This document shows, one piece after another, positions 1 through 64,000 of a DNA stretch of 64,000 nt. The notes beneath the pieces were generated by a model. That model was not told the DNA's origin and did no database searches. It saw only the letters and a list, made by a program, of their open reading frames with translations. The DNA is from an uncultured Candidatus Saccharibacteria bacterium. GTDB taxonomy: Bacteria > Patescibacteriota > Minisyncoccia > UBA6257. Every line of letters starts with the position of its first letter. Positions within the stretch are counted from its first letter, which is position 1. The stretch lies in NCBI GenBank assembly GCA_964618625.1, contig CAZUBI010000001.1, forward strand, positions 332,266 to 396,265. Reading direction: 5' to 3'. Both the position numbers and the translations under genes were made by a program.

Positions 1-41
1 AAATGAACACAAAGCTGTCAAGAACACAAAGTCAAATTAAC

Positions 42-353
42 TTACTTTCCAAAAGATATTTTTAAATCTTTATTAAAAACTTGAGCAATCTTTTGGAGCA
101 TATTAATACTGAAATTTTGATCCCCAGCTTCCATTCTCGCAATATTGCTTTGTTTTGTTCCAATTTTCTTTGCTAATGTTGCCTGAGACATTTTCTTTTT
201 TTTGCGCAATTTAAATATTTGGTAACCAATATTTAATTGAATACTATATTTATCAAAATATTTCTTAAACTTAGGGTCCTTTAATTGCTCCTTAAGATAT
301 TCTTGAAAATCTGTCGCTTTTTGTTGGTTTTTATTCATATTTTCCATCTTCAT
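42..353 (-). CDS. XRE-family helix-turn-helix transcriptional regulator, a possible R-M controller or antitoxin-like protein
   Basis: The C-terminal half carries the classic Cro/C1 HTH (MSQATLAKKIGTKQSNIARMEAG). It is 103 aa and sits at the end of the R-M operon. Confidence 0.6.
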   Translation of the reverse strand: MKMENMNKNQQKATDFQEYLKEQLKDPKFKKYFDKYSIQLNIGYQIFKLRKKKKMSQATLAKKIGTKQSNIARMEAGDQNFSINMLQKIAQVFNKDLKISFGK

Positions 354-354
354 T

Positions 355-374
355 ATATATCATATATGATATAT
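355..374. promoter_or_regulatory. Perfect 20-bp palindrome ATATATCATATATGATATAT, a putative operator, immediately upstream of the XRE gene start
   Basis: Read directly from the sequence: the stretch is self-complementary and lies 2 bp from the start codon at 351-353 (minus strand). Confidence 0.35.
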
Positions 375-442
375 GTCAATAGATTAAAAAATGAATAATA
401 ACTCCTATAAAATTTTCTATAACAAACTTTCGCATACTATTC

Positions 443-919
443 TTAAATAAAAATAGCTCCGCGATATTTATCCCATTTAGCAAGTTGCATACTCCTATTA
501 GGTAAATATTCAAGCATATCTAAACGATGGTATTTATTTACTATGTCATTAAGATATTTACTAAGCCCGTGAGGTGATATTAGAATTGCTTGATCTGGAC
601 GCACGAGTTTTGAATAAATAAGCAATTGAGCGAGATGTGAGAAGTTTAAAGATGAATCTTTTACCTCAATAAAAACCAACTTATATTTACCGTCCTTTTC
701 TACTATGCCAAGCAAATCTACTTTTATATTGTAAAGTGGGTAATCGGGAAAATCTTTTTTAAGTTTTCTCTTTGAAAAGAAGTCACTTAGATATATTTTA
801 TGAACATCAAAAATTTCTACTTTACATCCGCGATTTTTATTCTGGAGATACTCTAAAAACCAATCTCTCATTGGTGCATAAAGCGCAAGTTCTCTTTTTG
901 TTGGTTTATCGTTACTCAT
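443..919 (-). CDS. Small PD-(D/E)xK-like protein, candidate small nuclease subunit of the R-M system
   Basis: 158 aa. The motif VDLLGIVEKDGKYKLVFIEVKD fits the hD...(E)xK nuclease signature. It overlaps the upstream gene by 8 nt, consistent with an operon containing the methyltransferase. Confidence 0.3.
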   Translation of the reverse strand: MSNDKPTKRELALYAPMRDWFLEYLQNKNRGCKVEIFDVHKIYLSDFFSKRKLKKDFPDYPLYNIKVDLLGIVEKDGKYKLVFIEVKDSSLNFSHLAQLLIYSKLVRPDQAILISPHGLSKYLNDIVNKYHRLDMLEYLPNRSMQLAKWDKYRGAIFI

Positions 920-1820
920 CTTTTTCTACAACAGAAATTAGATAATTTAATAACTCTCTCCAGTTATCGAAATGTTTTTCCCTAAGAAAATCGGGAAGCT
1001 TTTTCGAATCTTCTTCTGGATTTGGCGGTTTTGGTTTAGACCTCATAACCGCTTTTTTATCACCAAGATCAGGTAAGTTCTTATCAGCCAACTCTTTTAA
1101 AACTTCGTTCTTATGATTCAAGTAAGACCCTATTTTGAGAAACTGATTTGCGTAAATCTTTACTTGATGTTCCTTTGCCCAAAATCCTTTATCCCTTTTA
1201 AATTCGGGGTCTCTAAAATTTGGATGCCCGAAGTCAATTGTTTGTATTGGGACATCGAGATTAGAAAGTAGTTTGAACAGGTCAACAATAACAAGCCAAT
1301 TTCTCTGATCAACTTCCAAATAAATCCTGTGTTGGTTTTCTTTTCCAAAGGCAGCGTTTGATTTTCTTATATGTCCAGTGGTATCGAAATAGCCACGCAA
1401 GAATTCTTTTTGTATTTCTTTATCTGCTTCAAATATTGCCGTTGGTATTCTGAAAGAATGAAAATCAACGAATTCATCATTGAGAAGATACTTCAGCACT
1501 TGCCACGATAAATCTTCTCCGTGCCATGTAAGAATCAATGCTACGTCATTTTGGTTTGTATTATCTTTAGAAACATCGAAGCCGTAATGCCGTATCCTAT
1601 TTACTATCGTGTCTAAACTACTGGACAATTCAAGAGAAGTATCGTATGACTTTGTGTAGCCAACAGCACCCAAGCTTTTATAAGGGAATGTAATTGAAAG
1701 GCGTTTTGTTTGTCCATCACGCATGAAAATTCCCTTACCGACTACCAAACCCAGAAGGTATGCGATATCCTCGTTTAAAAAGTCTGAAATTTTATTAGTT
1801 TTGTCCATATTATTTTTCAA
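912..1820 (-). CDS. Free-standing LAGLIDADG-fold protein with degenerate catalytic positions, paralogous to the endonuclease domain of the gyrB intein
   Basis: Two LAGLIDADG-like motifs are present: LNEDIAYLLGLVVGKGIF and IQKEFLRGYFDTTGHI. They closely match the gyrB intein-2 motifs LNEDFAYLLGFYIGDGCF and IQQAFLRGYLESDGSI. Position 8 of each motif is K/T rather than D. The gene overlaps the methyltransferase gene by 11 nt. Confidence 0.5.
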   Translation of the reverse strand: MKNNMDKTNKISDFLNEDIAYLLGLVVGKGIFMRDGQTKRLSITFPYKSLGAVGYTKSYDTSLELSSSLDTIVNRIRHYGFDVSKDNTNQNDVALILTWHGEDLSWQVLKYLLNDEFVDFHSFRIPTAIFEADKEIQKEFLRGYFDTTGHIRKSNAAFGKENQHRIYLEVDQRNWLVIVDLFKLLSNLDVPIQTIDFGHPNFRDPEFKRDKGFWAKEHQVKIYANQFLKIGSYLNHKNEVLKELADKNLPDLGDKKAVMRSKPKPPNPEEDSKKLPDFLREKHFDNWRELLNYLISVVEKDE

Positions 1821-3657
1821 AAATTAAAATATACTCATGAACTTTATTCACGATAAAACTATAAGGATATCCTAGGGGTTTTAGATTATTATATTCTTTC
1901 TGTCTGTCCCAAATCGCTATATCTCGCTGCTTGAAACCTATGTCTTGTAATTTATTAGCCAAGTCAGAATGAAAAGGATAAAAGTTTGATTTTTTTCTGA
2001 TATCCATAACGATTACAGCACAGAACCCACCACTTTGTAATGAGATGTAGACGTTTTTAAATATATTCTGAAGAGATATTAAAAACTCCTCATAGTCGTG
2101 TAGATTTCCTAAATCTTGTTTACTATCTCCATAATTTACTATTTTTTTATTGTCCGCCGTTCTTCTTTCATTCAAGATATCCCAATATGGTGGTGAAGTA
2201 ATACATAACTTCACAGAATTTGGTTTAACGTGTTTACTTAAATTCAAAGCATCGTCAACGAATAATTCATATCTGCCTTTCTTATTAAAATCTTTATAAT
2301 GGGTAGAGAGGCGTTTTTTGCAAAGTTTAATATATTCTTTGTTGAGATCTATTCCTACTGCCTTTCTATCTTTTCTTAATGCAGCGATGACCACGCTACC
2401 GCTACCCACCATGGGATCAAGGACAATGGAAGTTTTTTTGCCAGTGTAAATATCTATAAGTCGTTCCGCTAAAGAAATTGGAAATATTGCTGGGTGATCA
2501 AGTGTTGACTCTTCCGAATTCTTTGAAATATCTCGCCAGATGCTAAACGAATTTTGCAACCACCTAGATCCATTCAGTCTATTAAACCTGTCTTTAAGTC
2601 CGTTTATACTAACAACATATAAACGTTCGTTTGTAGAATTAGGATCATTGCTGGTCTGGTTTATGCTCCTGTATCTTTTATGGCTCTGTTGATAAAGTTT
2701 TAAATCGCCCTTTTGAGATAGAATATTATTAATAGTGGGATCGGAAATTATGCCTTCGTTATTATAACTAAGAAGTATGTGGCGGGCTTTAGCTTTTTTG
2801 ATTAAATCTGCAAATACTTTTTGTGCTGTAGATTTTTGGCAGTAGAGCGATTTTTTTGATTCGTCAAAGTAAATACCGGTTTTGCTTTTCGGTAGTATCT
2901 TTACTTCTTTATCAAACCAACCTGTAGCAATTAGTTCAAGTAAAAAATAATTGGAAACGAATTGGCGAGTGTTGTAAGGTGGATCTAAATATAGAATATC
3001 CGTAGAAATTCTTCCTACAATATCATTTGCATCGGACTTAAATGCCTTATTAACTCTTTTGCTGGGAATAATTTCTGGTGGTGTTAGTGTTAGTGATTTC
3101 AAAGCCCTTTTGTCCCACTTTTTGAGAAAAGCACCGTAAGTGCCCGCAACATTTGATACAAGATTTACAGCTTCAATTAAAGCGGTAATCAAGTAGTAGT
3201 ATTCTAATTCTGTAATCTTGTTGTTATCTTTCCATTCCTCGATTTGAGTTCTAATTGTATCAATCTTCTTACCATTTTCATCAGAAAAATATTTTCTAAT
3301 TTTTTTAGTTCCGGTGGGACAATAATTTTTATATATAAATCCCTCTGTTGGTTTAAGCTTATTAAGGTAGTTTATAACTTTCTCATAAGTTTCTTTACCT
3401 TTATTATTATCAACTACTTTTTTTAACTTTCTAAGCTTGGGGTATTCATTTAATTCAATGTATGTTTTCGCTAAAGCGTAGCAAAATTCAAGATTGTCAT
3501 TAGCGATAACTGTGTAACCTAATTTCTTAAAATGTTTAGCCACGGCCGTAGTTCCAGTAAAAAGATCAAAAAACTTTGCGCCCTCGTAGAGATCGAGGTT
3601 CTTTGATGCCTCTTCAATAAATTTTAAGAGTTTTGTTTTACAGCCGTAGTATCTCAT
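1810..3657 (-). CDS. Fused dual DNA methyltransferase: an N-terminal Dam-like (D12 class) m6A domain plus a C-terminal N4/N6 (SPPY-type) domain
   Basis: N-terminal half: RYYGCK, FDLFTGTTAV and ILYLDPPYNT (Dam motifs I and IV). C-terminal half: HPAIFPISLAERLI...LDPMVGSGS (motifs X and I) and CITSPPYWD (motif IV). The protein is 615 aa. Confidence 0.8.
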   Translation of the reverse strand: MRYYGCKTKLLKFIEEASKNLDLYEGAKFFDLFTGTTAVAKHFKKLGYTVIANDNLEFCYALAKTYIELNEYPKLRKLKKVVDNNKGKETYEKVINYLNKLKPTEGFIYKNYCPTGTKKIRKYFSDENGKKIDTIRTQIEEWKDNNKITELEYYYLITALIEAVNLVSNVAGTYGAFLKKWDKRALKSLTLTPPEIIPSKRVNKAFKSDANDIVGRISTDILYLDPPYNTRQFVSNYFLLELIATGWFDKEVKILPKSKTGIYFDESKKSLYCQKSTAQKVFADLIKKAKARHILLSYNNEGIISDPTINNILSQKGDLKLYQQSHKRYRSINQTSNDPNSTNERLYVVSINGLKDRFNRLNGSRWLQNSFSIWRDISKNSEESTLDHPAIFPISLAERLIDIYTGKKTSIVLDPMVGSGSVVIAALRKDRKAVGIDLNKEYIKLCKKRLSTHYKDFNKKGRYELFVDDALNLSKHVKPNSVKLCITSPPYWDILNERRTADNKKIVNYGDSKQDLGNLHDYEEFLISLQNIFKNVYISLQSGGFCAVIVMDIRKKSNFYPFHSDLANKLQDIGFKQRDIAIWDRQKEYNNLKPLGYPYSFIVNKVHEYILIFEK

Positions 3658-3660
3658 AGC

Positions 3661-3840
3661 TTAGTTTTTCTTATTACTATTTTGGTCAATAAAGCAATCA
3701 ATGTCTGTAGCTTTTACTCTCCATTGACCTATCTTTGACGCATTTAATCTTTTCGCCTTGATATAGCGCATAATAGTGTGCTCACTAACGCGTAACTTTT
3801 GTACTATCTCTTTTATATTTAAGAAGTTTTCTTTAGCCAT
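3661..3840 (-). CDS. Small HTH DNA-binding protein of the excisionase/MerR-like HTH_17 type (59 aa), a candidate controller of the R-M operon
   Basis: This ORF is not in the supplied track because it is shorter than 60 aa. It translates as MAKENFLNIKEIVQKLRVSEHTIMRYIKAKRLNASKIGQWRVKATDIDCFIDQNSNKKN. It starts 3 nt after the methyltransferase gene. Confidence 0.5.
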   Translation of the reverse strand: MAKENFLNIKEIVQKLRVSEHTIMRYIKAKRLNASKIGQWRVKATDIDCFIDQNSNKKN

Positions 3841-3882
3841 ATGTCCTTTACATATACTTATACTTAATTCTATTATAGCAGT

Positions 3883-3934
3883 TTGTCATATTTTGTCACC
3901 CACAAGCCCTGTCACGTATTGTCATATTTTGTCA
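3883..3934. promoter_or_regulatory. Array of five TGTCA half-sites with 10-bp phasing, a putative operator in the promoter of the HTH and methyltransferase operon
   Basis: TGTCA occurs at 3884, 3894, 3910, 3920 and 3930. TTGTCATATTTTGTCA is repeated twice. Confidence 0.4.
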
Positions 3935-4048
3935 TTTAATATAAAATAAAATTACGACATGCTATTATTAAACATAAAGCATTCCAAGCTATGATTAAAT
4001 ATTTTCTTTACGCCCGCAAATCAACTTTATGGTCTATTTAAAATAAAA

Positions 4049-4081
4049 AAGGCTTTCCTAAGTCCATGTTAGGAAAGCCTT
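4049..4081. terminator. Bidirectional rho-independent terminator hairpin
   Basis: AAGGCTTTCCTAA-gtccatg-TTAGGAAAGCCTT forms a perfect 13-bp stem flanked by an A-run and a T-run. It lies just after the stop of the minus-strand gene 4099..4419. Confidence 0.55.
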
Positions 4082-4098
4082 GATTGTATTGTTTTCTT

Positions 4099-4419
4099 TT
4101 ATTTTTTCAATACCTCTTTCTTAAAAGCAAAAATCTTCTTAAGTCGCTGAATCTGACAGTATTTCTCCCCATCATATTCAACGATCGCCTTCTTGTATTT
4201 TGCCTGCAATGATGACGAAGGTATAAGAATAAAATTCTTTACCTTCTTTGTTTTTTTATCCATATCTCTCTTGTCATGTTCTTCACCAATCACCTGATCA
4301 GTTTCTTTCAAAAAATCTTCCCAAAATTCCCGTTCTTCTGGGCTCATTTTTGAAAGAGTAAACTCATTAAGAGGTACTCCTAACTGACTAGGCGACCTAA
4401 ATCCTCCGCACATACACAT
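4099..4419 (-). CDS. Hypothetical protein
   Basis: ORF of 106 aa in the track; the true start may be an internal Met (MSPEEREFWEDF). No recognisable motif. Confidence 0.3.
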   Translation of the reverse strand: MCMCGGFRSPSQLGVPLNEFTLSKMSPEEREFWEDFLKETDQVIGEEHDKRDMDKKTKKVKNFILIPSSSLQAKYKKAIVEYDGEKYCQIQRLKKIFAFKKEVLKK

Positions 4420-4455
4420 AATTTCATTCCTCCTTTTTTCTATTTATATCTAATC

Positions 4456-4944
4456 TTAAAAAGTAAATCTTTCTTCCATCTGTTTTACTGCAGGAGATCT
4501 ATAAACACCAGACATAATAATCTTCTCGTGCATTTCCATTAAAAATTTCGTTGGTGTAAGAAACATGGGATCTTCCTTTTTTCTTTCAGATATTATCCGT
4601 TGTGCTTCTACCAAAAAATCTTCTAAAATTCGTTTTTTTTCTTTTGAGATTTTTGAACCAGATGGATATAGTTCTTCTTCAAATTTCATAGATTCACTCT
4701 CTCCTATTTCTATAACCTCCATTATAACTTTTAGTATGACTGGCCTGGAATTCTTATTTATCATTTTTTTACAGTCTTCTACTTTTTCCAGCGCTTCCTC
4801 CCAAGAACAACCCACAATATCATAATGCCTAAAATCATTAATATTCTTCGGATCATTATGAACTGGGTAGATTATAAACCCCATTGCCATTGTCCCCGGT
4901 TCCTTAAAAGCCAATTCTCTCAAAATCTGCACTCCTGGTTTCAC
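4456..4944 (-). CDS. Hypothetical protein
   Basis: ORF of 162 aa with no recognisable motif. Confidence 0.3.
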   Translation of the reverse strand: MKPGVQILRELAFKEPGTMAMGFIIYPVHNDPKNINDFRHYDIVGCSWEEALEKVEDCKKMINKNSRPVILKVIMEVIEIGESESMKFEEELYPSGSKISKEKKRILEDFLVEAQRIISERKKEDPMFLTPTKFLMEMHEKIIMSGVYRSPAVKQMEERFTF

Positions 4945-4970
4945 TTTCTTTAATCCTCCTTTTCAAATTT

Positions 4971-5168
4971 TTAATTTTTATCTTTCTTTTCATCCTTATT
5001 AATAGACAACAATGCTTCAATTAACCATTTACCTACAATAATAAAAATCAATATATTTCTATGATATTCCGACAACATAGGAACAAAACCTAACAAACTT
5101 AACACCAAAAATATCGTAATTGCAACATTGAAAATAATTCCCAATAAATACTTATTTGATTTTGTCAT
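4971..5168 (-). CDS. Small hydrophobic membrane protein (hypothetical)
   Basis: 65 aa with two predicted TM segments. Confidence 0.3.
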   Translation of the reverse strand: MTKSNKYLLGIIFNVAITIFLVLSLLGFVPMLSEYHRNILIFIIVGKWLIEALLSINKDEKKDKN

Positions 5169-5364
5169 ATTTTACCTCCTTTAATAAAATTTTTAATAAT
5201 ACACACCAGGAAACTGACTACTAATAAAGATAACAACCAATTTCCTTGTGTGTATCAGAAGATATTGTTTTTCAAAGAACTAAAAATACCCTAATTATAG
5301 GATATTATAAACATAACATATTTAATCGTAAAGGTCAACTCCGAAAACTAAGCGATGCTAGAAT

Positions 5365-5916
5365 CTACTGAACCAATTTCTTATATATTTTATAAGCTGT
5401 CATCGTTCCGTTTATAGCTCGATGAGGCATTGGCTCTTCTGGGACTCCAAGTCTCTTTGCCGCTTCATTCAAACTAAATTTTTCACAGCTTGAGTTTCGA
5501 AGCTTCATCCAAATCATGGTAAAAAGGTCAACGCGATGATGGTCCATCTGGTTTTTAATGCCAGTTTTCTTAAACGCTTCAAAAACAAAAGACCAATCAA
5601 AAGTCACATTGTGAGCGCAAAATATCGCGCCTTTTGTCTTTTCGCCATAGAGAGACATAGCTTCTTTAAGCGTTATGGCGTTTTTCCAATCAGTTTCATT
5701 ATATCCATTTAGCTTTAGCGCAAATTCATCTGCTGTTTCAATATGTTCAGGCTTTACCTTAATATCGAGAGTATCCAGAATCTCAAGACTTTGTTGATTG
5801 ATTACAACCAATCCGATTTCAATAATCTCTTGAATTGCGAAATCAAGACCAGTAGTTTCAACGTCAGTAATAGCAATTGGTCTTTCAAAAATATGGGTTG
5901 TATGTTCTTGCTTCAT
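5365..5916 (-). CDS. DEDDh 3'-5' exonuclease (DnaQ/epsilon-like)
   Basis: Exo I motif ITDVETTGLD, Exo II motif HNVTFDWSFV and Exo III motif HRAINGTMTAYKIY are present; 183 aa. Confidence 0.7.
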   Translation of the reverse strand: MKQEHTTHIFERPIAITDVETTGLDFAIQEIIEIGLVVINQQSLEILDTLDIKVKPEHIETADEFALKLNGYNETDWKNAITLKEAMSLYGEKTKGAIFCAHNVTFDWSFVFEAFKKTGIKNQMDHHRVDLFTMIWMKLRNSSCEKFSLNEAAKRLGVPEEPMPHRAINGTMTAYKIYKKLVQ

Positions 5917-5943
5917 TTTATTAATATTAATTTAGAAAATAAA

Positions 5944-6414
5944 CTACAGATCTAATCTCATTTTTAATCTAAAATCAAAAAAACCATATTTTCTCCAGGC
6001 TTTAAGACCTATTTTATTTCTAGCATCAACAGTAAGCTGAATGTGCTTAACTTTCTTACTTTTAAACCATTTCAATAATTCTTTAAATATCTTCTTGCCA
6101 ATACCTTGATTTCTATATTCCTTTTCAATAAAAGCATCATAAATTACTCCAATTTTTTTTGGGGGAACATAGTTGGGAGCTTTTTCTATTACTCCCATAA
6201 AATATCCAATAACTTTTTCGTTTTCCTCAGCAATGATAATTTTTGTATTTCTATCTTTCATTAATTTCTCAAAATGATCCCTAATTTCTATATAATCATA
6301 ACCAGAACGATCTTTATAGTATTTATCAATAACTCGATGGTAGTCTACTATCTGTTTCACTGATTTAACTATAAATTGGATATCTTGTTTTGTAGCATTC
6401 CTTATTAACATCAT
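5944..6414 (-). CDS. GNAT family N-acetyltransferase
   Basis: GNAT motif A is present: YRNQGIGKKIFKELLKW...HIQLTVDARN. Confidence 0.7.
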   Translation of the reverse strand: MMLIRNATKQDIQFIVKSVKQIVDYHRVIDKYYKDRSGYDYIEIRDHFEKLMKDRNTKIIIAEENEKVIGYFMGVIEKAPNYVPPKKIGVIYDAFIEKEYRNQGIGKKIFKELLKWFKSKKVKHIQLTVDARNKIGLKAWRKYGFFDFRLKMRLDL

Positions 6415-6432
6415 ATACCTTTATTCTACCAA

Positions 6433-6455
6433 AAAATCGCCTCTTTGGCGATTTT
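6433..6455 (-). terminator. Terminator hairpin AAAATCGCC-tcttt-GGCGATTTT, with a T-run on the minus strand, after the 6608..7519 gene
   Basis: Inverted repeat read directly. A near-identical hairpin lies at 9705..9727. Confidence 0.45.
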
Positions 6456-6493
6456 GATGTATCTCGGTCTCTCGATAAAAAAGTTAGGCGGCT

Positions 6494-6518
6494 GGGGCTA
6501 TAGAACGATGTTGGAACC
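6494..6518. repeat. Intergenic tRNA-like motif GGGGCTATAGAACGATGTTGGAACC (copy A)
   Basis: A near-identical copy is at 7574..7598 and a related one at 9733..9754. The flank ggcgattttgatgta (6447..6461) is also repeated at 7555..7569. Confidence 0.4.
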
Positions 6519-6607
6519 TTTTTGACTCAATATAATAGCCTTTTAGGTGCTTAACAACATATTAAATTAAATAATAAAACCATTTATTTGCCTTCTTTCT
6601 TTTTCTT

Positions 6608-7519
6608 TCATTTTTTTATATTTATATAAGTAGTTAGACCGTCGTCGCCCATTTTCTTCTTACATTTATCACAATAGTCTTGATTATAGAGACTATAGGG
6701 ATAAGCAGAAATATTTGGAATAAAGCTTTTCCCACAACTGGAACATTTTTTAGACTTTACTCCTACAGTTACAGTATTGCTATTAGGATCAAATAAATAT
6801 GAATTAATGTCATAATCGCCAAGAGAACTTGCAGTTAGCGGAGTGCCATGAACTATCTGTGATCGTTCTTTTGTAATTTCCTTTATTTGTTTTTCTAAAT
6901 CATTAATTTTTTCCTTTAGTTCTTTTTCTACTTCTTTATTTTTGGCTACCACAAGTTCTTTTCTCTTATCAAGTAACTCAACCATAACTGATTGTCTAAC
7001 CTTTTTATACTTTTTGTCTACTTCTTTTATTTCTTTCCTTTCTTTTTCCCTATCTTGAATTTTTTCTTTCAATCCTGGAACAATATCGCCCCAATCCTCA
7101 AGACCAGAATTAATACTAAATTCGGCAGTTGAAATATGACGATTAATTTCTTCAAGGGCTCGTTTATATTCTTTTTTCTCCTTTATCTTTAAAAAATGAA
7201 CAATCCATACCCTTATATCTCGAAGCTGTTTGCTGACACCTTGAAGATTACGGAGTGCGGAAAGACCTTTCTTTTCAAGAATATTTTTACCGGACGCTCG
7301 ATCATATTCATCCTTGAAAAAAGCACCAGCGAAACCACCAAATAAACTTCCAATAATAGCCATCAGGTTTGAAAATTGAAGGTTATCCTTATAAGAGATT
7401 GACAAATATAAAGCAACACCTGTTAAAAAAACAAAAAACAAAAATCCCGAATTGAAAAAAGCACTGAGTATAATAGATCTATTTTTAATAAAATCTGAAT
7501 GTATCGACTTATCACTCAT
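6608..7519 (-). CDS. Membrane protein with two N-terminal TM helices, a long coiled coil and a C-terminal zinc ribbon (hypothetical)
   Basis: Hydrophobic N-terminus, a K/E-rich heptad region, and C-terminal CSSCGKS...CDKCKKK. Confidence 0.4.
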   Translation of the reverse strand: MSDKSIHSDFIKNRSIILSAFFNSGFLFFVFLTGVALYLSISYKDNLQFSNLMAIIGSLFGGFAGAFFKDEYDRASGKNILEKKGLSALRNLQGVSKQLRDIRVWIVHFLKIKEKKEYKRALEEINRHISTAEFSINSGLEDWGDIVPGLKEKIQDREKERKEIKEVDKKYKKVRQSVMVELLDKRKELVVAKNKEVEKELKEKINDLEKQIKEITKERSQIVHGTPLTASSLGDYDINSYLFDPNSNTVTVGVKSKKCSSCGKSFIPNISAYPYSLYNQDYCDKCKKKMGDDGLTTYINIKK

Positions 7520-7573
7520 ATTAAAATTTCTTAAGATTTAAACTTTTCGGACATAGGCGATTTTAATATACAT

Positions 7574-7598
7574 GGGGCTATGGAACGATGTTGGAACC
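7574..7598. repeat. Intergenic tRNA-like motif (copy B)
   Basis: GGGGCTATGGAACGATGTTGGAACC, preceded by ggcgattttaatata. Confidence 0.4.
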
Positions 7599-7622
7599 TA
7601 TTTGGCCTTAAATTAAGTTATA

Positions 7623-7892
7623 TTAAGATTTCTTTTTTGAATCAGGCAAATATTTATAATCTTCTTCAATTTCAGTCCGTTCACCAATAGGAAGATTTTT
7701 AATAAAATCCGGATGTTTTCCAAATAATTCTTTTAATATTTCGTCTGCTCTTCTCGATAGTTTTGGAACTACATAAACTACTTCTTCCTTAGCAACTTCG
7801 CCTTCTTTCAACTTATGCACCTTCTTTACTTCAGTAATTAATTCTTTATATTCTTTATATAATTCCTCGGGTTCTTGTTTTTTATTTTCCAT
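7623..7892 (-). CDS. Hypothetical protein, last gene of the SMODS/SLATT operon
   Basis: 89 aa, same strand, 36 nt downstream of the SLATT gene. Confidence 0.3.
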   Translation of the reverse strand: MENKKQEPEELYKEYKELITEVKKVHKLKEGEVAKEEVVYVVPKLSRRADEILKELFGKHPDFIKNLPIGERTEIEEDYKYLPDSKKKS

Positions 7893-7928
7893 ATTTATAA
7901 ATTTTATTTTTATTTTTTTATTTTGGAA

Positions 7929-8444
7929 TTATTCTACTTTGTATTGTGCCTCTCCATCTTTAATACCTTCTTTAGCTTTAAGAAAAGCCCACTTCGGAAT
8001 TTGTGGTGATTTATTATTCAACTTATCTCGTTCTGTGCATAGAGTCTTTAGATTTTCCAGCAAGCTCTCATCTGTTTCTAAATCTACATCGATTTCACCA
8101 AAAATCCGAGAGCGATTTCTAAGATTATTATAGCGATTTCCTGCATTGTGATGAGTAATTGCTTTTTCGTTAGGATTTATGAATGTTGAAACAGCACTAG
8201 TTGTAGAAACAATAATTGCTAAAAGCCCAGCAACAATTTGATGATTATTAAATTGAGACAAGGCAGAAGCCCCTGCGATTGCTGCCATTATTGAAACAGA
8301 TACACCAATCCATAAATGGAAACTTGCCCAAGATTGAGCAGCATAAAAATGTCCCTTGGAGGAATATAAAGAATCTTCTTCTATTCTTTTTGCTTCTTTT
8401 ATTATTTTTTCCTTAGTTTCCATATACTGGGAATTTATTTCCAA
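7929..8444 (-). CDS. SLATT-like two-TM effector protein
   Basis: 171 aa: an N-terminal helix, two TM helices (SFHLWIGVSVSIMAAIAGASAL and IVAGLLAIIVSTTSAVSTFI) and a C-terminal region HHNAGNRYNNLRNRSRIF. It overlaps the upstream nucleotidyltransferase gene by 32 nt. Confidence 0.45.
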   Translation of the reverse strand: MEINSQYMETKEKIIKEAKRIEEDSLYSSKGHFYAAQSWASFHLWIGVSVSIMAAIAGASALSQFNNHQIVAGLLAIIVSTTSAVSTFINPNEKAITHHNAGNRYNNLRNRSRIFGEIDVDLETDESLLENLKTLCTERDKLNNKSPQIPKWAFLKAKEGIKDGEAQYKVE

Positions 8445-9279
8445 AAATTTGTCTCCATAAATTTATCGCTTTTTCATGATCATTGCTGTCCCCATAAGTA
8501 TAGTACCATGCATCTCGTGCTTTATCTCTCGCTGTTTCAAGCCTCTTTACTGCTTCATTTCGCTTATTGTAATCAAGATAGTTGTCAATATAATCTCCTT
8601 CATGCCAAAAAGATAATTTTACCAATTCCATAGCCTTGTCGAAATATTGAAAGATATTCCACGGATAATCAGACAATTTGCCACTAAAAATTTTCAATGC
8701 AATAACCTCAATATGAAATGATTGAAGAAATGAGCTATGCTGGTGATTCCACCATTTTATCATTTTTACAATTCTCTTAAAGAATTCACCGCATACCTTA
8801 TTTTTATCGCTCATTGCCGTAGAGTGTTTACGTGGCCTTGATTGAATCCATGTTTCATTATTCATGTCTGGAACACTATAATAATTTACACTACCATCAT
8901 TGTTCGTAGTGCGAGATACTGGAACAATATCTACATTAGGCCATGTTTTGTAATGAAGTGTTACGGCTTGTCCATTCTTGCGAACATTCGTTTTATACCC
9001 TGCAAGTGTATCACGAACATTTTGGAGTATTTGAGAAGGTTTCTTGTTTTCTATATGTTTACCATAATGCAAAACTACAATCACATCAAGATCAGCATAT
9101 CCTTTTACTGCCGTATATCTAGGAATGGAACCAGAAGTAAATGCCTCAATTATTGTGAAGTCATTTTCTAATGATGATATAATATCGTCTTTTCTTTTGT
9201 TTGCTATATCACGATGATTTCCTGTTAGCTCTATATTTTCTCGGAATTTATCAAAAGATACTGGTACAGTATAAGGCAT
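8413..9279 (-). CDS. SMODS / CD-NTase-like nucleotidyltransferase
   Basis: GS...[DE]h[DE]h motif: TSGSIPRYTAVKGYADLDVIVVL. A third acidic residue is in NVDIVPV. 288 aa. Confidence 0.6.
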   Translation of the reverse strand: MPYTVPVSFDKFRENIELTGNHRDIANKRKDDIISSLENDFTIIEAFTSGSIPRYTAVKGYADLDVIVVLHYGKHIENKKPSQILQNVRDTLAGYKTNVRKNGQAVTLHYKTWPNVDIVPVSRTTNNDGSVNYYSVPDMNNETWIQSRPRKHSTAMSDKNKVCGEFFKRIVKMIKWWNHQHSSFLQSFHIEVIALKIFSGKLSDYPWNIFQYFDKAMELVKLSFWHEGDYIDNYLDYNKRNEAVKRLETARDKARDAWYYTYGDSNDHEKAINLWRQIFGNKFPVYGN

Positions 9280-9338
9280 ATTTTTATTTTAATTTTTAAA
9301 TTAATTTTTCGACCTTTTTAATTTTTTCTTTCATAGAT

Positions 9339-9650
9339 TCATTTATTTTGCTCTTTCTTCGCTGAATTAAAAATATTAGCTTCTATCTTTTTCATTATTT
9401 TTCCGCTAATAGATATATAAACAATAAAAGATAAAACAATTGTTGTGATTCCAGCTATCCAAGAAAAAATAAAAAACGTAGCAATAATTAATATCACCCC
9501 TAAAATAATAAGAGAATTATTCCAAATTAAAGCATTTGGTTTTTTAGATAGAATCTCCTTGGACCAAGTATTATTAACAGCAATGTAGGTAATAATCAAC
9601 ATTAATCCTAGCAATAGTAAATAGAAAATGTTTCCAAAAAATTCAAACAT
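9339..9650 (-). CDS. Hypothetical membrane protein with three TM helices
   Basis: 103 aa, strongly hydrophobic. Confidence 0.35.
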   Translation of the reverse strand: MFEFFGNIFYLLLLGLMLIITYIAVNNTWSKEILSKKPNALIWNNSLIILGVILIIATFFIFSWIAGITTIVLSFIVYISISGKIMKKIEANIFNSAKKEQNK

Positions 9651-9704
9651 AAATTTATTTTAACTTCTTTCACCACGCCTACTACCCATTGTTTATTTTA
9701 CCAA

Positions 9705-9727
9705 AAAATCGCCTCTCTGGCGATTCT
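9705..9727 (-). terminator. Terminator hairpin AAAATCGCC-tctct-GGCGATTCT after rpsP, a paralogue of the 6433..6455 hairpin
   Basis: Inverted repeat followed by a T-run on the minus strand. Confidence 0.45.
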
Positions 9728-9732
9728 AATTT

Positions 9733-9754
9733 GCTGGGGGACTAGGATTCGAAC
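9733..9754. repeat. tRNA 3'-end-like fragment (minus-strand reading GTTCGAATCCTAGTCCCCCAGC), copy C of the island-bounding motif
   Basis: On the minus strand it reads as a T-loop TTCGAAT, then a stem, then an acceptor-like TCCCCCA. No full tRNA is present. Confidence 0.35.
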
Positions 9755-9786
9755 TTTAAAATAAATAACTCAAAATAGTTATTTTT

Positions 9787-10347
9787 CTATTTTTCTCTGT
9801 TGCTTTTCTTTTTAACTTTTTCTTTGACCTCTTTTTCTTTTTTCTTTTCCTTTTTTGGCTCCTCTTTCTTTTCTTTAGCTTTTTCTTCAGGTTTTGCTTC
9901 AGCTGGCTTCTCTTCAGGTTTTGTCTCATCTTTTGTTTCTTCAACAGGTTTCTCTTCTACCTTTTCTTCAGATTCTTCCTCAGGCTTATCTTTGGTTGGT
10001 TTTTCTTCAATCTTCTCTTCAGTTGCTGGCACCTGCTCCATCTTTTCTCCAGTTTCAGCTTTTACTTTTTTCTCTTTTTTCTTTCTAATAGTAATGGGCC
10101 TTTTTTTGCCTTCAATAATTTTTGCTCGTATTAAAAGATTATAGCAAGAATCTGAAGGTTGAGCCCCTTGACTAATCCAATAAAGAATTCTTTCTTTTTT
10201 TAATTCAAATTTATTTATTCGCGGATCCCACCATCCTAAAATTTCTTTTGATTTGCCGCTATTAACAGCTATTTTAGAATCTACGGCTATTATCCGAAAA
10301 ATAAAATCCCTTTTTTTACCTTGTCTTTGAAATCGTAAAGTTAACAT
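9787..10347 (-). CDS. rpsP: 30S ribosomal protein S16 with a long Lys/Glu/Pro-rich C-terminal tail
   Basis: The N-terminus MLTLRFQRQGKKRDFIFRIIAVDS is a bS16 signature. The tail is about 100 aa of K/E/P low complexity. Confidence 0.85.
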   Translation of the reverse strand: MLTLRFQRQGKKRDFIFRIIAVDSKIAVNSGKSKEILGWWDPRINKFELKKERILYWISQGAQPSDSCYNLLIRAKIIEGKKRPITIRKKKEKKVKAETGEKMEQVPATEEKIEEKPTKDKPEEESEEKVEEKPVEETKDETKPEEKPAEAKPEEKAKEKKEEPKKEKKKEKEVKEKVKKKSNREK

Positions 10348-10387
10348 AGTTTATACATCCTAATTGAAAACATTTAAAAAGTCAATT

Positions 10388-13300
10388 TTATATATCCAAA
10401 TTTCTTACTTTTTGGGCATAAGCTTGAATGAATTTTTTCCTTGGTAATACTTCTTTACCCATTAAAATATCAAATAATCTATCTGCCTCTTCTGCGTCTT
10501 CAATAGTAACTTGCTTCAAAACCCTCTTCTCAGGATCCATAGTTGTATCCCATAATTGATCTGGGTTCATTTCTCCTAACCCTTTGTATCGTTGAATAGA
10601 AATTCCTTTCATTAATTCTTCGTTGCTGCCATCAGAAAGTTCTTCTTTTTCTACAGCTAAAATAGCTTCATCTTTACCTTCTTCAACTAATTTTAATTTT
10701 CGCACCTTGGATTTGGAAAGCTTTCCCTTTTTTTCTTCAACTTTGCCTTGTATTTTTTCCAATACTTTTTGTTTTTCTGCCTCTGTATAGGCGTAATGAA
10801 ATTCTTTGCCTTTTTGAATCCGATACAGAGGAGGTTGCGCAATATAAAGATATCCAGCTTCAATAATTGGTCTGAAGTAGCGGAAAAACAATGTTAAAAG
10901 CAAGCTGCGGATATGAGCACCATCAGTATTATGAAGTAAAAATCCACCAGTACCAGCAACAAAATTTTCATCTTTTTTAACGGCAAAATCATAAACAAAA
11001 GGAATCTCCGTTTTAATCTTTTTTATTGAAGTTATTGGCAAAAGAACTGAATCACCAATGCGAATCTTTTTATAGCTACTTCTTCTCCTATCAGCTTTAA
11101 CAAGATAATTTTCTAATGCTTTGCTCCTCTTGTGATTTTTCCAAACATCTTTTAATCTCTCCAATTGACTAATTCCTTTAACCGAGATAAGACGTCCTGG
11201 ATAATTACTTCTTATCATTACCCCGTCTTTGCGCAGATGGTCTTTTGAAAATCGCATAGTACTTTCAGGAAAAATGCCAAGTTGGCGAAATAGCAAAACA
11301 ATACCGTCTGATAAATTTTCTGAGGCAGTGGTAAAAGTTAATTTTACATCTAATTTCTCTTTACAAGATTTTACAACAATACTTCCATCGCTTTCTAAGT
11401 AACCACGTAGGAAAGCTTGTTGAATTTTTGGATTGACACTAAAAATTTCCTCTGGAACAAACTTTTCATATGATTTCTTTCCCAAAAGCCCTAAAGATTG
11501 AAGGATTAATTTAAATTCATATGAATGAAATACTAATTGATTGTTGTTATCATTTCTTTTATCTATGAATGCTTTTGCTCCTAAAACATTATCTATGGCC
11601 TTAATAAGTTCTGGGCTATACAATTTTTTGTCTCTTCCTAAAGATAAAATAAAACGATTAGGGTTCTTTTTTTGAGACGCAAAACAACCATCGCCAATAT
11701 AAAAACCTAAGAGATAAGCAAAATCTTCATTAAGGTCAAATGCAACTTTGAGTTTTCGGGTGTGATTTTTAAAATAATACTCAATAGCATCGCTAGTTTC
11801 CAAACACGAAGATAAAGGAATGTATGCCGAAGCGTTTTTTAAAACTTTTTTTTCTTCTAAATTCAATCCCGTAAGATACTCTTTAAAAATTTTATAACGA
11901 GGCATAACATTATCAATCTTCAACTCCCATTGCTCTAATACTGTAGTATAAACTCCAATAGCTACCCCCAATCTTTTTCTCGATATTCCTTTTCCCTGAC
12001 GCCTTAATTGAAGTTTTTGCCAGTATTTAGAACTAATATCAATCCAAGCATCATTAGGAATAAACTTCATCTTTGAAGCCAGAACTTTTATTTGAATATT
12101 TTTTGCTTCTTCAGAATGTTTTAAAAGCGGGCTGATATCTATTTTTATCTTTTGATTTAACCGAGACATTGAAGCAGGAAAAACAATTCTGTCGCCAATC
12201 TTTAATTTTGTAGTTGGTACTGTGATAAAATTTCCATAACGATAAACAAACACATTATGGCATGAGGTTATTTTCATCTTATATCCATAGCGAGTTTTTA
12301 TCTCATAAAGGCTGCCTCTTAATGGATGACGTATTGTTTTTTCAATATCTCTTAAAGAAAAAGTTTTTTTGTCTAAATCACAAGCAAAAACCTGATATCT
12401 TTCTGTATCCTGACATTGGTTTTCTATAAATTCACCTGTTTTTACTAATTTTAATCTTTGTTGTTGTTTATCAAAAACAAAAATTGGCGTATCATAAGCC
12501 ACGCTATCAGCGTCAGTCATTATGACAATCTTATGATAACGAAGTTTATCAATATTAAAATCTTCACTTATTGCTGTTCCCAAAGCCACAATTAAAGCCT
12601 TTATTTCTTCGGAAGCCATCATTCTGTCAAAGCGACTTTTTTCTACATTCAAAATCTTGCCTTTTAAAGGGAGAATTGCTTGTGTGTTTCTGTTTCTCCC
12701 CATTTTTGAGCTATTATGAACAAATATACCACTTGATAACGCAAAATTATGTGTCCCTGGAACTTCTATATCGTAAACATCTATCTTTTCCTGTAATAGA
12801 ATTATTGATTTAATTCGATGATTATAATTAACGACTGCCTCATGTAATTTTTTCTCATCCCCTGCAAAAAATCTTTGGCAAATTGTATTATACCTTATAA
12901 GAGTTTTATCGTTTGTATTTTTTCTAATTAAATTATAAGAATCTTTATTAATTTTATTCTCCTTTTGATAAATTTCATACAAAACCTCTATGCATCTTCT
13001 TAGATATGTTTTGTTATAAGAAATTATCCTTTTTTTTCTAAATTCATCTGTCCATTGTTTTTTAGTCATTTCGGATCGCCAGTTTCTTAAATTTAAATTA
13101 TCCCATTGTTTCTTTGCTAATTCCGAATATTCCTTTTTCTTATCTGGATGATTTTCAAAGTATTCTTTAGTTCTTTTAGATTGTTTCTCTCTATTTTGCC
13201 AATCAGCCCAATATCTTTTTTGGGACTGATCAAGAATCTTTTTGCTTTTTGCCCTATATTCTGCATTGTTATTATAAAACTCCAAAAATTTTTGAGCCAT

Positions 13301-15361
13301 ATAGTTTTTGTACTCCTCGTTCTGCCATTGTTTCTTTGCCCTTTTGCTTAGCATCTTTTTCATCTCAGGCGTAGACATAATTTTTCTAATCTTTTCTCTA
13401 TACTCGATTGATTTGTGTGCTTGTCTGGCTTTTTCTATTACATCGGGGCGACGCAGAGTATGTTCTATATAATCATAATGGAGGTTCATATGCTGTTTGT
13501 AAGAAAATCGCTGAATGTTTATTGGATTATTATTTAATTTATTAAAATCTAAATGATGACGATGTTTTCCATCAGAAACTGAATAAATACCATTTTCAAG
13601 ATTAAATATATCAGCCAATATATGGGTATACATCCATTTCCTGGCTTTAGGGTCAAAGACCATTTCGTAACCATCTAAACCATATTTTCCTTGCCTCTTT
13701 GACACTTCTCGATAAAGAGGAGCAATGCTGTGTTGAGGAGTCAACTGAATAGCGGAAATATAACTACCATCAACTAATCTAAACCGATGATCAGGAGTAC
13801 AAATTAATTCCTCTCCATTGTCTAAAATAATTTTAATAACTTTTGTATTCTTTTTAGTCATCCTCGGGTCTAATATGGAAGCAATACCAATGTGTCCATT
13901 ATTCTGTATGGTGTAACAAAAATTTTTCTTGCCCTGCTTGTATTCTTTAATTAATGCTTTAAAAGAAAGATTACGTCCATCAGTTAATGCAATCTCTGTA
14001 TCTCCACTCCAACACCCGCCGGCAGAATCGCCCTCAACTATAAACAATTCTGATTCTTCTGCATTTTTTGAAATACAATCAGCTAATTTTCCAGGTAAAG
14101 TCATTCCTTCTAAAACCCCTTTTCTAAGAATATTCTCTCGAGCTTTTTTGGCAGCTTGTCGGGCTCGAGCGCTTAATAAAGATTTTTCAAGAATCCTTTT
14201 GGCGTCTTCCTTGTTGGCTTCTAAAAACTCTTTAAAGTTTTCCCCCACAACTTGTTCTACGGCAGTTCGCGCTTCTGGATTTCCTAATTTTGCTTTTGTT
14301 TGCCCTTCAAATTGAGGCTCTCTTAATTTTACACTGACTACGGTCACTAATCCTTCGCGAGTGTCTTCTCCACTAAAACCAATATCCCCATTTTTAAATA
14401 TTCCCTGCTCTTTGGCATAATCGTTTAAAGTTCTGGTTAATGCTGATCGAAAACCAGTCAAATGCATTCCTCCTTCTGGAGTATGAATATTATTAGCAAA
14501 AGCTTTTTCTGTACTCTCAGAATCATCGGTATAAAGCAAGGCAACCTCAACTAAAATTCCTTCTTTCTCTTGCTTGACATAAAAAATATTATTAGTTAAA
14601 CAATGAGCAGTTCTTGCCAAATATTGAACTAAAGTAATAATTCCGCTTTCAAAATAAAAAGTATAAGAAGGAAGAAGAGCGCTTTCTCTATTATCTTCAA
14701 ATTTAATTGTAGTACCTGATGTGAGATATGCCTGTTGTCTTAAATGATCAAGAATCTTTTTTGTATCAAACTTAATTTCTTTAAAGATTTCCGGATCTGG
14801 CTCAAAAATGATTTTTGTTCCAGATTTTTCGCATTTGCCTATTTTTTTAAGTTTTGTCTTTGGTTTTCCTCGATTATATTCTTGGCTATATAACATTCCA
14901 TCACGGCAGATTTCTGCTTGTAAATATTCTGAAAGGGCATTCACAACTGAAATCCCTACGCCGTGCAATCCTCCAGCTACTTTATAGGATTTTCCTCCAA
15001 ATTTTCCACCAGCATGCAAAGTACACATTACAGTTTCCAATGCTGATTTTTTCGTCTTTTTATGAATGTCCACAGGAATTCCTCTTCCATCATCTGTTAC
15101 AGCCACTTTATTTTCTTTCAATATCTGTACTTTAATATTTTTGGCATAACCACCCATTGCTTCGTCAATCGAATTATCTACACATTCCCAAATTAAATGA
15201 TGCAAGCCCTCGGGACCAGTAGATCCAATATACATACCAGGTCTTTTTCGAACCGGGTCCAATCCTTCTAAGACATAAATATCTTTAGCTGTGTAGGAAT
15301 TCTCCTCTATATTATTAAGAGAATCTTTAACTTTTTTTGTTTTTTTTACAGGTTTAATCAT
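10388..15361 (-). CDS. gyrB: DNA gyrase subunit B precursor containing two inteins
   Basis: GHKL ATPase N-terminus, the EGDSAGG motif, and IMTDAD...DGAHIRSLLLTLFFR. The mature length would be about 697 aa. The two inteins are 434 aa and 526 aa. Confidence 0.9.
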   Translation of the reverse strand: MIKPVKKTKKVKDSLNNIEENSYTAKDIYVLEGLDPVRKRPGMYIGSTGPEGLHHLIWECVDNSIDEAMGGYAKNIKVQILKENKVAVTDDGRGIPVDIHKKTKKSALETVMCTLHAGGKFGGKSYKVAGGLHGVGISVVNALSEYLQAEICRDGMLYSQEYNRGKPKTKLKKIGKCEKSGTKIIFEPDPEIFKEIKFDTKKILDHLRQQAYLTSGTTIKFEDNRESALLPSYTFYFESGIITLVQYLARTAHCLTNNIFYVKQEKEGILVEVALLYTDDSESTEKAFANNIHTPEGGMHLTGFRSALTRTLNDYAKEQGIFKNGDIGFSGEDTREGLVTVVSVKLREPQFEGQTKAKLGNPEARTAVEQVVGENFKEFLEANKEDAKRILEKSLLSARARQAAKKARENILRKGVLEGMTLPGKLADCISKNAEESELFIVEGDSAGGCWSGDTEIALTDGRNLSFKALIKEYKQGKKNFCYTIQNNGHIGIASILDPRMTKKNTKVIKIILDNGEELICTPDHRFRLVDGSYISAIQLTPQHSIAPLYREVSKRQGKYGLDGYEMVFDPKARKWMYTHILADIFNLENGIYSVSDGKHRHHLDFNKLNNNPINIQRFSYKQHMNLHYDYIEHTLRRPDVIEKARQAHKSIEYREKIRKIMSTPEMKKMLSKRAKKQWQNEEYKNYMAQKFLEFYNNNAEYRAKSKKILDQSQKRYWADWQNREKQSKRTKEYFENHPDKKKEYSELAKKQWDNLNLRNWRSEMTKKQWTDEFRKKRIISYNKTYLRRCIEVLYEIYQKENKINKDSYNLIRKNTNDKTLIRYNTICQRFFAGDEKKLHEAVVNYNHRIKSIILLQEKIDVYDIEVPGTHNFALSSGIFVHNSSKMGRNRNTQAILPLKGKILNVEKSRFDRMMASEEIKALIVALGTAISEDFNIDKLRYHKIVIMTDADSVAYDTPIFVFDKQQQRLKLVKTGEFIENQCQDTERYQVFACDLDKKTFSLRDIEKTIRHPLRGSLYEIKTRYGYKMKITSCHNVFVYRYGNFITVPTTKLKIGDRIVFPASMSRLNQKIKIDISPLLKHSEEAKNIQIKVLASKMKFIPNDAWIDISSKYWQKLQLRRQGKGISRKRLGVAIGVYTTVLEQWELKIDNVMPRYKIFKEYLTGLNLEEKKVLKNASAYIPLSSCLETSDAIEYYFKNHTRKLKVAFDLNEDFAYLLGFYIGDGCFASQKKNPNRFILSLGRDKKLYSPELIKAIDNVLGAKAFIDKRNDNNNQLVFHSYEFKLILQSLGLLGKKSYEKFVPEEIFSVNPKIQQAFLRGYLESDGSIVVKSCKEKLDVKLTFTTASENLSDGIVLLFRQLGIFPESTMRFSKDHLRKDGVMIRSNYPGRLISVKGISQLERLKDVWKNHKRSKALENYLVKADRRRSSYKKIRIGDSVLLPITSIKKIKTEIPFVYDFAVKKDENFVAGTGGFLLHNTDGAHIRSLLLTLFFRYFRPIIEAGYLYIAQPPLYRIQKGKEFHYAYTEAEKQKVLEKIQGKVEEKKGKLSKSKVRKLKLVEEGKDEAILAVEKEELSDGSNEELMKGISIQRYKGLGEMNPDQLWDTTMDPEKRVLKQVTIEDAEEADRLFDILMGKEVLPRKKFIQAYAQKVRNLDI
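10928..12505 (-). mobile_element. gyrB intein 2 (526 aa) with a LAGLIDADG homing endonuclease domain, inserted in TDAD|(V)DG
   Basis: It starts SVAYDT and ends FLLHN, followed by T+1. The LAGLIDADG motifs FAYLLGFYIGDGCF and FLRGYLESDGSI keep the catalytic Asp. Confidence 0.75.
12713..14014 (-). mobile_element. gyrB intein 1 (434 aa) with an HNH-type homing endonuclease domain, inserted after EGDSAGG
   Basis: It starts CWSGDTEIAL and ends FVHN, followed by S+1. The TPDHRF block B is present. The HNH region is GKHRHHLDFNKLNNNPINIQ...QHMNLH. Confidence 0.7.
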
Positions 15362-15366
15362 ATTAA

Positions 15367-17418
15367 TTATCGTATTTCTGCTCCAATGCCCTTTAATGCT
15401 TTATAAATTTTCTCCATTTCTTTATCTACTTCTATATTTTTTAAAGTATGATCATTGGCGCGAAAAGTTAAATGAAAAGACAAGCTTTTAGTGCCTGATG
15501 AAAGATTTTTCCCCACATATATATCAAACAAATCCACGTCTTCAAGATTAGCTGGGGAAGCCTCTTGGATAATATTTAATATTCTATCTACTAAAACATT
15601 CTGAGCAATAATAAAAGAAATATCTCTGATAATTGCCGGGTATTTTGGAAGTGATTGGAACTCTCTTTCTTCTTTAACAATTTCCAATAAAGGCAAAAGT
15701 TTAATTTCCCAAAAAACCGATTTGCCCTCGCAATCATATTTTTTTAATAAGTCTTTTTTAAGACTGCCTATTATGCCAATTAAATCTTTGTTTTTGTAAA
15801 TTGCGGCTCCTTGTTGTAATAAAAGCGAATACTCAGTACCTTCTAATGGTTTGAAACTATAATTATCTCTATCAATACCAAGGCGGTTAAATAAATCTTC
15901 AATAATTCCCTTTGCTTGATAAAACATAGTGGAATCATCACATTTTTCTTTTTGAGCTAAGACACCTGAAAAGACAAAATATTCTTTCAAGTTTTTACTA
16001 TCTTTAAGGTAGGTTTTGCCTATTTCAAAAAATCTGATTTTATCAACAAAAGAAAAATTATAATTTATGTTTTTTAGAAAATTGATTAAAAGAGTCGGGC
16101 GTAAATATTTAGTTAAGACACTGGTTGGATTTTGTATCTCTATAAGTTTCTGTTGCCATTTATTGGGTAAAATATCTTTATCTTTTTCTGATATAAATGA
16201 ATAATTATATACTTCCTCTAAATTATATCCCTTGAGCCAATCTTTCACTTGTTTTCGAAATTCAAAAAACTCGTTTTGTAAAGGAAGGGCTAGAATCTCC
16301 TGTGGAATAATAGAATCTATTTTATCAATCCCATACAAACGAGCTACTTCACCCATTACATCTTCTTTTATTTTTATATCATTTCGAAAAGGCGGCGGGG
16401 AAATCAAGAGATAATCTTTTCTTTCTTGAGTAAAAAAACCTAAAAGAGAAAGATAATGAATAATTTCCCTTTTTTTAATTGGCCACCCTAAAAACTTTTC
16501 CCAATTTTCCCATTTAATGGGAATTAATATTTTTTCTTCTTTAGAGATTCCTTGTCCTACTTTACCTTTTAATATATCTCCTCCAGCTAATTCCTGGATT
16601 AACTGAGCTAAACGATCAATTGCGTAGTCAGTTAATTCCAGAGGAATATTATGTTCAAATCTCCAAGAAGCGTCAGTCCTTAGGCCTAATTTCTGAGAAG
16701 TAAGTCGAATATTTACCCCGTTAAAATTAGCGCTTTCTAAAACTATATTTGTTGTATCCTTACTTATTCCAGCCATTTTTCCTCCTTTTATCCCAGCCAA
16801 AGCCAATGGATTCTTGTTATCAGCAATAAGCATTATACTCTCATCTAAATCATATGTTTCATCTTCCAAAGTAATAATTTTTTCATTCTTCTTCGCCTGC
16901 CTTATAATTATTTCTTTTTTATTAGCAACTGTTAATTTAGAACAAATTTTATCAAAATCAAAGGTATGAAGAGGCTGGCCTGTTTCCAGCATTACATAAT
17001 TAGCAGTATCTACAACATTATTAATGGAACGTACGCCACAATCAGCTAACACGTCTTTTAACCATCTTGGAGATTCTTTTACTTTCACTCCTTGAAGCAA
17101 TCTTGCTAAATAATAGTTACAATTTTGATCTTTTATTTGAACGTTCAAAAAATCTTTAGTAAATATATCTTTTTCCTTTAAATTAATTCTGGGATAAATA
17201 AATCTCTTTCCTAAAATCGCGCCAATTTCTCTAGCCAAACCTAAATGACCTGACGCTTTAGCTACCTGATTAGATAAAAGTTCCACATCTAAAACAGGTC
17301 TTTTGCCGCGGCGTTTAACTGTTGTTTCAGCAAAATACATTGTTAAAATGTCTGCCAGTTTTTCAGGAGATTCTTTAAACTTCAATAAATCTTTTAGCCA
17401 ATTGTATGAAAATTTCAT
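15367..17418 (-). CDS. pheT: Phenylalanine--tRNA ligase beta subunit
   Basis: N-terminus MKFSYNWLKDLL; 683 aa. Confidence 0.9.
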   Translation of the reverse strand: MKFSYNWLKDLLKFKESPEKLADILTMYFAETTVKRRGKRPVLDVELLSNQVAKASGHLGLAREIGAILGKRFIYPRINLKEKDIFTKDFLNVQIKDQNCNYYLARLLQGVKVKESPRWLKDVLADCGVRSINNVVDTANYVMLETGQPLHTFDFDKICSKLTVANKKEIIIRQAKKNEKIITLEDETYDLDESIMLIADNKNPLALAGIKGGKMAGISKDTTNIVLESANFNGVNIRLTSQKLGLRTDASWRFEHNIPLELTDYAIDRLAQLIQELAGGDILKGKVGQGISKEEKILIPIKWENWEKFLGWPIKKREIIHYLSLLGFFTQERKDYLLISPPPFRNDIKIKEDVMGEVARLYGIDKIDSIIPQEILALPLQNEFFEFRKQVKDWLKGYNLEEVYNYSFISEKDKDILPNKWQQKLIEIQNPTSVLTKYLRPTLLINFLKNINYNFSFVDKIRFFEIGKTYLKDSKNLKEYFVFSGVLAQKEKCDDSTMFYQAKGIIEDLFNRLGIDRDNYSFKPLEGTEYSLLLQQGAAIYKNKDLIGIIGSLKKDLLKKYDCEGKSVFWEIKLLPLLEIVKEEREFQSLPKYPAIIRDISFIIAQNVLVDRILNIIQEASPANLEDVDLFDIYVGKNLSSGTKSLSFHLTFRANDHTLKNIEVDKEMEKIYKALKGIGAEIR

Positions 17419-17450
17419 AATAATGTATCCGTATATAATATTTAACTTTT

Positions 17451-17783
17451 TTATCGTTCAAAATCTAGTAATTGAAAAATATCAATCGGTATCTCCTCGT
17501 AAGGGTGTGCTTTTTTTATAGCTGCTATAACATCTTTGACCTTATCTTGTTCACAAACAAATTCAATCTTTACTTCTTCAATTTGTGACATTTCACCTTG
17601 TTTACCTATTACGGGATTAGACCCCTTCATCGACAAAAAATACCCATGCCCACTCGAAACAAAAGCGCAATAATGATAATTCCCAATGCGACCTCCGCCA
17701 CTTTTTCCAATTGATAGACGTACTTTATCAGCAACATTTTTTGGACAAAAAACTTGAATTTTAACGATGTTGTTATTTTCCAT
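17451..17783 (-). CDS. Small CutA/PII-like protein (hypothetical)
   Basis: 110 aa. The C-terminal KKAHPYEEIPIDIF resembles the CutA HPY..PE motif. The assignment is tentative. Confidence 0.3.
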   Translation of the reverse strand: MENNNIVKIQVFCPKNVADKVRLSIGKSGGGRIGNYHYCAFVSSGHGYFLSMKGSNPVIGKQGEMSQIEEVKIEFVCEQDKVKDVIAAIKKAHPYEEIPIDIFQLLDFER

Positions 17784-17960
17784 AGATAGATAAAAAATTA
17801 AATTTCATATAATACGAGCTAATATACGAATTAATGCTAATGATACGAATAAAGCGAGGAAACGTAGTCAAGAAAAAGATTCGGAGATGTTGTTGAGAAA
17901 ACTATAGCGATTAGCGTGTTTTTGAAACAATATTTTGAACCTTTTGATTGGTATCGCGTA

Positions 17961-18983
17961 TTAAAATTGTTCCAAAAATCTTATATCTGAAGAGAAAAAT
18001 AATCTAATATCATCAATATGATATTTGATCATAGCGATTCTTTCCACTCCAAGCCCAAAAGCAAAACCCTGCCAGCGATTAGTCACATAACCCATCCTTT
18101 TAAACAAATCTGGATGAACCATTCCCGCACCCATTATTTCCAACCATTCATCCTTCATTTTTGACTTTTGACCCTTAGCTTTTGACTTTATTTTAATATC
18201 CACTTCAACACCAGGGGATACAAAGGGAAAATAACTAGGCCTAAAACGAACTAAAACATTCTGTTTAAAAATATCTTTTACAACTTCTTCAATAACAGCT
18301 TTAAAATTGGATAAATTAATATTTTCTCCTACCATCAAGCCTTCTATCTGATGAAATTGAATTTCATGGGAAGCATCAGTCGCTTCATAGCGAAAACATT
18401 TACCAGGAACAATTATACGAAAAGGAGGCTGATTAGTTTCCATAAAACGAACCTGCATTGGACTAGTATGTGTCCGCAATAACATTTTCGACTTCTCATT
18501 TTTAGCTTTTGATTTCACCCAAAGTGTATCCCACATTTCTCTGGCAGGATGACCAGCAGGAATGTTCAAAGCATCAAAATTATAATATTCAGTTTCAATT
18601 TCAGGTCCTTCTATAATGGAAAAGCCCATTTTTTGAAAAGAATTAGTTATATCACGTAAAATCAATGTCAAAGGATGAAGATGCCCTTGATGGATTTTCT
18701 CGCCTGGCCGAGTAATGTCAATAAAATCTGAGGAAAAAGAAAAATTACTTTCTAGATCTACTCTCTTTTCTTTATATAAGGATGAAAGGAGCTGACGAAC
18801 AGCATTAGCTTTCTGTCCTTGTTTTTTCTTTTCTTTTAATGGTAATCCTACCAAAGAATTAAAAAATAAAGAGAGAGCGCTTTTTCTCCCTAAATATTTA
18901 ATACGCCATTTTTCTAAATCTGATGTATCTTTGATTAAAGAAATGCCTATTTCAGCATCTTTTTTTAATTGCTTCAAATCCAT
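17961..18983 (-). CDS. pheS: Phenylalanine--tRNA ligase alpha subunit
   Basis: Class II motifs FRPSYFPFVSPG and GAGMVHP...FGLGVERIAM. Confidence 0.9.
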   Translation of the reverse strand: MDLKQLKKDAEIGISLIKDTSDLEKWRIKYLGRKSALSLFFNSLVGLPLKEKKKQGQKANAVRQLLSSLYKEKRVDLESNFSFSSDFIDITRPGEKIHQGHLHPLTLILRDITNSFQKMGFSIIEGPEIETEYYNFDALNIPAGHPAREMWDTLWVKSKAKNEKSKMLLRTHTSPMQVRFMETNQPPFRIIVPGKCFRYEATDASHEIQFHQIEGLMVGENINLSNFKAVIEEVVKDIFKQNVLVRFRPSYFPFVSPGVEVDIKIKSKAKGQKSKMKDEWLEIMGAGMVHPDLFKRMGYVTNRWQGFAFGLGVERIAMIKYHIDDIRLFFSSDIRFLEQF

Positions 18984-19061
18984 TGTATGCTTTTTGATAC
19001 CTCTATTTTAACGTCTGTTTTAACTCTTATAGTTAATTTTACTCTAAAATATTGATTTTTT

Positions 19062-19177
19062 CAACCCCGTTAGAGATTCTTAATCTCTTTATTTTTGATA
19101 ACCATAGCTGTTAAGCGGTTTCACCTTATAGTTCTTATATTATTGAGACACTTGGCTGAATCTCTAACGGGGTCAAG
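19062..19177 (+). repeat. MITE-like palindromic intergenic element, copy 1 (about 116 bp, 16-bp terminal inverted repeats AACCCCGTTAGAGATTC / GAATCTCTAACGGGGT)
   Basis: Terminal inverted repeats lie at 19063..19079 and 19158..19173. The internal sequence is about 85% identical to the copy at 47158..47279. Confidence 0.5.
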
Positions 19178-19260
19178 CGAAAACTGGGGAAAAAATAGTC
19201 CTCCTTGCGAAAAAATGAAAAAGATTATACAATAAAATAGGTAAATTTTTAAATATTATT

Positions 19261-19986
19261 ATGTCAGGACATTCTAAGTGGTCTAAGGTAAAATACCAAA
19301 AAGCTGTTAAAGACCCTAAAAGAGCTAAGGCTTTTTCTAAATTAACGGCCCTAATCACTGTGGCAGCAAAAAACGGTGGAAATATAGATTCCAATTCTAA
19401 ATTAAAAATGGCTGTTGATAAAGCAAAAGAATTCGGAATGCCTAAAGAAAATATTGAAAGAGCCATAAATAGAGGATCTGGTCAATTAGATGATGGAAAA
19501 AAAATAGATGAAATCTTCTACGAGGCGTATGGTCCAGGAGGCTCAGCTCTTCTAATTCAGGCGATTACAGATAATAAAAACCGCACCTTAGCTGAACTAC
19601 GGCATTTACTTCAAGAACATGGGGCTAAAATGGCAGATACTGGAAGTGTCCGCTGGATGTTTAAAGAGTCAGGAAAAATGATCTTGCCTAAAAGATTTTG
19701 GAATGATGATATTTCACTAGAAGCCATTGAAAATGGAGCAGAAGAAATAAAAGAAGAAGGTGAAAAGATTATAATTTACACTAATCCGCAAAATCTCGCT
19801 TCAATTAAAGATTTTCTTGAAAAAAGAATAGGCCAAGATGTTATTGAGACTGAATTTGATTTTATCAGCCAACAACCAATAAAAATTATCGACAAAGAAA
19901 TAAAAACCAAATTAGATAATTTATTCAATGCTTTAGATGAGTATGATGATGTAGAAGAAATTTATTGTAACGCTGATTTAAAATAA
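19261..19986 (+). CDS. yebC: YebC/PmpR family transcriptional regulatory protein
   Basis: N-terminus MSGHSKWSKVKYQKAVKDPKRAKAFSKL. Confidence 0.85.
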   Translation: MSGHSKWSKVKYQKAVKDPKRAKAFSKLTALITVAAKNGGNIDSNSKLKMAVDKAKEFGMPKENIERAINRGSGQLDDGKKIDEIFYEAYGPGGSALLIQAITDNKNRTLAELRHLLQEHGAKMADTGSVRWMFKESGKMILPKRFWNDDISLEAIENGAEEIKEEGEKIIIYTNPQNLASIKDFLEKRIGQDVIETEFDFISQQPIKIIDKEIKTKLDNLFNALDEYDDVEEIYCNADLK

Positions 19987-19993
19987 CAAAACT

Positions 19994-20476
19994 ATGATAA
20001 TTTTAGGTATTGATCCTGGAACAACTCGAACAGGGTGGGCTTTTCTCCGTGTTGGAAGAAAAAATATTAAACCAATAGACTATGGATGTTTGGAAATATC
20101 CAAAGAAAGCCAAGGTGAAAGACTGGCAATAATTGCTAAGGACCTTAATTCATTGATCAAAAAATACAAGCCATCAGTAATCGCTATAGAAAAAATATTT
20201 TTCTTTAAAAATGCTAAAACCGTTATGAGCATTAGTGAAGCCAGGGGCGTTATTCTATTAGTCGCTCAAAAAAACCGCTTAAAATGTATTGAATTAACAC
20301 CACTTGAAATCAAGCAAAATCTTATAGGCTATGGAAGAGCGAATAAAAAAGATGTGCAAAAAACAATTCAATATTTTTTCTCCTTAGAAACAATGCCCAA
20401 ACCCGATGATATTGCGGACGCTTTAGCTGTTGCCTTAGCAGGAGTTAATAAATTGGGAATAAAATATTCAAATTAA
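19994..20476 (+). CDS. ruvC: Crossover junction endodeoxyribonuclease RuvC
   Basis: N-terminus MIILGIDPGTTRTGWAF; 160 aa. Confidence 0.85.
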   Translation: MIILGIDPGTTRTGWAFLRVGRKNIKPIDYGCLEISKESQGERLAIIAKDLNSLIKKYKPSVIAIEKIFFFKNAKTVMSISEARGVILLVAQKNRLKCIELTPLEIKQNLIGYGRANKKDVQKTIQYFFSLETMPKPDDIADALAVALAGVNKLGIKYSN

Positions 20477-20483
20477 AACAAAA

Positions 20484-22952
20484 ATGATAAAAAAGACCAT
20501 TTCATTTTTCCTACTACTATCTTTTTTAGCTCTAACTTTATTGGGCTTTTTTTTGATTTTTCTCGCTGAAGGATTGCCAGACCCATCTACATTTGGTCAA
20601 CGAGTTGTTCCAGAATCAACAAAAATATATGACCGCACTGGAAAGATCTTACTTTACGAAATACATGGCGGAGAAAAAAGAACCATCGTGGGAATAAATG
20701 AAATGTCTCCCTATATCATAAAAACAACTCTCGCCGCAGAAGATCATAATTTTTATAAGCATTATGGTTTTTCTTTAAAAGGATTTGTCCGTTCTATTAT
20801 TCATAATCTGTCCCATCCAAACGATCTTCGGGGTGGTTCCACAATAACCCAACAATTGGCTCGCAATGCTTTTCTCACTATTGATAAAACTTTAGTAAGA
20901 AAATTTAAAGAAGCAATTTTGACTGTAAAAATTGAAAAAATATATAGCAAAGATCAAATTCTGGAAATGTACTTGAATCAAATTAATTATGGACATAATG
21001 TTTATGGAATTGAATCAGCAAGCAATTTTTATTACAGTAAAGAAGCTAAAAACCTAACATTAGCTGAAGCAACTTATCTAATCAGCCTGATCCAATCACC
21101 AAATTATTTATCCCCTTTTGGTAATCATCTGGAAGATCTAGAAAAAAGAAAAAACTGGATCCTTTCACGAGTAAAAGACCTTGATTATTGCTCCAGTGAG
21201 GAAGTAGAAAAAGCCCAACAAGAAAAAGTAATTTTTACACCACCAAAGGTTGGCTTTAAAGCGCCTCATTTTGTAATGTATGTTCGTAATCTTCTCTATG
21301 AAAAATTCAGTGAAGAAGAGTTGAAAAAAGGCGGATATACTATTATTACAAGTTTGGATATGCGCCTCCAAAACTTAGCTGAGGAATTAGTGGAAAAATA
21401 CGGAAATCTTAATGAAGAAAATGTAGGAGTAAAAAACCTAAGTCTTTTAGCTGAAGATCCTAAAACCGGCCAAATACTAGCAATGGTAGGATCACGCGAT
21501 TATTGGAATTTAGAAAATGAAGGAAATGTAAACACTACTTTGAGTATTCGCCAGCCAGGATCATCTTTTAAGCCAATGGTTTATGCCACGGTTTTTAAAA
21601 AAGGATTTCTTCCTGAAAGTATTATTTTTGATGCCGCTATAGATGGCAAAATAGCTAATTTTTCCACTGACCCACAAAATCCTTATTTAGTCCGAAACTA
21701 TGATGAAAAAACTAGAGGGCCAGTTACTTTCAAACAAGCCCTTGCTCAATCTTTAAATATTCCATCAGTAAAAATCTTATATCTAGCTGGCATAAAAAAT
21801 TCTATTAAAACAGCCCAGGATTTTGGCATTACAACACTTAATGATCCACCAGAACATTATGGATTAAGCTTAGTTCTTGGTGGAGGGGGCGTGAAACTAA
21901 TTGAAATGGTCCATGCATACACGGTTTTCAATCAAGAGGGAATCTATCACCCACAAATAAGTATTTTAAAAATAAAAGACAAAAATCACCAAACAATTGA
22001 AGAATTCTCTTTAAAAAATAAAGTGGTTTTAGATTCACAAATAGCTCGTCTTATTAATAGTATCCTATCAGATAATAGCGCAAGGGCCCCTACATTTGGA
22101 TGGAATAATCAATTATATTTTCCTGATTTTCAAGCGGCAGCAAAAACTGGAACAGATTCTGAATATCGCGATGCATGGACAATCGGCTACACTACATCTC
22201 TGGTTAGCGGAGTCTGGGCTGGAAACAATGATAGATCTGTAGTAAGTAGAACAGGAGCACCAGGGTCTATGTTAGCAGCTCCTTGCTGGCATGAATTTAT
22301 GGAAAAATCAATAGAATTTTATCCTCCAACAAATTTTATTGAACCACTTCCATATACCAATGACCAATCAATTAAAAATTCCATCCCAATGCTTAATGGA
22401 AATTATATAAATACAAAAAAATATAAGAATATTCAAACTGAAGAAATTATAAACGCCAATGAAATCCATAATATTCTTTATTATGTTAATAAAGATAATA
22501 TTCTTGAATCTCCGCCTACTAACCCACTAGGCAATCCCCAGTTTTGGAATTGGGAAATCCCCGTGCTTTTATGGGCGCAAAAAAACATTATTAATTTCAG
22601 TGAAGAATATAATAAATATTTAGGCGTTAATTATATACCTATTGACACTAATGCCATACAAACAACAATAAATTTTCCTGATGTTCCTAAAATTGAATTT
22701 ATTTCACCTCAAAACGGCAGCTTTGTTGATGCTGATATGGATTTAATTATTAAAATTAATAGCCCTATTGAAATAATGAATACCCAAATTTATCTTAATA
22801 AAATATTACTCGGGGAATTAAATAAAATTGATGACGATGTTTATTCCCACAAAATACATCTAGATGATTTAATCGATCAAAATGAAATAAAAATTGAAGC
22901 CATTGATGGCTTCAATCAAAAAAGCACAGCATCAATAATTATATTTAAATAA
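20484..22952 (+). CDS. Bifunctional class A penicillin-binding protein (transglycosylase plus transpeptidase) with a C-terminal extension
   Basis: GT51 motif GGSTITQQLARN; transpeptidase SSFKP; KTGT motif AKTGTDSEY; N-terminal TM segment. Confidence 0.8.
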   Translation: MIKKTISFFLLLSFLALTLLGFFLIFLAEGLPDPSTFGQRVVPESTKIYDRTGKILLYEIHGGEKRTIVGINEMSPYIIKTTLAAEDHNFYKHYGFSLKGFVRSIIHNLSHPNDLRGGSTITQQLARNAFLTIDKTLVRKFKEAILTVKIEKIYSKDQILEMYLNQINYGHNVYGIESASNFYYSKEAKNLTLAEATYLISLIQSPNYLSPFGNHLEDLEKRKNWILSRVKDLDYCSSEEVEKAQQEKVIFTPPKVGFKAPHFVMYVRNLLYEKFSEEELKKGGYTIITSLDMRLQNLAEELVEKYGNLNEENVGVKNLSLLAEDPKTGQILAMVGSRDYWNLENEGNVNTTLSIRQPGSSFKPMVYATVFKKGFLPESIIFDAAIDGKIANFSTDPQNPYLVRNYDEKTRGPVTFKQALAQSLNIPSVKILYLAGIKNSIKTAQDFGITTLNDPPEHYGLSLVLGGGGVKLIEMVHAYTVFNQEGIYHPQISILKIKDKNHQTIEEFSLKNKVVLDSQIARLINSILSDNSARAPTFGWNNQLYFPDFQAAAKTGTDSEYRDAWTIGYTTSLVSGVWAGNNDRSVVSRTGAPGSMLAAPCWHEFMEKSIEFYPPTNFIEPLPYTNDQSIKNSIPMLNGNYINTKKYKNIQTEEIINANEIHNILYYVNKDNILESPPTNPLGNPQFWNWEIPVLLWAQKNIINFSEEYNKYLGVNYIPIDTNAIQTTINFPDVPKIEFISPQNGSFVDADMDLIIKINSPIEIMNTQIYLNKILLGELNKIDDDVYSHKIHLDDLIDQNEIKIEAIDGFNQKSTASIIIFK

Positions 22953-23013
22953 CCTTCTTTAAATAAATTATGTATAGATAATTATTTTCAAGTAATTACG
23001 CTCTCATAATTAT

Positions 23014-23310
23014 TCATCCAATTTTATAAAAGATTTTATTAATTTTCACTTTAGGGATTCTCTTTTCAAGATAAGCTCTTAATTGCGGTTCCTCTAATCG
23101 TAATTCTGATGAAATAACTGCCCTACAACACTTAATTGTTAATATCCCCTGTTTTAAAGAACTGACCCTGACTATATCCAAGGACCAGTTTTTTCTTTTT
23201 TTAAAATATTGGTTTATTACGTTAATTGCTTCCTGCCCCTGAAAAAAACTTTTAAATCTTTTGGTGTTTGACCAACTATTTAATGCTTGTTTGATTGATA
23301 TAAAAGCCAT
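23014..23310 (-). CDS. DUF721 (DciA-like) protein downstream of dnaN
   Basis: 98 aa. LKQGILTIKCCRAVISSELRLEEPQLRAYLEK resembles the DUF721 core. Its position after dnaA-dnaN is conserved. Confidence 0.4.
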   Translation of the reverse strand: MAFISIKQALNSWSNTKRFKSFFQGQEAINVINQYFKKRKNWSLDIVRVSSLKQGILTIKCCRAVISSELRLEEPQLRAYLEKRIPKVKINKIFYKIG

Positions 23311-23326
23311 AAGACAAAATACTATG

Positions 23327-24463
23327 TCAAATTTTAATTGGCATTAAAATATAGGAAAAGCTATCATCAGATTTCCCATGAATCAAGCCGGGGTTAATTT
23401 CTTTATTTAACTTAATAATAATTTCATCTTCCTTAATTGAATGCAATCCATCTAATAAGAAATGATAATTAAAACTAATCTTCAATGGACTTCCACTTAT
23501 ATCTTTGGGGATAAGAACCGTATGGCTTTTCCCCAAAGAAGGGTCTTGAGCCTCAATAGCAATTTCCTTTTTCGATGGATTAAAATCAAACATAACGTCA
23601 TTTATCCTCCCACTAAATAAGCCAACAATTTTAACGGCCTCAATCAATTTCTTTCTATTTAAAATTGTCTGGTTTTCAAAATTAGACGGAATTATTGAAG
23701 AATATTTTGGATATTCAGCATTAATAAGCCTGGATATTAAACGAACATTATCTAATGAAAACTGAATTTGATTAGGTTCTGGAAAAATCTTTACTACACT
23801 ACCAATTTCCTCCATCTCCTCTTGAATAATTCTTAGAACTTCTTGCGCCGTTCTTAATGGAATTATTATTTCTAAATTATCTTTTATATTAGTTTTAATT
23901 TTCTGGGATAAAATATTCTTTTCTGCCAAACGAAAACTATCAGTGCCAACTAATTTAAAAACGCTTTTCGCAGTATTGTTTTCTAATTTAAATAAAATGC
24001 CATTCAATTCTGGTTTTGGAGAAGTATACCCAACACTCGGAATTACTTGCTCTAACGCTTCTTCAAGATCCCCTTTTTTTATTTCTATATATTTTTCTGT
24101 TTTTGTTTCTGGAATAATTGGAAATTCATCGGGATTTATTCCTTGAAAGGTTGTATTATAATTCCCACTTTTTACTGACAGAATATTTTTACTTTCTTCA
24201 ATTGTAATTCTTTCTTCTGATAAATTATTCAAAAACATAGAAAAAGTTTTTGCTGGAATGATAAATTTTCCTTCTTTCTCCACTTTTCCCGTGATAATTA
24301 ATTCAATTCCAATTTCCAAATCAGTAGCCAAAAGATGAAGCTTATTTTTATTTGTTTTTAAAAGAATATTACTCAAAATAGGAAGTGTAAGATTTTTCCC
24401 TGTAATTTTTTCTGCTAAATTAATAGATTTTTTAAAACTATCGACTAAAGTGATAAATTTCAT
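23327..24463 (-). CDS. dnaN: DNA polymerase III beta sliding clamp
   Basis: N-terminus MKFITLVDSFKKSINLAEKITGKN...LEIGIE; 378 aa. Confidence 0.85.
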   Translation of the reverse strand: MKFITLVDSFKKSINLAEKITGKNLTLPILSNILLKTNKNKLHLLATDLEIGIELIITGKVEKEGKFIIPAKTFSMFLNNLSEERITIEESKNILSVKSGNYNTTFQGINPDEFPIIPETKTEKYIEIKKGDLEEALEQVIPSVGYTSPKPELNGILFKLENNTAKSVFKLVGTDSFRLAEKNILSQKIKTNIKDNLEIIIPLRTAQEVLRIIQEEMEEIGSVVKIFPEPNQIQFSLDNVRLISRLINAEYPKYSSIIPSNFENQTILNRKKLIEAVKIVGLFSGRINDVMFDFNPSKKEIAIEAQDPSLGKSHTVLIPKDISGSPLKISFNYHFLLDGLHSIKEDEIIIKLNKEINPGLIHGKSDDSFSYILMPIKI

Positions 24464-24712
24464 ATTTTTATACTAATTATTATTTATATATATTAATATA
24501 TTATTATAATTAAGGACGGGTATTTTGTGTATAAATGATTCTTTTTAAAGATAGTATTTATTATAAATGATTTTTTAAATGGATAACTAGTGAATAATTA
24601 ATGAATAATCTGGAGAAAACATGGGGATAGTAATTTAATTTTTGGTTTTTAATTTTCAATTCTTAATTTTATCAAGTATTTATACCTTATTTTATCAACA
24701 ATATATCCACTA

Positions 24713-26095
24713 TCATTTATTATACAGCATTTCTTTTAAAATTATTATTTCCTGACAAAAAACAGGGTCTTTTTCAATTTCAGAAGATATCTTTTTATAT
24801 GCATGAATAACGGTGGTATGGTCACGATTACCTAATTTTTCAGCAATACTAGTATAGGAATAATGTAACTCTTCTCTCAAAAGATACATTACTATTTGCC
24901 TTGGTTTTACTAATTCTTTCTTCCTAGAACGACCCAAAACATCGTCTTCTTTAAGGTCATAAAAAGAAACTATTTTTTTAATCACTTCTTTTGGTGAAAT
25001 ATATTTATTCGATTTATTTAAAATTAGTGACAATATTCTTTTGGTTTCTTCTAAAGAGATTGGACTATTTTTAAGGCGCGCGTGCGCGAGGACCCTGTTT
25101 AATGCTCCCTCTAATTCCCTGATATTCTTTGGGATTGCTTCAGCTATATACTTAAGAACATCATTATTTATAAGATGGGATACATCCTGACTTTTGTTTT
25201 CTAAAATAGCCAACCTTGTTTCAAAATTAGGATAACCAATATCAGCTATCATACCCCCTTCAAATCTAGACCTTAGCCGTTCCTCAATAGACGGAATAGA
25301 TTTTGGCGGGCGATCGGAGGTAAAAACAATTTGTTTATTTTTTTCATAGAGAGTATTAAACGTATGGAAAAGTTCTTCCTGTGTTTTATCTTTTCCAGCG
25401 ACAAACTGGACATCGTCAATTAAAAGAAGGTCAAGATTTCGGAAACTTTTTTTAAATTCCGTCATTTTTTGATTACGGATGGCATTAACCAAATCATCTG
25501 TAAATTTTTCCGAGGTAGCATATAAAATTTTCAATTTTTTCTTTTTTCTTTTCAGTTCATTGCCAATAGCTTGTAGAAGATGTGTTTTTCCCAATCCAAC
25601 GCCGCCATAAATAAAAAGAGGATTATATTTTTTTCCTAAATTTTCTATTACTGCCAAGGATGCTGCATTAGCTAATTCATTATTGGTTCCGACAACAAAG
25701 TTTTCAAAAAGGTATTTTGGATTAAGATTAGTTTCAGGATCAATATTAAATTCTAATTGTTCATCTAAAACTGACGATTTTGAAATAGCTGAAGAACGTT
25801 TTGTTTTTTTAGTTTCTATTTTTTTTAAAGAATCTTTATTAGTAGTAACCAGATATTCAATCTTTTTAATTTTAGGATTCAAGCTATAAAGGGCGTGTAG
25901 AATTTGTTTATGGTATTTATTTTCAAGCCATTCTTTTGTAAAACTAGATGGGACCCCTATAAAGACCGTCCCTTCTTTAATATCTAAAATAAAAGCATCT
26001 TTTAACCATGTTAGGTAATTAGCTTTAGAAATATTCAATTTAATCTCTCCCAAGGCTGCTTCCCAAAGTTCTTTGATATCCATAATTGAAATCAC
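24713..26095 (-). CDS. dnaA: Chromosomal replication initiator DnaA
   Basis: Walker A motif GGVGLGKTHLLQAIGN, an AAA+ domain, and a C-terminal DnaA-box-binding HTH. Confidence 0.9.
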   Translation of the reverse strand: MISIMDIKELWEAALGEIKLNISKANYLTWLKDAFILDIKEGTVFIGVPSSFTKEWLENKYHKQILHALYSLNPKIKKIEYLVTTNKDSLKKIETKKTKRSSAISKSSVLDEQLEFNIDPETNLNPKYLFENFVVGTNNELANAASLAVIENLGKKYNPLFIYGGVGLGKTHLLQAIGNELKRKKKKLKILYATSEKFTDDLVNAIRNQKMTEFKKSFRNLDLLLIDDVQFVAGKDKTQEELFHTFNTLYEKNKQIVFTSDRPPKSIPSIEERLRSRFEGGMIADIGYPNFETRLAILENKSQDVSHLINNDVLKYIAEAIPKNIRELEGALNRVLAHARLKNSPISLEETKRILSLILNKSNKYISPKEVIKKIVSFYDLKEDDVLGRSRKKELVKPRQIVMYLLREELHYSYTSIAEKLGNRDHTTVIHAYKKISSEIEKDPVFCQEIIILKEMLYNK

Positions 26096-26353
26096 AATAT
26101 TTACATTCTATAGTATAACAATTTTTCGCTTCGCTCAAGAACGTTGAAATTGCAATATACTTATTTCAATTATTTAATATATATTGAAATATATATTAAA
26201 ATTAAAATACTATTATTTTAATTATAAAAATAAAATTTAGTCTTTGCAAGAAAATCATTCTCTTTTGGGGATAAACTGTTGATAGTCAGTGGGTTTGATA
26301 TTTAACGTATATTTTGGTATGCTGTTCTAGATTTAAATTTAATATTTATTGCT
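26096..26353. promoter_or_regulatory. Candidate replication origin (oriC) / dnaA promoter region, AT-rich with DnaA-box-like 9-mers
   Basis: TGGGGATAA at 26266..26274 and TGTTGATAG at 26277..26285 match the DnaA box at 8/9 and 7/9. More boxes are at 24580..24722 in the dnaN-dnaA spacer. It lies between divergent dnaA and rpmH. Confidence 0.35.
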
Positions 26354-26488
26354 ATGTCGATTACTTATCAACCAAAAAAGAAAAAGAGATTACGCACCCA
26401 CGGATTTTTAAAAAGGATGTCTTCTAAAGGAGGAAAAAAGATTATTAGTCAACGGAGGCAAAAAGGAAGAAAAAAATTAACTCCTTAA
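26354..26488 (+). CDS. rpmH: 50S ribosomal protein L34
   Basis: Not in the ORF track (44 aa). It translates as [44 protein letters not shown]. Confidence 0.8.
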
Positions 26489-26491
26489 GTA

Positions 26492-26821
26492 ATGCTTAAA
26501 AAGAAAAACAGAATTACATCTTCTGTTACTTTTAAAGAGATTCTTACAAAAGGCAATACAAAAGAGAACGAGTGTTTTAAGATTATCTTCAAAAAGAATG
26601 ATTTAGACTATCCGAGGTATGGAATTGTTGTAAGCACGAAAAATAGTAAATCAGCTGTACAAAGAAATGCTTTAAAAAGAAGAATTAGAAATATACTCAA
26701 AGATTCTTTATTGGTTTTTTCAAAAGGATTTGATGCGGTGATTGTTACGAAGAAAAATTGTTTAAATACGGACTTTCAAAAGCTCAAGGAATCTCTTAAC
26801 AAACTATTAAGATTATTTTAA
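26492..26821 (+). CDS. rnpA: Ribonuclease P protein component
   Basis: It sits directly after rpmH. It is a basic 109-aa protein with an RnpA-like KRRIRN motif. Confidence 0.7.
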   Translation: MLKKKNRITSSVTFKEILTKGNTKENECFKIIFKKNDLDYPRYGIVVSTKNSKSAVQRNALKRRIRNILKDSLLVFSKGFDAVIVTKKNCLNTDFQKLKESLNKLLRLF

Positions 26822-26827
26822 TAAATT

Positions 26828-27520
26828 ATGAACATTTTTGAATTATTAATCTTTCAACCGCTATATAATCTTTTAGCCTTACTCTCTAATCTAACAATGG
26901 GTGATTTAGGGTGGGCTGTTTTAATTTTGGCGGCGATAATTCGTCTTATTATCTGGTCTTGGTATAAAAAAGCCATGGGGGATCAAAGAAAAATGGCGAA
27001 ATTACAGCCTAAGATTAAAGAAATTCAAAAGAAGTTTAAGAAGGAACCAATAAAGGGCAATCAGGAAGTAATGAAAATTTTTAAGGAAGAAAAAATCAAT
27101 CCTGGTAATTCTTTCTTTTTTATCTTTTTCCAAATGGCTATTTTTATTTCTCTCTTTATATTTTTTAAGCAAGCTATAGTTAATGATTGGGCCTTTTATC
27201 TCTATAATTTTGTTAAACTACCAGAACAAATAAATTATTTATTTCTTGGTTTGATTGATCTTAAAGCTCCAAGTCTTGCTCTTGCGATTATTTCAGCTTG
27301 CTTGAACTCCTTTTTGATTTTTATCCAACCAAGCTCAGGCCAGAACAAAGCAATGCTACTTGGCTTCCCTTTTATAATCTTATTTTTCTACCAGAGATTT
27401 CCTGCGATTGTTATTTTGTATTGGATAGGATTTACTTTAGTGAATATTTTGCAGGAATATATGACTAAGAAAGAAACGCTACGCCCAAATCAAGCATTGG
27501 AAACAAAAGTTATCAGCTGA
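26828..27520 (+). CDS. yidC: Membrane protein insertase YidC (short form)
   Basis: Position after rnpA, a polytopic membrane protein of 230 aa. Confidence 0.7.
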   Translation: MNIFELLIFQPLYNLLALLSNLTMGDLGWAVLILAAIIRLIIWSWYKKAMGDQRKMAKLQPKIKEIQKKFKKEPIKGNQEVMKIFKEEKINPGNSFFFIFFQMAIFISLFIFFKQAIVNDWAFYLYNFVKLPEQINYLFLGLIDLKAPSLALAIISACLNSFLIFIQPSSGQNKAMLLGFPFIILFFYQRFPAIVILYWIGFTLVNILQEYMTKKETLRPNQALETKVIS

Positions 27521-27522
27521 TC

Positions 27523-27996
27523 ATGGAAACATTAAAAGTAAAAACCTTTTTAGAAGAATTGCTTACAATTGTTGGTTTTGTAAATTTTGAGATTAGTACA
27601 CAAGAAAGCCCCCAAGATAAACTTATTCAGTTTTCAATTAAAACTGATTCAGAAATTAATTATAGCGGTCTTTTAATAGGACGCGATGGAGAAAATCTGC
27701 AGGCATTAGAATATTTATTAAATATCTTTTCAAAAAAATGTTTCAATGATTATCCCTGGAGAATTATCTTGGATATTAATAATTATCGGGCAATACAGGA
27801 GGAAAAATTAAGAGAATTTGCCAAGAAAGCGGCTCGTCACGTATCTTTATCAAAAAAAGAGATAGAATTACCGCCCATGAGAGCGCGGGATAGAAGGATT
27901 ATCCATTTAGAGATTGCTTTAAGGAGCGATGTATTTACAGAGAGTATTGGGGAAGGAAAAGAAAGGCATATTATAATAAAGCCGCAAGAGAAATAA
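27523..27996 (+). CDS. jag: Jag/KhpB RNA-binding protein (KH plus R3H)
   Basis: KH motif LLIGRDGENLQALEYLLN and an R3H motif (RRIIHLEI). It follows yidC. Confidence 0.7.
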   Translation: METLKVKTFLEELLTIVGFVNFEISTQESPQDKLIQFSIKTDSEINYSGLLIGRDGENLQALEYLLNIFSKKCFNDYPWRIILDINNYRAIQEEKLREFAKKAARHVSLSKKEIELPPMRARDRRIIHLEIALRSDVFTESIGEGKERHIIIKPQEK

Positions 27997-28007
27997 TTTT
28001 TTATTAT

Positions 28008-28391
28008 TTAGAGCGAAGTATTTAAAATATCTGGATTAATTGTATAGAGAACAATATAAAAAGCAAATAATAAAAGAAGTCCAATAATAGCGCCTGTGAT
28101 TCTTTCTTGGGCGTCTTTTTGTTGGGCAGTATTACCACCAGAAGTAAGATATTGAAAACCAGCATAAACAATCATAGCAAAAGCCAGAATTCCAGCAAGA
28201 CGAAAAGCCCACCAGATTAAAACACTTATTAAACCCATTGGAGTTTTGGCTACTCCACCAGCACTACCAGCGTCATCTGCTGCAAAGACTAAAATTGGAC
28301 CAAGTATAAGTGGGTTTAATACAGTACAAATAATTATAATCAGTAAAACAGGCTTGATCGTTCTCATAAAACAAAGATTTCCTAAATTCAT
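28008..28391 (-). CDS. TrbC/VirB2-family T4SS pilin
   Basis: 127 aa: a signal peptide and two hydrophobic helices, VYAGFQYLTSGGN...AIIGLLLLFA. Confidence 0.55.
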   Translation of the reverse strand: MNLGNLCFMRTIKPVLLIIIICTVLNPLILGPILVFAADDAGSAGGVAKTPMGLISVLIWWAFRLAGILAFAMIVYAGFQYLTSGGNTAQQKDAQERITGAIIGLLLLFAFYIVLYTINPDILNTSL

Positions 28392-28413
28392 AAATTCTAT
28401 TCTTTTATTAAGT

Positions 28414-29112
28414 TTATTTAAAAGGTGTAATTTCTCCTGGCTTAGTGAATCCTGGAATTCCTATTTCCCATTGATAAGATTCAAAAATTGGGTATTGAAT
28501 TGTCTGTATATTAGAAGGAGCTGGTGGTGCTGGTAATGTCTGTAGAAATGCCTGTAGAATTTCATTTAAAATTATTGGGCATATTTGAGTAATAAGAATA
28601 GCCATTGGGGTGCCAATTGTTGTGCCAAGAACCATTATATTCGCAGCTGCATCTGAAAGTGATTTACAAATATGTTCAATGTCTATGTGTTTAAGTAATA
28701 AACCTAAAATCCAACTTTTGACAAGTCCTGAAATATCATTATTTCCGTTCATTGCGCTTATAACCAATAATTTTAAGTCTTCTGGGATGACTCCATTATT
28801 CTGTATTATATTTATGAGTTCCTCTTTAACAGCATCTGTAATGTTTTCGTCATTTTGTATTGAGTCTATGAGATATGGTTTTAAATTTTCCGGAATCTCT
28901 TGGCTGTTTTGTATTATGCTTATAAGTTCATTTTGGGTAAGTTCTGCTAATTCTGCGCCATCATTGAGATTTGTCATTGTGTCGAAGACTTCCTGCGGAT
29001 TCATAAAAGCTTGAGTTTGTGTTGGGGCTAAAAATAAACTACCTAATCCCAAATTTAATATAAAAACAATTAATGCTATAGCCTTTGTTTTTTTGAAGAT
29101 ATTTTTAAACAT
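28414..29112 (-). CDS. Secreted hypothetical protein with internal repeats (T4SS cluster)
   Basis: Signal peptide present. The motif ELI.IIQN..IPE.LK is repeated. Confidence 0.3.
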   Translation of the reverse strand: MFKNIFKKTKAIALIVFILNLGLGSLFLAPTQTQAFMNPQEVFDTMTNLNDGAELAELTQNELISIIQNSQEIPENLKPYLIDSIQNDENITDAVKEELINIIQNNGVIPEDLKLLVISAMNGNNDISGLVKSWILGLLLKHIDIEHICKSLSDAAANIMVLGTTIGTPMAILITQICPIILNEILQAFLQTLPAPPAPSNIQTIQYPIFESYQWEIGIPGFTKPGEITPFK

Positions 29113-29134
29113 GTTATTTTTTATTTAAAAATGA

Positions 29135-29503
29135 TTAGATCTTTTTTGACGATGTTGCAGATGTAAGTTTGGTTACAGATGTAAGTTTAGTCGCTGTTTT
29201 TATTGCTTTCTTAATAGGCGCTGGTGATTTTTGAAATGCATAGACAAGTATAACAGTTAAAGTGGCAATGGGCAAAATACTGGCAAATGGTATAAGGTCC
29301 AATGCTTGACCAATAAAAATCCATGTACCTCTTATTCCGCTGAGAAGTGTAATAACAAAGATATAAATGACGAGAGGCAGGACAATAATCCAAACAAAGA
29401 GGTTAATTCCGGGAATAAACCCCAAAAAGATTTCTATAACATCTTTGATAATGGCTGTTATAAGCAAGAATAAAAATATTGTTAAGCTCATTTTATTTTC
29501 CAT
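29135..29503 (-). CDS. Polytopic small membrane protein (T4SS cluster)
   Basis: 122 aa with three TM segments. Confidence 0.3.
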   Translation of the reverse strand: MENKMSLTIFLFLLITAIIKDVIEIFLGFIPGINLFVWIIVLPLVIYIFVITLLSGIRGTWIFIGQALDLIPFASILPIATLTVILVYAFQKSPAPIKKAIKTATKLTSVTKLTSATSSKKI

Positions 29504-29513
29504 AGAATAATAT

Positions 29514-31304
29514 TTATTCTTTTTTGAACTCTTCTTTAGCTTTTCTAATATCTATAAGTTGAGCTGGGTTTGAAGTAATAATTTGGTCTTCAGCATAAGA
29601 AGCGATAATCTGAATAGCAGCATGTTTGTCTTCTGCAAAAAAGAGACCTGTTCCAACAGAAGCTTGCAAAAGGATGGTCTTTTCCTGTTCTGTAAGATTT
29701 AAGGCTTTGCCTATAATATCAATATTGGCAGGTGATTGTCTTAGTAAAAGGGCTAAAGCAGAGTTGGTAATTAATGGTTTTCCATATGGCGAGCTTAAAG
29801 CGTCTTCTATATCCTGCGTAATAAAAGTTACTCCCATATAATATTTTCGTGCTCTTTTAACTAAACCAAACAAGAAAGAAGCGCTTTCTTCATGAGCTAA
29901 TAACCACCATCCTTCATCTATTATTACAATTCTTTTTCTTAAATCCTTTTTTACCATTGTCCATATGTAATTTAATACTACATACATGGCAATAGGCCTG
30001 AGTTCTTCTTCCAATTCCCTTACCCCAAAGACAACTAAACGATTGTTAATATTAATATTTGATGGTTGATTAAGGAAGCCAGAATAGCTTCCTCTAGTGA
30101 ATTTATAAAGTTTTGCAGCTAAATCTTCGCCTCCCTCTGTATTTTTAAGAACACTCTCTAGATCTTCCATTAATGGTAAATTTTTCTTTTCAGCGATATT
30201 TTCAGGAAAAATATCCCGACTTGCGTATGTTTGTACAATGGCTCTATCTAGCATAAGTTCTTCTTGAGGAGAAAGGCCTTTAAGCATTAACTTAATTAGG
30301 CCGATAAGATTTAAAATATGGTTGCGAAAAACTTCTTCACCAGTTTCTTCTTTTTTTACTGCAGGAAGTTCAAATGGATTAATATTATCATCAGAAGCAA
30401 CAGATATTTTAAAGTAGCTTCCGCTGATTGAATCAGCCAAGTATTCATATTCATTTTCCGGATCAATAATTAATACATTAGTTCCTAATAATAATGAACG
30501 AAGGATTTCTAATTTTATAGCATAACTTTTTCCTGCGCCTGTTTGGGCAAAAACTACCATATTGGCATTTGGCAAAACAAAGCGGTCAAAAATAATCAAG
30601 CTATTATTATGTAAGTTGACGCCATAAAGGATTCCTTTGTTTTCTGAAAGGTCTAAAGAAGAAAAAGGGAAAAGGGTTGAAGCTGGTTGTGAATTCAAGG
30701 GAGTAGTTAATAATAATCTATCTATTCCCAATGGTAAGGAAGATTCCATTCCTTCGAATTCTCTGAAGACAGTTGGTTTTGCGTAAATTAACTGCTGTTC
30801 TAGTATATTTTTGATTTTACTTTCTATTTTTATAAGCTCCTCCTTGTCATTGGCAAAAAAAGTAATATAAACACCCACTTCAAAAAGTTTTTCACTACCT
30901 TGCTGGACTGTATCTCTTAGTTTTTCAATATTACTTAAAGCAGCTTCTAATAAGGGGTTACGAACTAATCCTTTATCTGCCTCAATGCTTAATTGAGCTT
31001 GAATTTCCGCAGATTTTTTTCTTAAATTTCTTAAAACCTTATTAATGTTAAGTGGATGAAAGAAGATTGAGATATTAAAAGATTCATCTAAATTAATAGT
31101 TGAGGAAAACCAATTAGAGGCTAAATAATTTGGGTAAGTTAGGATAAAAAGAGTTGAACAATATTTATTTCCTAATTTGAGAAAGTTAGTATTAATTTCT
31201 AATCCAGCAGGGGAAATTAAGTCCTGAAGAGTAGAAACAGCCTGGGATTGGGCTAATATTTGCGGGTTTTTAGGTTTTCTTTTAAATAAATTTGGAAAAC
31301 GCAT
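29514..31304 (-). CDS. VirB4/TrbE-family T4SS ATPase, C-terminal ATPase portion
   Basis: Walker A FAQTGAGKS and Walker B VIIDEGWWLL are present. It is in frame with the upstream ORF, separated only by TAA plus one codon. Confidence 0.8.
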   Translation of the reverse strand: MRFPNLFKRKPKNPQILAQSQAVSTLQDLISPAGLEINTNFLKLGNKYCSTLFILTYPNYLASNWFSSTINLDESFNISIFFHPLNINKVLRNLRKKSAEIQAQLSIEADKGLVRNPLLEAALSNIEKLRDTVQQGSEKLFEVGVYITFFANDKEELIKIESKIKNILEQQLIYAKPTVFREFEGMESSLPLGIDRLLLTTPLNSQPASTLFPFSSLDLSENKGILYGVNLHNNSLIIFDRFVLPNANMVVFAQTGAGKSYAIKLEILRSLLLGTNVLIIDPENEYEYLADSISGSYFKISVASDDNINPFELPAVKKEETGEEVFRNHILNLIGLIKLMLKGLSPQEELMLDRAIVQTYASRDIFPENIAEKKNLPLMEDLESVLKNTEGGEDLAAKLYKFTRGSYSGFLNQPSNININNRLVVFGVRELEEELRPIAMYVVLNYIWTMVKKDLRKRIVIIDEGWWLLAHEESASFLFGLVKRARKYYMGVTFITQDIEDALSSPYGKPLITNSALALLLRQSPANIDIIGKALNLTEQEKTILLQASVGTGLFFAEDKHAAIQIIASYAEDQIITSNPAQLIDIRKAKEEFKKE

Positions 31305-31307
31305 ATT

Positions 31308-31988
31308 TTATTGGTTAAATTCTTCTGGAATATTTATCGACTCTCTTTCAAAAGCCTCTGGATTATATGAATTAAAAAATAATTCAATTAATTCTTTAGT
31401 AGTCAATGGGCGTGATTGTAATCCCATTCTGGTTAAATTTGTAATGATATTATTTTGTCTGATTATTAATTGTTGATAATGCTGGTTGAAATTTTCATCA
31501 GAAAGAGGGATTGTGGCGGAAAATGCCTGGTGTCTTAAATTAAGCAATGCTTTATAAGCTTCCAATATTTGGCTTAATGCGGTTCTTGGTTTGAACATAA
31601 TAGGGTCATAAGGCACTATTACATAGAACTTTTTTTTCATAATATTGTTTCCAGTAACAAGTCCTTTGATAAATGTATAATAATCCTCCCCCTGAAGTTT
31701 AAGCAGATTATTTGTTTCTTGGTCAATTCTTTCCCGAAGAAAATTTAAATAGGATTCAATATTAACGCGCCTAGAATGAGCTACAACTTGTAATGGAAAA
31801 TCTAAGTTATTTATAAGATTGCGCCAGCTCATTAACACAGAAGATTGTTCTTCTTCCGATTTTAAATCAAAATTTATACCTGACACTTCTAAAACTGAAC
31901 GGAGCGAACCGTTTTTAAGAATAATTACCCCCTTTCTAATTTGTTGAAGGGAAATAAGTGACTGGCTGCTGAAAGTTTCTTTGGGCAT
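31308..31988 (-). CDS. VirB4 N-terminal domain encoded as a separate ORF
   Basis: KGVIILKNGSLRSVLEVSGINFDLKSEEEQSSVLMSWRNLINNLDFPLQVV matches the CagE/TrbE/VirB4 N-terminal motif. Its stop codon is at 31308..31310, and the ATG of the ATPase ORF is at 31302..31304 in the same frame. Confidence 0.55.
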   Translation of the reverse strand: MPKETFSSQSLISLQQIRKGVIILKNGSLRSVLEVSGINFDLKSEEEQSSVLMSWRNLINNLDFPLQVVAHSRRVNIESYLNFLRERIDQETNNLLKLQGEDYYTFIKGLVTGNNIMKKKFYVIVPYDPIMFKPRTALSQILEAYKALLNLRHQAFSATIPLSDENFNQHYQQLIIRQNNIITNLTRMGLQSRPLTTKELIELFFNSYNPEAFERESINIPEEFNQ

Positions 31989-32405
31989 CTATTTATCTAA
32001 TATATCGGTTAATTGTTTAAGAGTTTTTTTGTCCAATTGTTTTTTAATCTGTGTTTTTACTGTAGGCTTAGGCTTTTGGGGAACAGAATAAGATATTTTC
32101 GAAAAAGTTTTTTCTTTTTTCCATAGATAGTATTTTGGAAGCCAAAAATGCCTGATTGCGGCCATAGCAAGCGTATAAATTGGAACGCTATGGATTTTTC
32201 CAAATGCAAGGGAAAAACCGATTGGAGCGAGAATTATTGCTAAAATTAACCAAAGCCATGATTTTAAAACAGAAAAAAGTAAAAGAATGAGTCCTCCAAA
32301 AGATAATAAAATCCATAATTGGGTAAAGGTAATCCAACCCATTAATTTTGTCTCCTCTTTTATAAACTGAGGTACTTGATAAGCCATATTTTTAAGCTTC
32401 ACCAA
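31989..32405 (-). CDS. VirB3-like small two-TM protein
   Basis: 138 aa with two TM segments. It sits immediately upstream of the VirB4 N-terminal ORF with stop/start coupling (TAGATG). Confidence 0.35.
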   Translation of the reverse strand: MVKLKNMAYQVPQFIKEETKLMGWITFTQLWILLSFGGLILLLFSVLKSWLWLILAIILAPIGFSLAFGKIHSVPIYTLAMAAIRHFWLPKYYLWKKEKTFSKISYSVPQKPKPTVKTQIKKQLDKKTLKQLTDILDK

Positions 32406-33279
32406 AAGGACTTTTCTTCTGATGTTTTTTATAAGGAATAGGCTCTTGAATAGTGGGGGTTTTTTCCTTTCTCTTTTTTTCTTCTTTTAATTTAACGTCA
32501 AGAATATATGGTTTTTCTTTCTTAGTTTTTACAAAAGTTTCTTCATCCTCGAATTCTTTTCCTTCACCACTCAAAACTTTAGAAGATGCCACTTCTCCCA
32601 TAGGTTTTTTTCCTAGCGGCTTTTTCTCTTCTTTAGGCAATGGCTTTTTTAAAGAAACCTTTTGCATTTCTTCAACAATCTTTGGTTGATCATTTTTTTT
32701 CTGCATTGCCGCTAATAGTTTTTCTCGAATTTTTTCTTGTTGTTCAGCAGAAACTTTTGGAGCAACGACTTTTTTTAATTCTTCTATCTTACTGACTGGT
32801 TTTTCCACTTTTACTTCAGATGGTTCAGGGAAAGAATATTCAGGAATAATTTGTTCAGAAGGTATTCGTTCTGCGATAGTTTGTTCAATTTTTTCTTTCG
32901 TAATAGGCTTTATCTTTGGGGGACCTAAAGGATCTTGCGGAATTCTTTGCTCTAAAGGTTGGGGTTTGTATTGACTCAATTCTTTTTCAAACATTTTAAA
33001 GATTTTTTCTTCAATTACTTTGTGAACAATTTGAGCCGCTATTGGAGGAATATTAATTCTTTTTTCTAACTCACCCCTGAATTGGTCTTTAGGCAATTGA
33101 AAAGATAAAGCTTCTGTTAGGATGTCCATAACTTCAGAAAATTTTTCAGATGAAACTTTACCTAAATTTAAAGCATCATCTATTATTACCCCCATTTTAT
33201 CAGAAGCCAAAAAATCCTGAATAGATGTTGGAAGTTTATTATACAATTCTAAGAATTCTTTTTTTTTCTTTTTTTCCAT
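32392..33279 (-). CDS. Lys/Glu/Pro-rich hypothetical protein (T4SS cluster)
   Basis: The track ORF extends to 33402, but the likely start is MEKKKKK at 33279. The sequence is low complexity. Confidence 0.3.
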   Translation of the reverse strand: MEKKKKKEFLELYNKLPTSIQDFLASDKMGVIIDDALNLGKVSSEKFSEVMDILTEALSFQLPKDQFRGELEKRINIPPIAAQIVHKVIEEKIFKMFEKELSQYKPQPLEQRIPQDPLGPPKIKPITKEKIEQTIAERIPSEQIIPEYSFPEPSEVKVEKPVSKIEELKKVVAPKVSAEQQEKIREKLLAAMQKKNDQPKIVEEMQKVSLKKPLPKEEKKPLGKKPMGEVASSKVLSGEGKEFEDEETFVKTKKEKPYILDVKLKEEKKRKEKTPTIQEPIPYKKHQKKSPFGEA

Positions 33280-33295
33280 TTTTCTTACTATAGAA

Positions 33296-35476
33296 TTAAC
33301 GTAGCAGTTCCCTGAAAAAAGGATTTCTATTGAATCTTTTATTCCTAAGGTAATCTTTAGCATCTTTTTGTGGTCCGATTTTTCGTTGTACAGACTCCAC
33401 AAATTCTTGCACCCATTTTGTTTGTTTTTCAGTATTCATTGGCCTAATCATAGCAGCAAAGCCTTCAGGGGGAACATTCTTATCCAAAAGAGAGTGGAAG
33501 AATTGATCGCTATATTGCGTACCCATTTTTTCTAATCTGCCAAGGATGTTATCCCAATTCCCTGATTTTATAGTTTCAGGAGAAGACTCCCGTACCCTTT
33601 TTGAAATAAGATTTATCTCAACACGTTTTCTGGCCTCGTTATCAGAAATTCCTGGCATACTTTTTCTAATTTGTGTTAATTCTTTGTTCATATCTTCAAA
33701 CGTTGTAAAGAATTTTACATAAAGTTCAGGGTGAGCTTTTTTAAGTCCCGGAACGTTCAAATTAGGTTGATTTTGGGCTATTTGAAGAAATTTTGTATCT
33801 TTTTCCGTTTCCAATTTGTTTTTTTCTATTAGAGCGTTAAGACCTACAGCAATTCTTCCTCTATCACCTTTATGTACTTCCATATCAGCCCTAATTTGAT
33901 CTGGGCCTCTTCCTTTATAATCTTCTTCAATTTGTTTTAGTTCAGTTGCTCGAATTTTTCCAGGCTGCCTACTCATCCAAACCCCTATGTCATGTGTAGG
34001 TGCAAATTTGCTGCTTTCTAATTTTTCTTGAGCTTTTCTCCATGTTTCTGAGCCCGTGACTCCTTTTAATGCTTTATAACCAATAAAGGCGCCAGCTGCT
34101 GCTCCAGCCTTAGTGGCTTGTTTCATAACTAATTGAGATGCTGCTCCACCTCCTTGAAGAGAGAAAATCAATCCTCCAACCAAAAACATAGAGAATAAAA
34201 CCATCTGTATTATTGTTGCGGCCATTGGACTTTCAGTACCAATTGATGGCATCTTATTCATTACTGTTAAAGCAAGGTATAAAGTGAATGCAAATATTAC
34301 AGGGAAAAAACACCATTTTAGGAAATTGCTCCACCACATTTTCCAGTACTTTTCTGTGTCAGGAAAAATCCAAGCTGCGAAAACAATTGGCGATAATCCT
34401 AGAAGGATAATTATTAAAAGGTTCCTAACGATTATGGTCAAGAAAATCGCTAATAAAGCAATGACAGCAAAGCCACCAACGAGAATCATAATAAAGCTGA
34501 TAATAAAGAAATTACCAAGGCGCAATGAATAGCTTTTTACTTCTTTTTCTGGGTCCTCATCGCTAATTATCCCTGTTGTTTTATATTTATCAACACCAAA
34601 TATAGAAGGAGGGTCATATTGGCCAATTATGCCAGGTGTTGTGGTTGCAACATAACCATAGCCTTCCATTATACGAGGGGCAATGCTTTCATTATTTTCT
34701 TGAGAAATGCTTAAGAAATATCCAGTAAGATAATTGGAAATATCTACAATCATTCCTGCTATAACTAAGCTAAAGTTTACTAATAAGGCAACAATTATTA
34801 ATTTCCAAAGAATTTGTTTCCAAGCGTATTTTTTATAGCCAACTATAGTAGCAATAGCAATACCTATGAATCCTAAAACTAAAAGAGCATTTACAATATT
34901 GCGTAACATTGTCCATATTGTTTGAACTCCGGGATTGTTAATAAACCCGCCATAGGTGTCGGGCTTTAATGCTTTTAATATCCAGTCTATTTCCAAATTT
35001 ATTATCCCGGCAAACATTTTACCAAAACCTTCTAATACACCCTTTACAATAAAACACCATTGTTTAACAAAAAACCCTTGCATTTCGCATACGAATTTAT
35101 TTGTTCCGTCGTCCATGCATTTGTTTATCCAGTCATTAGCGCTTATATTGCAAATTTCCTCAGCGTTCTTTTCTTGAAGTGTAACTTTTACTGTATGAAG
35201 GCCGTGTTGTCCGACTTGAGTGGTTCCAGCATCAGGGTCTGGAATACAACATTTAGGTTTTCCAACGCCAGAAGGACAAATTAGGGAGTTGTCCTGAACA
35301 TAGCCTGATTTACATGATATTTTGTTCGCCTCACAATAACCTCCTTGCGATTCACATGTTTGGTCATTTTCATCAGCATTTGCTTCAGGAGTTGTAAATT
35401 TTAAAATAGGGCTAATTAGCAAAGCAAAAACCACGATGCTAAAAATCCCGATTTTTAATATATTTTTTGTTTTCAT
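33296..35476 (-). CDS. VirB6/TrbL-like polytopic membrane protein with an N-terminal secreted Cys-rich domain
   Basis: The track ORF starts with GTG at 35563. The ATG at 35476 gives a signal peptide MKTKNILKIGIFSIVVFALL. There are at least six TM helices and a Cys-rich region CESQGGYCEANKISCKSG...KPKCC. Confidence 0.5.
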   Translation of the reverse strand: MKTKNILKIGIFSIVVFALLISPILKFTTPEANADENDQTCESQGGYCEANKISCKSGYVQDNSLICPSGVGKPKCCIPDPDAGTTQVGQHGLHTVKVTLQEKNAEEICNISANDWINKCMDDGTNKFVCEMQGFFVKQWCFIVKGVLEGFGKMFAGIINLEIDWILKALKPDTYGGFINNPGVQTIWTMLRNIVNALLVLGFIGIAIATIVGYKKYAWKQILWKLIIVALLVNFSLVIAGMIVDISNYLTGYFLSISQENNESIAPRIMEGYGYVATTTPGIIGQYDPPSIFGVDKYKTTGIISDEDPEKEVKSYSLRLGNFFIISFIMILVGGFAVIALLAIFLTIIVRNLLIIILLGLSPIVFAAWIFPDTEKYWKMWWSNFLKWCFFPVIFAFTLYLALTVMNKMPSIGTESPMAATIIQMVLFSMFLVGGLIFSLQGGGAASQLVMKQATKAGAAAGAFIGYKALKGVTGSETWRKAQEKLESSKFAPTHDIGVWMSRQPGKIRATELKQIEEDYKGRGPDQIRADMEVHKGDRGRIAVGLNALIEKNKLETEKDTKFLQIAQNQPNLNVPGLKKAHPELYVKFFTTFEDMNKELTQIRKSMPGISDNEARKRVEINLISKRVRESSPETIKSGNWDNILGRLEKMGTQYSDQFFHSLLDKNVPPEGFAAMIRPMNTEKQTKWVQEFVESVQRKIGPQKDAKDYLRNKRFNRNPFFRELLR

Positions 35477-35520
35477 ATTAATGATTTTTATATTTTTCTT
35501 ATTATAATTACACAATTTTA

Positions 35521-36339
35521 TTATACAATATTTTTGATTAACAAGGAAGAAAGAGAAATCCACTCTTTTATGGAAAGATTTTGCGCCCTGGTATTTGAGG
35601 GAAGATTTAATTTTAAAAATATTTTTTGAACAAAATCTTTTTCTAAATTTAGATTTTTAGAGAGGTTATTAATAAGCAGTTTTCTTGGTTGTTTAAAACC
35701 AGCCTTTACAATACTAAAGAAATTTTTGGTTTGTGTTCTATTCATGTTCTCTTTTGTATCCATTGGAGTTATTCTCACAACAGCAGAGTCTACTTTAGGT
35801 TTTGGATAAAAAACGGTTTTTGAGACATGACAAATAATTTCTGATTTTGCATAAAATTGCACCGAAGTAGATAGAAGATTCATTTTTGGTGGTTGGGCCA
35901 TTATTCTTTCAGCCACTTCTTTTTGTATCATTAAAACTATTAGCTTGGGTTTGATGGATTTTTCTAAAAGTAAACGCAAAAGTCGCGAAGTTAAATAATA
36001 AGGAATATTACCTATTACTTTGTATTGAGTGTTGAGTATTGAGTATTGAGTATAAAATTGATTAGTTTTTAGAAGATTGCGAATATCTGCGTTGATAATC
36101 TGTAGGTTCGATTTATTCTGAAAAAGGTCTTCAAGGAATTTTACTAATTTAATATCTTTTTCAACAGCAATTATTTTAGCGTCAGTTTTCAAAAGGACTT
36201 TGGTTAAAACGCCTTTTCCGGGTCCAATTTCCAAGATTTGATCTTTGGATTTAATATCTGCTGCCTGGATAATCTTTTGCACAACATTATTGTCTTTAAG
36301 AAAAACTTGCCCTAATTTTTTTTGTTTTTTTGTTATCAT
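35521..36339 (-). CDS. rsmA: 16S rRNA (adenine1518/1519-N6)-dimethyltransferase
   Basis: LGQVFLKDNNVVQKII...ILEIGPGKGVLT, i.e. a SAM motif I. Confidence 0.85.
   Translation of the reverse strand: MITKKQKKLGQVFLKDNNVVQKIIQAADIKSKDQILEIGPGKGVLTKVLLKTDAKIIAVEKDIKLVKFLEDLFQNKSNLQIINADIRNLLKTNQFYTQYSILNTQYKVIGNIPYYLTSRLLRLLLEKSIKPKLIVLMIQKEVAERIMAQPPKMNLLSTSVQFYAKSEIICHVSKTVFYPKPKVDSAVVRITPMDTKENMNRTQTKNFFSIVKAGFKQPRKLLINNLSKNLNLEKDFVQKIFLKLNLPSNTRAQNLSIKEWISLSSLLIKNIV
36005..36032. repeat. Heptamer microsatellite (TTGAGTR)x4 inside the rsmA coding sequence
   Basis: The sequence reads ttgagtg ttgagta ttgagta ttgagta. It encodes the insert QYSILNTQY. Confidence 0.5.
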
Positions 36340-36406
36340 ATAGATTTTGACAAAAGTATTTATAATGGTAAAATAGAAAGATAGTTAAAATAATTATATA
36401 AAAATA

Positions 36407-37090
36407 ATGAATAAAAAAACATATACAAATTTGGTTATCATTGGCTTAGCTATAATAGCAATTGTTGCAGTCTTGTTTATAAGAAGCATGGGCAATCAAA
36501 ATATTTATACTGGATTCTTAAAGCCTGGAGAAGGCGCTTGGTCTGAAATTATGAATGGTGCAGAAGAATCACAGAGAATAGTTTATTTAGGAGAAAAGAT
36601 TGTTCATAATACACGGGCATATGGAGTAGAAATTGAGTCAATTGTTTCTGAAAATGAAAGTGCTATTACGCAGGTATGGCGGGATAAAGAATCAAACGAG
36701 ATAGTGGAGATTGTTAGTAAATTAAAAGGGAAAGATGAAGTGATTTGTATAAATGATTCTTTAATGGAAATACTTATACCTTCGTTTAGTTCCTTGCTTC
36801 CAGCCATAGAAACACCAGAAAAATATAGTTCAAATAATAAATATATTTATGATACTTTTACTACTAACACTGGAAAAACAATTCAAATAGCGAAGTTCAT
36901 AGACGAAAACGATATTGAGATATGGATTAGCAGTGAAGTTCCATTTGGTATTGTGAAAATTGTAAATAATACAACAGGAGAAATCACATCCTATTTACAG
37001 GATTTTGGTCTAAGTGGAGGTAAACCGAAAATTTCTGAGGTAGAGATGATTAATTGTAAAAGAATGAATTTTCCTAATTTAACCGAATAG
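36407..37090 (+). CDS. Membrane-anchored hypothetical protein
   Basis: N-terminal TM segment; 227 aa. Confidence 0.3.
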   Translation: MNKKTYTNLVIIGLAIIAIVAVLFIRSMGNQNIYTGFLKPGEGAWSEIMNGAEESQRIVYLGEKIVHNTRAYGVEIESIVSENESAITQVWRDKESNEIVEIVSKLKGKDEVICINDSLMEILIPSFSSLLPAIETPEKYSSNNKYIYDTFTTNTGKTIQIAKFIDENDIEIWISSEVPFGIVKIVNNTTGEITSYLQDFGLSGGKPKISEVEMINCKRMNFPNLTE

Positions 37091-37177
37091 ACTAAAGGAT
37101 ATATTTTGTTTGCCCCGTTAGAAGTATTGTTTCTGACGGGGTTGACATTCAAACTATCTTTGATAGAATTATTGATA

Positions 37178-37199
37178 AGGCCTTCAAAAAGGCTTTTTT
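37178..37199 (+). terminator. Rho-independent terminator
   Basis: GCCTT-caaa-AAGGC followed by TTTTTT. Confidence 0.45.
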
Positions 37200-37276
37200 A
37201 ATAGCATTTATTCTAAATTACCATTTTTACCTGGAAAGTACAACTTAATAAAGGAATAAGGAGTATCAATCATTTA

Positions 37277-38353
37277 ATGCCATCATCCTTATTAAAGATA
37301 GCAATTGGTTTATTTTTGCTTTCTTTATTTTTTGGTAATTCTTATCTTTCTTCTCAAATTATGTTTCTTCAAAAAGAAGGGGAAGAGTTTTTAATAAAAG
37401 AAGACGGCTACCCCGTGATTTTAGAAGGTAGTGCATTTACTAAGACGGCTTATGCCTATCATGAATATTTGAGCGTGGAAGGAGGTCAAATTATTGAGGG
37501 GGATTTTGAAACGGATAATTTAGTAGAACAGAATTTTTTAATTATTATCAACAGCGATAGTTTTTTGGGCATTAATTCTCCTATAAAATTTTTATTACCT
37601 TCATCTCAACGTTATACAGTTTTTACCTACATAGTGCAGGAAGGAGATACACCTGGAAGAATTGCGGCAAATTTTGGAGTAAGTTTAAATACAATTTTAT
37701 GGGCTAATAATTTAAAATCCAGCTCTATAATTAAACCTAATCAGGAGCTTATTATTCTTCCAATTTCAGGAGTAATGCATATAGTTAAAAAAGGGGACAC
37801 ATTACTTTCTATAGCTAAAAAATACAGAGCATTATCTGATGATATATTTGTTTTTAATGATTTAAAAGATGAAGGTTCTATAAAAATCGGTCAAGAACTT
37901 ATTATCCCAAATGGCCGGCTTTCTTCAGCCACTTCTTTATTATTATCTGCCGGTCTTAAACCTATGACAATTGATATTAGCAATTGGCCAAAGACTGACG
38001 GTTTTTTTGCTTATCCTACTTCTTTCGGTTTGAATAGAGGAATTTTCCACTATTACAACGCAGTTGATATTGTTAGTTCCTGCGGAAGCCCTATTTATGC
38101 TGCTGCTGATGGAATGATAGTTGAGGCTAAAGGAACAGGAAGATATAATTACGGTTATGGTAATTTAGTTAAGATTCAACATTATAACGGCACCACGACT
38201 GTTTATGGTCATCTAAGCGAATTATCTGTAAAAGAGGGAGATAAGGTTTATCAAGGAGATTTAATAGGGAAAATGGGCAATACAGGAAATGCTGAAGGTT
38301 GCCATCTCCATTTTGAAGTTAGAGGAGCTCAGAATCCTTTTGTAAAAAGATAA
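37277..38353 (+). CDS. LysM-domain peptidase M23 (peptidoglycan endopeptidase)
   Basis: Two LysM repeats (YIVQEGDTPGRIAANFGVS and HIVKKGDTLLSIAKKY) and a C-terminal M23 domain with HLHFEV. Confidence 0.75.
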   Translation: MPSSLLKIAIGLFLLSLFFGNSYLSSQIMFLQKEGEEFLIKEDGYPVILEGSAFTKTAYAYHEYLSVEGGQIIEGDFETDNLVEQNFLIIINSDSFLGINSPIKFLLPSSQRYTVFTYIVQEGDTPGRIAANFGVSLNTILWANNLKSSSIIKPNQELIILPISGVMHIVKKGDTLLSIAKKYRALSDDIFVFNDLKDEGSIKIGQELIIPNGRLSSATSLLLSAGLKPMTIDISNWPKTDGFFAYPTSFGLNRGIFHYYNAVDIVSSCGSPIYAAADGMIVEAKGTGRYNYGYGNLVKIQHYNGTTTVYGHLSELSVKEGDKVYQGDLIGKMGNTGNAEGCHLHFEVRGAQNPFVKR

Positions 38354-38354
38354 A

Positions 38355-38642
38355 TCATTGATATTCATTCCAGGAAAATTCTGTTTTATATTGTAATGCC
38401 TCGGCAACGTGATTAAATTTAATTGTTTTTGTATTTTCTAAATCAGCTATTGTTCGGCTGATTTTTAAAATTCTGTGATAAGATCGAGCTGACAAAGAAT
38501 ATTTGTCGATGGCTTTTTTAATAGAAATATCTGGTAAGCCGATTATATTAAAAGAATGAAGTCCATTAGATACATCAACTTCTACTTCAATTAAAGTAGT
38601 TTCTAAGCCAAAAAAAGCGGCAGAGTAAATTTTAGACAACAT
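38355..38642 (-). pseudogene. Remnant of comM/yifB (Mg-chelatase-like AAA+) that keeps only the N- and C-terminal ends
   Basis: MLSKIYSAAFFGLETTLIEVEVDVSNGLHSFNIIGLPD matches the ComM N-terminus. SARSYHRILKISRTIADLENTKTIKFNHVAEALQY matches Mg_chelatase_C. The roughly 400-aa ATPase core is missing. Confidence 0.5.
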
Positions 38643-38680
38643 AATTTATGCATCCGCCGCTTTTTTGAGTATTTTATAGT

Positions 38681-39088
38681 TTATTTTTCCTTGGGCTTGT
38701 TTTTATTATTGCAGGTTATACAAGTTTTAGCCGCAGCATTGGCTTTTAAACGGTCTAATTGAATATCTTTTTTACAGATTTCACAATGGCCATAATTATT
38801 TTCTTTAATTTTCTCTAGAGCCTCGTTAACTTCTTTCAGTCGGAGCTCTAAAGCGTATTCTACGGCCAATAAATTTTCATATATTTCTACTTCTTTGGCG
38901 TCTTCATCAGGTGAAGAAGAACGACCTCCAAGATCTGGGAATCTGGTATCATAATCACCAGATATCTTCTTATCTTTATCGGCAAATTTTAACAGATCCT
39001 TTTCTAAAAGGGTTCGTTCTTGCTCTAATTTCTTTTTTAATTCAGAAAGAATCTTTTTATCCATAGTCTTAATATAAGACATAAACAT
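38681..39088 (-). CDS. DksA/TraR-family C4 zinc-finger protein
   Basis: Coiled coil followed by CEICKKDIQLDRLKANAAAKTCITC. Confidence 0.55.
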   Translation of the reverse strand: MFMSYIKTMDKKILSELKKKLEQERTLLEKDLLKFADKDKKISGDYDTRFPDLGGRSSSPDEDAKEVEIYENLLAVEYALELRLKEVNEALEKIKENNYGHCEICKKDIQLDRLKANAAAKTCITCNNKNKPKEK

Positions 39089-39193
39089 TCTATCATAAAG
39101 TCAGAATTTTGAAAAGTCAACCTCGGTAGATAGAAGATTATCTAACGGGGCCGATTGACCTTACAGAAAAATATTGATATTATGGAAACAGAT

Positions 39194-39264
39194 GCGGGGT
39201 TAGTATAGTGGTAATATACGACATTGCCAATGTCGAGACGCGAGTTCAATTCTCGTACCCCGCT
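39194..39264 (+). tRNA. tRNA-Gly(GCC)
   Basis: Acceptor GCGGGGT/ACCCCGC; anticodon arm CGACA-TTGCCAA-TGTCG; T-loop TTCAATT. 71 nt. Confidence 0.8.
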
Positions 39265-39270
39265 CTGAAT

Positions 39271-39301
39271 AAAAACAATCCGTAAAAACGGATTGTTTTT
39301 A
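39271..39301. terminator. Bidirectional terminator
   Basis: AACAATCCG-taaaaa-CGGATTGTT with an A-run upstream and a T-run downstream. Confidence 0.5.
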
Positions 39302-39315
39302 ATTTCTGGTAGAAA

Positions 39316-40800
39316 TTATTTTTTCTCTTTCTTTTTACCTGTAGCTTGCCCAGAAAGATAATCTACTCCTTTTAATTCTAGTAACATAAATAGAACCAAG
39401 AACAATAATATTGACCAACCTATTGTCCCAAAGACTGTCTTCCACGGAGATTCTTTTTTCTCTTCTTTTTTTTCAATAGACTCTTTTGTTTCAGCAACAG
39501 AATCAGGAATTTGTCCTTTTTTCATGGTTTTTTCTATGATGTCTTTAAGTCCTTGCCATTGCTTTGTCTCTATTAGTTCTTGGAATTTTTCACGAACTTC
39601 TGATTCTTTGAAAGATTCAACCAATCCAGGCAATACTTTGGATACTTCTTTTGAATCCAATCCAGCTTTTTCTAATTGATATTTGATATTTTCCTCAATT
39701 GATTCTTTTTCTTTATCTTCTTTTTCCTTTTCTTTAATTTTCTCTTTAACCCAAGCTTGGGCTTCTTTGGAAAGCTTTGATTGATTTTGTTTTAGATAAT
39801 CACTAAGCTCCTCTTGGTTTTTATTTAAGGTGCTATCCATTACTTGATTATAGTCAGGAGTCTTTCTGAATTCTTTCCAAACTTCTTCGCGTTTTTTATA
39901 ACTCTTCCGTGGATCAAGCTTTTCTTTTTTCTCTTCACTCTCCGGTTCTTCTTTTTCCTTTTGGAGAGAATCTTTCATAGTTTTTTCTATGGCATCCTGA
40001 AGTTCCTGCCATTGCTCTGTCTCTATTAGTTCTTGGAATTTTTCACGAACTTCTGGTTCTTTGAAGGATTCAACCAATCCAGGCAATACTTTGGATACTT
40101 CTTTTGAATCCAATCCAGCTTTTTCTAATTGATCTTTGATATTTTCCTCAATTGATTCTTTTTCCTTTTTTTCTTTTTTATTCTCTTTTTTGGATTTTTC
40201 TTTAGTTCCTTTAAGGATTTTATCTGCCTCCTCTTTATCTATTTCTGTTTTTTTCCATTTTATATCTTCTGCTTTAGCCCTTTTTCTTCTTGGTTGTTTT
40301 TCTTTATCCTTTTCTTTTGGATCTTTTATTTCGGGTTTATTCCATTCTTTTAATTCTTCAAGCGTTACAATCTTATCTATAAAAGGTCTATCCTTTTCTT
40401 TTTCTGAAGTGAATTTCAATACTGTTGCTTCTCCTGTTTTAGGATTAATGTTACTAATCACCCAACCGTCCTCGATCTTTCCTGAGGATATTTTAACTTT
40501 TACTTCTATAAACTTTCCTTTTTCATGTGCAGCTTTAAAATTCGCCGCAGCTTTAATGTTCTCCGGAATTAATTTTTGGATAATATTCTCATTTTTTATT
40601 TCTTTTTCTGCTCCTTCTTTTTTCTTTTTCTCAGATTCTTCTATCTCATCTTTAATTAGTTCTTCAGTTGGCTCCTCTTGTCCTGATAATCTCTCATACT
40701 TTTCCTTTATTCTTTCTCGTTTTTTTTTCTCCATTTCAGCATTCTTTTCATCTAATTCTTTGCGTATTTTATTAATGTCTGGCGTTTGTTCAATTCCCAT
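39316..40800 (-). CDS. Lys/Glu-rich coiled-coil protein with a C-terminal TM anchor and two roughly 66-aa near-identical repeats
   Basis: Repeat KESIEENIK.QLEKAGLDSKEVSKVLPGLVESFKE.EVREKFQELIET.QWQ occurs twice. C-terminal TM segment WSILLFLVLFMLL. Confidence 0.4.
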   Translation of the reverse strand: MGIEQTPDINKIRKELDEKNAEMEKKKRERIKEKYERLSGQEEPTEELIKDEIEESEKKKKEGAEKEIKNENIIQKLIPENIKAAANFKAAHEKGKFIEVKVKISSGKIEDGWVISNINPKTGEATVLKFTSEKEKDRPFIDKIVTLEELKEWNKPEIKDPKEKDKEKQPRRKRAKAEDIKWKKTEIDKEEADKILKGTKEKSKKENKKEKKEKESIEENIKDQLEKAGLDSKEVSKVLPGLVESFKEPEVREKFQELIETEQWQELQDAIEKTMKDSLQKEKEEPESEEKKEKLDPRKSYKKREEVWKEFRKTPDYNQVMDSTLNKNQEELSDYLKQNQSKLSKEAQAWVKEKIKEKEKEDKEKESIEENIKYQLEKAGLDSKEVSKVLPGLVESFKESEVREKFQELIETKQWQGLKDIIEKTMKKGQIPDSVAETKESIEKKEEKKESPWKTVFGTIGWSILLFLVLFMLLELKGVDYLSGQATGKKKEKK

Positions 40801-40814
40801 AATATTTTTTGCTA

Positions 40815-41432
40815 CTATTTTTTGTTTTTTATAATTTCATCAATAATTCCATATTCTTTTGCTTCTTCAGGGGTAAGCCAAAAATCTCTGTCAATCTCTT
40901 TTGATATTTTCGTAATAGGTTGTCCAGTATGTTTTGCCAAGATCTGATTTAATTGTTTTTTAACACGAAGAATTTGTTTTGCCGCAATTTCTATTTCTGA
41001 AGCTTGTCCTCCTGCTTCTCCCATTACCTGATGAAGAAGAAGCTCTGCATTAGGAAGGGCAAAGCGTTTGCCTTTTTTACCAGCAGCTAAAATGACAGCA
41101 GCGCCAGAAGCGGCCATGCCCAAGCAAAGTGATGAAACATCACATTTAACATATTGAATTGTATCGTAAATTGCCAGAGTAGAAGTAACTGATCCTCCTG
41201 GGGAATTGATATAAAGGAGGATGTCTTTTTTTGGGTCTTGATGTTCCAAAAACAGCAATTGGGCAATAATAGTATTGGCAAGGGGGTCATCAATCGGACC
41301 TCCTAAGAAGACGATTCTTTCTTTCAATAGTCGGGAATAAATGTCATAAACCCTTTCTCCAATAGCGGATTTTTCAATAACAGTAGGGACAAGAACCATA
41401 TTATTTGGTTTTTGGATAGAAGATTCTTTCAT
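40815..41432 (-). CDS. clpP: ATP-dependent Clp protease proteolytic subunit
   Basis: Ser/His/Asp triad context [14 protein letters not shown]...LLHQ; 205 aa. Confidence 0.9.
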
Positions 41433-41522
41433 ATTTTTTTATTCAAATTTTGATTATTCAAATATAATATAGTGGTTTTTTTTGAATCTGTCAAATACGA
41501 ATCAAATTTCTCTTCATAATTT

Positions 41523-42236
41523 TTATTTTAAAGATTTTTTGATAATAAATAAATCTTTTATTGTTGGATAAATTCTTTTTAGTATTCCATAGGTACTTTT
41601 TCGTTTTTCAATAACAGTAATAGGTAGTTCTTTTATTTTTAAACCTTTATATTGCGCCCTAATGATAAATTCTGTATCAAATATTTCTTCCTCTGTGATG
41701 CATTCATTTATTATTGGAGTGAGTTTTTTTCTATTAAATACTTTTAAACCATGGGTATCAGTCCCCTGATAATGAAAACAAAGTTTCAGAAAAAGATTAA
41801 AACTCTTAGTAATTAGTCGCCTTATAAAATTTCTTTTATCGTGAGAACCTTTTAATGTTTTTGAAGCAACTACAATATCAGCATTGTTTTTAATAATTAA
41901 ATCCAGGCCCTGTTTTAAAAAATTTACATCCCAAAAATCGATATTACAAATAGAAACATATTTTGTGGAGGCAATAGAAACCCCATGTTTAACAGCTTTT
42001 CCGTAACTGGGATTATCTAAGACAGCTATTTTGATTTGAGAAAATTGAGAAGCAAGTTTTTTCGCTATTTCTAAAGTATTGTCAGTGCTTCCATTTTCTA
42101 CCAAAATCAATTCTAAATTATTATATTCAGGGGGTAATTTATGAGAAATTTCTTGGAAAAGATTGTTAATTTCTTTTTCCAAAATGAGCCCTTCATTATA
42201 AATAGGAATAATGATGGAGATTTTTTTATTTTGCAT
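41523..42236 (-). CDS. Family 2 glycosyltransferase (dolichol-phosphate mannosyltransferase-like)
   Basis: ISIIIPIYNE...LVENGSTDNT, the GT2 N-terminal motif. Confidence 0.7.
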   Translation of the reverse strand: MQNKKISIIIPIYNEGLILEKEINNLFQEISHKLPPEYNNLELILVENGSTDNTLEIAKKLASQFSQIKIAVLDNPSYGKAVKHGVSIASTKYVSICNIDFWDVNFLKQGLDLIIKNNADIVVASKTLKGSHDKRNFIRRLITKSFNLFLKLCFHYQGTDTHGLKVFNRKKLTPIINECITEEEIFDTEFIIRAQYKGLKIKELPITVIEKRKSTYGILKRIYPTIKDLFIIKKSLK

Positions 42237-42302
42237 AAATCTAGCAAATATAATATGCTATATTAACTATAATATATATTAATTATAATATAATAAAAAG
42301 GC

Positions 42303-44387
42303 ATGAAAAACAATTATCTTATTATTCTTATCACTTTATTAGTTTTTGCTTTTGTTTATGGTTTTATAATTTTCCAACTCCCTTGGAATTTAATTTTTGC
42401 CGATACGATGGTTAGTGGAGGAGATACTGGTTCCCATAATTATATTGCTTATTATGCTCAGGAAATTTTTCCGAAAATAAGATGGTGGTCTCCTGATTGG
42501 ACAGCTGGTTTTCCGTTTCTTTATTTTTATCCACCTTTTTTGTTTTATTTAACAAGTATTTTTGCTCATTTTTTTCCGATAAATATTGTTTTCAAGATAG
42601 TAACTCTTTTAGGAACTTTTTGTCTGCCACTGACGATATTTTTGTGTTTAAAATTGTTGAAGTTTGAGTTTCCGATTCCACATATAGGCGCTCTATTTAG
42701 TCTAAACTATCTATTTTTAGAAAAATTTTCTATTTATGGTGGAAATATTCCGAGTACTTTATCCGGAGAGTTTTCTTATTCGCTTAGTTTTGCTCTTTTC
42801 TTTTTATTTATCGGTTTATTAGTGAAAGGGATAAAAGAAAATCGTTATTTAGTTCCTAATATTTTTATTCTTTCATTGATGGTTTTGGTTCACCCTTTTC
42901 CTGTAATGGTAGCAGTTTTGATAGGTTCCCTTCTTTTTTTTACAGAAGGGGTTTTAGTCAAAAAAGCAAAACAGATATTTGTTTATCTACTGAAAGTGTA
43001 TGGCAGTGCTTTTTTTATAACAGCTTTTTGGTCGCTTCCGTTTTTGGGTTTATTATCATATACAGCGAAAATGAGTTGGACACGGACTGTTAAATTAGAA
43101 GAGATATTTCCATCAACCCTATTGCCAATGTTAATTTTTGCTTGTTTTGGGATTTTGTATTTTCTTATAAGGTGGAAAAAAGAAAAAAGATTGACTATTC
43201 TATTTCTAATAATAATAACTGGTTTGATTCCCTATCTATTTTTAAATCATTCGAGTATTTTTAATGCTAGGTTTTTACCATTTATTATTATTGGTTATCT
43301 TTTGATCGCGTCTTACGGTTTAGGCTCACTATTAAACTTAATATCCTCGGCTTTTAAAAAATCATGGCGAGTTTGGTTTACGATATTATTTCTAATCTCT
43401 ATCAGTATTGTGTCGATTTTCTTTTATTTACCAAGAAATATTTCCTATATTCCTTTTTGGTTAAAATGGAATTATGAAGGCTTTGAGAAGAAAACAACCT
43501 GGACAGAAATATCCCCTCTTTTTGAGTATTTAAAATCTTTACCCTATGGTCGGGTGATGGTGGAATATCGACCAGAGTATGATAAATTTGGAACGCCTAG
43601 GATTTTTGAAAATCTTCCTGTTTTTTCAAACAAACCTACTTTTGAGGGGCTTCTAACAGAATCTTCGATTAGTAGTTATTTTCATTTTATTAATCAAACA
43701 GAAACTAGTCATAAACCCAGTGCTGCTATTGCAGGTTTTGAGTACCCTCCTTTTAATTTTGAAAATGGCGTTAAGCATATAGAACTTTTTGGAGCTCAAT
43801 ATTTTCTCGCTTTCACGCCAGAAATTAAACAATTAGCTAATCAATATCTGATTAAATTAAAAGATATTGGTGAATTTACTGTTTATCAAATGCCGAAATC
43901 TGAATTAGTGATTTTAGTGCCCCGCATAGAATTAAAATCAAAAAGCAAAGACTGGCTTGATGAATCGATTAATTGGTATAAAACAATGGATTTTTCTAAG
44001 TTTATAGTTTTTTATCGTAATAACAAAGAACTCAGAGATATCAAAAGCTATGTCCAAGATAATTCTCAAACTGAAGGATCAATAACCGTTAAAGATATTA
44101 GAAAGGATTCTTTGTCTTTTGAAACAGAGAATCTTTATAAACCACATTTGATAAAGATTAGTTATTTTCCTGGTTGGAAAGTAAAAGGAGCAAAAGGCCC
44201 TTATTTAATTAGTCCGTCTTTTATGATGGTAATTCCTTTTCAAAATGAAGTAACTTTAGAGTATTCTTATAATATTTGGGATAAAGTTGGTTTTGCAATG
44301 TCTATAGGTAGTTTTATGGTAATTTTATTGTTGTCGTTGCGAACTCTGTTTCTTTGGCAAAGCCAAAAAGGCGATGCGAAGCAATGA
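42303..44387 (+). CDS. Large polytopic membrane protein, a putative GT-C type glycosyltransferase (YfhO/ArnT-like)
   Basis: 694 aa with more than 10 TM helices, divergent from the GT2 gene. Confidence 0.35.
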   Translation: MKNNYLIILITLLVFAFVYGFIIFQLPWNLIFADTMVSGGDTGSHNYIAYYAQEIFPKIRWWSPDWTAGFPFLYFYPPFLFYLTSIFAHFFPINIVFKIVTLLGTFCLPLTIFLCLKLLKFEFPIPHIGALFSLNYLFLEKFSIYGGNIPSTLSGEFSYSLSFALFFLFIGLLVKGIKENRYLVPNIFILSLMVLVHPFPVMVAVLIGSLLFFTEGVLVKKAKQIFVYLLKVYGSAFFITAFWSLPFLGLLSYTAKMSWTRTVKLEEIFPSTLLPMLIFACFGILYFLIRWKKEKRLTILFLIIITGLIPYLFLNHSSIFNARFLPFIIIGYLLIASYGLGSLLNLISSAFKKSWRVWFTILFLISISIVSIFFYLPRNISYIPFWLKWNYEGFEKKTTWTEISPLFEYLKSLPYGRVMVEYRPEYDKFGTPRIFENLPVFSNKPTFEGLLTESSISSYFHFINQTETSHKPSAAIAGFEYPPFNFENGVKHIELFGAQYFLAFTPEIKQLANQYLIKLKDIGEFTVYQMPKSELVILVPRIELKSKSKDWLDESINWYKTMDFSKFIVFYRNNKELRDIKSYVQDNSQTEGSITVKDIRKDSLSFETENLYKPHLIKISYFPGWKVKGAKGPYLISPSFMMVIPFQNEVTLEYSYNIWDKVGFAMSIGSFMVILLLSLRTLFLWQSQKGDAKQ

Positions 44388-44397
44388 TAGGAGAAAA

Positions 44398-45678
44398 TTA
44401 TTGTTTTTCCAGTATTTGGAATACTTTTTCGTTGCGTATTATCCCCAACGCAAATTCTTTTAAGTCTTCGGGATTAACTTTTTCTTTAACTTTTGGGTCA
44501 GGAATCTGTTGCAGAATTTCATTAGCTTTTTCTTTTATCTCGTTCTCAGATATTTCAATCTTTTCTAAAAGACCAATTTTTCTTAAAACCAAAGCCGAGA
44601 AAACTCTTTTTTTTGCTAGTTCCTGGAAATCTTTTCTTAGCCCTTCTTCTGTTTTTTTAATCTGCTTGAGGTATTTTTCAAAAGTTAATTGGATTTTTTC
44701 AAGTTGGGACTTTAATTCTTCCATCATTTTCTCAATTTCAGTATGAATAAGTATTTCAGGAATATCTATTTTAGTATCTGTCATTATTTTATCTAAAACC
44801 GTTAAACGCCATCTTTCTTTTTCTTTTGCTTCTTTTTCAATTTTAAGCCCTTTTTGAATATTTTTCTTTAATTCTTCTAAATTTTTAAATTTTCCCAATT
44901 CCTGAGCAAATTTATCATTTAAAGGGGATAGTTTTTTCCTCTTTATTTCTTTGAGAGAAATTTCAACAGAAAGTTTTTTGCCTTGTAAATCTTTTTGAGC
45001 CCAAGATTTTGGCACTGTCACATTGAAGATTTTATTTTCTCCAGCCTTCATTCCAATTAAATTTTCTTCAAATCCTGGAATAAAATGTCCTTTTCCTAAT
45101 ACAAAAGAATAGTTCTTATCTTCGCCATTTTTAATTAAGTTTTTCTTTTCTTTAATCTGATAATCAATGGTAACAACATCCTCTTTTTCAGCGGGACGCT
45201 CTACTTTTTCCAAAACGGAACGGGAATTTTGCAACCATAGTAATGCGTCATCGATTTCTTTTTTCTCTATTGCAACATTCATTTTTTTCGCCCGCATATC
45301 TTTGGTGATCTTTTTATAATCAGGTAAATTTAAATTAGGAATAATAGATATTTCCGCTTTAAACTCTACCTCCTGATTGGGAATTATTTTAGTGATATTA
45401 ATAGATGGATAACCAATTGCTTGAATTTTTTTTTCTTTAATAATTTGCGGATAGAATTTTTCAATAGCTAGGCCAGCTGCTTTTTCATAAATTTTTAAAG
45501 GAGAAAAATGGTTTTCTGCGATTGACAAAGGGGCTTTGCCGACGCGATATCCGTTAATCTTTAAATCTTTATTGAGACCTTTTAAAGCGATATCTTTAAA
45601 AGGCAAAAGATCTTTTTTATCAAGATTAACAACTATTTCAATTTTTGATTTTGGAAGGGAGTTAATTTTTATTTTCAT
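44398..45678 (-). CDS. tig: Trigger factor
   Basis: N-terminal ribosome-binding domain, an FKBP-type PPIase core, and a C-terminal domain; 426 aa. Confidence 0.85.
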   Translation of the reverse strand: MKIKINSLPKSKIEIVVNLDKKDLLPFKDIALKGLNKDLKINGYRVGKAPLSIAENHFSPLKIYEKAAGLAIEKFYPQIIKEKKIQAIGYPSINITKIIPNQEVEFKAEISIIPNLNLPDYKKITKDMRAKKMNVAIEKKEIDDALLWLQNSRSVLEKVERPAEKEDVVTIDYQIKEKKNLIKNGEDKNYSFVLGKGHFIPGFEENLIGMKAGENKIFNVTVPKSWAQKDLQGKKLSVEISLKEIKRKKLSPLNDKFAQELGKFKNLEELKKNIQKGLKIEKEAKEKERWRLTVLDKIMTDTKIDIPEILIHTEIEKMMEELKSQLEKIQLTFEKYLKQIKKTEEGLRKDFQELAKKRVFSALVLRKIGLLEKIEISENEIKEKANEILQQIPDPKVKEKVNPEDLKEFALGIIRNEKVFQILEKQ

Positions 45679-45691
45679 AATTACAAATTTA

Positions 45692-46984
45692 TTATTTAAC
45701 CTTAACCTTTTTAATCTTTTTTGATTCTTTTTCTACTTTATCCTTTACCTTATTAGAACTTTTTTCTTCTTTTTTGATTTTTACTTTTTCTTCTTTTATA
45801 GTTTTTTCTTTGATATTTGCAGTTCCTCCTTCTATTGTTTCTTCTGGCGCAAGAGCAGAACGAATATCAATTTTCCAACCAGTAAGTTTTGCCGCTAAGC
45901 GAACATTCTGGCCATTTTTGCCAATAGCTAAAGAAATTTGATCGGGTGGAACAAACACCCTTACTTCTCTTTTCTCTGAAATAATTTCGGCTTCTTTAAT
46001 TTTCGCTGGACCTAAAGCAGACGCAACATATTTAGTTGGTTCTTCAGAATAAGGAATAATGTCTATTTTTTCACCGTTTAGTTCGTCAATAATAGTGGTT
46101 ACTCGTGTTCCTTTTTGCCCAACACAAGCGCCTACTGGGTCTACGTTTTCGTCTTTGGAATCTACAGCGATTTTTGTTCGGTTTCCCGGTTCACGGGCGA
46201 TAGATTTTATTTCTACTACCCCTTCACTTATTTCAGGAACTTCCATTTCAAAAAGATGAGAGACAAATTTTGGATGACAACGGGAAAGCAAAATCGTTGG
46301 ACCTCGCCCTTTTTCTTCCAAACGAAGAACGTAGAATTTTTTTCTTTCTCCTATTTGATAATGTTCACCTGGTATTCCCTCGTTGGCGTAGAGGACCCCA
46401 AATGTTCTTCCTAAATCAATATAGATATTTCTTCTTTCTATTCTTTGGATAATTCCACTTATTACCATGCCTTCTTTTTCTTTAAATTCTGAAAGAATAG
46501 TTTCTTTTTCCAATTCTTTAAGTTTTTGCAGAATAACTTGTTTGGCAGTTTGGGCAGCTATCCGGCTAAAATCGCTTTTTATCTCCAAAGGCGTAATTAT
46601 TTCTTCATCGATTTTAACGCTTGGCTTTATCTTTTTCGCTTCTTCTAAGAGGATATGCCGTTCAGGATTAAATTTGATCTTTCGATCTTCGTCTTCATTA
46701 ATCTCACCTTCACTCTCCTTCTTTTTTTTTGCTGGCTCGATTTCTTTTTCTTCTTCCTCGGTGATAACAGAAGATTTATCAACAACAACCTTTATTTGAG
46801 AGAATTTTACTTGTCCATCGTCAGAATTGATTTCTGCTCGAATAACTTGCATCTTTTTGCCATATTCTTTTTTATAAGCAGCAGCAAAAGCGACTTCCAA
46901 AGCTTCGAAAACTTTTTGTTCTGAAAGTCCCTTTTCTTCGGCAATCTGACGAATCAATGGTTTTAAAGTTTTTAGATCTAACAT
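45692..46984 (-). CDS. nusA: Transcription termination/antitermination factor NusA with a Lys/Glu-rich C-terminal tail
   Basis: NusA N-terminal, S1 and two KH domains (GQKGTRV, GKNGQNVRLA). Confidence 0.85.
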   Translation of the reverse strand: MLDLKTLKPLIRQIAEEKGLSEQKVFEALEVAFAAAYKKEYGKKMQVIRAEINSDDGQVKFSQIKVVVDKSSVITEEEEKEIEPAKKKKESEGEINEDEDRKIKFNPERHILLEEAKKIKPSVKIDEEIITPLEIKSDFSRIAAQTAKQVILQKLKELEKETILSEFKEKEGMVISGIIQRIERRNIYIDLGRTFGVLYANEGIPGEHYQIGERKKFYVLRLEEKGRGPTILLSRCHPKFVSHLFEMEVPEISEGVVEIKSIAREPGNRTKIAVDSKDENVDPVGACVGQKGTRVTTIIDELNGEKIDIIPYSEEPTKYVASALGPAKIKEAEIISEKREVRVFVPPDQISLAIGKNGQNVRLAAKLTGWKIDIRSALAPEETIEGGTANIKEKTIKEEKVKIKKEEKSSNKVKDKVEKESKKIKKVKVK

Positions 46985-47024
46985 ATTTTTAGATTAGTTA
47001 ATGTTAATTAATTTTATCCCCACA

Positions 47025-47085
47025 TCATAATGAGTACTAAGTGTTTTACACCAAAATATGAAATATGTGCTCATTTGGTGTGGGG
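47025..47085. repeat. Imperfect palindromic element containing the 13-mer TTTGGTGTGGGGG that also closes the tRNA insert
   Basis: CCCCACATCATAATGAGTAC...GTGCTCATTTGGTGTGGGGG. The arms are reverse-complementary with a few mismatches. Confidence 0.4.
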
Positions 47086-47157
47086 GTTTATTAAGAAAGA
47101 CCGCCTTTGGGCGATCTCATCGTTACTTTTTATAGTCTACCTTGTATTTCTTGGAAA

Positions 47158-47279
47158 GTCAACCCCATTAGAGATTTAAGTTTGCTTATCTATTTTCAAT
47201 AACTATAGTCGAGAGGCGACTTCGCCTTATAATCTTTATATTATTGAGAGACTTGGTTGAATCTCTAATGGGGTCAACC
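47158..47279 (+). repeat. MITE-like palindromic intergenic element, copy 2
   Basis: Terminal inverted repeats ACCCCATTAGAGATT and AATCTCTAATGGGGT, with interior homology to copy 1. Confidence 0.5.
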
Positions 47280-47344
47280 CCTGACCTCCCTTGCTATTAT
47301 TTGTAATTTTAGAAGAAAAATATTAAAATAAATAAAACAAAAGA

Positions 47345-47722
47345 ATGAGAATAGGAAAGATTGGTTCTTTTGGAGAAGATAAGACGACAGCTTATCTACA
47401 GAATAGCCATTATCAGATTATACAAAGAAATTTTAAAAGAAAATGGGGTGAAATTGATATTATTGCAAAAGATAAAAAAACAAAGGAAATAGTTTTTGTA
47501 GAGGTTAAAACAAGACAATTAAATTGTGATTATAGTTTAAGCCCAGAAGAAGCGTTAACCTCAAAAAAGGTTCGCCGTTTGAAACGAGCCTTTTTAAGTT
47601 ATTTAAACCGCTATAACTTAGAGGATAAACCCTGGCGTTTTGATTTTATTGCAGTGGAAATTGATAATTTCAATCAAAAACCAATAATCCGGCATTATAA
47701 AGATATATTTTTGGAATTTTAA
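47345..47722 (+). CDS. yraN: UPF0102 / YraN-family endonuclease
   Basis: GEIDIIAKDKKTKEIVFVEVKTRQ, a PD-(D/E)xK core. Confidence 0.7.
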   Translation: MRIGKIGSFGEDKTTAYLQNSHYQIIQRNFKRKWGEIDIIAKDKKTKEIVFVEVKTRQLNCDYSLSPEEALTSKKVRRLKRAFLSYLNRYNLEDKPWRFDFIAVEIDNFNQKPIIRHYKDIFLEF

Positions 47723-47732
47723 GTAAAACCTT

Positions 47733-47777
47733 GCTTTGTGACACGGTAAACATTGTGCGAAACAAAGTGCGAAACAA
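47733..47777. repeat. 45-bp direct repeat, copy 1 (ctttgtgacacggtaaacattgtgcgaaacaaagtgcgaaacaa)
   Basis: The second copy is at 47895..47940 (about 95% identical). The two flank 117 bp. Confidence 0.45.
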
Positions 47778-47894
47778 TATTAACAGAGCCATTTCCTAAT
47801 TTTAGACTAAAGATTTGGCTCAACCATAAACAAACCCGGTATTTTAAGCTGCTTTTGCCTCTATTAAGCCAAAGATTGTTGTTAAAGATATTTA

Positions 47895-47940
47895 CTTTGT
47901 GACACGGTAAACATTGTGTGAAACAAAGTGTGAAACAAAG
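47895..47940. repeat. 45-bp direct repeat, copy 2
   Basis: See copy 1. It ends 6 nt before the 3' end of the split tRNA. Confidence 0.45.
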
Positions 47941-47946
47941 TATTTG

Positions 47947-48141
47947 TGGACTCAGCGAGAATCGAACTCGTGTTTCCGCAACTTGCCCCCACACCAAACG
48001 CATTATTTTGGTGGACCTAAGGAGAATCGAACTCCTGTCTCGGCAATGCGAATGCCGTGTTTTACCACTGAACCATAGGCCCGTATATGCCTTGTGGTGT
48101 GGGGGTAAAAATGCGGTATATTACCACTATACTATGAGCTC
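47947..48141 (-). tRNA. tRNA-Lys(UUU)-like gene split after nt 37 by a 124-nt insert (intron-like) that contains a whole tRNA-Ala; the exons are 48141..48106 and 47981..47947
   Basis: Exon 1 is GAGCTCATAGTATAGTGGTAATATACCGCATTTTTA. Exon 2 is TTGCGGAAACACGAGTTCGATTCTCGCTGAGTCCA. Joined, they give a 71-nt cloverleaf. The D-arm is identical to tRNA-Gly at 39194. The anticodon stem is CCGCA/TGCGG and the loop is TTTTTAT. The insert ends are CCCCCACACCA (48105..48095) and TGGTGTGGGGG (47996..47986), a perfect 11-bp helix. Confidence 0.4.
48009..48082 (-). tRNA. tRNA-Ala(CGC), CCA encoded, nested inside the split tRNA
   Basis: GGGCCTA...TAGGTCC acceptor with G3:U70 and A73. Anticodon arm CGGCA-TTCGCAT-TGCCG. 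T-arm AGGAG-TTCGATT-CTCCT. Confidence 0.75.
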
Positions 48142-48247
48142 ATTAATATATCCCATTATTTAGAGATTTAAAATAGAATAACAAAAATTTCGGCTTAAAA
48201 CAAATTTTAAAGAAATAAAAAAGGAGAGATAAAACTCTCTCTTAATT

Positions 48248-48320
48248 TGGTCGGGGAACCGGGACTTGAACCCGGACTAAATCCTCCCAAAGGACTCGTG
48301 CTACCATTACACTATCCCCC
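48248..48320 (-). tRNA. tRNA-Pro(UGG)
   Basis: GGGGGAT acceptor; anticodon loop TTTGGGA; T-loop TTCAAGT; CCA encoded. Confidence 0.8.
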
Positions 48321-48333
48321 GATATATTTTTGT

Positions 48334-48409
48334 GTCTCCCTGGCAGGACTCGAACCTGCAACCTATTCCTTAGAAGGGAATCGCTCTATCCAGTTGAGCT
48401 ACAGGGAGA
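48334..48409 (-). tRNA. tRNA-Arg(UCU)
   Basis: Acceptor TCTCCCT/AGGGAGA; anticodon arm ATTCC-CTTCTAA-GGAAT; T-loop TTCGAGT. Confidence 0.75.
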
Positions 48410-48478
48410 GCTGATTTTTATTCTATCATATCTTTACTTGAAATAAAAGTTTTTTTGATTTATAATAGCTTAGATGAT

Positions 48479-48552
48479 GGTGGGCGTAGCTCAATTGGTA
48501 GAGCACTTCGCTGTGGCCGAAGTGGTTGGGAGTTCAAATCTCCTCGCTCACC
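48479..48552 (+). tRNA. tRNA-His(GUG) with encoded G-1
   Basis: G-1 plus GTGGGCG acceptor; anticodon arm CTTCG-CTGTGGC-CGAAG; T-loop TTCAAAT; discriminator C. Confidence 0.8.
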
Positions 48553-48562
48553 CTGCCAATTT

Positions 48563-48590
48563 AAAAAGCCTTTATTTAAAAGGCTTTTTA
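48563..48590 (+). terminator. Rho-independent terminator after tRNA-His
   Basis: AAAGCCTTT-attt-AAAGGCTTT followed by TTT. Confidence 0.5.
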
Positions 48591-48680
48591 ATTAGGGCGA
48601 GACAATGTTTGAACTTGTGGTATAATAGAAAAAATAAAGGTCAAAAAATTAACATCATAAATTTAAATAATTCAAATAAT

Positions 48681-49487
48681 ATGACAGAAAACTATAATCA
48701 ATATAATGCTAATTCTACTAATCAACCACTGGTTAATACCTCCGGGCAGGGAAGTAGTGCTCCAGTACCAAAAGAAATAAAAGGCTGGAACTGGGGGGCT
48801 TTTCTTTTAACTTGGATTTGGGGATTGTTTCATCATGTTTGGCTGTCATTTTTAGTTTTTATTCCCTATGTAGGTTTTGTGATAGCAATTATTTTAGGAA
48901 TAAAGGGGGCTGAATGGGCTTGGCAGGCACAACGCTATGGCTCTATTGAAGAATTTAAAAGGAGGGAAAGAAAATGGACCCGCGCTGCTCTTATTATTAT
49001 ACTTGTAATTATTATACCTATTCTATTCGCCACAATGATCCTGGTGATTCATCCAACCAAAATGTTACGAGAAGCTTGTGCCTTCCAAAGAATTTTTGAT
49101 TTAAATCCGAGTGATTGTAATAAAATACCAGAGCGAAACATTAAAGCTATTTGTTATATAATTATTATTAAATCTGCAAAGGATCCATCTATTTGTGATA
49201 AGATACAGGATCAAGACTTTAAAAATGGTTGTTATTCGGGTGTTGCTCGAGCCAAACAAGATTTATCTATTTGTGATAAGATACAGAATCAAAACGATAA
49301 AGATGGTTGTTATTCGGTTGTTGCTCAAGCCAAACAAGACTCATCTATTTGTGATAAGATAAAGAGTCAAGGCTGGAAAGATGGTTGTTATAAGAGAGTT
49401 GGTATAGCCAAACAAGATTTATCTATTTGCGATAAGATAGAGAGCCAGAGGGGTAAAGGCGAGTGTTATAAAAGTATACAACATTAA
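48681..49487 (+). CDS. Membrane protein with four C-terminal roughly 26-aa tandem repeats, each carrying a Cys pair (hypothetical)
   Basis: The track ORF starts at 48474 inside tRNA-His; the ATG at 48681 (MTENYNQY) is the plausible start. There are two TM helices. The repeat is SICDKI.....GCY..V..AKQD. Confidence 0.4.
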   Translation: MTENYNQYNANSTNQPLVNTSGQGSSAPVPKEIKGWNWGAFLLTWIWGLFHHVWLSFLVFIPYVGFVIAIILGIKGAEWAWQAQRYGSIEEFKRRERKWTRAALIIILVIIIPILFATMILVIHPTKMLREACAFQRIFDLNPSDCNKIPERNIKAICYIIIIKSAKDPSICDKIQDQDFKNGCYSGVARAKQDLSICDKIQNQNDKDGCYSVVAQAKQDSSICDKIKSQGWKDGCYKRVGIAKQDLSICDKIESQRGKGECYKSIQH

Positions 49488-49830
49488 ATTAAGGCATTTT
49501 TTAGTTTTAAGATTATCTTATTTTTAATCCTAATAATTAAGAGAGGCGTTTACTGTTAATAATTTTTGTTCCATCATAACTCTAAAAGGTTCAATCTCTT
49601 CCTTTATCTTATTCCAATCAATAGTTCTAAACACGTCCTTTAATAGACCCCATTAGAGATAAAGACTTGACAAATTATTTTTCTTTACTATAATGAGAAT
49701 GCTGTCGTTTAGAGATATTAAATAGCTTGCTATCTAATTTCAAAAAGCGATAGCATTTTTTTACCGCAAAATATAGAGGATTACTCTCTATATTTTTTAA
49801 ATTCATAATATTTGGTATAATATAAATATT

Positions 49831-50139
49831 ATGAAAATAGATTGGAACAAAAAAATCGGGATGCAGGAAGAAAATTACGGTTTAACGGTATTTGTTGGAG
49901 GATTAATGCAAATAGTTTTTGGATTTAGTTTTGGTTTAATTCCTTTAGCCATTTTTATTATTACAGTAATCGCTTTTGTTTTAAGTTTAAAACATGACAG
50001 ATACGAACCTTTTAGAAGAAGAATGAGTTTTATTGGTATAGGCATTGTGATTACAATGGTTTTACTTTATTTTGTTTTCGGTTGGGTTGGAATTATTGGG
50101 ACATTAGTAATGCCGAAATATGTTTCAGTGTCGAGATAG
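49831..50139 (+). CDS. Small two-TM membrane protein (hypothetical)
   Basis: 102 aa, hydrophobic. Confidence 0.3.
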   Translation: MKIDWNKKIGMQEENYGLTVFVGGLMQIVFGFSFGLIPLAIFIITVIAFVLSLKHDRYEPFRRRMSFIGIGIVITMVLLYFVFGWVGIIGTLVMPKYVSVSR

Positions 50140-50150
50140 GGTAGAAATTT

Positions 50151-50182
50151 AAAACAGCCCCGATAAATCGGGGCTGTTTTTA
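50151..50182. terminator. Bidirectional terminator
   Basis: ACAGCCCCG-ataaat-CGGGGCTGT followed by TTTT. Confidence 0.5.
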
Positions 50183-50194
50183 TCAGTTACTTTT

Positions 50195-52354
50195 TTAATC
50201 TTTGCGCATAATCTGATGACGTGTATATGTCAACCAAATATCACGGATTTTACTTTCTACTCTGACTAAAGCAAGCTGCCCTTTAGAATTAAATCTCAGG
50301 TAATACCAAATTATTAGAGCTGATATTAAGCTAATAATAAGAGATATAAACAAAGTATTAAATGGTCCTGTACGAATTGTGGCAGCGCCAGCTACTAATC
50401 CATAGGTGATTGAAGCGCTATCTGTTATTTTGCTTTCGTTATCTGCTGTTACTTCGGCAGTATTAGTATAGGTCAAATAGGTTCCTGGAGAAATGCTGAT
50501 AGCCTGAAATACTATGGTTTTACTAGTTCCTTTATAAATAGTTCCTAATGATAAGCCAATAGTAGTGATCGTATCTGGTTGAACTATGTTATTAATTTTA
50601 GTAGTACCAGGCATATAGCTAAGTACAGAGGGCATAATGTCTTTTATATTTACATTATAAAGATTTTTATTGCTACCAGCAGTTACAGTAAGATGAAATT
50701 CAATAATATCTCCTTGAGTGATGCGGATAACCTTCGAATAAATTCTATCTCCAGAAGAAAGATTTCTTCCTAATTTCGTTAAATTCAGATTAGTGCTTAC
50801 AGAAGTTACATAGATTGTAATAGAGCGTGTAACTTGTCCATCACTGCCATAACAAGTTAAATTATAATTTGTATCGGAATTAGGAGAAACAGATTCATAT
50901 CTATCAGTTGATTTAGTTCCGCTCCATCCATTAGAAGCAGTACAATAGTCAGTATTATTAGATGCCCAACGGAGATATGTAGATTCTCCCTGAGCAATAG
51001 TATATTCATCTGCCCAAAGGTCAAGTGTTGGGGAATTTGTGTCTTCTTCATCTATATGTACTCTACAAGAAGTACTCGCGCTTCTATTTTGTGAATCATG
51101 CACAGTTAAATAAGCTGTATAATTGCCATCAGAATTAAATCTTTCTTGACTATATGAATTGCTACCATAAGTTGCTCCAGACCAATAATATGAATAATTT
51201 CCTGAGCCTCCAGAAACATTACTACGAAAAGTTACTGTTTCATTTTCTTCAGCTGGATTTGGAGAGGCATAGCAGGAAACAGAAAGCGTATCATTATAAG
51301 AATCCTGAATAGTTAAGTGATATATGGTTGTTCTTGTGATTCCTCCACCTGTGGCAGTAACAGTAATTGGAAATGTTCCTACTGATGCATATGAATTAAT
51401 AGTTAAAGTATTGGTTTTAGAACAAGTAGGATAACAAGAGTAAAGAGAATAAGTACTTACTCCATAAGCTAATCCACTTTGGGAAAAACTAACAGATTGA
51501 GCAGTTCCGCTAACCAAATTAGCAGTGATAGTATTAGATCTTGTTATACTTCCAGATGTTGGTTTAGTTACTATAATATTTCCACTATTATAGAGAGAGA
51601 AGTCAAAATTTTCTGAAGGTGCCTGACAATTAGCCTGACATGTATTCAAAGAAGTGTAAGCACCAGAAGTTGATTGATAGCATTGATAGGTATTTGTATT
51701 ACAAGAATATTTTGTTGGAGCAATGCAGTTATTTTGGCAAGTGCTTAAAGAAGTATATTCTCCATTAGAATCTATCACACATTGATAATTAGCATTACAA
51801 GTATATCTAGTTACAGGTGTCTGACAATTAGTTGAACAATCATTTAAATTAGCATAAGCCCCATTAGTAGCTACATAGCATTGATAGGTATTTGTATTAC
51901 AAGAATATTTTGTTGGAGCAATACAGTTATTCTGACAAGTGCTTAAAGAAGTATATTGTCCATTAGAATCTACTACACATTGATAATTAGCATTACAAGT
52001 ATATCTAGTTACAGGTGTCTGACAATTAGTTGAACAATCATTTAAATTAGCATAAGCCCCATTAGTAGCTACATAGCATTGATATGTATTTGTATTACAG
52101 GAATATCTTGTTGGTGCAATGCAGTTATTTTGGCAAGTGCTTAAAGAAGTATATTGTCCACTAGAATCTACTACACATTGATAGTTAGAATTACAAGTGT
52201 ATCTGGCACAAGAAGGATAATGACAAAGCGGATGGGTAGTTGTAGTTGTACCAGTAACAATTATGGAAGCATTAACAAATGTAGTATTTACAATAGTGAA
52301 CAGTAAAACTCCTCCTAAAATGATGCTAAGAAGTAAATATTTTTTTATTTTCAT
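50195..52354 (-). CDS. Large secreted or cell-surface protein with three roughly 66-aa Cys-rich tandem repeats and a C-terminal TM anchor
   Basis: Signal peptide present. The repeat RYTCNANYQCVVDSNGQYTSLSTCQNNCIAPTKYSCNTNTYQCYVATNGAYANLNDCSTNCQTPVT occurs three times. The nucleotide repeats are about 198 bp at roughly 97% identity (about 51613..52207). The C-terminal hydrophobic segment is followed by basic residues. Confidence 0.5.
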   Translation of the reverse strand: MKIKKYLLLSIILGGVLLFTIVNTTFVNASIIVTGTTTTTHPLCHYPSCARYTCNSNYQCVVDSSGQYTSLSTCQNNCIAPTRYSCNTNTYQCYVATNGAYANLNDCSTNCQTPVTRYTCNANYQCVVDSNGQYTSLSTCQNNCIAPTKYSCNTNTYQCYVATNGAYANLNDCSTNCQTPVTRYTCNANYQCVIDSNGEYTSLSTCQNNCIAPTKYSCNTNTYQCYQSTSGAYTSLNTCQANCQAPSENFDFSLYNSGNIIVTKPTSGSITRSNTITANLVSGTAQSVSFSQSGLAYGVSTYSLYSCYPTCSKTNTLTINSYASVGTFPITVTATGGGITRTTIYHLTIQDSYNDTLSVSCYASPNPAEENETVTFRSNVSGGSGNYSYYWSGATYGSNSYSQERFNSDGNYTAYLTVHDSQNRSASTSCRVHIDEEDTNSPTLDLWADEYTIAQGESTYLRWASNNTDYCTASNGWSGTKSTDRYESVSPNSDTNYNLTCYGSDGQVTRSITIYVTSVSTNLNLTKLGRNLSSGDRIYSKVIRITQGDIIEFHLTVTAGSNKNLYNVNIKDIMPSVLSYMPGTTKINNIVQPDTITTIGLSLGTIYKGTSKTIVFQAISISPGTYLTYTNTAEVTADNESKITDSASITYGLVAGAATIRTGPFNTLFISLIISLISALIIWYYLRFNSKGQLALVRVESKIRDIWLTYTRHQIMRKD

Positions 52355-52455
52355 ATAAATAATTAGATAATTTTATCATGTTATTTTTAATTGGTTACTT
52401 GCAATATTATCACATAAGGTATTAATTGTCAAGAAATAATGAATTTTGTATAGGG

Positions 52456-52483
52456 TTGACAAATTATAAAAATGTAGTATAAT
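52456..52483 (+). promoter_or_regulatory. Near-consensus sigma70 promoter (TTGACA, 16 bp, TATAAT); a second TTGACA/TATATT lies at 52502..52529
   Basis: Read directly from the sequence. A strong Shine-Dalgarno AAGGAGG is at 52548..52554 before the ATG at 52566. Confidence 0.4.
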
Positions 52484-52565
52484 TAGATTAGATTAGTATT
52501 ATTGACAATCTTTTATATATATATATATTATATATAAATAAAAAAAAGAAAAGGAGGATTTAGAT

Positions 52566-52952
52566 ATGAAAAAGTTGTTATTGATTTTGGTGATTTTGGT
52601 AGGAATTGTTTTTTTGACTGGATGTATTATAGTGACCGCACCAGATGGCTGCCCACCTGTTACTCCGCCGATCACCCCGCCACCTGTAGAGGATTGTTAT
52701 CTTGTTATTACGGCTGGTTATTGGGTGTGGGGTGGAGTTTATGCAAACGATGAATATGTTGGTGAGATAGATTTTGAAACAAACCCAATAGTAATCATTG
52801 ACGTTTCTTGTGGTACATGGGTGAGGATTTATATAATTGACGTGTGTGGTTGGCAAAGCCATACGGAAATTATATTTATTCATCCAGGTCGAAATGATCT
52901 TGACTTTCCCTACATACCTCAGCCTTATCCCTATGTACTTCGGTCTCGGTAG
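52566..52952 (+). CDS. Small lipoprotein (hypothetical)
   Basis: Signal peptide with lipobox LTGC; Pro/Thr-rich linker; 128 aa. Confidence 0.4.
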   Translation: MKKLLLILVILVGIVFLTGCIIVTAPDGCPPVTPPITPPPVEDCYLVITAGYWVWGGVYANDEYVGEIDFETNPIVIIDVSCGTWVRIYIIDVCGWQSHTEIIFIHPGRNDLDFPYIPQPYPYVLRSR

Positions 52953-52977
52953 ATACTGATAGAATCTCTTTTCAGTC

Positions 52978-53011
52978 AGCCCGTTCAGTAAGTGGACGGG
53001 CTTTTCTTTTT
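52978..53011 (+). terminator. Rho-independent terminator
   Basis: AGCCCGT-(11 nt)-ACGGGCT followed by TTTCTTTTT. Confidence 0.45.
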
Positions 53012-53149
53012 GTAAAATACTATTTTTATTTCAACACAAAGAAGAACTATTTGTCAAGGATGGAGAAATATGGTATAATATAAGTATTAATTAATAATTC
53101 ATTAAAATTAATAGAAATTAATAGAAATTTATTGTAATATAGGTTAAAT

Positions 53150-54127
53150 ATGAAAATGCTATCTAAAATTAAAAACTGGTTCTTGCCGACTAAAGAGAAT
53201 AATTTTCAGCCAGGCGTTTTAAGCGACAGGGCGATTTCTATTTTTATACTTTTATTCTTATTAGTAAAGGTTATTTTTAGTTTTAATTTAATTTTAGTAA
53301 AACAGTCTTCCCTTTTTGCCGATATTAGCGCTCAAAGGATAATAACTTTAACTAATGAAGTCCGTCAGCAATATAGTTTGCCTCTTGTGCAAGAAGATTC
53401 TTTATTAAACAAAGCTGCCCAGGACAAAGCTGAGGATATGTTTAAAAATAAGTATTTTAGTCATTATAGCCCAACTGGGACTTCTCCTTGGCATTGGATA
53501 GATAAATCCGGATATGATTATTATTATGCTGGGGAAAATTTGGCAATGAATTTTTTAGATACCGAAGAAGTAATAAAAGGATGGCTTAATTCTCCTTCTC
53601 ACAGGGAAAATCTTTTGAATGAGGATTATAAAGACATGGGAATTGCCGTTGTTTCAGGGGATTTTAATAATGAAGGAATTAATAGGATTTTAGTAGTACA
53701 GATGTTTGGTTCTAAGGATAAACCATCAATTCCTGTAGCTATGGCCCAAGTTCCTTCAGAAATTATTCCTCCAGAGAAAACATTAGAAGAAGATGAAGTT
53801 TTACCTGAAACAACAACCCAGACAATTATTGGGGTTACAGAGAAACAGGCAAAAGATATAACCAGTAAACAGGTTTTAGCGCAAAAAAATATATTAGCTC
53901 AAATTAATAATAATACAAGAAATCAGGTAGAAACAACGAATAAAGTTATTGCTGGATTTATAATTCTTTTAGGGGTAATGGCTATTGCAGGAATTATTTT
54001 GCAGCAGAGAACAATTGCTTTTGGTTTCTCCGAACTCATTTTAAGAAGCGCGATTATTATTATTTTAGGTGTATCATTTGCTGGTTTTCATTTGGAGGAT
54101 TTTATAGGACGCTTGATGATTTCCTAA
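53150..54127 (+). CDS. CAP/SCP (PR-1-like) domain protein with N- and C-terminal TM segments
   Basis: CAP core: YFSHYSPTGTSPWHWI...GENLAMNF...GWLNSPSHRENLL. Confidence 0.55.
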   Translation: MKMLSKIKNWFLPTKENNFQPGVLSDRAISIFILLFLLVKVIFSFNLILVKQSSLFADISAQRIITLTNEVRQQYSLPLVQEDSLLNKAAQDKAEDMFKNKYFSHYSPTGTSPWHWIDKSGYDYYYAGENLAMNFLDTEEVIKGWLNSPSHRENLLNEDYKDMGIAVVSGDFNNEGINRILVVQMFGSKDKPSIPVAMAQVPSEIIPPEKTLEEDEVLPETTTQTIIGVTEKQAKDITSKQVLAQKNILAQINNNTRNQVETTNKVIAGFIILLGVMAIAGIILQQRTIAFGFSELILRSAIIIILGVSFAGFHLEDFIGRLMIS

Positions 54128-54151
54128 TCGTTATTTGTTATTATGTAGAAC

Positions 54152-54838
54152 ATGTTTAAAGATTTAAAGCTTTTTTTTCAGATTTTTTTTATAATTTTTA
54201 TAATTTCTTTTTTTATTTTTAATGGGGCTGCTTTTTTTGATTTAGTAAAGTATAAAATTAATAAATTAACAGAGGAGATAAAGCAAGAATTAATTCGTAC
54301 CCCCTCTTTTTTAACTAATTTACCTACACAGAAGGAAATACAATCTTTAATACCAACCATTATTTTATCTGTAATTCAGCCTATTCCTCCTGAAGCAGAA
54401 AATGCCAATATTTTAGAAATGCCTCAGTTTAATATTAAAGCGCCAATTTTGGAAGTGGAAACAGCTGATTCAGGAACAATTTATAAAAGATTAAAACAAG
54501 GAGTTGTATTGTATCCAGGTTCTGATATTCCCGGTAAGGGTTATTCTATTATTATAGGGCATAGCTCGCAATATCCTTGGGATCCAGGCAGGTATAAATC
54601 AGTATTTTCCTTATTAAACCAATTAGAGCAAGGTGATAAAGTTTATGTATTTTGGGATCAAAAACCATTAGTTTTTGAGGTAAGGGATAAAAAGATATTT
54701 TTACCTTGGCCCAAGGGAACGGAAAGTACTGAAACTATTTTTCCGCCAAGCGATGAGAAAACTTTAATCTTACAAAGCTGCTGGCCTGTAGGTGTTGCTT
54801 CTAAGAGAGTGACAGTGAGAACCGTGCTTGTAAGATAA
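54152..54838 (+). CDS. Sortase family transpeptidase
   Basis: N-terminal TM segment; His in IIIGHSS; Cys in TLILQSCWPVG (TLxTC-like); Arg in KRVTVRTV. Confidence 0.55.
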   Translation: MFKDLKLFFQIFFIIFIISFFIFNGAAFFDLVKYKINKLTEEIKQELIRTPSFLTNLPTQKEIQSLIPTIILSVIQPIPPEAENANILEMPQFNIKAPILEVETADSGTIYKRLKQGVVLYPGSDIPGKGYSIIIGHSSQYPWDPGRYKSVFSLLNQLEQGDKVYVFWDQKPLVFEVRDKKIFLPWPKGTESTETIFPPSDEKTLILQSCWPVGVASKRVTVRTVLVR

Positions 54839-54882
54839 TCTTTTTTTTGTTATGCTAATTTGGTTCGTTCCAAAATGATAAT

Positions 54883-54957
54883 GCCGTCATCGTCTAGCTT
54901 GGTTTAGGACACGGGGCCTTCAATCCCGTAACATGGGTTCAAATCCCATTGACGGCG
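54883..54957 (+). tRNA. tRNA-Glu(UUC)
   Basis: Acceptor GCCGTCA/TGACGGC; anticodon arm CGGGG-CCTTCAA-TCCCG; T-arm ATGGG-TTCAAAT-CCCAT. Confidence 0.65.
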
Positions 54958-54976
54958 CTCTTCATTTTTCTTATTT

Positions 54977-56074
54977 ATGATAATTTTAGGAATTGAGACT
55001 TCTTGTGATGAAACGGCTGTTGGTGTTTTAGAAATAAAAAAAACCAAAGCCGGTTTTTTTATTAATCCACTTTCTAATGTGGTAGCTAGCCAGATAAAAA
55101 TACATAGAAAATATGGAGGAGTGGTGCCTATGTTAGCGAGCAGGGAGCACACAAAAAATATTTCAATAGTAACCAAAAAAGCCTTAAAAGAGGCGTTTGG
55201 TTTTGAAAAATCTATTATTTCTAAAATAGATCTTATAGCTGTTACAAAAGGCCCTGGTTTAATTTTGTCTCTCTTGATTGGGGTTAATTTTGCCAAAACA
55301 TTAGCCTGGAAGTGGAATAAATCAATCGCCGGGATCAATCATTTAGAAGGTCATCTTCTGAGTTTTCTGCTACCGCAGAAAATTCAGAATTACCAATTAC
55401 CAATTACCAATTACAAAAAGTTTTTTCCATCAATTTGTCTTTTAGTTTCTGGGGGAAATACACAATTAATTCATGTAAAAGATATTAGCAGATATAAGAT
55501 TATTGGAGAAACTCGCGATGATGCTGCTGGGGAGTGCTTTGATAAAGGAGCAAGGATTTTAGGCCTTAGTTATCCAGGAGGGCCGAGTATTGTTGCTGAA
55601 ACAGCAAAGTATAAGAAACAAGATACACAATACACAATACGGCTCCCAAGACCTATGATTGATTCTAAAAATTATGATTTTTCTTTTTCCGGACTTAAAA
55701 CCGCTTTACTTTATTTAACTCAAGATCTTGGGCCAAAAAAGGTGAAAAAATATCGTCAAGCTATTGCTTATGAGTTTCAGGAAGCTATTGTTGATGTTTT
55801 AATAAGAAAAACAATAAAAGCTGCCAAAGAATTTAAAACGAAATCCATTATTTTGGCTGGTGGCGTTTCTGCCAATAAGCGATTAAAAGAAAAATTTCAG
55901 GAAAGGTTAAAAGAGGAAAAATTGAACATTAAACTACTTGTTCCAAAATTGGAATACGCAACTGATAATGCTATAATGATAGCGCTTGCGGGGTTTTTCC
56001 AATATATTAAACATGGTAAAAAATTCTTGAGTTGGAAAAGAATTGAGGCAGATGCAAATTTAAGATTGAGATAA
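54977..56074 (+). CDS. tsaD: tRNA N6-adenosine threonylcarbamoyltransferase
   Basis: N-terminus MIILGIETSCDETAVGV; Kae1/YgjD family; 365 aa. Confidence 0.85.
   Translation: MIILGIETSCDETAVGVLEIKKTKAGFFINPLSNVVASQIKIHRKYGGVVPMLASREHTKNISIVTKKALKEAFGFEKSIISKIDLIAVTKGPGLILSLLIGVNFAKTLAWKWNKSIAGINHLEGHLLSFLLPQKIQNYQLPITNYKKFFPSICLLVSGGNTQLIHVKDISRYKIIGETRDDAAGECFDKGARILGLSYPGGPSIVAETAKYKKQDTQYTIRLPRPMIDSKNYDFSFSGLKTALLYLTQDLGPKKVKKYRQAIAYEFQEAIVDVLIRKTIKAAKEFKTKSIILAGGVSANKRLKEKFQERLKEEKLNIKLLVPKLEYATDNAIMIALAGFFQYIKHGKKFLSWKRIEADANLRLR
55388..55414. repeat. Heptamer microsatellite (AATTACC)x3.9 inside the tsaD coding sequence
   Basis: aattacc aattacc aattacc aattac, encoding NYQLPITNY. An 8-mer doublet ACACAATA x2 lies at about 55625. 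Confidence 0.5.
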
Positions 56075-56088
56075 ATATAATATAAATA

Positions 56089-58254
56089 GTGGATAAAATT
56101 TACGAACCACAAAAAACCGAGCAGAAAATTTACCGGCTTTGGAAAAAGTCGGGTTATTTTAACCCTGATAAATTACCTAACAAAAGAGGTAAGCCATATT
56201 GTATTATAATGCCTCCACCTAATGCAAATGCTCCTTTACATATTGGGCATGGGGTTGTTGTTACTCTGCAGGATATTATGATTCGTTATCAGAGGATGAA
56301 AGGAAAAAAGACTTTATGGTTGCCAGGTACAGATCATGGTGGTTTTGAAACCCAAGTTGTTTTTGAAAAAAAATTAAAAGAAGAAGGAAAATCTGGCTTA
56401 GATATGTCTCGCGATGAATTTTATAAAGCGGTTTGGGAATATACGCAAAAAAATAGGAAAGTTGTTAGGAAACAAGCAGAACAATTAGGCGCCTCATGTG
56501 ATTGGTCTCGCGAGAAATTTACTCTTGATAAAGACATTCAAAAGATTGTTTATGAAACATTAGAGCGATTATGGAAAGATAGATTGCTTTATCGTGGCAA
56601 AAGGATAGTTAATTATTGTCCCAAACACAAAACAGCATTCTCTGATTTGGAAGTTGAATACAAAGAGAAAAAAGGAAAACTGTACTTTGTAAAATATAGG
56701 TGCGTAGATAAGAATAAATCAATTACCATTGCTACCACGAGACCAGAAACTATTCCGGGTGATACTGCTATTGCTGTTAATCCAAAAGATAAGAGATATA
56801 AATCATTAATTGGAGAAATAGTCATTGAACCGATTACCAAAAGGGAGATTTCTGTTATTAGTGATAAGGCGGTAGATATTGATTTTGGTACAGGGGCTTT
56901 AAAGATTACACCAGCTCATGATTCCTTGGATTTTGAAATTGGACAGAGACATAATTTAGAGACAAGAGAAACATTAGATTTTGATGGGTATTTTAATAAA
57001 TTAGCAGGTCCATTATCAGGATTAAATATTGCAGAGGCAAGAGAAAAATCTGTTGATATTTTAAGAAAAAATGGGGCTTTAATTAAAGAAGAAGATTATA
57101 TTCATGAAGTGGGACATTGTTATAAATGTGAAACAGTTATAGAGCCTATGTTAATGGACCAATGGTTTATAGCTGTAACAAAATCATTGTCTAAAACAAA
57201 AAAATCTTTACGGGATTTAGCTGTTGACACAGTCAAGAATAAAGAAATAAAGATTATACCAAAACATTTTGAAAAGGTTTTTTTCCATTGGATGAAAAAT
57301 ATAAAAGATTGGAATATCTCGCGTCAAATTCGTTGGGGAATTCCAATTCCCGCTTATTATTGTGATGATTGCGGAAAATCCTTCATTAAAACAGGCGTTA
57401 AAACAAAAGGAAAGGTATCAAATTGTATTTATTGCAAGAGTAAAAATATTAAAAGCGATTCAGATGTATTGGATACTTGGTTTTCTTCAGGACAATGGCC
57501 GTTTGCTACTCTTTTAACATCTAAAAACAAAAAAGATTTTAAAGATTTTTATCCAACTGATGTAATGGAAACAGGTTGGGATATTTTATTTTTTTGGGTG
57601 GCAAGAATGATAATGCTTGGAATTTATTGTACAGGAAAAATTCCTTTTAAAACGGTATATTTACATGGATTAGTAAGGGATAAAAATCGCCAAAAAATGT
57701 CTAAATCTAAAGGTAATGCGATTGATCCTTTGGTAATTGCTAAAGTTTATGGAACAGATGCTGTAAGAATGGCTTTAATAATTGGTAATACCGCTGGTAG
57801 TGATATTATTATTTCTGAAGAAAAAATCAAAGGATATCGTAATTTTGCAAATAAAATCTGGAATGCATCTCGCTTTGTTTTGATGAATTTAAAAGATTTT
57901 GATGGCAAAAAATCTGTTTTAACTACGCAAGACAAGAAACTTTTAAAAAATTTGGAAATTATAAAGAAAAAAATAACTCATCATTTGGATAATTTTCATT
58001 TTTCTTTAGCAGGAGAATTAATTTATCATTATTTTTGGCATACTTTTGCTGACAAGATAATTGAAGAGATGAAAAATAGGATTAGAGATAATAAAGATAA
58101 AAAACAGGCGCAGTATGTGCTTTACAAAATTCTTACTGATTGCTTAAAAATGCTTCATCCGTTTATGCCATTTGTGACAGAAGAAATATGGCAGAAAATT
58201 CCTCAATATGAGGATAAAAGGGTAGATTTATTAATGATAGAAAAATGGCTTTAA
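56089..58254 (+). CDS. valS: Valine--tRNA ligase (short form lacking the C-terminal coiled-coil domain)
   Basis: HIGH motif PLHIGHG and KMSKS motif KMSKSKGN; 721 aa. Confidence 0.9.
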   Translation: MDKIYEPQKTEQKIYRLWKKSGYFNPDKLPNKRGKPYCIIMPPPNANAPLHIGHGVVVTLQDIMIRYQRMKGKKTLWLPGTDHGGFETQVVFEKKLKEEGKSGLDMSRDEFYKAVWEYTQKNRKVVRKQAEQLGASCDWSREKFTLDKDIQKIVYETLERLWKDRLLYRGKRIVNYCPKHKTAFSDLEVEYKEKKGKLYFVKYRCVDKNKSITIATTRPETIPGDTAIAVNPKDKRYKSLIGEIVIEPITKREISVISDKAVDIDFGTGALKITPAHDSLDFEIGQRHNLETRETLDFDGYFNKLAGPLSGLNIAEAREKSVDILRKNGALIKEEDYIHEVGHCYKCETVIEPMLMDQWFIAVTKSLSKTKKSLRDLAVDTVKNKEIKIIPKHFEKVFFHWMKNIKDWNISRQIRWGIPIPAYYCDDCGKSFIKTGVKTKGKVSNCIYCKSKNIKSDSDVLDTWFSSGQWPFATLLTSKNKKDFKDFYPTDVMETGWDILFFWVARMIMLGIYCTGKIPFKTVYLHGLVRDKNRQKMSKSKGNAIDPLVIAKVYGTDAVRMALIIGNTAGSDIIISEEKIKGYRNFANKIWNASRFVLMNLKDFDGKKSVLTTQDKKLLKNLEIIKKKITHHLDNFHFSLAGELIYHYFWHTFADKIIEEMKNRIRDNKDKKQAQYVLYKILTDCLKMLHPFMPFVTEEIWQKIPQYEDKRVDLLMIEKWL

Positions 58255-58964
58255 CACTTATTTTGGCTAGTTTATGCGGCATTTTGCCAATAGCCTTATG
58301 GTTGATATTTTTTCTTTGGCAGGATATTAAAAAACCAGAGCCTTTGCGATGGATAGGCATTCTTTTTTTATTAGGAATGGCTATTACGCCTTTTGTCTGG
58401 TTTTTGGAGAATTATTTTATTGATTTGTTACAAATTGATATTAATGTTGCGCTTCCTTTTTTTGTTTCCGCTTTTGTTTATTTAGTCGTAGCAGGGATAG
58501 AAGAATTGGCTAAATTTTTTAGCGCTGCTTTATTGTTGAGAAAAAACAAATATTTTGATGAGGCTATAGACGCGATGATTTATTTGATTGTTTTAGGATT
58601 AGGATTTGGAGTGGTAGAAAATATTTTAATTTCTTATCAGGAAATTTCTTCGGGAGGACATTTTCTATCAACTTTTCAAATAACAACTTTGCGTTTTATT
58701 GGAGCTAATCTTCTTCATGCTTTAAGCTGCGGATTAATAGGTTTTTTCTGGGCTTTAAAATTAGTTACCGGCAAAAGGAGATATTTAGGTATTGGCTTAA
58801 CATTGGGAATTTTGTTGCATTGGGCCTTTAATATTGCTATTATAAATTTAGGTGGCGACGCAGTATTTTTAATAAGTTTAATTTTATTTCTTGTTGGAGT
58901 CGTCGTTCTTTGGGCATTTGATGTTCTTAAGCAAATTAAAAAACCAATAAAAATCAACGAATAA
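58245..58964 (+). CDS. PrsW-like intramembrane metalloprotease
   Basis: Polytopic membrane protein with EExxK (GIEELAK) and FxxxE (GFGVVEN) motifs. Confidence 0.5.
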   Translation: MALTLILASLCGILPIALWLIFFLWQDIKKPEPLRWIGILFLLGMAITPFVWFLENYFIDLLQIDINVALPFFVSAFVYLVVAGIEELAKFFSAALLLRKNKYFDEAIDAMIYLIVLGLGFGVVENILISYQEISSGGHFLSTFQITTLRFIGANLLHALSCGLIGFFWALKLVTGKRRYLGIGLTLGILLHWAFNIAIINLGGDAVFLISLILFLVGVVVLWAFDVLKQIKKPIKINE

Positions 58965-59014
58965 CGAATCCAATACGAATATACGAATAAGACAATTTAA
59001 CAATAATTAATAAT

Positions 59015-59407
59015 ATGGCAGAAAAAACAAAATCAGAAGATATTAAAAGCGTTAATCCATGGCCATCCTCAGAAGAAGAAGGGGAATTGGCAGTTGATCT
59101 TTGTGAAAGTAAAGATGAGTTAATTCTTCAGGCAGTAATCGGCGGAGTAGTCATTAGTGATTTAGATATTTCAATTACTAATGATATGATTACTATTCGG
59201 GGCGAGAGAAATAGAGAAGATAAAGATAAAATTGAAAAAGTTTATTATAATGAGTGTTTTTGGGGTCCGTTTTCCCGTTCTCTAATTCTTCCTCAAGAAG
59301 TAAACGCAGACAAAGCAAAGGCAACAATCAAAAACGGTATGCTGACTATTCATTTACCTAAACTGATAAAAACCAAAAGGAAAACTTTAAAGATTGAAGA
59401 AGAATAG
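59015..59407 (+). CDS. Hsp20/alpha-crystallin small heat-shock protein
   Basis: Alpha-crystallin domain: AVDLCESKDELIL...GMLTIHLPK. Confidence 0.8.
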   Translation: MAEKTKSEDIKSVNPWPSSEEEGELAVDLCESKDELILQAVIGGVVISDLDISITNDMITIRGERNREDKDKIEKVYYNECFWGPFSRSLILPQEVNADKAKATIKNGMLTIHLPKLIKTKRKTLKIEEE

Positions 59408-59455
59408 TTAGTAAATATCGCCGCAATTTAATATTTTATAGCAAAGCCATACTTT

Positions 59456-59537
59456 GCGGACGTGGTGAAATTGGAAAACACATAGGACCTAGAATCCTAT
59501 GCCGAAAGGCTTGTGGGTTCGAGTCCCACCGTCCGCA
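59456..59537 (+). tRNA. tRNA-Leu(UAG), class II
   Basis: Acceptor GCGGACG/CGTCCGC with A73; anticodon arm TAGGA-CCTAGAA-TCCTA; variable arm GCCGAAAGGC; T-loop TTCGAGT. Confidence 0.75.
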
Positions 59538-59570
59538 CCCGCTCCCAATACTAAACTTATAAATCTAATC

Positions 59571-59594
59571 AAAAACCCCTTTTAAGGGGTTTTT
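59571..59594. terminator. Bidirectional terminator
   Basis: AAAAACCCCT-ttta-AGGGGTTTTT. Confidence 0.5.
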
Positions 59595-59617
59595 AATTGA
59601 ATAGATATATTCTAGAT

Positions 59618-59980
59618 CTAGAAGAAAGAGCATCCTGTTGTACTCCCACCGACAAACACACATATCATATAAATTAGGCCCTTAGCCAAAACAGCAACAC
59701 CTATACCTATAAGAGCGTAGGTAAGGGAATCCAAAGCCTTTTTCATTTTTGTCGCATCACCGGCAGCAGTAATATAAGTAAAACCAGCCCAGACAAGCAT
59801 AATACCAGCGACAAAAACTACAATGCCAAAAACCCAATTAAAAGCTTTCTGTAAAATACCATTATCTCCCCAAAGCTCAAGTTTAATATCTGGTGGTTTC
59901 AGTCCTTCTGTTGTTGCACCAAAAACAGGTATCGCAATTAACATACTTATAGCTAAAATAGGTAAAATAGCTTTTTTCAT
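59618..59980 (-). CDS. TrbC/VirB2-like pilin paralogue
   Basis: Signal peptide and two hydrophobic helices (VWAGFTYITAAGD...LIGIGVAVL). It resembles the gene at 28008..28391. Confidence 0.45.
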   Translation of the reverse strand: MKKAILPILAISMLIAIPVFGATTEGLKPPDIKLELWGDNGILQKAFNWVFGIVVFVAGIMLVWAGFTYITAAGDATKMKKALDSLTYALIGIGVAVLAKGLIYMICVFVGGSTTGCSFF

Positions 59981-60078
59981 TTTATTATTTTATTTAAATT
60001 ATTTATTATATTCGACCTTTTCCTTTAATGTAAATTATAGCAAATTGTGGTTAAGCTATCAACTTATTATTAAAAAAT

Positions 60079-60570
60079 TCATATTTGAATAGACTCAGGA
60101 AGTTCATTATCTATTTCTTCTATTTCTTCAGATTCTCCGGAAAGAAATTCTTCAATAATAGTAGGAATACTACTGGCGACTAAAACAATAGCGAAACCTA
60201 TTATAGCCCAAATTAATGCTTTCTGAGCAGTTTTTACTTTATCTTCATTTCCAGCAGAAGTGATATATAAATATCCCGCATAAACTACAAGAATAGCAGT
60301 AATAGGAATAGCTAATATAATTAAAAAATTAATGATATTTTTTATTAAAGAGTTAATATCACTTGTTTCTCCCAATGGATTTTCAATAAATAAACCTGTG
60401 GTAGAAGTAGAACCAACTTCTTCTTCGGTGTTTCCGATTTCCACATCAATAGGAATCTCTGCCTGACTTTGTATTGGGTTTAAAAATAAGCTTAATAATA
60501 CTAAATTAATAATTAGAATAGTTAATAAAACGATATTTATTTTTGTAGAATTTTTAAATATAGATTTCAT
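60079..60570 (-). CDS. TrbC/VirB2-like pilin paralogue
   Basis: VYAGYLYITSAGNEDKVKTAQKALIWAIIGFAIVL. Confidence 0.45.
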   Translation of the reverse strand: MKSIFKNSTKINIVLLTILIINLVLLSLFLNPIQSQAEIPIDVEIGNTEEEVGSTSTTGLFIENPLGETSDINSLIKNIINFLIILAIPITAILVVYAGYLYITSAGNEDKVKTAQKALIWAIIGFAIVLVASSIPTIIEEFLSGESEEIEEIDNELPESIQI

Positions 60571-60576
60571 AGTTAA

Positions 60577-62043
60577 TTAATTATTATTAAACTCACATTT
60601 TCCTCCCGGTCCAAAAGTGTTTGTGAATTCGCAGTCTCCAAGAGAAAGACATTCTGCTTTGTCGCAAATATTAAACAAACCTACCCCACACTCTTCACAT
60701 TTAGATGCCGGCTCTATCTCTGGTTCTGGTTCGGATTCCACGGGGTTCGCGGGTGTTTCATCGTCTTCTGAAACACAATAAGCGAAAGATTTACCTTCTG
60801 GGCTTGGGCTATTAATATTGCTTTTTCCAAAATCACAATGCCATCCATTCCCATAAATTTCTCCTGGCGGATTGAGTAATTTACTTGGTTCTACGGCAAG
60901 ACAGAAACCATCTTTTATCTTTTTTTCTATTCCACACTCAGCTGCTCCAGAAGTTTCATTACAGTTCTGATCCCACTCTGGGCACATAATTGGATATTCA
61001 ATCCATTCTCCATCTAAATTGGGATATTTTTCTTCTATTTCTTTTTTCTTCTGTTCTATTTGTTCTTCAGGAGGAATATAATCAGGATCAATAATGCAAT
61101 CAATATATAAAGTGCCAATAGGAGGGTAACAAGGATTACTTTCTGAGCCAGCAGGATTAATTTCACCCGTAAATTCGCAATACCAGCCTTTTCCATTACT
61201 TGTTATTTCACTTTTTGTTGGAATTGTGTGTTCTCCTGCCTGACATTTACCTTTTGGATTAAATTCATCTCCACATTCACGTGAGATCGCTATAGGCAAA
61301 CACATTTGATTTGAGTCGCTAACAGGATATTGATCAGCATCTTCCCATCCTTCTTCATTTTCATCATTTTCATCATCATTTTGTTTAGGTTTGCAAAAAC
61401 CACCAGGCCAGGCAATGTAATTATAATATTCACAGTTTCCAAGGGAAAGACATTCTGCTTCGTCGCAAATATTGCCATCCAACAAATATCCTCCGCAATT
61501 CGTACAATTAGATTCTGGTTCTGGCTCTGTGACTTGGTCGCCAGGATCTACATCATCTATAGGAATACTTGATTGTTCAGGCAGATCAAATATAGAGCCG
61601 GCTTCAGGGCATTCTATATGGAACCAGGTTCCTGTATAATCATCACCACCCATTTGTTTGATTGTCCAAAATACAGTATTAACAATTATCCAAGCAGTCA
61701 AAATTATAACTAATCCAATAATAGCATTTGTTATAATTTGTTGTCCAGCCTTAAGATTTTCTTCTTTACCAAGAGAGAAGATCCAGCGAAATCCTCCATA
61801 GACAATAAATCCAATTATGATAAGAAAAGCCATTTTTAAGGCAAACTCTAAAACATTTTGCGTTAAGACTAATAAATCACAAGTAGTACAAGCCTGCTCA
61901 CCAGGACCTCCACACGGAACCAATCCAGCAGCTCCTGCTGAAATAGGCACAAATATGAGAATCAGAAGAGAGAAAATAATTAATTCTTTTGTTCTTTTAT
62001 TCTTTGGCTTTGTACATTTCATGTTTATTGTTTTTTGTTCCAA
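60577..62043 (-). CDS. Pilin-like N-terminal domain fused to a roughly 350-aa Cys-rich extracellular domain
   Basis: N-terminus LVPCGG...GGFRWIFSLGKEENLKAGQQIITNAIIGLVIILTAW (VirB2-like), followed by an acidic Cys-rich region. That region has terminal repeats CxxCG..L..ICDEAECLSLGNCE[Y/F]. Confidence 0.4.
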   Translation of the reverse strand: MEQKTINMKCTKPKNKRTKELIIFSLLILIFVPISAGAAGLVPCGGPGEQACTTCDLLVLTQNVLEFALKMAFLIIIGFIVYGGFRWIFSLGKEENLKAGQQIITNAIIGLVIILTAWIIVNTVFWTIKQMGGDDYTGTWFHIECPEAGSIFDLPEQSSIPIDDVDPGDQVTEPEPESNCTNCGGYLLDGNICDEAECLSLGNCEYYNYIAWPGGFCKPKQNDDENDENEEGWEDADQYPVSDSNQMCLPIAISRECGDEFNPKGKCQAGEHTIPTKSEITSNGKGWYCEFTGEINPAGSESNPCYPPIGTLYIDCIIDPDYIPPEEQIEQKKKEIEEKYPNLDGEWIEYPIMCPEWDQNCNETSGAAECGIEKKIKDGFCLAVEPSKLLNPPGEIYGNGWHCDFGKSNINSPSPEGKSFAYCVSEDDETPANPVESEPEPEIEPASKCEECGVGLFNICDKAECLSLGDCEFTNTFGPGGKCEFNNN

Positions 62044-63335
62044 AAAAGATTAATTCTATCAGCTGCAGCAATTATCGCTTGGGCAGGGGATTTGCCTTTA
62101 TGAGTAACATCTTCTATCATTTCTTTAAATATTTGATTAATTTCCTGAAAATTATATTGATGCCAATTTTGGCTTGTTAGAATTTGTCTTGTAAATATTC
62201 CACTAGCAGGTTCATTAACATAATTTTGAATTAAGTCTAATCTGGCAGGGGGATTTTTTGTTTGAAGGTAATAGAATTTAGCGGTATTCTGTTGTGCAAG
62301 AAATTTTAAAAACATCCAACATACTTCAGGGGATTTTGAATTTTGAGAAACTACTAAACTCATTGTGTCTCCATAATTTATCTTTGAAGAACTAGCAGTA
62401 AATTGTGGTAAAGAGGCAATACCATAATTAAGATTAGGATTATATTCTTTTATAATCTTTTGGGCTTGACTATATCCAATCAACATAGCAGTTTCCCCTT
62501 TACTAAAAGCAATTACCGAATCAGTAAAGTTATCATTCCAAGTATAATAACGGGAACGAGAGTCGCTAAATTGAGTATAAAATTTTAATGCTTCTTCGCC
62601 AGGCAAAATCTTTTTGCCATTGATCAATGCATCATATCTAAAAGTTGTTTGTTTTTTATCTATATCAACAATATTACCGCCATATTGCATCATTAGAGCT
62701 GATATAATATCAAAGTTCCATCGAACATTATAAGGAGATCCCAATGCGATTGCTGCTCGTGTAATCTGTCCTTGATTATTGATTCTGCGCAGACGGGAAA
62801 TTAAATTAAGAACTTCTTCCCATGTAGCAGGGGGGAGAGCAATATTATAATAGTTAAAAATATCCTGATTATAATAAAGGGCTAAACTATCAACATATAA
62901 AGGAACACCAAGCAAATAATCGCCTTTTAGTAATTCATTTTTTGCTATTTGAGGATAGGTTTGGTCTAAATCAAATAAGTTTAAATCTTTATCCTTTTTT
63001 AAGTCCAAATGGGAAATTTTATTTTGATAGTAAGGAAGATTGCTATTCCAAAGCATAAAGATATTTGGAGCTTGATTATCACTAAAAGCTTTTAGGAGAT
63101 CTTCATGATAAGTGTCTTTGTCTTTTAATGTATAATTAATACGAGTGTAAGGATATTTCTTTTGAAAATTATCAATTATCGGCAAAAATGTTTTAGAATC
63201 ATCCAATATTCCCCAAATCTCTAAACTAACAGGTGTTGGTCTGGTCCTCTGAAACCTTATTCCTAAGAAAATAATAGAAACAATAATTAAACCGGCGACT
63301 AATAAAATTTTCTTTTGTCGTATTGTTAGTGCCAT
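62025..63335 (-). CDS. Extracellular solute-binding protein (ABC transporter substrate-binding, family 1-like), membrane-anchored
   Basis: N-terminal TM segment; 436 aa with a periplasmic-binding-protein-like sequence. Assignment by overall similarity only. Confidence 0.4.
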   Translation of the reverse strand: MALTIRQKKILLVAGLIIVSIIFLGIRFQRTRPTPVSLEIWGILDDSKTFLPIIDNFQKKYPYTRINYTLKDKDTYHEDLLKAFSDNQAPNIFMLWNSNLPYYQNKISHLDLKKDKDLNLFDLDQTYPQIAKNELLKGDYLLGVPLYVDSLALYYNQDIFNYYNIALPPATWEEVLNLISRLRRINNQGQITRAAIALGSPYNVRWNFDIISALMMQYGGNIVDIDKKQTTFRYDALINGKKILPGEEALKFYTQFSDSRSRYYTWNDNFTDSVIAFSKGETAMLIGYSQAQKIIKEYNPNLNYGIASLPQFTASSSKINYGDTMSLVVSQNSKSPEVCWMFLKFLAQQNTAKFYYLQTKNPPARLDLIQNYVNEPASGIFTRQILTSQNWHQYNFQEINQIFKEMIEDVTHKGKSPAQAIIAAADRINLFWNKKQ

Positions 63336-63365
63336 AATCTATTTTTGGACAAAGTGAGCAGGTTC

Positions 63366-63905
63366 TTATTTATCTACTAATTTTGTTAGAAATCCATAGT
63401 GGGTTAATCCTAAAGACAACTCTCTTTCTACTCGAAAACCAGATTTTTCCAGTAAATCAACGCTTTCGTCTTTACTAATTGGATAAAGTTTCTTTTGCGA
63501 AGGTAATTTATCAGGATACCATTCTATAAGGACTAAATAACCTTCCAATTTCAATACTCTTTTTGCTTCTTGGATTAATTTTTCTTTTTTCTCAACTTCA
63601 AAAAGGATATTGGATATTAAAACTAAGTCGCAAGAATCATTGGGCAAATTACTTCCTCGCGCATCTTCTAAATTTGCCCAGCGGGGCTCTATAATATTAA
63701 AAAGCCCTTCTAATTTAGAACGGAATTCCAAAGCTTCTAATGAAGGCTTCCAGATATCAAGAGCTATCACTCTTCCAGAAGGTTTTAAGCACTTAGCTAT
63801 TGCCAAACTAAAATACCCTGCGCCGCTGCCAAAATCAGCAACAGTCATTCCTTCTTTTAAAGGAAGAGTTTTAACTATTTCATCAGGGTTGAGGAAAGAT
63901 GTCAT
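63366..63905 (-). CDS. Class I SAM-dependent methyltransferase
   Basis: Motif I VADFGSGAGYFSLAIA and motif II VIALDI. Confidence 0.65.
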   Translation of the reverse strand: MTSFLNPDEIVKTLPLKEGMTVADFGSGAGYFSLAIAKCLKPSGRVIALDIWKPSLEALEFRSKLEGLFNIIEPRWANLEDARGSNLPNDSCDLVLISNILFEVEKKEKLIQEAKRVLKLEGYLVLIEWYPDKLPSQKKLYPISKDESVDLLEKSGFRVERELSLGLTHYGFLTKLVDK

Positions 63906-64000
63906 AATAAAGAATTAAATATTGGTTGGTTATTTGCTTGTATTATATCAAATTTTTTCACAATAGAGTAATTGCAGCAATTTTATCTTCTTGATCTAAT

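Follow-up and report, generated by a model that had tools for sequence, protein, structure and literature searches.

A restriction-modification operon with a predicted LAGLIDADG-derived recognition subunit and a separate PD-(D/E)xK nuclease

BtsI and BsrDI are heterodimeric type IIS restriction enzymes (type IIT, "class III") and are the closest described systems to the one that we report here (Xu et al. 2007, PMC1950550; Chan et al. 2011, PMC3017599). How the separate cleavage subunit of such enzymes is switched on was left open for this class (PMC3017599). A second line of related work comes from engineering, where catalytically inactive I-SceI has been joined to PvuII or FokI domains (Fonfara et al. 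2012, PMC3258161). The LAGLIDADG fold of I-SceI has only a single described host domestication, the transcription factor WhiA (PMC3384342). Reviews of restriction enzymes give the PD-(D/E)xK, HNH/beta-beta-alpha-Me and GIY-YIG folds. In the literature searched we found no mention of a LAGLIDADG fold in restriction-modification (R-M) enzymes. Phospholipase-D and half-pipe folds are the others known among these enzymes.

The window, a 64,000-nucleotide stretch of DNA from an uncultured Candidatus Saccharibacteria bacterium, carries on its minus strand four tightly coupled genes whose order can be read directly from the sequence: an HTH_17 regulator (59 aa, 3661-3840), a methyltransferase (MTase; 615 aa, 1810-3657), a protein that we call LARGE (302 aa from a TTG start, 912-1820), the presumed sequence-recognition subunit of a restriction enzyme, and SMALL (158 aa, 443-919), its presumed catalytic subunit and a PD-(D/E)xK nuclease. 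A previous sequence-only reading had described this operon, and its gene order and sizes stand. Its overlaps of 8-11 nt stand in part: LARGE and SMALL do overlap by 8 nt (ATGAGTAA), but 3 nt separate the HTH stop from the MTase ATG and the 11-nt overlap of MTase and LARGE is valid only with the TTG start. An alternative ATG for LARGE lies at 1808-1806, 1 nt past the MTase stop, and because of the N-termini in the family and the database copy (P0001, 298 aa) this is probably the start, giving a protein of 298 aa.

The 59-aa protein matches Pfam PF12728 (HTH_17, MerR/excisionase-type; E 1.2e-11), with a weak match to MAD1 and none among the control-protein models of PADLOC. It is presumably the controller of the operon, and homologues lie upstream of the same cassette at L012, L013 and L016 and also at the MTase-LARGE fusion loci L100-L103, while most remaining loci have an HTH_3 C-protein-like gene in its place. 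Controller (C) proteins of R-M systems are small HTH_3/XRE-type proteins with repeated operator boxes; the protein of the window is of the HTH_17 type, and its promoter carries a direct repeat of 16 nt without mismatch. A promoter-like site (GTGACA, 16 nt, TATAAT, with an extended TG; 3872-3899, minus strand) precedes the HTH start by 32 nt and is identified solely from its match to 11 of 12 consensus positions. The two repeat copies, TGACAAAATATGACAA on the minus strand (3883-3898 and 3919-3934, spanning 3883-3934), are 100% identical with a spacing of 36 nt, together contain four TGACAA hexamers, and presumably serve the HTH regulator as its operator; the -35 hexamer directly adjoins one of them. 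The operon is bounded by a terminator-like hairpin (4049-4081) that belongs to the upstream gene.

The MTase had been read as a fused dual enzyme with DPPY and SPPY motifs, and Pfam, PADLOC and motif searches agree on two different amino-MTase domains. The N-terminal domain (~2608-3657, minus strand) is of the D12 class (PF02086, E 3e-37), Dam-like with alpha order and DPPY at aa 225, and the C-terminal one (~1813-2592, minus strand) is an N6_N4_Mtase domain (PF01555, E 2e-27) with motif I at aa 414 and SPPY at aa 488. Motif I was found in both halves, each half is matched by MTase_II models of PADLOC, and beta-class N4/N6 MTases in the PDB match aa 372-457.

In sequence libraries alone the LAGLIDADG matches of LARGE are sub-threshold (Pfam E 0.007); the fold assignment is settled by the predicted structure (pLDDT 92), in which the first ~230 residues form a two-domain LAGLIDADG fold. 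LAGLIDADG helix 1 (1731-1772, with K29) and helix 2 (1374-1421, with T148) are followed on the same minus strand by an invariant H199-P200-N201 loop (within 1212-1229) and a family-specific C-terminal extension of ~75 residues (915-1148). The blocks AYLLGLVVGKG and FLRGYFDTTG align to the blocks AYLLGFYIGDG and FLRGYLESDG of gyrB intein 2, encoded in the same window, with D replaced by K in the first and by T in the second. These replacements, exactly as first proposed, fall in an alignment of 29% identity over 148 aa (E 8e-11). They are also general: at 84/84 loci residue 29 is one of N, R, H and K and residue 148 is either T or A, and across 54 representatives (<50% identity) the two positions hold R/K/G/N/S and A/T/I/G/V/C/N/S, respectively, with no D or E at either one in the 84 loci or the 54 representatives. 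The term "degenerate" in the sequence-only reading is nonetheless misleading, as LARGE is highly conserved and has invariant motifs of its own. In the 54 representatives the universally invariant polar residues are D146, H199, N201, K237, E270 and H283, which could build a catalytic rather than a docking site.

Conservation is uneven along LARGE. Residues 50-130, which belong to LAGLIDADG domain 1, are its least conserved part, and the beta-strands of this domain differ between MTase groups at 67-100% of consensus positions in three of its four strands. The strands of domain 2 are conserved within the narrow family and variable across the wider superfamily. This pattern of strand variation is as expected of a specificity surface. 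However, typical LAGLIDADG DNA-binding saddles are basic, and LARGE (35.3 kDa from the TTG, 34.8 kDa otherwise) is not markedly so: the pI is 6.3-6.5 in the window, the family median is 7.2, and the net charge of domain 1 is about -1. The variability of domain 1 could therefore instead mean relaxed constraint.

SMALL (18.8 kDa) was proposed to be PD-(D/E)xK-like, and we find a restriction-endonuclease-like alpha/beta core with an intact D...ExK site, D68...E85-V-K87 (659-718, minus strand), followed by Q98xxxY102 (614-628, minus strand). Among 44 diverse sequences D68, E85 and K87 are invariant and E10 is at least 90% conserved, and Q98xxxY102 is conserved too. Alignments to nuclease cores take in 104-125 of the 158 residues, and no recognition domain is obvious in SMALL; nearly the whole protein is nuclease core. 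Its matches in PADLOC are limited to PDC-M23A, weak Cas4 models and one weak PglZ model. LARGE matched nothing in PADLOC, no NCBIfam model scored above its cutoff for either protein, and RefSeq lists both as hypothetical. None of the database searches gave a homologue of characterized function.

The two proteins behave as a single functional unit linked to DNA MTases, as had been suggested. SMALL directly follows LARGE in 84/84 usable loci (those with room for it), mostly at a distance of -8 to +13 nt, and the pairwise identities of the two correlate at r = 0.955. In about 22 representative clusters a single chain of 539-557 aa holds LARGE, a ~60-aa linker and SMALL, and the SMALL triad, Q98 and Y102 are retained in 22/22 of these fused forms. 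In 3/3 contexts the fused gene is followed by a free SMALL paralogue that lacks the ExK residues, leaving one canonical active site visible per complex. This neighboring paralogue suggests that SMALL domains act in pairs. LARGE is also joined to its other neighbor, as a 998-aa MTase-LARGE fusion occurs on 40 contigs. Proteins of 991-1299 aa end in a C-terminal LARGE; Pfam gives no domain in their N-terminal regions, nor in those of forms of 461-480 aa.

The association with R-M extends to all loci examined; this and the nuclease fold of SMALL are the opposite of two findings that the sequence-only reading had named as refuting it. MTases lie directly upstream in 81/84 usable loci, and the contigs of the other three include no upstream DNA. 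Two MTase activities precede the LARGE-SMALL pair in 77 loci, and at least three unrelated class combinations occur overall: EcoRI-like m6A and C5 MTases (40 loci), D12 and N6_N4 MTases (37 loci), and gamma N6_Mtase/TaqI_C with N6_N4 MTases (archaeal loci). L045 and L079 are exceptions, with a single MTase beside the cassette. The family comprises 462 representative clusters at 50% identity, and its hosts include CPR bacteria, Bacteroidota, Firmicutes (among them Streptococcus suis and Ruminococcus albus) and archaea, together with plasmids and phages. A 6.5-kb plasmid of L. plantarum consists of rep, a DUF536 gene, a 700-aa MTase, LARGE, SMALL, a toxin-antitoxin pair and little else, and two gut phages carry the cassette. 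None of the genes flanking the window's operon is common to any other cassette locus, and such unshared flanks point to mobility.

We propose that the window probably encodes a complete, mobile Type II R-M operon for an asymmetric target, made up of an HTH_17 regulator, a dual MTase, and an endonuclease in which LARGE recognizes and SMALL cuts. The regulator would act with the repeated operator, and the two amino-MTase domains on one polypeptide would each serve one DNA strand; the asymmetry of the site is suggested by the presence of two MTase activities of different classes. LARGE would be a monomeric two-domain LAGLIDADG protein that lost its metal-binding acids and became the sequence-recognition and scaffold subunit, probably holding SMALL via the family-specific H-P-N loop and the C-terminal extension. 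SMALL would be a minimal PD-(D/E)xK nuclease with a catalytic site of E10, D68, E85, K87, Q98 and Y102, which LARGE would position on the DNA. The analogous FokI and BspD6I, and the extra SMALL paralogue that the single-chain relatives always carry, suggest that double-strand cleavage most likely needs two SMALL domains, either as an S:S pair on one LARGE or through two complexes. We infer that LARGE reads the DNA sequence and that SMALL cuts it, and the stoichiometry and cut position likewise; "heterodimeric" and "type IIS" in the sequence-only reading are suppositions about that stoichiometry and about cutting outside the site. The folds and motifs, the missing LAGLIDADG acids, the obligatory linkage of LARGE to SMALL, both kinds of fusion and the interchangeable MTase pairs all agree with the central idea of the sequence-only reading, a two-subunit restriction enzyme for an asymmetric site with a LAGLIDADG-derived recognition subunit, which is strongly supported in silico.

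An unlikely alternative is that the enzyme works as BtsI and BsrDI do, with a non-canonical site in LARGE (D146, H199, N201, E217/H218, K237, E270, H283) nicking one strand and SMALL the other. The subunit sizes are almost identical (35 and 18.8 kDa in the window, 37.6 and 18.6 kDa in BtsI), and the small subunit of BtsI/BsrDI is a D...ExK protein, inactive alone, whose D65-67 and E78-82 are placed similarly to D68 and E85 of SMALL. Apart from its LAGLIDADG motifs, LARGE has His, Asn, Lys and Glu residues that are invariant, and the fused forms with an ExK-less SMALL paralogue present one canonical site for two strands. However, the large subunit of BtsI/BsrDI begins with a PD-(D/E)xK-like nickase site (D-X13-17-E-X12-QR), followed by the target-recognition region, and this pattern is absent from the conservation of the LARGE family. 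For this reason we rejected an outright identification of the window system with BtsI/BsrDI, a comparison made against their published description and one that allows for distant homology of SMALL.

Much less probable is a reading in which LARGE is a regulator or MTase accessory (WhiA-like or MTase-targeting) and SMALL is a self-sufficient homodimeric restriction enzyme. Pfam finds no HTH domain in LARGE, and a separate HTH gene already heads the operon; the fusion of LARGE to SMALL in about 22 representative clusters also speaks against it. Two MTase classes imply an asymmetric site, which a symmetric SMALL homodimer would not fit, and a protein that is nearly all nuclease core offers no obvious means of recognition.

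The similarity of LARGE to the gyrB intein had been taken as paralogy. All 84 family members from other organisms match the same gyrB intein, two from other phyla scoring as well as or better than the window copy, and we therefore dropped this claim: the similarity is family-wide and reflects superfamily homology, not duplication within the genome. Hardly credible, and effectively refuted already by the locus, fusion and intein comparisons, is the idea of LARGE as a selfish free-standing homing endonuclease in decay, or as a copied gyrB intein endonuclease, that came to lie between M and R by chance. This idea can appeal to a significant match with the endonuclease of intein 2 in the window and to a lack of catalytic residues like that of decaying homing endonucleases. 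However, LARGE keeps its place in the operon, its substitutions and its own invariant motifs at all 84 loci in many phyla, is fused to SMALL or to a MTase in other lineages, is not at its most intein-like in the window, and is a strongly conserved sequence with a confidently modeled structure.

Returning to LARGE as the recognition subunit, we can extend the proposal speculatively, although we consider the extension unlikely. The LAGLIDADG scaffold may have been converted twice: it would read an asymmetric site that is short and can be methylated, probably through a variable half-saddle and a conserved one, and its invariant residues (D146, H199-P-N201, K237, E270, H283) would form either a new one-strand nuclease site or an allosteric switch by which the PD-(D/E)xK partner becomes active on the cognate site only. 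If true, restriction enzymes would gain a new class, catalytic or regulatory, and a recognition protein with a free nuclease would be a modular platform found in nature. The two-subunit reading, if correct, would itself add a large and widespread family to the known restriction-enzyme architectures and would be a second, independent domestication of the homing-endonuclease fold, in which a scaffold that normally reads ~20 bp serves for a site so short that MTases can protect it. Split and fused variants, with their active and inactive nuclease paralogues, would form a ready series in which to study the activation of a separate cleavage subunit, and the cultured hosts and the 6.5-kb plasmid make the system directly testable.

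No restriction enzyme combining a dead LAGLIDADG protein with a separate nuclease is described in the literature, libraries or annotation that we searched (REBASE lay outside this scope). The window system resembles BtsI/BsrDI in its presumed large recognition subunit, its D...ExK small subunit of ~18 kDa, its two MTase activities and its probably asymmetric site. Class III large subunits are ~38-56 kDa and small ones ~18-25 kDa, and we counted the 35.3/34.8 and 18.8 kDa of the window as fitting these ranges; the gene order differs, M1-S-M2-L in BtsI and M-L-S in the window. The BsaI/Eco31I/BsmBI family uses m6A and m5C MTases, and we considered it for the ~540-aa fused forms. Eco31I is said to have a single HNH site. 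The fused forms carry a PD-(D/E)xK domain, and this candidate was dropped. BspD6I/BstNBI, which combine a large nickase with a small catalytic subunit, and FokI have winged-helix-bundle recognition domains where LARGE has a LAGLIDADG fold, and in the window recognition and cleavage modules are separate polypeptides, LARGE having no nuclease domain of its own.

Among LAGLIDADG proteins, LARGE shares the fold and both LAGLIDADG helices with PI-PfuI, PI-SceI, I-Tsp061I, I-DmoI and gyrB intein 2 of the window. Unlike homing endonucleases, it lacks the catalytic acids and is always paired with SMALL and MTases; amid differing genomic neighborhoods it invariably takes third place in an M-L-S operon, and its setting is not an intron, an intein or a free-standing homing site. 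WhiA (DUF199), the domesticated transcription factor, has a C-terminal HTH and a conserved Gram-positive operon, whereas LARGE has a different C-terminal extension without an HTH, its own invariant H-P-N, K237, E270 and H283, and an R-M context. The inactive I-SceI chimeras (Fonfara et al. 2012) likewise join a dead LAGLIDADG DNA-binding module to a PD-(D/E)xK cleavage module. Those constructs are artificial, covalently fused and directed to an 18-bp site, whereas the window system, whose site must be short enough for protection by ordinary MTases, is natural and widespread and would be their counterpart in nature.

We rate the window operon as a Type II restriction-modification (R-M) system whose endonuclease has an architecture not described before. 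Its restriction enzyme probably consists of a nuclease-dead LAGLIDADG recognition subunit, the 302-aa protein LARGE, and a small PD-(D/E)xK catalytic subunit, the 158-aa protein SMALL, in a system directed at an asymmetric site. The sequence-only reading had proposed such a two-part enzyme with a LAGLIDADG-derived recognition subunit, and structure prediction and comparative genomics strongly support it.

An ORF reading of the window gives one compact unit of four minus-strand ORFs in the arrangement first described: a 59-aa HTH protein (3661-3840), a 615-aa methyltransferase (MTase; 1810-3657), LARGE (912-1820) and SMALL (443-919). The gene junctions, taken straight from the nucleotide sequence, bear out the reported 8-11-nt overlaps in part. 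LARGE and SMALL do overlap by 8 nt (ATGAGTAA), but the 11-nt overlap between the MTase and LARGE is valid for a TTG start only, and there is a 3-nt gap between the HTH stop and the MTase ATG. Family N-termini and a 298-aa database copy of LARGE (P0001) indicate that the start is probably the ATG at 1808-1806, 1 nt past the MTase stop. Just 5' of the HTH gene lies a promoter-like site on the minus strand (3899-3872; GTGACA, 16 nt, TATAAT), and a terminator-like hairpin of the preceding gene (4081-4049) limits the unit. Near this promoter a perfect 16-mer repeat occurs in two copies (3883-3898 and 3919-3934), each containing two TGACAA hexamers one helical turn apart, with one copy adjoining the -35 hexamer; the repeat looks like a putative operator.

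The MTase and regulator are of ordinary types. The first MTase domain, D12-class and Dam-like, matches PF02086 (E 3e-37) and has motif I near aa 30 and DPPY at aa 225. The second, an amino-MTase, matches PF01555 (E 2e-27), with DPMVGSG as motif I at aa 414 and SPPY at aa 488. Systems with an asymmetric target usually combine two distinct MTase domains in this way. The HTH protein belongs to the HTH_17 (MerR/excisionase) type (E 1e-11) and differs from the usual HTH_3 C protein; HTH_17 homologues hold the same upstream position in the closest relatives (L012, L013 and L016) and also in a distant subfamily (L100-L103). Directly downstream of SMALL is a gene for a 103-aa XRE/HTH_3 protein (42-353, minus strand) with its own perfect sigma-70-like promoter (352-379; TTGACA, 16 nt, TATAAT; 12/12). 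PADLOC 'control protein' models recognise this protein (E 8e-9), and its resemblance to the C-like HTH genes that precede the cassette in other loci is weak (E about 1e-5).

SMALL is predicted to have a PD-(D/E)xK nuclease fold with its catalytic site intact. Structural comparison gave values of 9.5 for AF1548, 9.4 for both PaqCI and NgoMIV, 9.0 for NucS, 8.4 for N.BspD6I, 8.3 for FokI and 7.4 for the BspD6I small subunit. Residues D68, E85, K87, Q98 and Y102 are invariant among 44 sequences with identity down to 32%, and E10 is kept in at least 90% of them.

LARGE, as modelled, is a genuine LAGLIDADG fold without catalytic acids. Its values in structural comparison were 15.9 for I-Tsp061I, 15.8 for PI-PfuI, 15.6 for PI-SceI, 14.2 for WhiA and 13.5 for I-DmoI, with a core of about residues 15-230 followed by a family-specific extension (residues 231-302). 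In homing endonucleases the catalytic metals are bound by the residues that end both LAGLIDADG helices C-terminally, and these positions in the window LARGE are K29 and T148. Of 84 loci, 42 have N at position 29, 27 have R, 9 have H and 6 have K; at position 148, T occurs in 82 and A in 2. The 54 representatives below 50% identity carry R/K/G/N/S and A/T/I/G/V/C/N/S, respectively; neither set has an acidic residue at either position. LARGE is not in decay, and the family has universally invariant residues of its own: Y21, G24, G30, G143, D146, H199-P200-N201, K237, E270, P276 and H283. That same invariance is what an alternative would draw upon, in which H199, N201, K237, E270 and H283 lie at the scissile phosphate and LARGE nicks one strand; we consider this unlikely and favor a nuclease-dead recognition subunit.

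Where recognition may reside is suggested by the pattern of variation. In LARGE domain 1, three of the four beta-strands vary with the MTase group across the 84 loci, with the consensus differing at 67-100% of positions and an overall conservation of 0.35-0.55, versus 0.78-0.86 for the domain-2 strands. Residues R152, N155, R165, Y167 and E169 of the domain-2 strands are variable too when the wider superfamily is compared, and the H-P-N loop, K237, E270, P276 and H283 are unvaried. We infer that the beta-saddle is a variable surface reading DNA, with the caveat that homing endonucleases are basic as a rule, whereas LARGE is close to neutral (pI 6.3-6.5 in the window against a family median of 7.2, with a slightly acidic domain 1). 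The H-P-N loop and C-terminal extension may form a constant platform, either for SMALL docking or for a catalytic or regulatory role. We hypothesize that LARGE would recognize the site through its beta-saddle and that SMALL would supply catalysis, cleaving in pairs as FokI and BspD6I do.

The origin of LARGE had been sought within the window itself, as a paralogue of the gyrB intein endonuclease. The gyrB gene (10388-15361, minus strand) is a 1657-aa ORF with two inteins, of which intein 1 (about aa 459-958) lacks any LAGLIDADG domain recognised by Pfam, and intein 2 (about aa 969-1478) contains a LAGLIDADG_3 endonuclease whose GDG and SDG motifs are intact (nt about 11378-11767). Homology between LARGE and intein 2 is real, given 29% identity over 148 residues (E 8e-11). 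However, all 84 family members from other organisms match intein 2 as well; one from a Planctomycetia MAG reaches 52.8 bits and one from a Saccharibacteria MAG 52.0 bits, compared with 50.8 bits for the window LARGE, so the claim of paralogy fails. The likeness reflects superfamily ancestry, LARGE being most like the intein and archaeal type.

LARGE and SMALL behave as a single functional unit linked to DNA methylation. A word-indexed search puts the LARGE family at 712 clusters at 90% identity, exhaustive HMMER yields 462 representatives at 50% identity, and a profile search places SMALL in 2910 clusters. Every named member is 'hypothetical', the one exception being a UniRef auto-name, 'DOD-type homing endonuclease domain-containing protein'. 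With custom ORF and HMM scripts we surveyed 11 metagenomic loci and 80 from GTDB genomes. SMALL directly follows LARGE in 84/84 loci with intact LARGE and downstream DNA (gap typically -8 to +13 nt), and the pairwise identities of the two proteins across loci correlate at r = 0.955. MTases directly precede the pair, yet their kinds are unrelated between loci: an EcoRI-like m6A plus C5 MTase, separate or fused (about 700 aa), in 40; D12 plus N6_N4 MTases, fused or separate, in 37; and a gamma-class N6_Mtase/Eco57I/TaqI_C plus N6_N4 in two archaeal loci. Some subfamilies have an additional ORF of 112-149 aa separating the MTase from LARGE (L094:3643-4092, L097:3063-3401 and L028:6642-6989). These ORFs are homologous to one another (27-40% identity), match nothing in Pfam or PHROG and are missing from the window.

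None of the genes flanking the operon in the window has a counterpart at another examined locus, even at 75% LARGE identity, and integrases, Mob and Rep genes adjoin the cassette elsewhere; the cassette therefore moves as a module. The whole module is carried by a 6.5-kb Lactiplantibacillus plantarum plasmid (L092; strain P9, NZ_CP060181.1, 6495 bp) consisting of rep, a DUF536 gene, a 700-aa MTase, LARGE, SMALL and a toxin-antitoxin pair, on which RefSeq annotates the fused m6A/m5C MTase as 'dcm' and both LARGE and SMALL as 'hypothetical protein'. This minimal plasmid would be a convenient experimental system. The module is also present in two gut phages. Further carriers of the cassette are Streptococcus suis strains 15, AP_SS21 and W153, Ruminococcus albus 8, Alkaliflexus imshenetskii DSM 15055 and Winogradskyella epiphytica. 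In four Bacteroidetes-type loci (L001-L004) a 462-aa AAA_15/AAA_21 ATPase lies downstream of SMALL (e.g. L001:7425-8813), as does a second small R-M-like unit of an HTH and a T5orf172 gene, with an N6_N4 MTase in 2/4 loci; the surroundings of the cassette there are thus defence-island-like.

Exhaustive HMMER found single-chain fusions in about 22 representative clusters (539-557 aa; LARGE ~1-335, a linker of roughly 60 aa, SMALL about 390-545), which is Rosetta-stone evidence that the two proteins probably act within one complex. Their SMALL domains match the SMALL HMM at E 5e-13 to 6e-33, and all retain D68, E85, K87, Q98 and Y102, and E10 wherever aligned. In 3/3 retrieved contexts (L104:1187-3354, L106:592-2701 and L107:270-2382; fused proteins 541-557 aa) the fused gene is followed by a free SMALL paralogue of 159-165 aa without ExK, which has either N-R-E, or A-V-Y with D68 replaced by T; Q98 is replaced by E. 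The two make an apparent active/inactive pair of nuclease domains. That such a paralogue accompanies each retrieved single-chain gene suggests that SMALL domains work in pairs, by analogy with FokI and BspD6I.

The MTase can also be joined to LARGE: a 998-aa protein on 40 contigs (P0247; L100-L103, e.g. L100:3553-6549) is an exact in-frame fusion of a 708-aa EcoRI-like-m6A/C5 MTase and a 290-aa LARGE, with HTH_17 upstream and a 151-aa SMALL downstream. Proteins of 991-1299 aa (P0315, P0318, P0319, P0320, P0368; L108:4928-8176) have a C-terminal LARGE domain after a 700-1000-aa region without Pfam match, and an N6_N4 MTase comes after P0315; they are possibly a further architecture built on the LARGE module. 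Forms of 461-480 aa (P0403, P0405, P0406, P0408, P0415; L105:4378-5763) join LARGE to an unrecognised C-terminal ~180 aa and adjoin a C5 MTase and a 187-aa ORF that matches SMALL in part only (E 4e-9). Their position 29 is Gly, and R165, E217, H218 and Q219, near-invariant in most other members, differ.

Neither LARGE nor SMALL is recognised by any PADLOC restriction-endonuclease model or any NCBIfam model. Our literature search gave no relevant result for LAGLIDADG in connection with restriction-modification, REBASE or defence, and the word LAGLIDADG is absent from large R-M reviews of 2014 and 2025. A 2012 review of homing endonucleases and host proteins lists PD-(D/E)xK, GIY-YIG and beta-beta-alpha-Me, but not LAGLIDADG, as folds in common with restriction enzymes, and WhiA is the sole described host domestication of the LAGLIDADG fold (PMC3384342); WhiA differs from LARGE in domain composition and context. 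Functionally closest to the window system are the class III heterodimeric type IIS enzymes (PMC3017599). The N-terminal D-X13-17-E-X12-QR motif of the BtsI/BsrDI large subunit, compared by its published description, has no counterpart in LARGE, where the matching region is LAGLIDADG domain 1, the most variable part. BtsI has two amino-MTases and a small subunit (D65/E78/K80) that is inactive alone (PMC1950550), and its subunits of 37.6 and 18.6 kDa compare with 35 kDa for LARGE and 18.8 kDa for SMALL.

Follow-up and report, generated by a model that had tools for sequence, protein, structure and literature searches.

Cassette arrays with a tRNA-Gln-like head site and a repeated 31-nt end site in a Candidatus Saccharibacteria genome and in related metagenome contigs

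Integron cassettes are mostly promoterless, with expression from a shared promoter, and are strung together at attC sites. Clusters of attC sites without an integrase are called CALINs, and we compared them along with sedentary chromosomal integrons. The pdif modules of Acinetobacter plasmids and IMEX are small modules without an integrase; they have short conserved sites and use a host recombinase encoded elsewhere. Sites of the dif type are 28-nt imperfect inverted repeats (11-6-11), and pdif sites alternate in orientation. Tycheposons of Prochlorococcus are integrative elements that target tRNA genes and form tandem arrays (bioRxiv 10.1101/2020.12.28.424599), and genomic islands of the Islander type also target tRNA genes (PMC4383910).

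We analysed a 64-kb stretch of DNA (the window) from a Candidatus Saccharibacteria genome of 533 kb. On the minus strand, the order of the locus is rpsP, site C, a four-gene cassette with a CBASS anti-phage system, site A2, a cassette with a 303-aa protein, site A1, a tRNA-Gln-type trailer, a terminator/promoter, a GNAT gene and RNase T. The features are as follows.

9787..10347, minus strand: rpsP, ribosomal protein S16 with a Lys/Glu-rich tail (Pfam Ribosomal_S16, 5e-13); conserved upstream flank of the array
9733..9754, minus strand: site C, array head, GTTCGAATCCTAGTCCCCCAGC, a 22-nt copy of the tRNA-Gln 3' end
9692..9732, minus strand: leader of cassette 1, CAAATTAG and then hairpin AATCGCC-AGAGA-GGCGATT with a T-run, overlapping an extended -10 (TGgTAAAAT)
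7623..9650, minus strand: cargo of cassette 1, type I CBASS and two small genes (Pfam, PADLOC), made up of the next four genes
9339-9650, minus strand: 103-aa membrane protein
8413-9279, minus strand: SMODS cyclase (Pfam SMODS, 4e-21; PADLOC cyclase, 1e-104)
7929-8444, minus strand: SLATT 2TM effector (Pfam SLATT_4, 3e-7; PADLOC 2TM effector, 4e-62)
7623-7892, minus strand: 89-aa protein
7573..7604, minus strand: site A2, cassette-end site CCAAATAGGTTCCAACATCGTTCCATAGCCCCA (repeat; nhmmer A model, E = 4.5e-13)
7520..7572, minus strand: leader of cassette 2, degenerate (three-copy alignment; repeat family D15)
6608..7519, minus strand: cargo of cassette 2, 303-aa protein without assigned function (ORF list)
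6493..6524, minus strand: site A1, cassette-end site CAAAAAGGTTCCAACATCGTTCTATAGCCCCA, then G (repeat; nhmmer A model, E = 6e-13)
6456..6492, minus strand: tRNA-Gln-type 3' trailer GCCGCCTAACTTTTTTATCGAGAGACCGAGATACATC, matching the tRNA-Gln flanks of related loci L087, L108 and L118
6420..6455, minus strand: hairpin AATCGCC-AAAGA-GGCGATT with a T-run and an overlapping extended -10 (TGgTAGAAT); promoter-like site with TG at 6451..6423
5944..6414, minus strand: GNAT acetyltransferase (Pfam Acetyltransf_1, 2e-15)
5365..5916, minus strand: RNase T-like exonuclease; downstream flank of the array, conserved at 88-91% identity in relatives

This gene content, with S16, a SMODS cyclase, a SLATT 2TM effector, a small membrane protein, a 303-aa coiled-coil protein and GNAT, agrees with an earlier note on the sequence. 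The cyclase and effector genes overlap by 32 nt (8413-8444), and a CD-NTase/SMODS cyclase adjoining a 2TM (SLATT) effector is the arrangement of type I CBASS. Domain searches gave only weak coiled-coil-type matches for the 303-aa protein, whereas an earlier reading had described an N-terminal membrane segment, a coiled coil and C-terminal Cys motifs. No homologue of it was found in related loci; its gene alone makes up a 1176-bp contig in seven Logan assemblies. The hairpin/-10 module at 6420..6455 precedes the start codon of GNAT by 9 nt. GNAT has no homologue in the related loci; the rpsP-RNase T junctions of relatives lack it, so it probably belongs to the inserted material.

The repeats of the locus are real and non-random. 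The hairpin AAAATCGCCTCTYTGGCGATT (6433-6453 and 9705-9725) has only these two matches in 64 kb at up to three mismatches (expected 0), and it is enclosed by a 39-nt direct repeat (6420-6458 and 9692-9730, 90% identical). Motif A, GGGGCTATRGAACGATGTTGGAACC, occurs at 6494-6518 and 7574-7598 (expected 0) and extends to a 32-nt repeat (6493-6524 and 7573-7604, 94% identical). The earlier note had given both the hairpin and motif A correctly in sequence and position. It had also put GGCGATTTT(G/A)AT(G/A)TA before both A copies; the element is indeed upstream of each, but at unequal distances (32 nt for A1, 3 nt for A2). Its count of three terminator hairpins has to be revised: in a three-copy alignment the second copy of the module lacks 29 nt and the left hairpin arm, which leaves two complete hairpins and half of a third. 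This second copy forms the leader of cassette 2: what is left of a tRNA-Gln-type trailer after the loss of 29 nt, with a single hairpin arm (7556-7570), the first one, 5' on the gene strand.

Site C, which the note had likened to a tRNA 3' end, matches the 3' end of real tRNA-Gln genes exactly. It covers the T-loop, the 3' strand of the T-stem and the 3' strand of the acceptor, and the remainder of the tRNA is absent. In IMG/VR there are 30 exact matches, located at the 3' end of tRNA-Gln genes called by ARAGORN; phage integrases adjoin this 22-mer in IMG/VR contigs. Site C is the sole significant match of the C model in the window (nhmmer, E = 7e-7). No intact tRNA was found at the locus, and an Rfam search of the locus gave no match. 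Profile searches of the whole window revealed no further A or C copies, leaving three sites, all at this one locus. The many copies in both orientations expected genome-wide of a dispersed repeat (REP/MITE-like) were not seen in the window or in relatives, and with two hairpin copies only, the window does not support the ubiquitous terminator family that the note had named as a refutation.

The trailer after A1 also stands 3' of intact tRNA-Gln genes in relatives, so it is a native flank at the distal end of the array; it compares as well with one class of continuation (type 2) behind A sites. The base after A2 is T instead of the usual G. Site C is 5'-truncated and has no adjacent tRNA, A2 is followed by T, and GNAT lacks an A site, so the local history was not a clean series of insertions.

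The synteny comparison proposed in the note was informative. In relatives, RNase T lies directly 3' of rpsP. The loci L055-L058 read rpsP, terminator hairpin and RNase T with nothing between, that is, an empty site. What follows rpsP varies from relative to relative, with different fillings in L001, L052, L055, L056, L105 and the window. A homologous hairpin follows the rpsP stop codon in L052, L055 and L058; relatives thus use such a hairpin as the terminator of rpsP, and elsewhere it is a frequent cassette leader. The gyrB-rpsP synteny is kept in relatives; in L052 and L058, about 10 kb separate dnaN from a conserved block that includes gyrB-rpsP, and by synteny the array is therefore probably origin-proximal and not at the terminus.

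We scanned JGI metagenomes with the A core and obtained at least 120 stretches. Among the matches listed, 122 loci were analysed, and they hold 221 copies. Site orientation is never mixed within a contig. Sites are spaced 318-4108 nt apart (median 858), almost all enclosed ORFs are co-oriented (138/142), and 65 of 99 intervals contain one ORF. A C-type site stands ahead of all A sites 47 times and after one in no case. The neighbours of head sites are tRNA genes and core genes: 18 C sites lie 15-55 nt past an intact tRNA-Ser and five are the end of an intact tRNA-Gln. Most heads follow tRNA-Ser and do not lie within tRNA-Gln. Several arrays end at comF and adjoin pilM. Arrays of the form C-then-(cassette-A)n are widespread in one CPR/Patescibacteria lineage; IMG/VR, INPHARED and PLSDB contain no copy of the A core. 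The core is located on the sense strand a median of 60 nt past stop codons, beside terminators. The 31-nt core is better conserved than the adjacent protein genes, and the near-invariance of 25 of its 31 positions is partly built into the search pattern.

Among the matches listed, we distinguished 145 complete cassettes in 104 families, with a median length of 886 nt and mostly one ORF. Their cargo is diverse and accessory, and it is mostly metabolic or without known function. The arrays are therefore not specific for defence, contrary to the suggestion in the note of a recombination hotspot for defence cassettes.

In pairs of contigs that differ by the presence or absence of a cassette, the same cassette follows C in one contig and A in another. 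Homology switches exactly past CCCCAG, with 6-9 nt common at the join, and the ends of shared segments accumulate at both edges of the motif. Seven of the cassette families have at least two different left neighbours, and five were found both after C and after A (145 complete cassettes). The swap of cassettes between C and A contexts, with the break at the shared CCCCAG, favours site-specific capture by an unlinked recombinase. Together with the empty site, the varied filling and the metagenome arrays, these exact junctions support the idea in the earlier note of att-like sites left by serial site-specific insertion or by a recombination hotspot. Its choice of hairpin plus tRNA-like motif as the boundary holds for the tRNA-like motif, which is the junction, but not for the hairpin, which belongs to the leader of the downstream cassette in about 1/4-1/3 of cassettes.

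The leaders are rich in predicted expression signals. TGnTAnAAT is present in 46% of leaders (3% in shuffles) and perfect-stem terminators in 33% (0.03% in shuffles). In the window, the minus-strand AATCGCC-N5-GGCGATT followed by TTTTTTGG has the form of an intrinsic terminator, at which termination is predicted, and the leader of cassette 1 has a predicted promoter-like site with TG (9723..9695). Judging from these motifs, leaders would work as terminators and promoters. The hairpin/promoter leader of the window type follows about 1/4 of the A sites in relatives, about 1/4 to 1/3 of junctions have a common 70-75-nt block of A plus leader, and most A sites have unrelated leaders downstream. 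The modules of A plus hairpin (31-75 nt) are long enough for occasional homologous exchange. The 32-nt A core itself has a fold of 0 kcal/mol and no dyad symmetry, and the sole hairpin near it is the perfect terminator stem of the optional leader. Upstream of the core, inverted matches are not enriched and no complementary partner was found. It would be unusual for tyrosine or serine recombinases to act on a core site with such asymmetry and lack of fold.

The arrays are integron-like, without integron sites and without an integrase gene nearby. As in integrons and CALINs, one distinct head site precedes short, mostly single-ORF, co-oriented cassettes that each end in a site; the end sites are near-identical along an array, the cassette boundaries are base-exact at the site edge, the highly diverse cargo is mostly accessory or without known function, and the same cassette is found in different positions and arrays. 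However, the A sites have neither the R''/R' boxes (RYYYAAC/GTTRRRY) nor the imperfect palindrome and single-strand fold of attC. The head copies the tRNA-Gln 3' end beside tRNA genes, whereas the integron head is attI next to intI. An IntI-like tyrosine recombinase, which a complete integron has, is absent from the window and from about 750 kb of array loci, and the cassettes here usually have their own predicted terminator and promoter.

Tycheposons and Islander-type islands resemble the arrays in integration at the 3' part of a tRNA gene, partial tRNA copies between units, same-site reinsertion that pushes older elements inward, and conserved positions in small streamlined genomes. However, those elements span several kb and carry an integrase with replication/excision genes, whereas the units here measure about 0.3-4 kb and encode no integrase. 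Their repeat is a copy of the target tRNA, but site A is not a tRNA copy, and the head here mimics tRNA-Gln yet is usually downstream of an intact tRNA-Ser. Such elements have the intact target tRNA at one end and a displaced copy of its 3' part at the other; here, five related arrays start at an intact tRNA-Gln, and the window has no intact tRNA. Xer-dependent modules are likewise small, free of an integrase and bounded by short conserved sites, but unlike dif, site A has no dyad symmetry and all its copies are direct, and the origin-proximal position suggested by L052 and L058 differs from the terminus.

The note had also proposed a search for an integrase with matching att, and none was found nearby. 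We used a profile for tyrosine recombinases and a crude motif for serine recombinases, and neither the window nor about 750 kb of contigs with arrays yielded a recombinase of any kind. No tyrosine-recombinase motif was present in the window or these array loci, an HMM built from 13 tyrosine integrases gave no match there at E ≤ 10, and none of the 145 complete cassettes encodes an integrase. No HUH-type or other transposase ORF was noticed in partial views of array cargo, and no circular cassette or excision junction was seen. The catalytic step is thus without a candidate enzyme.

We consider it rather probable that the locus is a short array of mobile cassettes shuffled by conservative site-specific recombination, with a recombinase that would be encoded elsewhere and act in trans. 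A cassette is a self-contained unit of a leader (often a terminator hairpin and an extended -10, about 10 nt from the start codon), one or a few co-oriented ORFs, and end site A, a conserved unstructured 31 nt, AAAAAGGTTCCAACATCGTTCCATAGCCCCA. Arrays start at C, either a copy of the last 22 nt of tRNA-Gln or a real tRNA-Gln gene end. Insertion, excision and shuffling may proceed by C x A or A x A recombination, and strand exchange may take place in the common CCCCAG at the 3' edge of the sites; the site would remain with the upstream DNA and the leader would move with the cassette. In the window, the array inserted between rpsP and RNase T has a type I CBASS cassette and the 303-aa cassette. 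The architecture, the exactness of the junctions, the exchange of cassettes between contexts and the empty site in relatives are observations; the recombination chemistry and its enzyme are proposals, as are the terminator and promoter roles of the leaders.

Other explanations can be weighed against these data. The A site with its leader (at most about 75 nt) could be portable homology, swapped by RecA or gene conversion after DNA uptake and kept because it provides terminators and promoters. This would suit the 70-75-nt blocks at some junctions, the 3.27-kb window insert between 39-nt, 90% identical direct repeats of the hairpin module, the failure to find a recombinase in the window and about 750 kb, and the arrays at comF and next to pilM, in a lineage with putative DNA uptake. 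We nevertheless regard it as unlikely: the C/A exchanges share CCCCAG(C) only (6-9 nt), far under the need of RecA, the unrelated leaders after most A sites leave homology on one side, such exchange requires neither the C-first order nor the single orientation, and the 31-nt core is better kept than the neighbouring protein genes. A purely regulatory or RNA role without gene movement, in which the motif marks transcript ends or processing points as a tRNA-like 3' tag or binds a protein as an operator, would agree with the position past stop codons on the sense strand beside terminators and with the likeness to a tRNA 3' end. Considering that the core has no predicted structure, upstream partner or Rfam match, and that exchange breakpoints exactly at the motif 3' edge and clustering in C-headed arrays would be left unexplained, we find this role scarcely credible.

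Two further explanations invoke mobile elements. The modules may be remnants of tandem tRNA-Gln islands or prophages that once had an integrase, the repeats being attR scars (displaced tRNA 3' fragments). The identity of site C, the five arrays beginning at an intact tRNA-Gln, the native tRNA-Gln trailer after A1, the partial tRNAs of tandem tycheposons and the phage integrases beside the same 22-mer in IMG/VR contigs all point this way. The idea is quite improbable, however, given tiny cassettes (median 886 nt, mostly one ORF) with exact ends and no tyrosine recombinase at E ≤ 10 among the 145 or in about 750 kb, a repeated unit that is site A and copies no tRNA end, heads mostly after tRNA-Ser, and an A core missing from the three phage and plasmid collections searched. 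Alternatively, an enzyme of the HUH/Y1 or IS91-like kind might insert cassettes by single-strand or one-ended transposition on the 3' side of a ...CCCCAG target; as every cassette brings this target again at its end, co-oriented tandem arrays would accumulate. A single orientation, a fixed short target regenerated at the right end, no inverted terminal repeats and, in many cassettes, a subterminal hairpin 8 nt in from the left end would fit. But site A, the right end, forms no hairpin, the left-end hairpin is missing from two thirds of cassettes, and no such transposase was noticed in the partial views of cargo, which makes this origin very improbable.

Returning to site-specific capture in trans, we suggest tentatively, as a possibility that we would not yet call probable, that the arrays form an undescribed gene-capture platform of CPR/Patescibacteria, with integron-like function from unrelated parts and a CCCCAG recombinase possibly of a new type. 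Its head site would derive from the tRNA-Gln 3' end and have been placed next to rpsP or to tRNA genes.

In the ultra-small CPR bacteria, whose genomes are tiny, the gain and loss of accessory genes is poorly understood. The signature C-(cassette-A)n marks hypervariable arrays in at least 120 metagenome contigs, in which single genes and small operons, for example a CBASS system, move as exact units. With or without the enzyme, the 31-nt motif can be used in practice as a probe to find the flexible gene pools of the lineage, and it explains assembly breaks at array loci. If a dedicated recombinase is found, it would offer a second, independent route to what integrons do, as well as a new site-specific recombination system whose site is short and defined. 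If the platform exists, genomes of about 0.5 Mb would receive accessory genes through it, defence systems among them.

We inspected the window from 5800 to 10400. The genes of the locus all lie on the minus strand, which is called the gene strand here:

9787-10347, minus strand: rpsP (ORF list and annotation searches)
between rpsP and the SMODS cyclase, minus strand: 103-aa membrane protein
8413-9279, minus strand: SMODS cyclase (PADLOC CBASS model, 1e-104)
7929-8444, minus strand: SLATT 2TM effector (PADLOC CBASS model, 4e-62)
listed after the SLATT effector, minus strand: 89-aa protein
6608-7519, minus strand: 303-aa coiled-coil protein
5944-6414, minus strand: GNAT protein
5365-5916, minus strand: RNase T-like exonuclease

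Because the cyclase and the effector match PADLOC CBASS models, the pair is a type I CBASS. Compositional anomaly was rejected as a mark of insertion, since GC is flat across the locus (0.27-0.34). Upstream of the locus, gyrB is split by intein sequence. The window gyrB (10388-15361, minus strand) has 1657 aa, with two interruptions relative to the intein-free 701-aa gyrB of the related locus L001, and matches Pfam Intein_splicing and, weakly, LAGLIDADG. Among the relatives, gyrB is intein-free with 697-703 aa in L001, L052 and L058, and a shorter interrupted form of 1223 aa is found in L055; in the same comparison, a 1310-nt insert of the window is missing from L105.

The earlier note had described three copies of a terminator hairpin joined to a tRNA-like motif (motif A). 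Pattern searches of the 64 kb found the hairpin exactly twice (6433-6453 and 9705-9725; expected 0) and motif A exactly twice (6494-6518 and 7574-7598), both where that note had placed them. The hairpin is contained in a 39-nt direct repeat (6420-6458 and 9692-9730, 90% identical), and the repeat of motif A extends to 32 nt at 94% identity. In a three-way alignment two of the hairpins proved complete, but the unit at A2, the second motif A site, retains only the right arm, and 29 nt are gone between hairpin and motif. Copy C (9733-9754) occurs once, and the suggestion that it reads on the minus strand like a tRNA 3' end was borne out, as its 22-mer GTTCGAATCCTAGTCCCCCAGC exactly matches real tRNA-Gln 3' ends. 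For the same reason, C as the 5' end of a plus-strand tmRNA was rejected. Profiles built from more than 90 A variants and 36 C variants found no further copies in the 64 kb; thus, at least within this stretch, the repeats do not belong to a genome-wide terminator family, the reading that the note had set against its own. On the gene strand, the hairpin AATCGCC-N5-GGCGATT with its T-run overlaps an extended -10 element (TGgTAAAAT or TGgTAGAAT) and is a predicted terminator.

The 22-mer has 30 exact matches in IMG/VR. Wherever ARAGORN calls a gene there, the match is a tRNA-Gln 3' end, and the other matches are bare fragments; at least 13 of the 30 viral loci also code for a tyrosine integrase. 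ARAGORN called no intact tRNA at the window locus and Rfam gave no match there. An intact or unusual tRNA or tmRNA at 5000-11000 was rejected because ARAGORN and Rfam (gathering threshold and E ≤ 10) were both empty. The window copy of C has no 5' T-stem strand; it is 32 nt past the rpsP stop codon, with no adjoining tRNA.

A fuzzy search found motif A many times in relatives, always on the gene strand and just past successive ORFs. The degenerate 25-mer of motif A was present in at least 120 stretches of JGI metagenomes and gave no match in IMG/VR; neither motif A nor the hairpin element matched PLSDB, INPHARED or IMG/VR. Where the hairpin follows A, the element reads AAAAAGGTTCCAACATCGTTCCATAGCCCCAG-CAAATTAG-hairpin-TTTTTTGGTAGAATA-ATG. 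We calculated array statistics over 122 loci (749 kb). They hold 221 A copies, up to 7 per contig, and orientation is never mixed within a contig. Sites are spaced 318-4108 nt apart (median 858), 138 of the 142 ORFs between them are co-oriented with the site, and 65 of 99 intervals contain one ORF. Median distances are 60 nt from the stop codon to the site and 76 nt from the site to the next ORF. Its core comprises 31 nt, from AAAAAG to CCCCA; G comes next in 118 of 162 copies, and the sequence diverges beyond. A degenerate second A copy upstream was rejected as a general part of the site, being significant in only about 10% of instances; where significant, it keeps a fixed 35-nt register.

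No contig has more than one C-type site (GGTTCGAATCCAcGTCCCCCAG); it is on the same strand as the A sites and, in the 122 loci, lies upstream of every A site (47 vs 0). It is thus the head of an array in which C is followed by cassettes that each end in A. In the tRNA-scanned loci, an intact tRNA-Ser (GCU, CGA or GGA) precedes 18 C sites at a distance of 15-55 nt, and at 5 heads the site is itself the 3' end of an intact tRNA-Gln. The lineage's own tRNA-Gln 3' end, GGTTCGAATCCAAGTCCCGCAGC, is one base off C. Behind A1, the first motif A site, the window has the trailer of intact tRNA-Gln genes (GTCTAACTTTTTTATCGAGAGACCGAGA...hairpin), which also follows some A sites elsewhere. Because this trailer matches the native tRNA-Gln flank, A1 and its trailer have the appearance of the native, distal end of an array seeded by tRNA-Gln. 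The base after A2 is T, the trailer behind it has a deletion and half a hairpin, and the GNAT gene has no A site of its own and is missing from the relatives' empty site. The local history of the window array is not clean.

Several heads vary. Those of L113 and L085, downstream of tRNA-Ser(GCU), read GGTTCGAATCCAAGTCCCAGC, two bases short of the usual GTCCCCCAGC, and that of L116, GGTTCCAATCCAAGACCCCCAT, looks hybrid, with an A-like start and a C-like end; such variants could help define which site positions matter. Directly upstream of tRNA-Ser(CGA), a 1120-nt insertion (L081, oriented, 3918-5038; likewise L086 and L178) carries a 350-aa LAGLIDADG homing-endonuclease ORF; L162 lacks it. Such a free-standing homing endonuclease next to an array head may influence recombination there.

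The earlier note had asked whether the locus downstream of rpsP is empty or differently filled in related genomes, and the relatives recovered via rpsP show both. L055-L058, whose rpsP is 88-93% identical, have a single hairpin of this family (AAATCGCC-N5-GGCGATTTTTT) behind rpsP, and RNase T is the next gene; this is the empty site. From rpsP to the next shared genes (HTH_3, TyrRS), the filling differs between L052-L054, L001/L002, L055, L056, L105 and the window. The gene before the head site is rpsP in the window, RNase T in L105 and, in L055/L056, one of 106 aa. No homologue of the window cassette proteins was found in any related locus. A second variable segment lies beyond RNase T, up to TyrRS (window 1-5364; L016 6451-7800), and also differs between relatives. 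In the window it encodes 65-, 162- and 106-aa proteins, an HTH_17 protein, a 615-aa D12/N6_N4 DNA methyltransferase, 298- and 158-aa proteins and an HTH_3 protein. It contains no A or C sites, and its history is different from that of the array.

The ends of segments common to several contigs cluster at both motif edges. The same cassette stands after A@3210 in L067 and after C in L074; C is joined in L163 to the sequence that follows the fourth A of L074, and in L085 to the sequence that follows A@3905 of L067; L070 has, after an A variant, the cassette that stands after C in L067. In each pair the homology switches immediately past CCCCAG, where the parental sites have only 6-9 nt in common. 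The 145 complete cassettes form 104 families at 85% identity, 7 of which stand beside more than one left neighbour, and 5 of which are found both after C and after A. These comparisons indicate that cassettes move as units, breaking at CCCCAG. In 7 Logan samples the module of the 303-aa protein is a separate 1176-bp contig. Contigs of Logan that match the window identically break off at 7577, 7601/6426, 6451, 9699 and 9738. These breaks were rejected as proof that cassettes vary locally: others interrupt genes (9415, 9310), and the A and hairpin modules have 31-mers or longer in common with copies in other contigs (e.g., L128), so that a k=31 graph would already break there. No circular cassette contigs were found.

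A head site, co-oriented site-ended cassettes, base-precise borders and the exchange of unlike sites point to conservative site-specific recombination, which would proceed with a 6-7-nt overlap at CCCCAG. The exchanging sites are non-identical, with CCCCAG alone in common, and RecA would not be expected to produce this architecture. Site A has neither a fold (0 kcal/mol) nor an inverted partner, and thus is neither attC nor dif-type. An integron attC was also rejected at A1, where GTTRRRY and RYYYAAC 7-mers occur nearby in the wrong order and at chance frequency. The earlier note had called for a search for a matching integrase, and none emerged, which counts against this mechanism: an HMM of 13 tyrosine integrases, taken from the viral loci carrying the tRNA-Gln 22-mer, matched neither the window nor the CPR loci at E ≤ 10. 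When ORFs in all six frames were screened by motif, tyrosine recombinases appeared only in two viral loci; a crude screen found no serine recombinases or transposases, and no recombinase is among the 25 most frequent families in the Pfam summaries. The recombinase, if dedicated, would be encoded elsewhere than in the array. Xer is likewise encoded elsewhere than the IMEX and pdif modules it serves; however, those modules use dif-type sites, unlike A.

The cargo comprises 355 protein clusters among 595 cassette ORFs, including HAD hydrolases, NUDIX, PNPOx, aldehyde dehydrogenase, deformylase, deaminases, NYN, reverse transcriptase, HNH and methyltransferases. The array flanks are core genes (DeoC, PfkB, ComF, PilM, ribosomal proteins). 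TGnTAnAAT is present in 46% of leaders, the starts of cassettes, vs 3% in shuffles, and perfect-stem terminators in 33% vs 0.03%; the median distance from the -10 element to ATG is 10.5 nt. This enrichment and the short distance suggest, as a prediction, insulated and nearly leaderless transcription units.

Longer leaders also occur. One recurrent 5' leader (window 5169-5364, L052 10700-10835) precedes a gene for a 65-67-aa protein. It contains a promoter-like TTGAC..TATAAT, a palindrome GATATCCT-N-AGGATATC, TTTTGTTCTTTGAAAA and a 16-bp hairpin (window 5246-5208), and Rfam gave only chance-level matches to it. The leader also stands after A sites in L056 (3530-3735), L067, L074, L079 and L082; in L056 a related form precedes a 60-aa gene. 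Leader and small gene travel together as a cassette. In L001 (10560-10650), L002 (10600-10700) and L055 (14400-14500), a conserved hairpin AACGGTGGGG...CCCCACCGTTTTTTT, with a repeat of its inner CAGGGCTCTG-like motif behind it, was seen upstream of a conserved gene pair of about 180 and 1150 aa (in L055, the larger protein has an LTD domain). It resembles a leader or attenuator RNA.

In the window the GC-skew sign switches at about 18900-19800, and left of this point every gene is on the minus strand. The rpsP of L052 and L058 has dnaN and a DciA-like gene about 10 kb upstream; thus, the array is probably near the replication origin, co-oriented with replication.

The nearest functional analogue is the integron or CALIN; however, this locus is without attC and IntI. 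In site origin, the nearest are tandem tRNA-targeting elements (e.g., tycheposons), but there is no element-borne integrase here and the repeated site does not reproduce the target tRNA. In the literature, of which our coverage was incomplete, we found no description of motif A or of integron-like arrays in CPR. There is a substantial chance, though less than even, that these arrays are an independent gene-capture platform with an undescribed recombinase.

What the first reader, a model, noticed from the sequence alone, without database searches (positions are those of the whole stretch)
7623..9279. SMODS nucleotidyltransferase plus SLATT two-TM effector operon (minimal CBASS-like conflict system) in a small-genome symbiont-type bacterium
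The 288-aa ORF has the GS-x9-DhD nucleotidyltransferase signature (GSIPRYTAVKGYADLDVIVV) and a downstream acidic residue (NVDIVP), typical of SMODS/CD-NTase enzymes. Overlapping its 3' end by 32 nt is a 171-aa protein with an N-terminal helix, two TM helices and a conserved C-terminal region, which is the SLATT architecture. An 89-aa ORF follows. SMODS plus SLATT pairs are predicted second-messenger-triggered membrane-disrupting abortive-infection systems. The cassette sits in a repeat-bounded accessory segment beside rpsP.
Basis: partly seen in the sequence, partly recalled or inferred. Interest (0 to 1): 0.75.

Follow-up and report, generated by a model that had tools for sequence, protein, structure and literature searches.

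The report
Two-gene Type I CBASS cassette
This is an ordinary, intact two-gene anti-phage suicide system (a cGAS-like signal-making enzyme plus a small membrane-damaging protein) of an already catalogued family, sitting as a 1.4-kb insertion in the genome of an uncultured, probably ultra-small (Parcubacteria-like) bacterium.

Summary
On the minus strand there is a 288-aa ORF (9279..8413), an overlapping 2-TM ORF (start 8423 or 8444, end 7929) and an 89-aa ORF (7892..7623).

The interpretation also holds.
- The 288-aa protein matches Pfam SMODS (76 bits, cutoff 26.5) and a PADLOC CBASS cyclase model end to end (E 1e-104).
- Its AlphaFold model (pLDDT 88) superposes on P. aeruginosa CdnD (TM 0.85).
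- GS/DxD/D are conserved in 44-45 of 45 relatives.
- The second protein is a SLATT_4 2TM effector (NCBIfam 141 bits, cutoff 55; PADLOC 2TM E 4e-62).
- No Cap2/Cap3 or HORMA/TRIP13 genes are nearby, so this is Type I CBASS.

Corrections:
- The motif is GS-x11-DxD, not x9.
- The effector most likely starts at ATG 8423 (164 aa), giving an 11-nt overlap conserved in relatives, not 32 nt.
- The 89-aa ORF is not part of the system. Its only homologue lies in a related contig that lacks CBASS.
- That contig defines a 1389-nt indel (9298..7910) holding exactly the two genes.

The same cyclase family occurs in 50 genomes of many phyla, including other CPR bacteria, paired with 2TM or 4TM effectors. This is a new member of a known kind, of low interest.

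The parts
8413..9279 (-). CD-NTase / SMODS cyclase, 288 aa, closest to clade D; catalytic G50 S51, D63, D65, D117
   Evidence: Pfam SMODS 3.9e-21. PADLOC Cyclase PDLC00823 1.1e-104, full length. PDB phmmer best hit PaCdnD 6p82, 2.7e-21. AF2 pLDDT 88, Foldseek TM 0.85 to 6p82. Catalytic residues kept in 44-45 of 45 relatives.
7929..8423 (-). SLATT_4 two-TM effector, 164 aa from ATG 8423 (alternative TTG start at 8444 gives 171 aa). Layout: N-terminal cytosolic helix, TM hairpin (about residues 33-55 and 62-82), C-terminal helical region of about 80 aa.
   Evidence: NCBIfam SLATT_4 140.7 bits, cutoff 55. PADLOC 2TM effector PDLC00712 3.8e-62. 398 homologues, the closest 164-165 aa. Hydropathy peaks. 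AF2 pLDDT 84, all helical.
8413..8423 (-). 11-nt gene overlap ATGGAAACTAA (effector start inside the cyclase stop region); probable translational coupling
   Evidence: Sequence. The same TATGGAAnnTAA junction occurs in L004, L006 and L014.
7910..9298 (-). 1389-nt indel unit: 19 nt + cyclase + effector + 19 nt. It is absent from related contig L054, which has 'GAG' at this position.
   Evidence: blastn of L054 against the window: 88% identity over 7909..7573, and a shared left flank through 9299.
9695..9725 (-). Terminator-like hairpin after rpsP (copy a of the 39-nt repeat). The cassette lies downstream of it, so it needs a promoter between here and 9279.
   Evidence: the repeat finder D3. Unique pair in the window. 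RNA fold -11.9 kcal/mol, z -3.85, followed by U6.

Best explanation
This is a Type I CBASS operon, an abortive-infection anti-phage system with only two genes.

Proposed mechanism:
1. The 288-aa CD-NTase, closest to clade D enzymes such as P. aeruginosa CdnD, stays inactive until phage infection. The trigger is unknown. For other Type I systems it involves phage virion-assembly proteins.
2. The enzyme then makes a cyclic oligonucleotide from NTPs at its GS / D63xD65 / D117 active site. By analogy with clade D, the product is possibly a cyclic trinucleotide.
3. The signal is sensed by the cytosolic parts of the 164-aa SLATT_4 protein. These are the conserved N-terminal helix and the C-terminal helical region.
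4. The SLATT_4 protein then oligomerises through its two-helix membrane hairpin and permeabilises the cell membrane. The infected cell dies or stops growing before phage are released.

What is shown and what is inferred:
- Shown here: family membership of both proteins, intact catalytic residues, CD-NTase fold, two TM segments, tight conserved gene overlap, absence of Type II/III accessory genes, and a discrete two-gene indel.
- Inferred: phage trigger, nucleotide identity, ligand binding by the effector, pore formation, and activity in this host.
For: - Both proteins match curated models: Pfam, PADLOC and NCBIfam hits.
- CD-NTase fold, with every top PDB hit a bacterial CD-NTase; best is PaCdnD at TM 0.85, rmsd 2.8 A.
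- G50, S51, D65 and D117 are kept in 45 of 45 relatives at 39-83% identity, and D63 in 44 of 45.
- In 44 of 50 genomic loci with this cyclase family, the adjacent gene is a 2TM (8 loci) or 4TM (36 loci) CBASS effector; it lies immediately downstream in all but a few (upstream in L031, about 0.9-1 kb away in L037 and L049).
- Neighbouring ORFs give no Cap2/Cap3, HORMA or TRIP13 hits.
- The 11-nt overlap is conserved.
- The cassette is a discrete 1389-nt indel relative to L054.
- Richmond-Buccola et al. (bioRxiv 10.1101/2023.05.21.541620) report that Type I CBASS mostly uses clade D, E and F cyclases with 2- or 4-TM effectors. They show that CdnD12-4TM and CdnF04-SLATT6 operons protect E. coli from phage.
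Against: - There are no functional data for this cassette or for any SLATT_4 effector of this subfamily.
- No solved structure resembles the effector model (best Foldseek E 0.54), so ligand binding and pore formation rest on analogy.
- NCBIfam's CBASS_cyclase_b equivalog scores 153.9 bits, below its cutoff of 200.
- Only 19 nt separate the insertion edge from the cyclase ATG. No promoter signal above chance was found, so expression depends on upstream read-through and is unverified.
Confidence: 0.88

Rival explanations
1. A three-gene system in which the 89-aa ORF (7892..7623) is a regulator, antitoxin or third component of the CBASS operon.
For: It is on the same strand, 36 nt downstream of the effector, with no terminator hairpin between them.
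Against: None of the 50 other cyclase loci has a homologue. Only one homologue was found in the search of 5.8 billion proteins, which needs shared 5-residue words (P0245, 73% identical). That homologue sits in contig L054 without cyclase or SLATT. The sequence shared with L054 starts 17 nt upstream of the orf89 ATG, so orf89 belongs to the flank. It matches no family in Pfam, PADLOC, NCBIfam or PHROGs.
Confidence: 0.04
2. Inverse ('guard') signalling as in Panoptes. The cyclase is constitutively active, its nucleotide keeps the TM effector closed, and phage sponges or nucleases that deplete the nucleotide release the effector.
For: Small cyclase plus 2TM-effector pairs can work this way (Nature 2025, PMC12657230). 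How Type I cyclases are activated is still unresolved.
Against: Panoptes uses an mCpol (Cas10-like palm) cyclase and a Cap15-like beta-barrel 2TM effector. Here the cyclase is a SMODS/CD-NTase and the effector is an all-helical SLATT_4. Type I CBASS operons with TM effectors show cyclase-dependent toxicity, meaning the active cyclase kills.
Confidence: 0.04
3. A selfish or inert passenger. The cassette was acquired horizontally and is either not expressed or persists as an addiction-like module, without serving phage defence in this host.
For: It is a discrete indel with only 19-nt margins and no recognisable promoter of its own. The family shows extensive horizontal spread across phyla.
Against: Both ORFs are intact, with all catalytic and family-invariant residues. 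The protein is 100% identical in contigs from three sequencing runs. Cassette GC (0.332) is indistinguishable from the genome (0.32 +/- 0.02), which is compatible with long residence or with a donor of similar GC. Relatives at 74-85% identity keep the same architecture.
Confidence: 0.06

Closest known systems
Type I CBASS with 2TM (SLATT) effector (PADLOC cbass_type_I; Cyclase PDLC00823 + 2TM Effector PDLC00712)
   Same: Both proteins match these models over their full length (E 1.1e-104 and 3.8e-62). The order is cyclase then effector, with overlapping genes and no accessory genes.
   Different: Nothing architectural differs. The host lineage (a Parcubacteria-like CPR bacterium) is unusual among studied examples. 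No member of this exact subfamily was found among the experimentally tested operons I read.
P. aeruginosa ATCC27853 CdnD (PDB 6P82/6P8J), a clade D CD-NTase of a Type III CBASS
   Same: It is the best sequence and fold match among solved structures: phmmer 2.7e-21 over residues 5-285, and Foldseek TM 0.85 at 25% identity. It has the same GS-x11-DxD motif.
   Different: PaCdnD is controlled by HORMA and TRIP13 partners and signals to the NucC nuclease. Neither gene type is present here, and the effector is a membrane protein.
E. coli CdnD12-4TM and CdnF04-SLATT6 Type I CBASS operons (Richmond-Buccola et al. 2023, bioRxiv 10.1101/2023.05.21.541620)
   Same: Two-gene Type I operons with TM effectors that give phage defence. 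36 of 50 relatives of this cyclase pair with 4TM effectors.
   Different: I did not measure sequence identity to those specific proteins, because their sequences are not held here. The effector here is SLATT_4, not SLATT_6 or 4TM.
Panoptes (mCpol + 2TM-beta effector)
   Same: A minimal two-gene cyclic-nucleotide system with a two-TM effector that causes abortive infection.
   Different: It has a different cyclase superfamily (Cas10-like palm against Pol-beta-like SMODS), a different effector fold (Cap15-like beta-barrel against all-helical SLATT), and inverse signalling logic.

Membership tests
CD-NTase / SMODS (CBASS cyclase) | Sequence match to the SMODS / CBASS cyclase profiles above curated thresholds | tested here: met
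   Pfam PF18144 SMODS 76.4 bits against a 26.5 cutoff. PADLOC Cyclase PDLC00823 348 bits, residues 1-287 on profile 1-285 of 285.
CD-NTase / SMODS (CBASS cyclase) | NCBIfam equivalog 'CBASS oligonucleotide cyclase' above its cutoff | tested here: not met
   NF041117 CBASS_cyclase_b scores 153.9 bits against a cutoff of 200, although the alignment is full length, 9-280 on 1-275. This is a naming threshold for one subfamily, not a test of the superfamily.
CD-NTase / SMODS (CBASS cyclase) | Pol-beta-like catalytic motif GS...[DE]x[DE] plus a third acidic residue | tested here: met
   G50 S51, D63 L64 D65 and D117 (in NVDIVP). They are invariant in 19 homologues and kept in 44-45 of 45 relatives down to 39% identity. 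Assigning D117 as the third carboxylate rests on the hDhhP motif and its conservation, not on model coordinates.
CD-NTase / SMODS (CBASS cyclase) | cGAS/DncV-like bilobed fold (NTase core plus C-terminal helical lobe) | tested here: met
   AF2 model pLDDT 88.1, pTM 0.80. The 50 listed Foldseek PDB hits are bacterial CD-NTases, DncV or cGAS. The best is 6p82 at E 1.8e-19, TM 0.85, rmsd 2.8 A.
CD-NTase / SMODS (CBASS cyclase) | Synthesis of a cyclic oligonucleotide | not testable with these tools
   Needs enzyme assays.
SLATT_4 two-TM effector | Match to SLATT_4 profiles above curated thresholds | tested here: met
   NCBIfam NF033632 140.7 bits against 55. Pfam PF18186 30.8 bits against 27. PADLOC 2TM Effector PDLC00712 207 bits.
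SLATT_4 two-TM effector | Two transmembrane helices forming a hairpin, flanked by cytosolic helical regions | tested here: met
   Kyte-Doolittle peaks at about residues 46 and 72. The AF2 model has helices H3-57, H62-115, H118-138 and H144-155, pLDDT 84.
SLATT_4 two-TM effector | Genomic association with a SMODS (or SLOG) nucleotide enzyme | tested here: met
   It lies immediately downstream of, and overlaps, the cyclase here and in 8 of 50 related loci.
Type I CBASS (as opposed to Types II-IV) | Cyclase plus effector only, with no Cap2/Cap3 (E1/E2/JAB), no HORMA/TRIP13 and no QueC/TGT/OGG accessory genes | tested here: met
   ORFs scanned from 443 to 18983 give no such hits in Pfam or PADLOC. 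Not every ORF went through both libraries, and the 65-aa ORF at 4971..5168, pheT and pheS had Pfam only. The indel unit holds only the two genes.
Type I CBASS (as opposed to Types II-IV) | Phage defence by abortive infection | not testable with these tools
   Needs phage challenge in a heterologous or native host.
Panoptes | mCpol (Cas10-like GGDD palm) cyclase and Cap15-like beta-barrel 2TM effector | tested here: not met
   The cyclase is SMODS. The effector model is all helical, with no beta-barrel. Family definition from PMC12657230.

The most novel reading that the evidence does not exclude
In ultra-small, host-attached CPR bacteria, this minimal cyclase plus SLATT_4 cassette may move between lineages as a bare two-gene unit, without any recombinase and with margins of only 19 nt. 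It may be the preferred CBASS form for these organisms: all four other CPR loci found carry the 2TM version, not the 4TM version. Its sensing or its effect on membrane integrity may be adapted to the epibiotic lifestyle, for example by sacrificing the epibiont cell on its host, rather than being a generic copy.
Probability: 0.1. Interest if true: 0.5.

Novelty: new member of a known kind. Interest (0 to 1): 0.2.

Why it matters
It adds little to what is known about CBASS. The subfamily already has dedicated PADLOC models and occurs in at least 50 species-level genomes across many phyla.

Two things give it modest value.
- It documents that a suicide-type, membrane-targeting defence is kept intact in a very small genome where every gene is costly. 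This fits a recent survey that found high defence density in CPR bacteria (PMC12259885).
- The comparison with a related contig gives an unusually clean view of a defence cassette as a 1.4-kb two-gene indel.

The SLATT_4 effector class still lacks any solved structure or biochemical mechanism. A compact, well-conserved 164-aa example could be a convenient subject for that work.

Tried and rejected
- **tRNA-linked island.** One intergenic repeat resembles a tRNA 3' end (GTTCGAATCC). ARAGORN found no tRNA within 29 kb, and Rfam found nothing credible in 4000-11000. Rejected.
- **More 'empty sites'.** I scanned JGI metagenome contigs with the 23-mer at the left junction. The four hits share no other similarity with the window, by blastn or tblastn. 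These are chance AT-rich matches.
- **Phage or plasmid carriage.** There is no phage record with a homologue. Only five plasmids carry distant copies (27-33% identity), all annotated as CBASS oligonucleotide cyclase.
- **Fold precedent for the effector.** Foldseek against the PDB gave nothing better than E 0.54.
- **Promoter and terminator scan.** Counts equal those of shuffled sequence. The scan missed the rpsP terminator hairpin, which folding confirmed.
- **Naming the organism.** The exact proteins are in NCBI on a 533-kb contig, but the tools returned neither name nor accession. The host assignment therefore rests on the nearest relatives of horizontally mobile genes and is tentative.
- **TTG start at 8444.** It has a GGAG 7 nt upstream, so it is not excluded. 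Conservation favours ATG 8423.
- **Composition.** Cassette GC is not distinguishable from the genome, so composition gives no evidence of recent transfer.

Full report
**Observation.**
- a 288-aa ORF at 9279..8413;
- a two-TM ORF ending at 7929, which is 171 aa if read from TTG 8444;
- an 89-aa ORF at 7892..7623.

Upstream lie a 103-aa membrane ORF (9650..9339), rpsP (10347..9787; Pfam Ribosomal_S16) and a gyrB interrupted by inteins. The quoted motif is present, but the spacing is G50-S51-x11-D63-L64-D65, not x9.

**Identity of the two proteins.** The 288-aa protein is a CBASS cyclase.
- It passes Pfam SMODS (76.4 bits against 26.5).
- It matches PADLOC CBASS cyclase model PDLC00823 from first to last residue (E 1.1e-104).
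- NCBIfam's CBASS_cyclase_b aligns full length but scores 153.9 bits, below its equivalog cutoff of 200. This explains why public annotation calls relatives only 'nucleotidyltransferase' or 'SMODS domain-containing'.
- Among solved structures, the best sequence match is P. aeruginosa CdnD (6p82, E 2.7e-21 over residues 5-285).
- An AlphaFold2 model built on 19 homologues has pLDDT 88 and pTM 0.80.
- Its best PDB fold matches are all bacterial CD-NTases, led by PaCdnD (TM 0.85, rmsd 2.8 A, 25% identity). E. cloacae and Salmonella CdnD, CdnC, CdnB, CdnE, CdnG, DncV and cGAS follow.
- G50, S51, D65 and D117 are kept in 45 of 45 relatives down to 39% identity, and D63 in 44 of 45.

I therefore place the enzyme nearest clade D. 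I did not place it on the reference CD-NTase tree.

The second protein is a SLATT_4 effector.
- It passes NCBIfam SLATT_4 (140.7 bits against 55) and Pfam SLATT_4 (30.8 against 27).
- It matches PADLOC 2TM effector PDLC00712 (E 3.8e-62).
- Hydropathy shows two moderately hydrophobic segments, rich in Ala, Gly and Ser, centred at residues 46 and 72.
- The AlphaFold model (pLDDT 84) is a long helical hairpin followed by two shorter helices.
- No solved structure resembles it.
- Invariant polar residues cluster in the N-terminal helix and in the region after TM2. That is where a ligand site would be expected. This point is inference.

**Gene boundaries.** The 32-nt overlap depends on the TTG start. 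Several results favour ATG 8423 instead.
- The closest homologues are 164-165 aa.
- The nearest non-self locus (L004, effector 76% identical) has no in-frame start upstream of the ATG.
- The junction TATGGAAnnTAA, where the effector ATG sits 8 nt before the cyclase stop codon (an 11-nt overlap), is conserved in L004, L006 and L014.

The effector is most likely 164 aa, with an 11-nt overlap that suggests translational coupling. The TTG has a GGAG 7 nt upstream and cannot be excluded.

**What belongs to the system.** PADLOC, Pfam and NCBIfam give nothing for the 89-aa and 103-aa ORFs. For the 303-aa ORF they give only weak coiled-coil noise. ORFs scanned further out (443-18983) show no Cap2/Cap3, HORMA, TRIP13 or Type IV genes. 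The architecture is therefore Type I.

The 89-aa ORF is not a component.
- None of 50 related loci has a homologue.
- Only one homologue was found in the search of 5.8 billion proteins (73% identical).
- That homologue lies on a 1.7-kb contig from another sample (L054) that has no cyclase or SLATT.

L054 is 88% identical in DNA to window 7909..7573, which covers orf89 and the repeat after it. It also shares the sequence ...GGTCGAAAAATTAATT that ends at window 9299. Between these two points L054 has 'GAG', while the window has 1389 nt (9298..7910). Those 1389 nt are 19 nt, the cyclase, the effector and another 19 nt. The two genes are thus a discrete indel, and orf89 is part of the conserved flank.

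Just upstream, the window keeps a 12-codon remnant (9334..9296, MKEKIKKVEKLI*). It corresponds to the start of a 76-aa membrane ORF that is intact in L054.

**Repeats.** The 'repeat-bounded' remark is partly right.
- A 39-nt element occurs at 9692-9730 and 6420-6458 (90% identical). It is unique in the window, with none expected by chance.
- On the coding strand it folds as a terminator-like hairpin followed by U6 (z -3.9 and -4.2).
- It brackets the 103-aa ORF, the cassette, orf89 and the 303-aa ORF together.
- A second 32-nt repeat (7573-7604 and 6493-6524, 94% identical) brackets the 303-aa ORF alone.
- There is no tRNA or integrase nearby.
- Cassette GC (0.332) is within the window's range (0.32 +/- 0.02).

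**Distribution.** The cyclase has 625 relatives at E <= 1e-10. The closest non-identical ones are 83-85% identical, and one of them is named as coming from a Parcubacteria-group MAG.

A scan of one genome per species found 50 loci. They include Parcubacteria (83%), Kaiserbacteria (65%), two Saccharibacteria including a complete oral taxon 488 genome (61-63%), an Actinomycetota MAG, and many Proteobacteria, Acidobacteriota, Streptomyces and others.

The adjacent gene is the SLATT_4 2TM effector in 8 loci. It is a PADLOC '4TM' effector in 36 loci, and nothing or a truncation in 6. The effector gene lies immediately downstream in all but a few of the 44 loci (upstream in L031, about 0.9-1 kb away in L037 and L049). 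All four CPR loci have the 2TM form.

This effector swapping on a conserved cyclase is the pattern already described for Type I CBASS. The same paper reports that clade D, E and F cyclases with 2- or 4-TM effectors make up most Type I operons. It also shows that CdnD12-4TM and CdnF04-SLATT6 operons defend E. coli (bioRxiv 10.1101/2023.05.21.541620).

No phage record carries a homologue, and only five plasmids carry distant copies.

**Mechanism.** The best-supported account is the standard one. The cyclase is activated on infection and makes a cyclic oligonucleotide. The SLATT_4 protein senses it and permeabilises the membrane, aborting the infection.

Everything after 'the two proteins are intact members of these families and are co-inherited as a unit' is inferred from the family, not shown here. 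A Panoptes-like inverse logic is unlikely, because that system uses a different cyclase superfamily and a beta-barrel effector (PMC12657230).

**Host and novelty.** The host is probably a CPR/Patescibacteria bacterium.
- The nearest relatives of both proteins are from such MAGs.
- GC is 32%.
- The longest public contig carrying these proteins is 533 kb.

I could not obtain a name, and these genes are mobile, so the assignment is tentative. Defence systems in CPR genomes have been surveyed, with high density per Mb reported (PMC12259885). Few of the papers searched mention CBASS together with Patescibacteria.

The cassette is a new, unannotated member of a known and already modelled kind. Interest is low.

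Noticed in passing
window 6608-7519 (-), with repeats at 6493-6524 and 7573-7604: A 303-aa ORF with one N-terminal TM segment, a long coiled coil and a C-terminal CxxC...CxxC motif. It belongs to an uncharacterised family (177 cluster representatives at E <= 1e-3, 27 at <= 1e-30, mostly 260-300 aa) with no Pfam, PADLOC or NCBIfam family. It is bracketed by a 32-nt direct repeat. A Logan contig (L055, seen in 7 samples) holds only this gene. Contigs L001-L003 and L054 all end inside the repeat, which suggests the module is variable in the population.
   Followed up: partly
window 6420-6458 and 9692-9730: Two copies (90% identical) of a terminator-like hairpin element, one after rpsP and one before the GNAT gene. 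The intergenic region 7520-7622 carries the 32-nt repeat plus only the 5' arm of this hairpin, as if a module had been inserted into a third copy.
   Followed up: partly
window 9296-9334 (-); L054 1116-1346: A 12-codon remnant (MKEKIKKVEKLI*) of a 76-aa membrane ORF that is intact in related contig L054. In L054 it follows a 168-aa ORF with no family match. The locus between rpsP and orf89 therefore carries different small genes in related strains.
   Followed up: partly
window 10388-15361 (-): gyrB of 1657 aa, interrupted by intein sequences (Pfam Intein_splicing and LAGLIDADG_3 on the precomputed annotation). The translation shows two insertions.
   Followed up: no
window 443-3657 (-): A 615-aa fusion of two DNA methyltransferase domains (D12-class N6-adenine plus N6_N4_Mtase; PADLOC MTase_II 1.9e-89). 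It is followed by overlapping 302-aa and 158-aa ORFs without Pfam families. The 158-aa ORF weakly hits PADLOC candidate PDC-M23A (1e-5). This is possibly a Type II restriction-modification system, which would make 0.4-9.7 kb a small defence island.
   Followed up: partly
window 5365-6414 (-): A DEDDh/RNase_T-family 3'-5' exonuclease (183 aa; PADLOC 'DEDDh' Cas-associated model 1.4e-22) next to a GNAT acetyltransferase (156 aa). No link to the CBASS cassette was found.
   Followed up: no
window 9787-10347 (-): Ribosomal protein S16 carries a C-terminal extension of about 100 residues that is rich in Lys and Glu, so it is twice the usual length.
   Followed up: no
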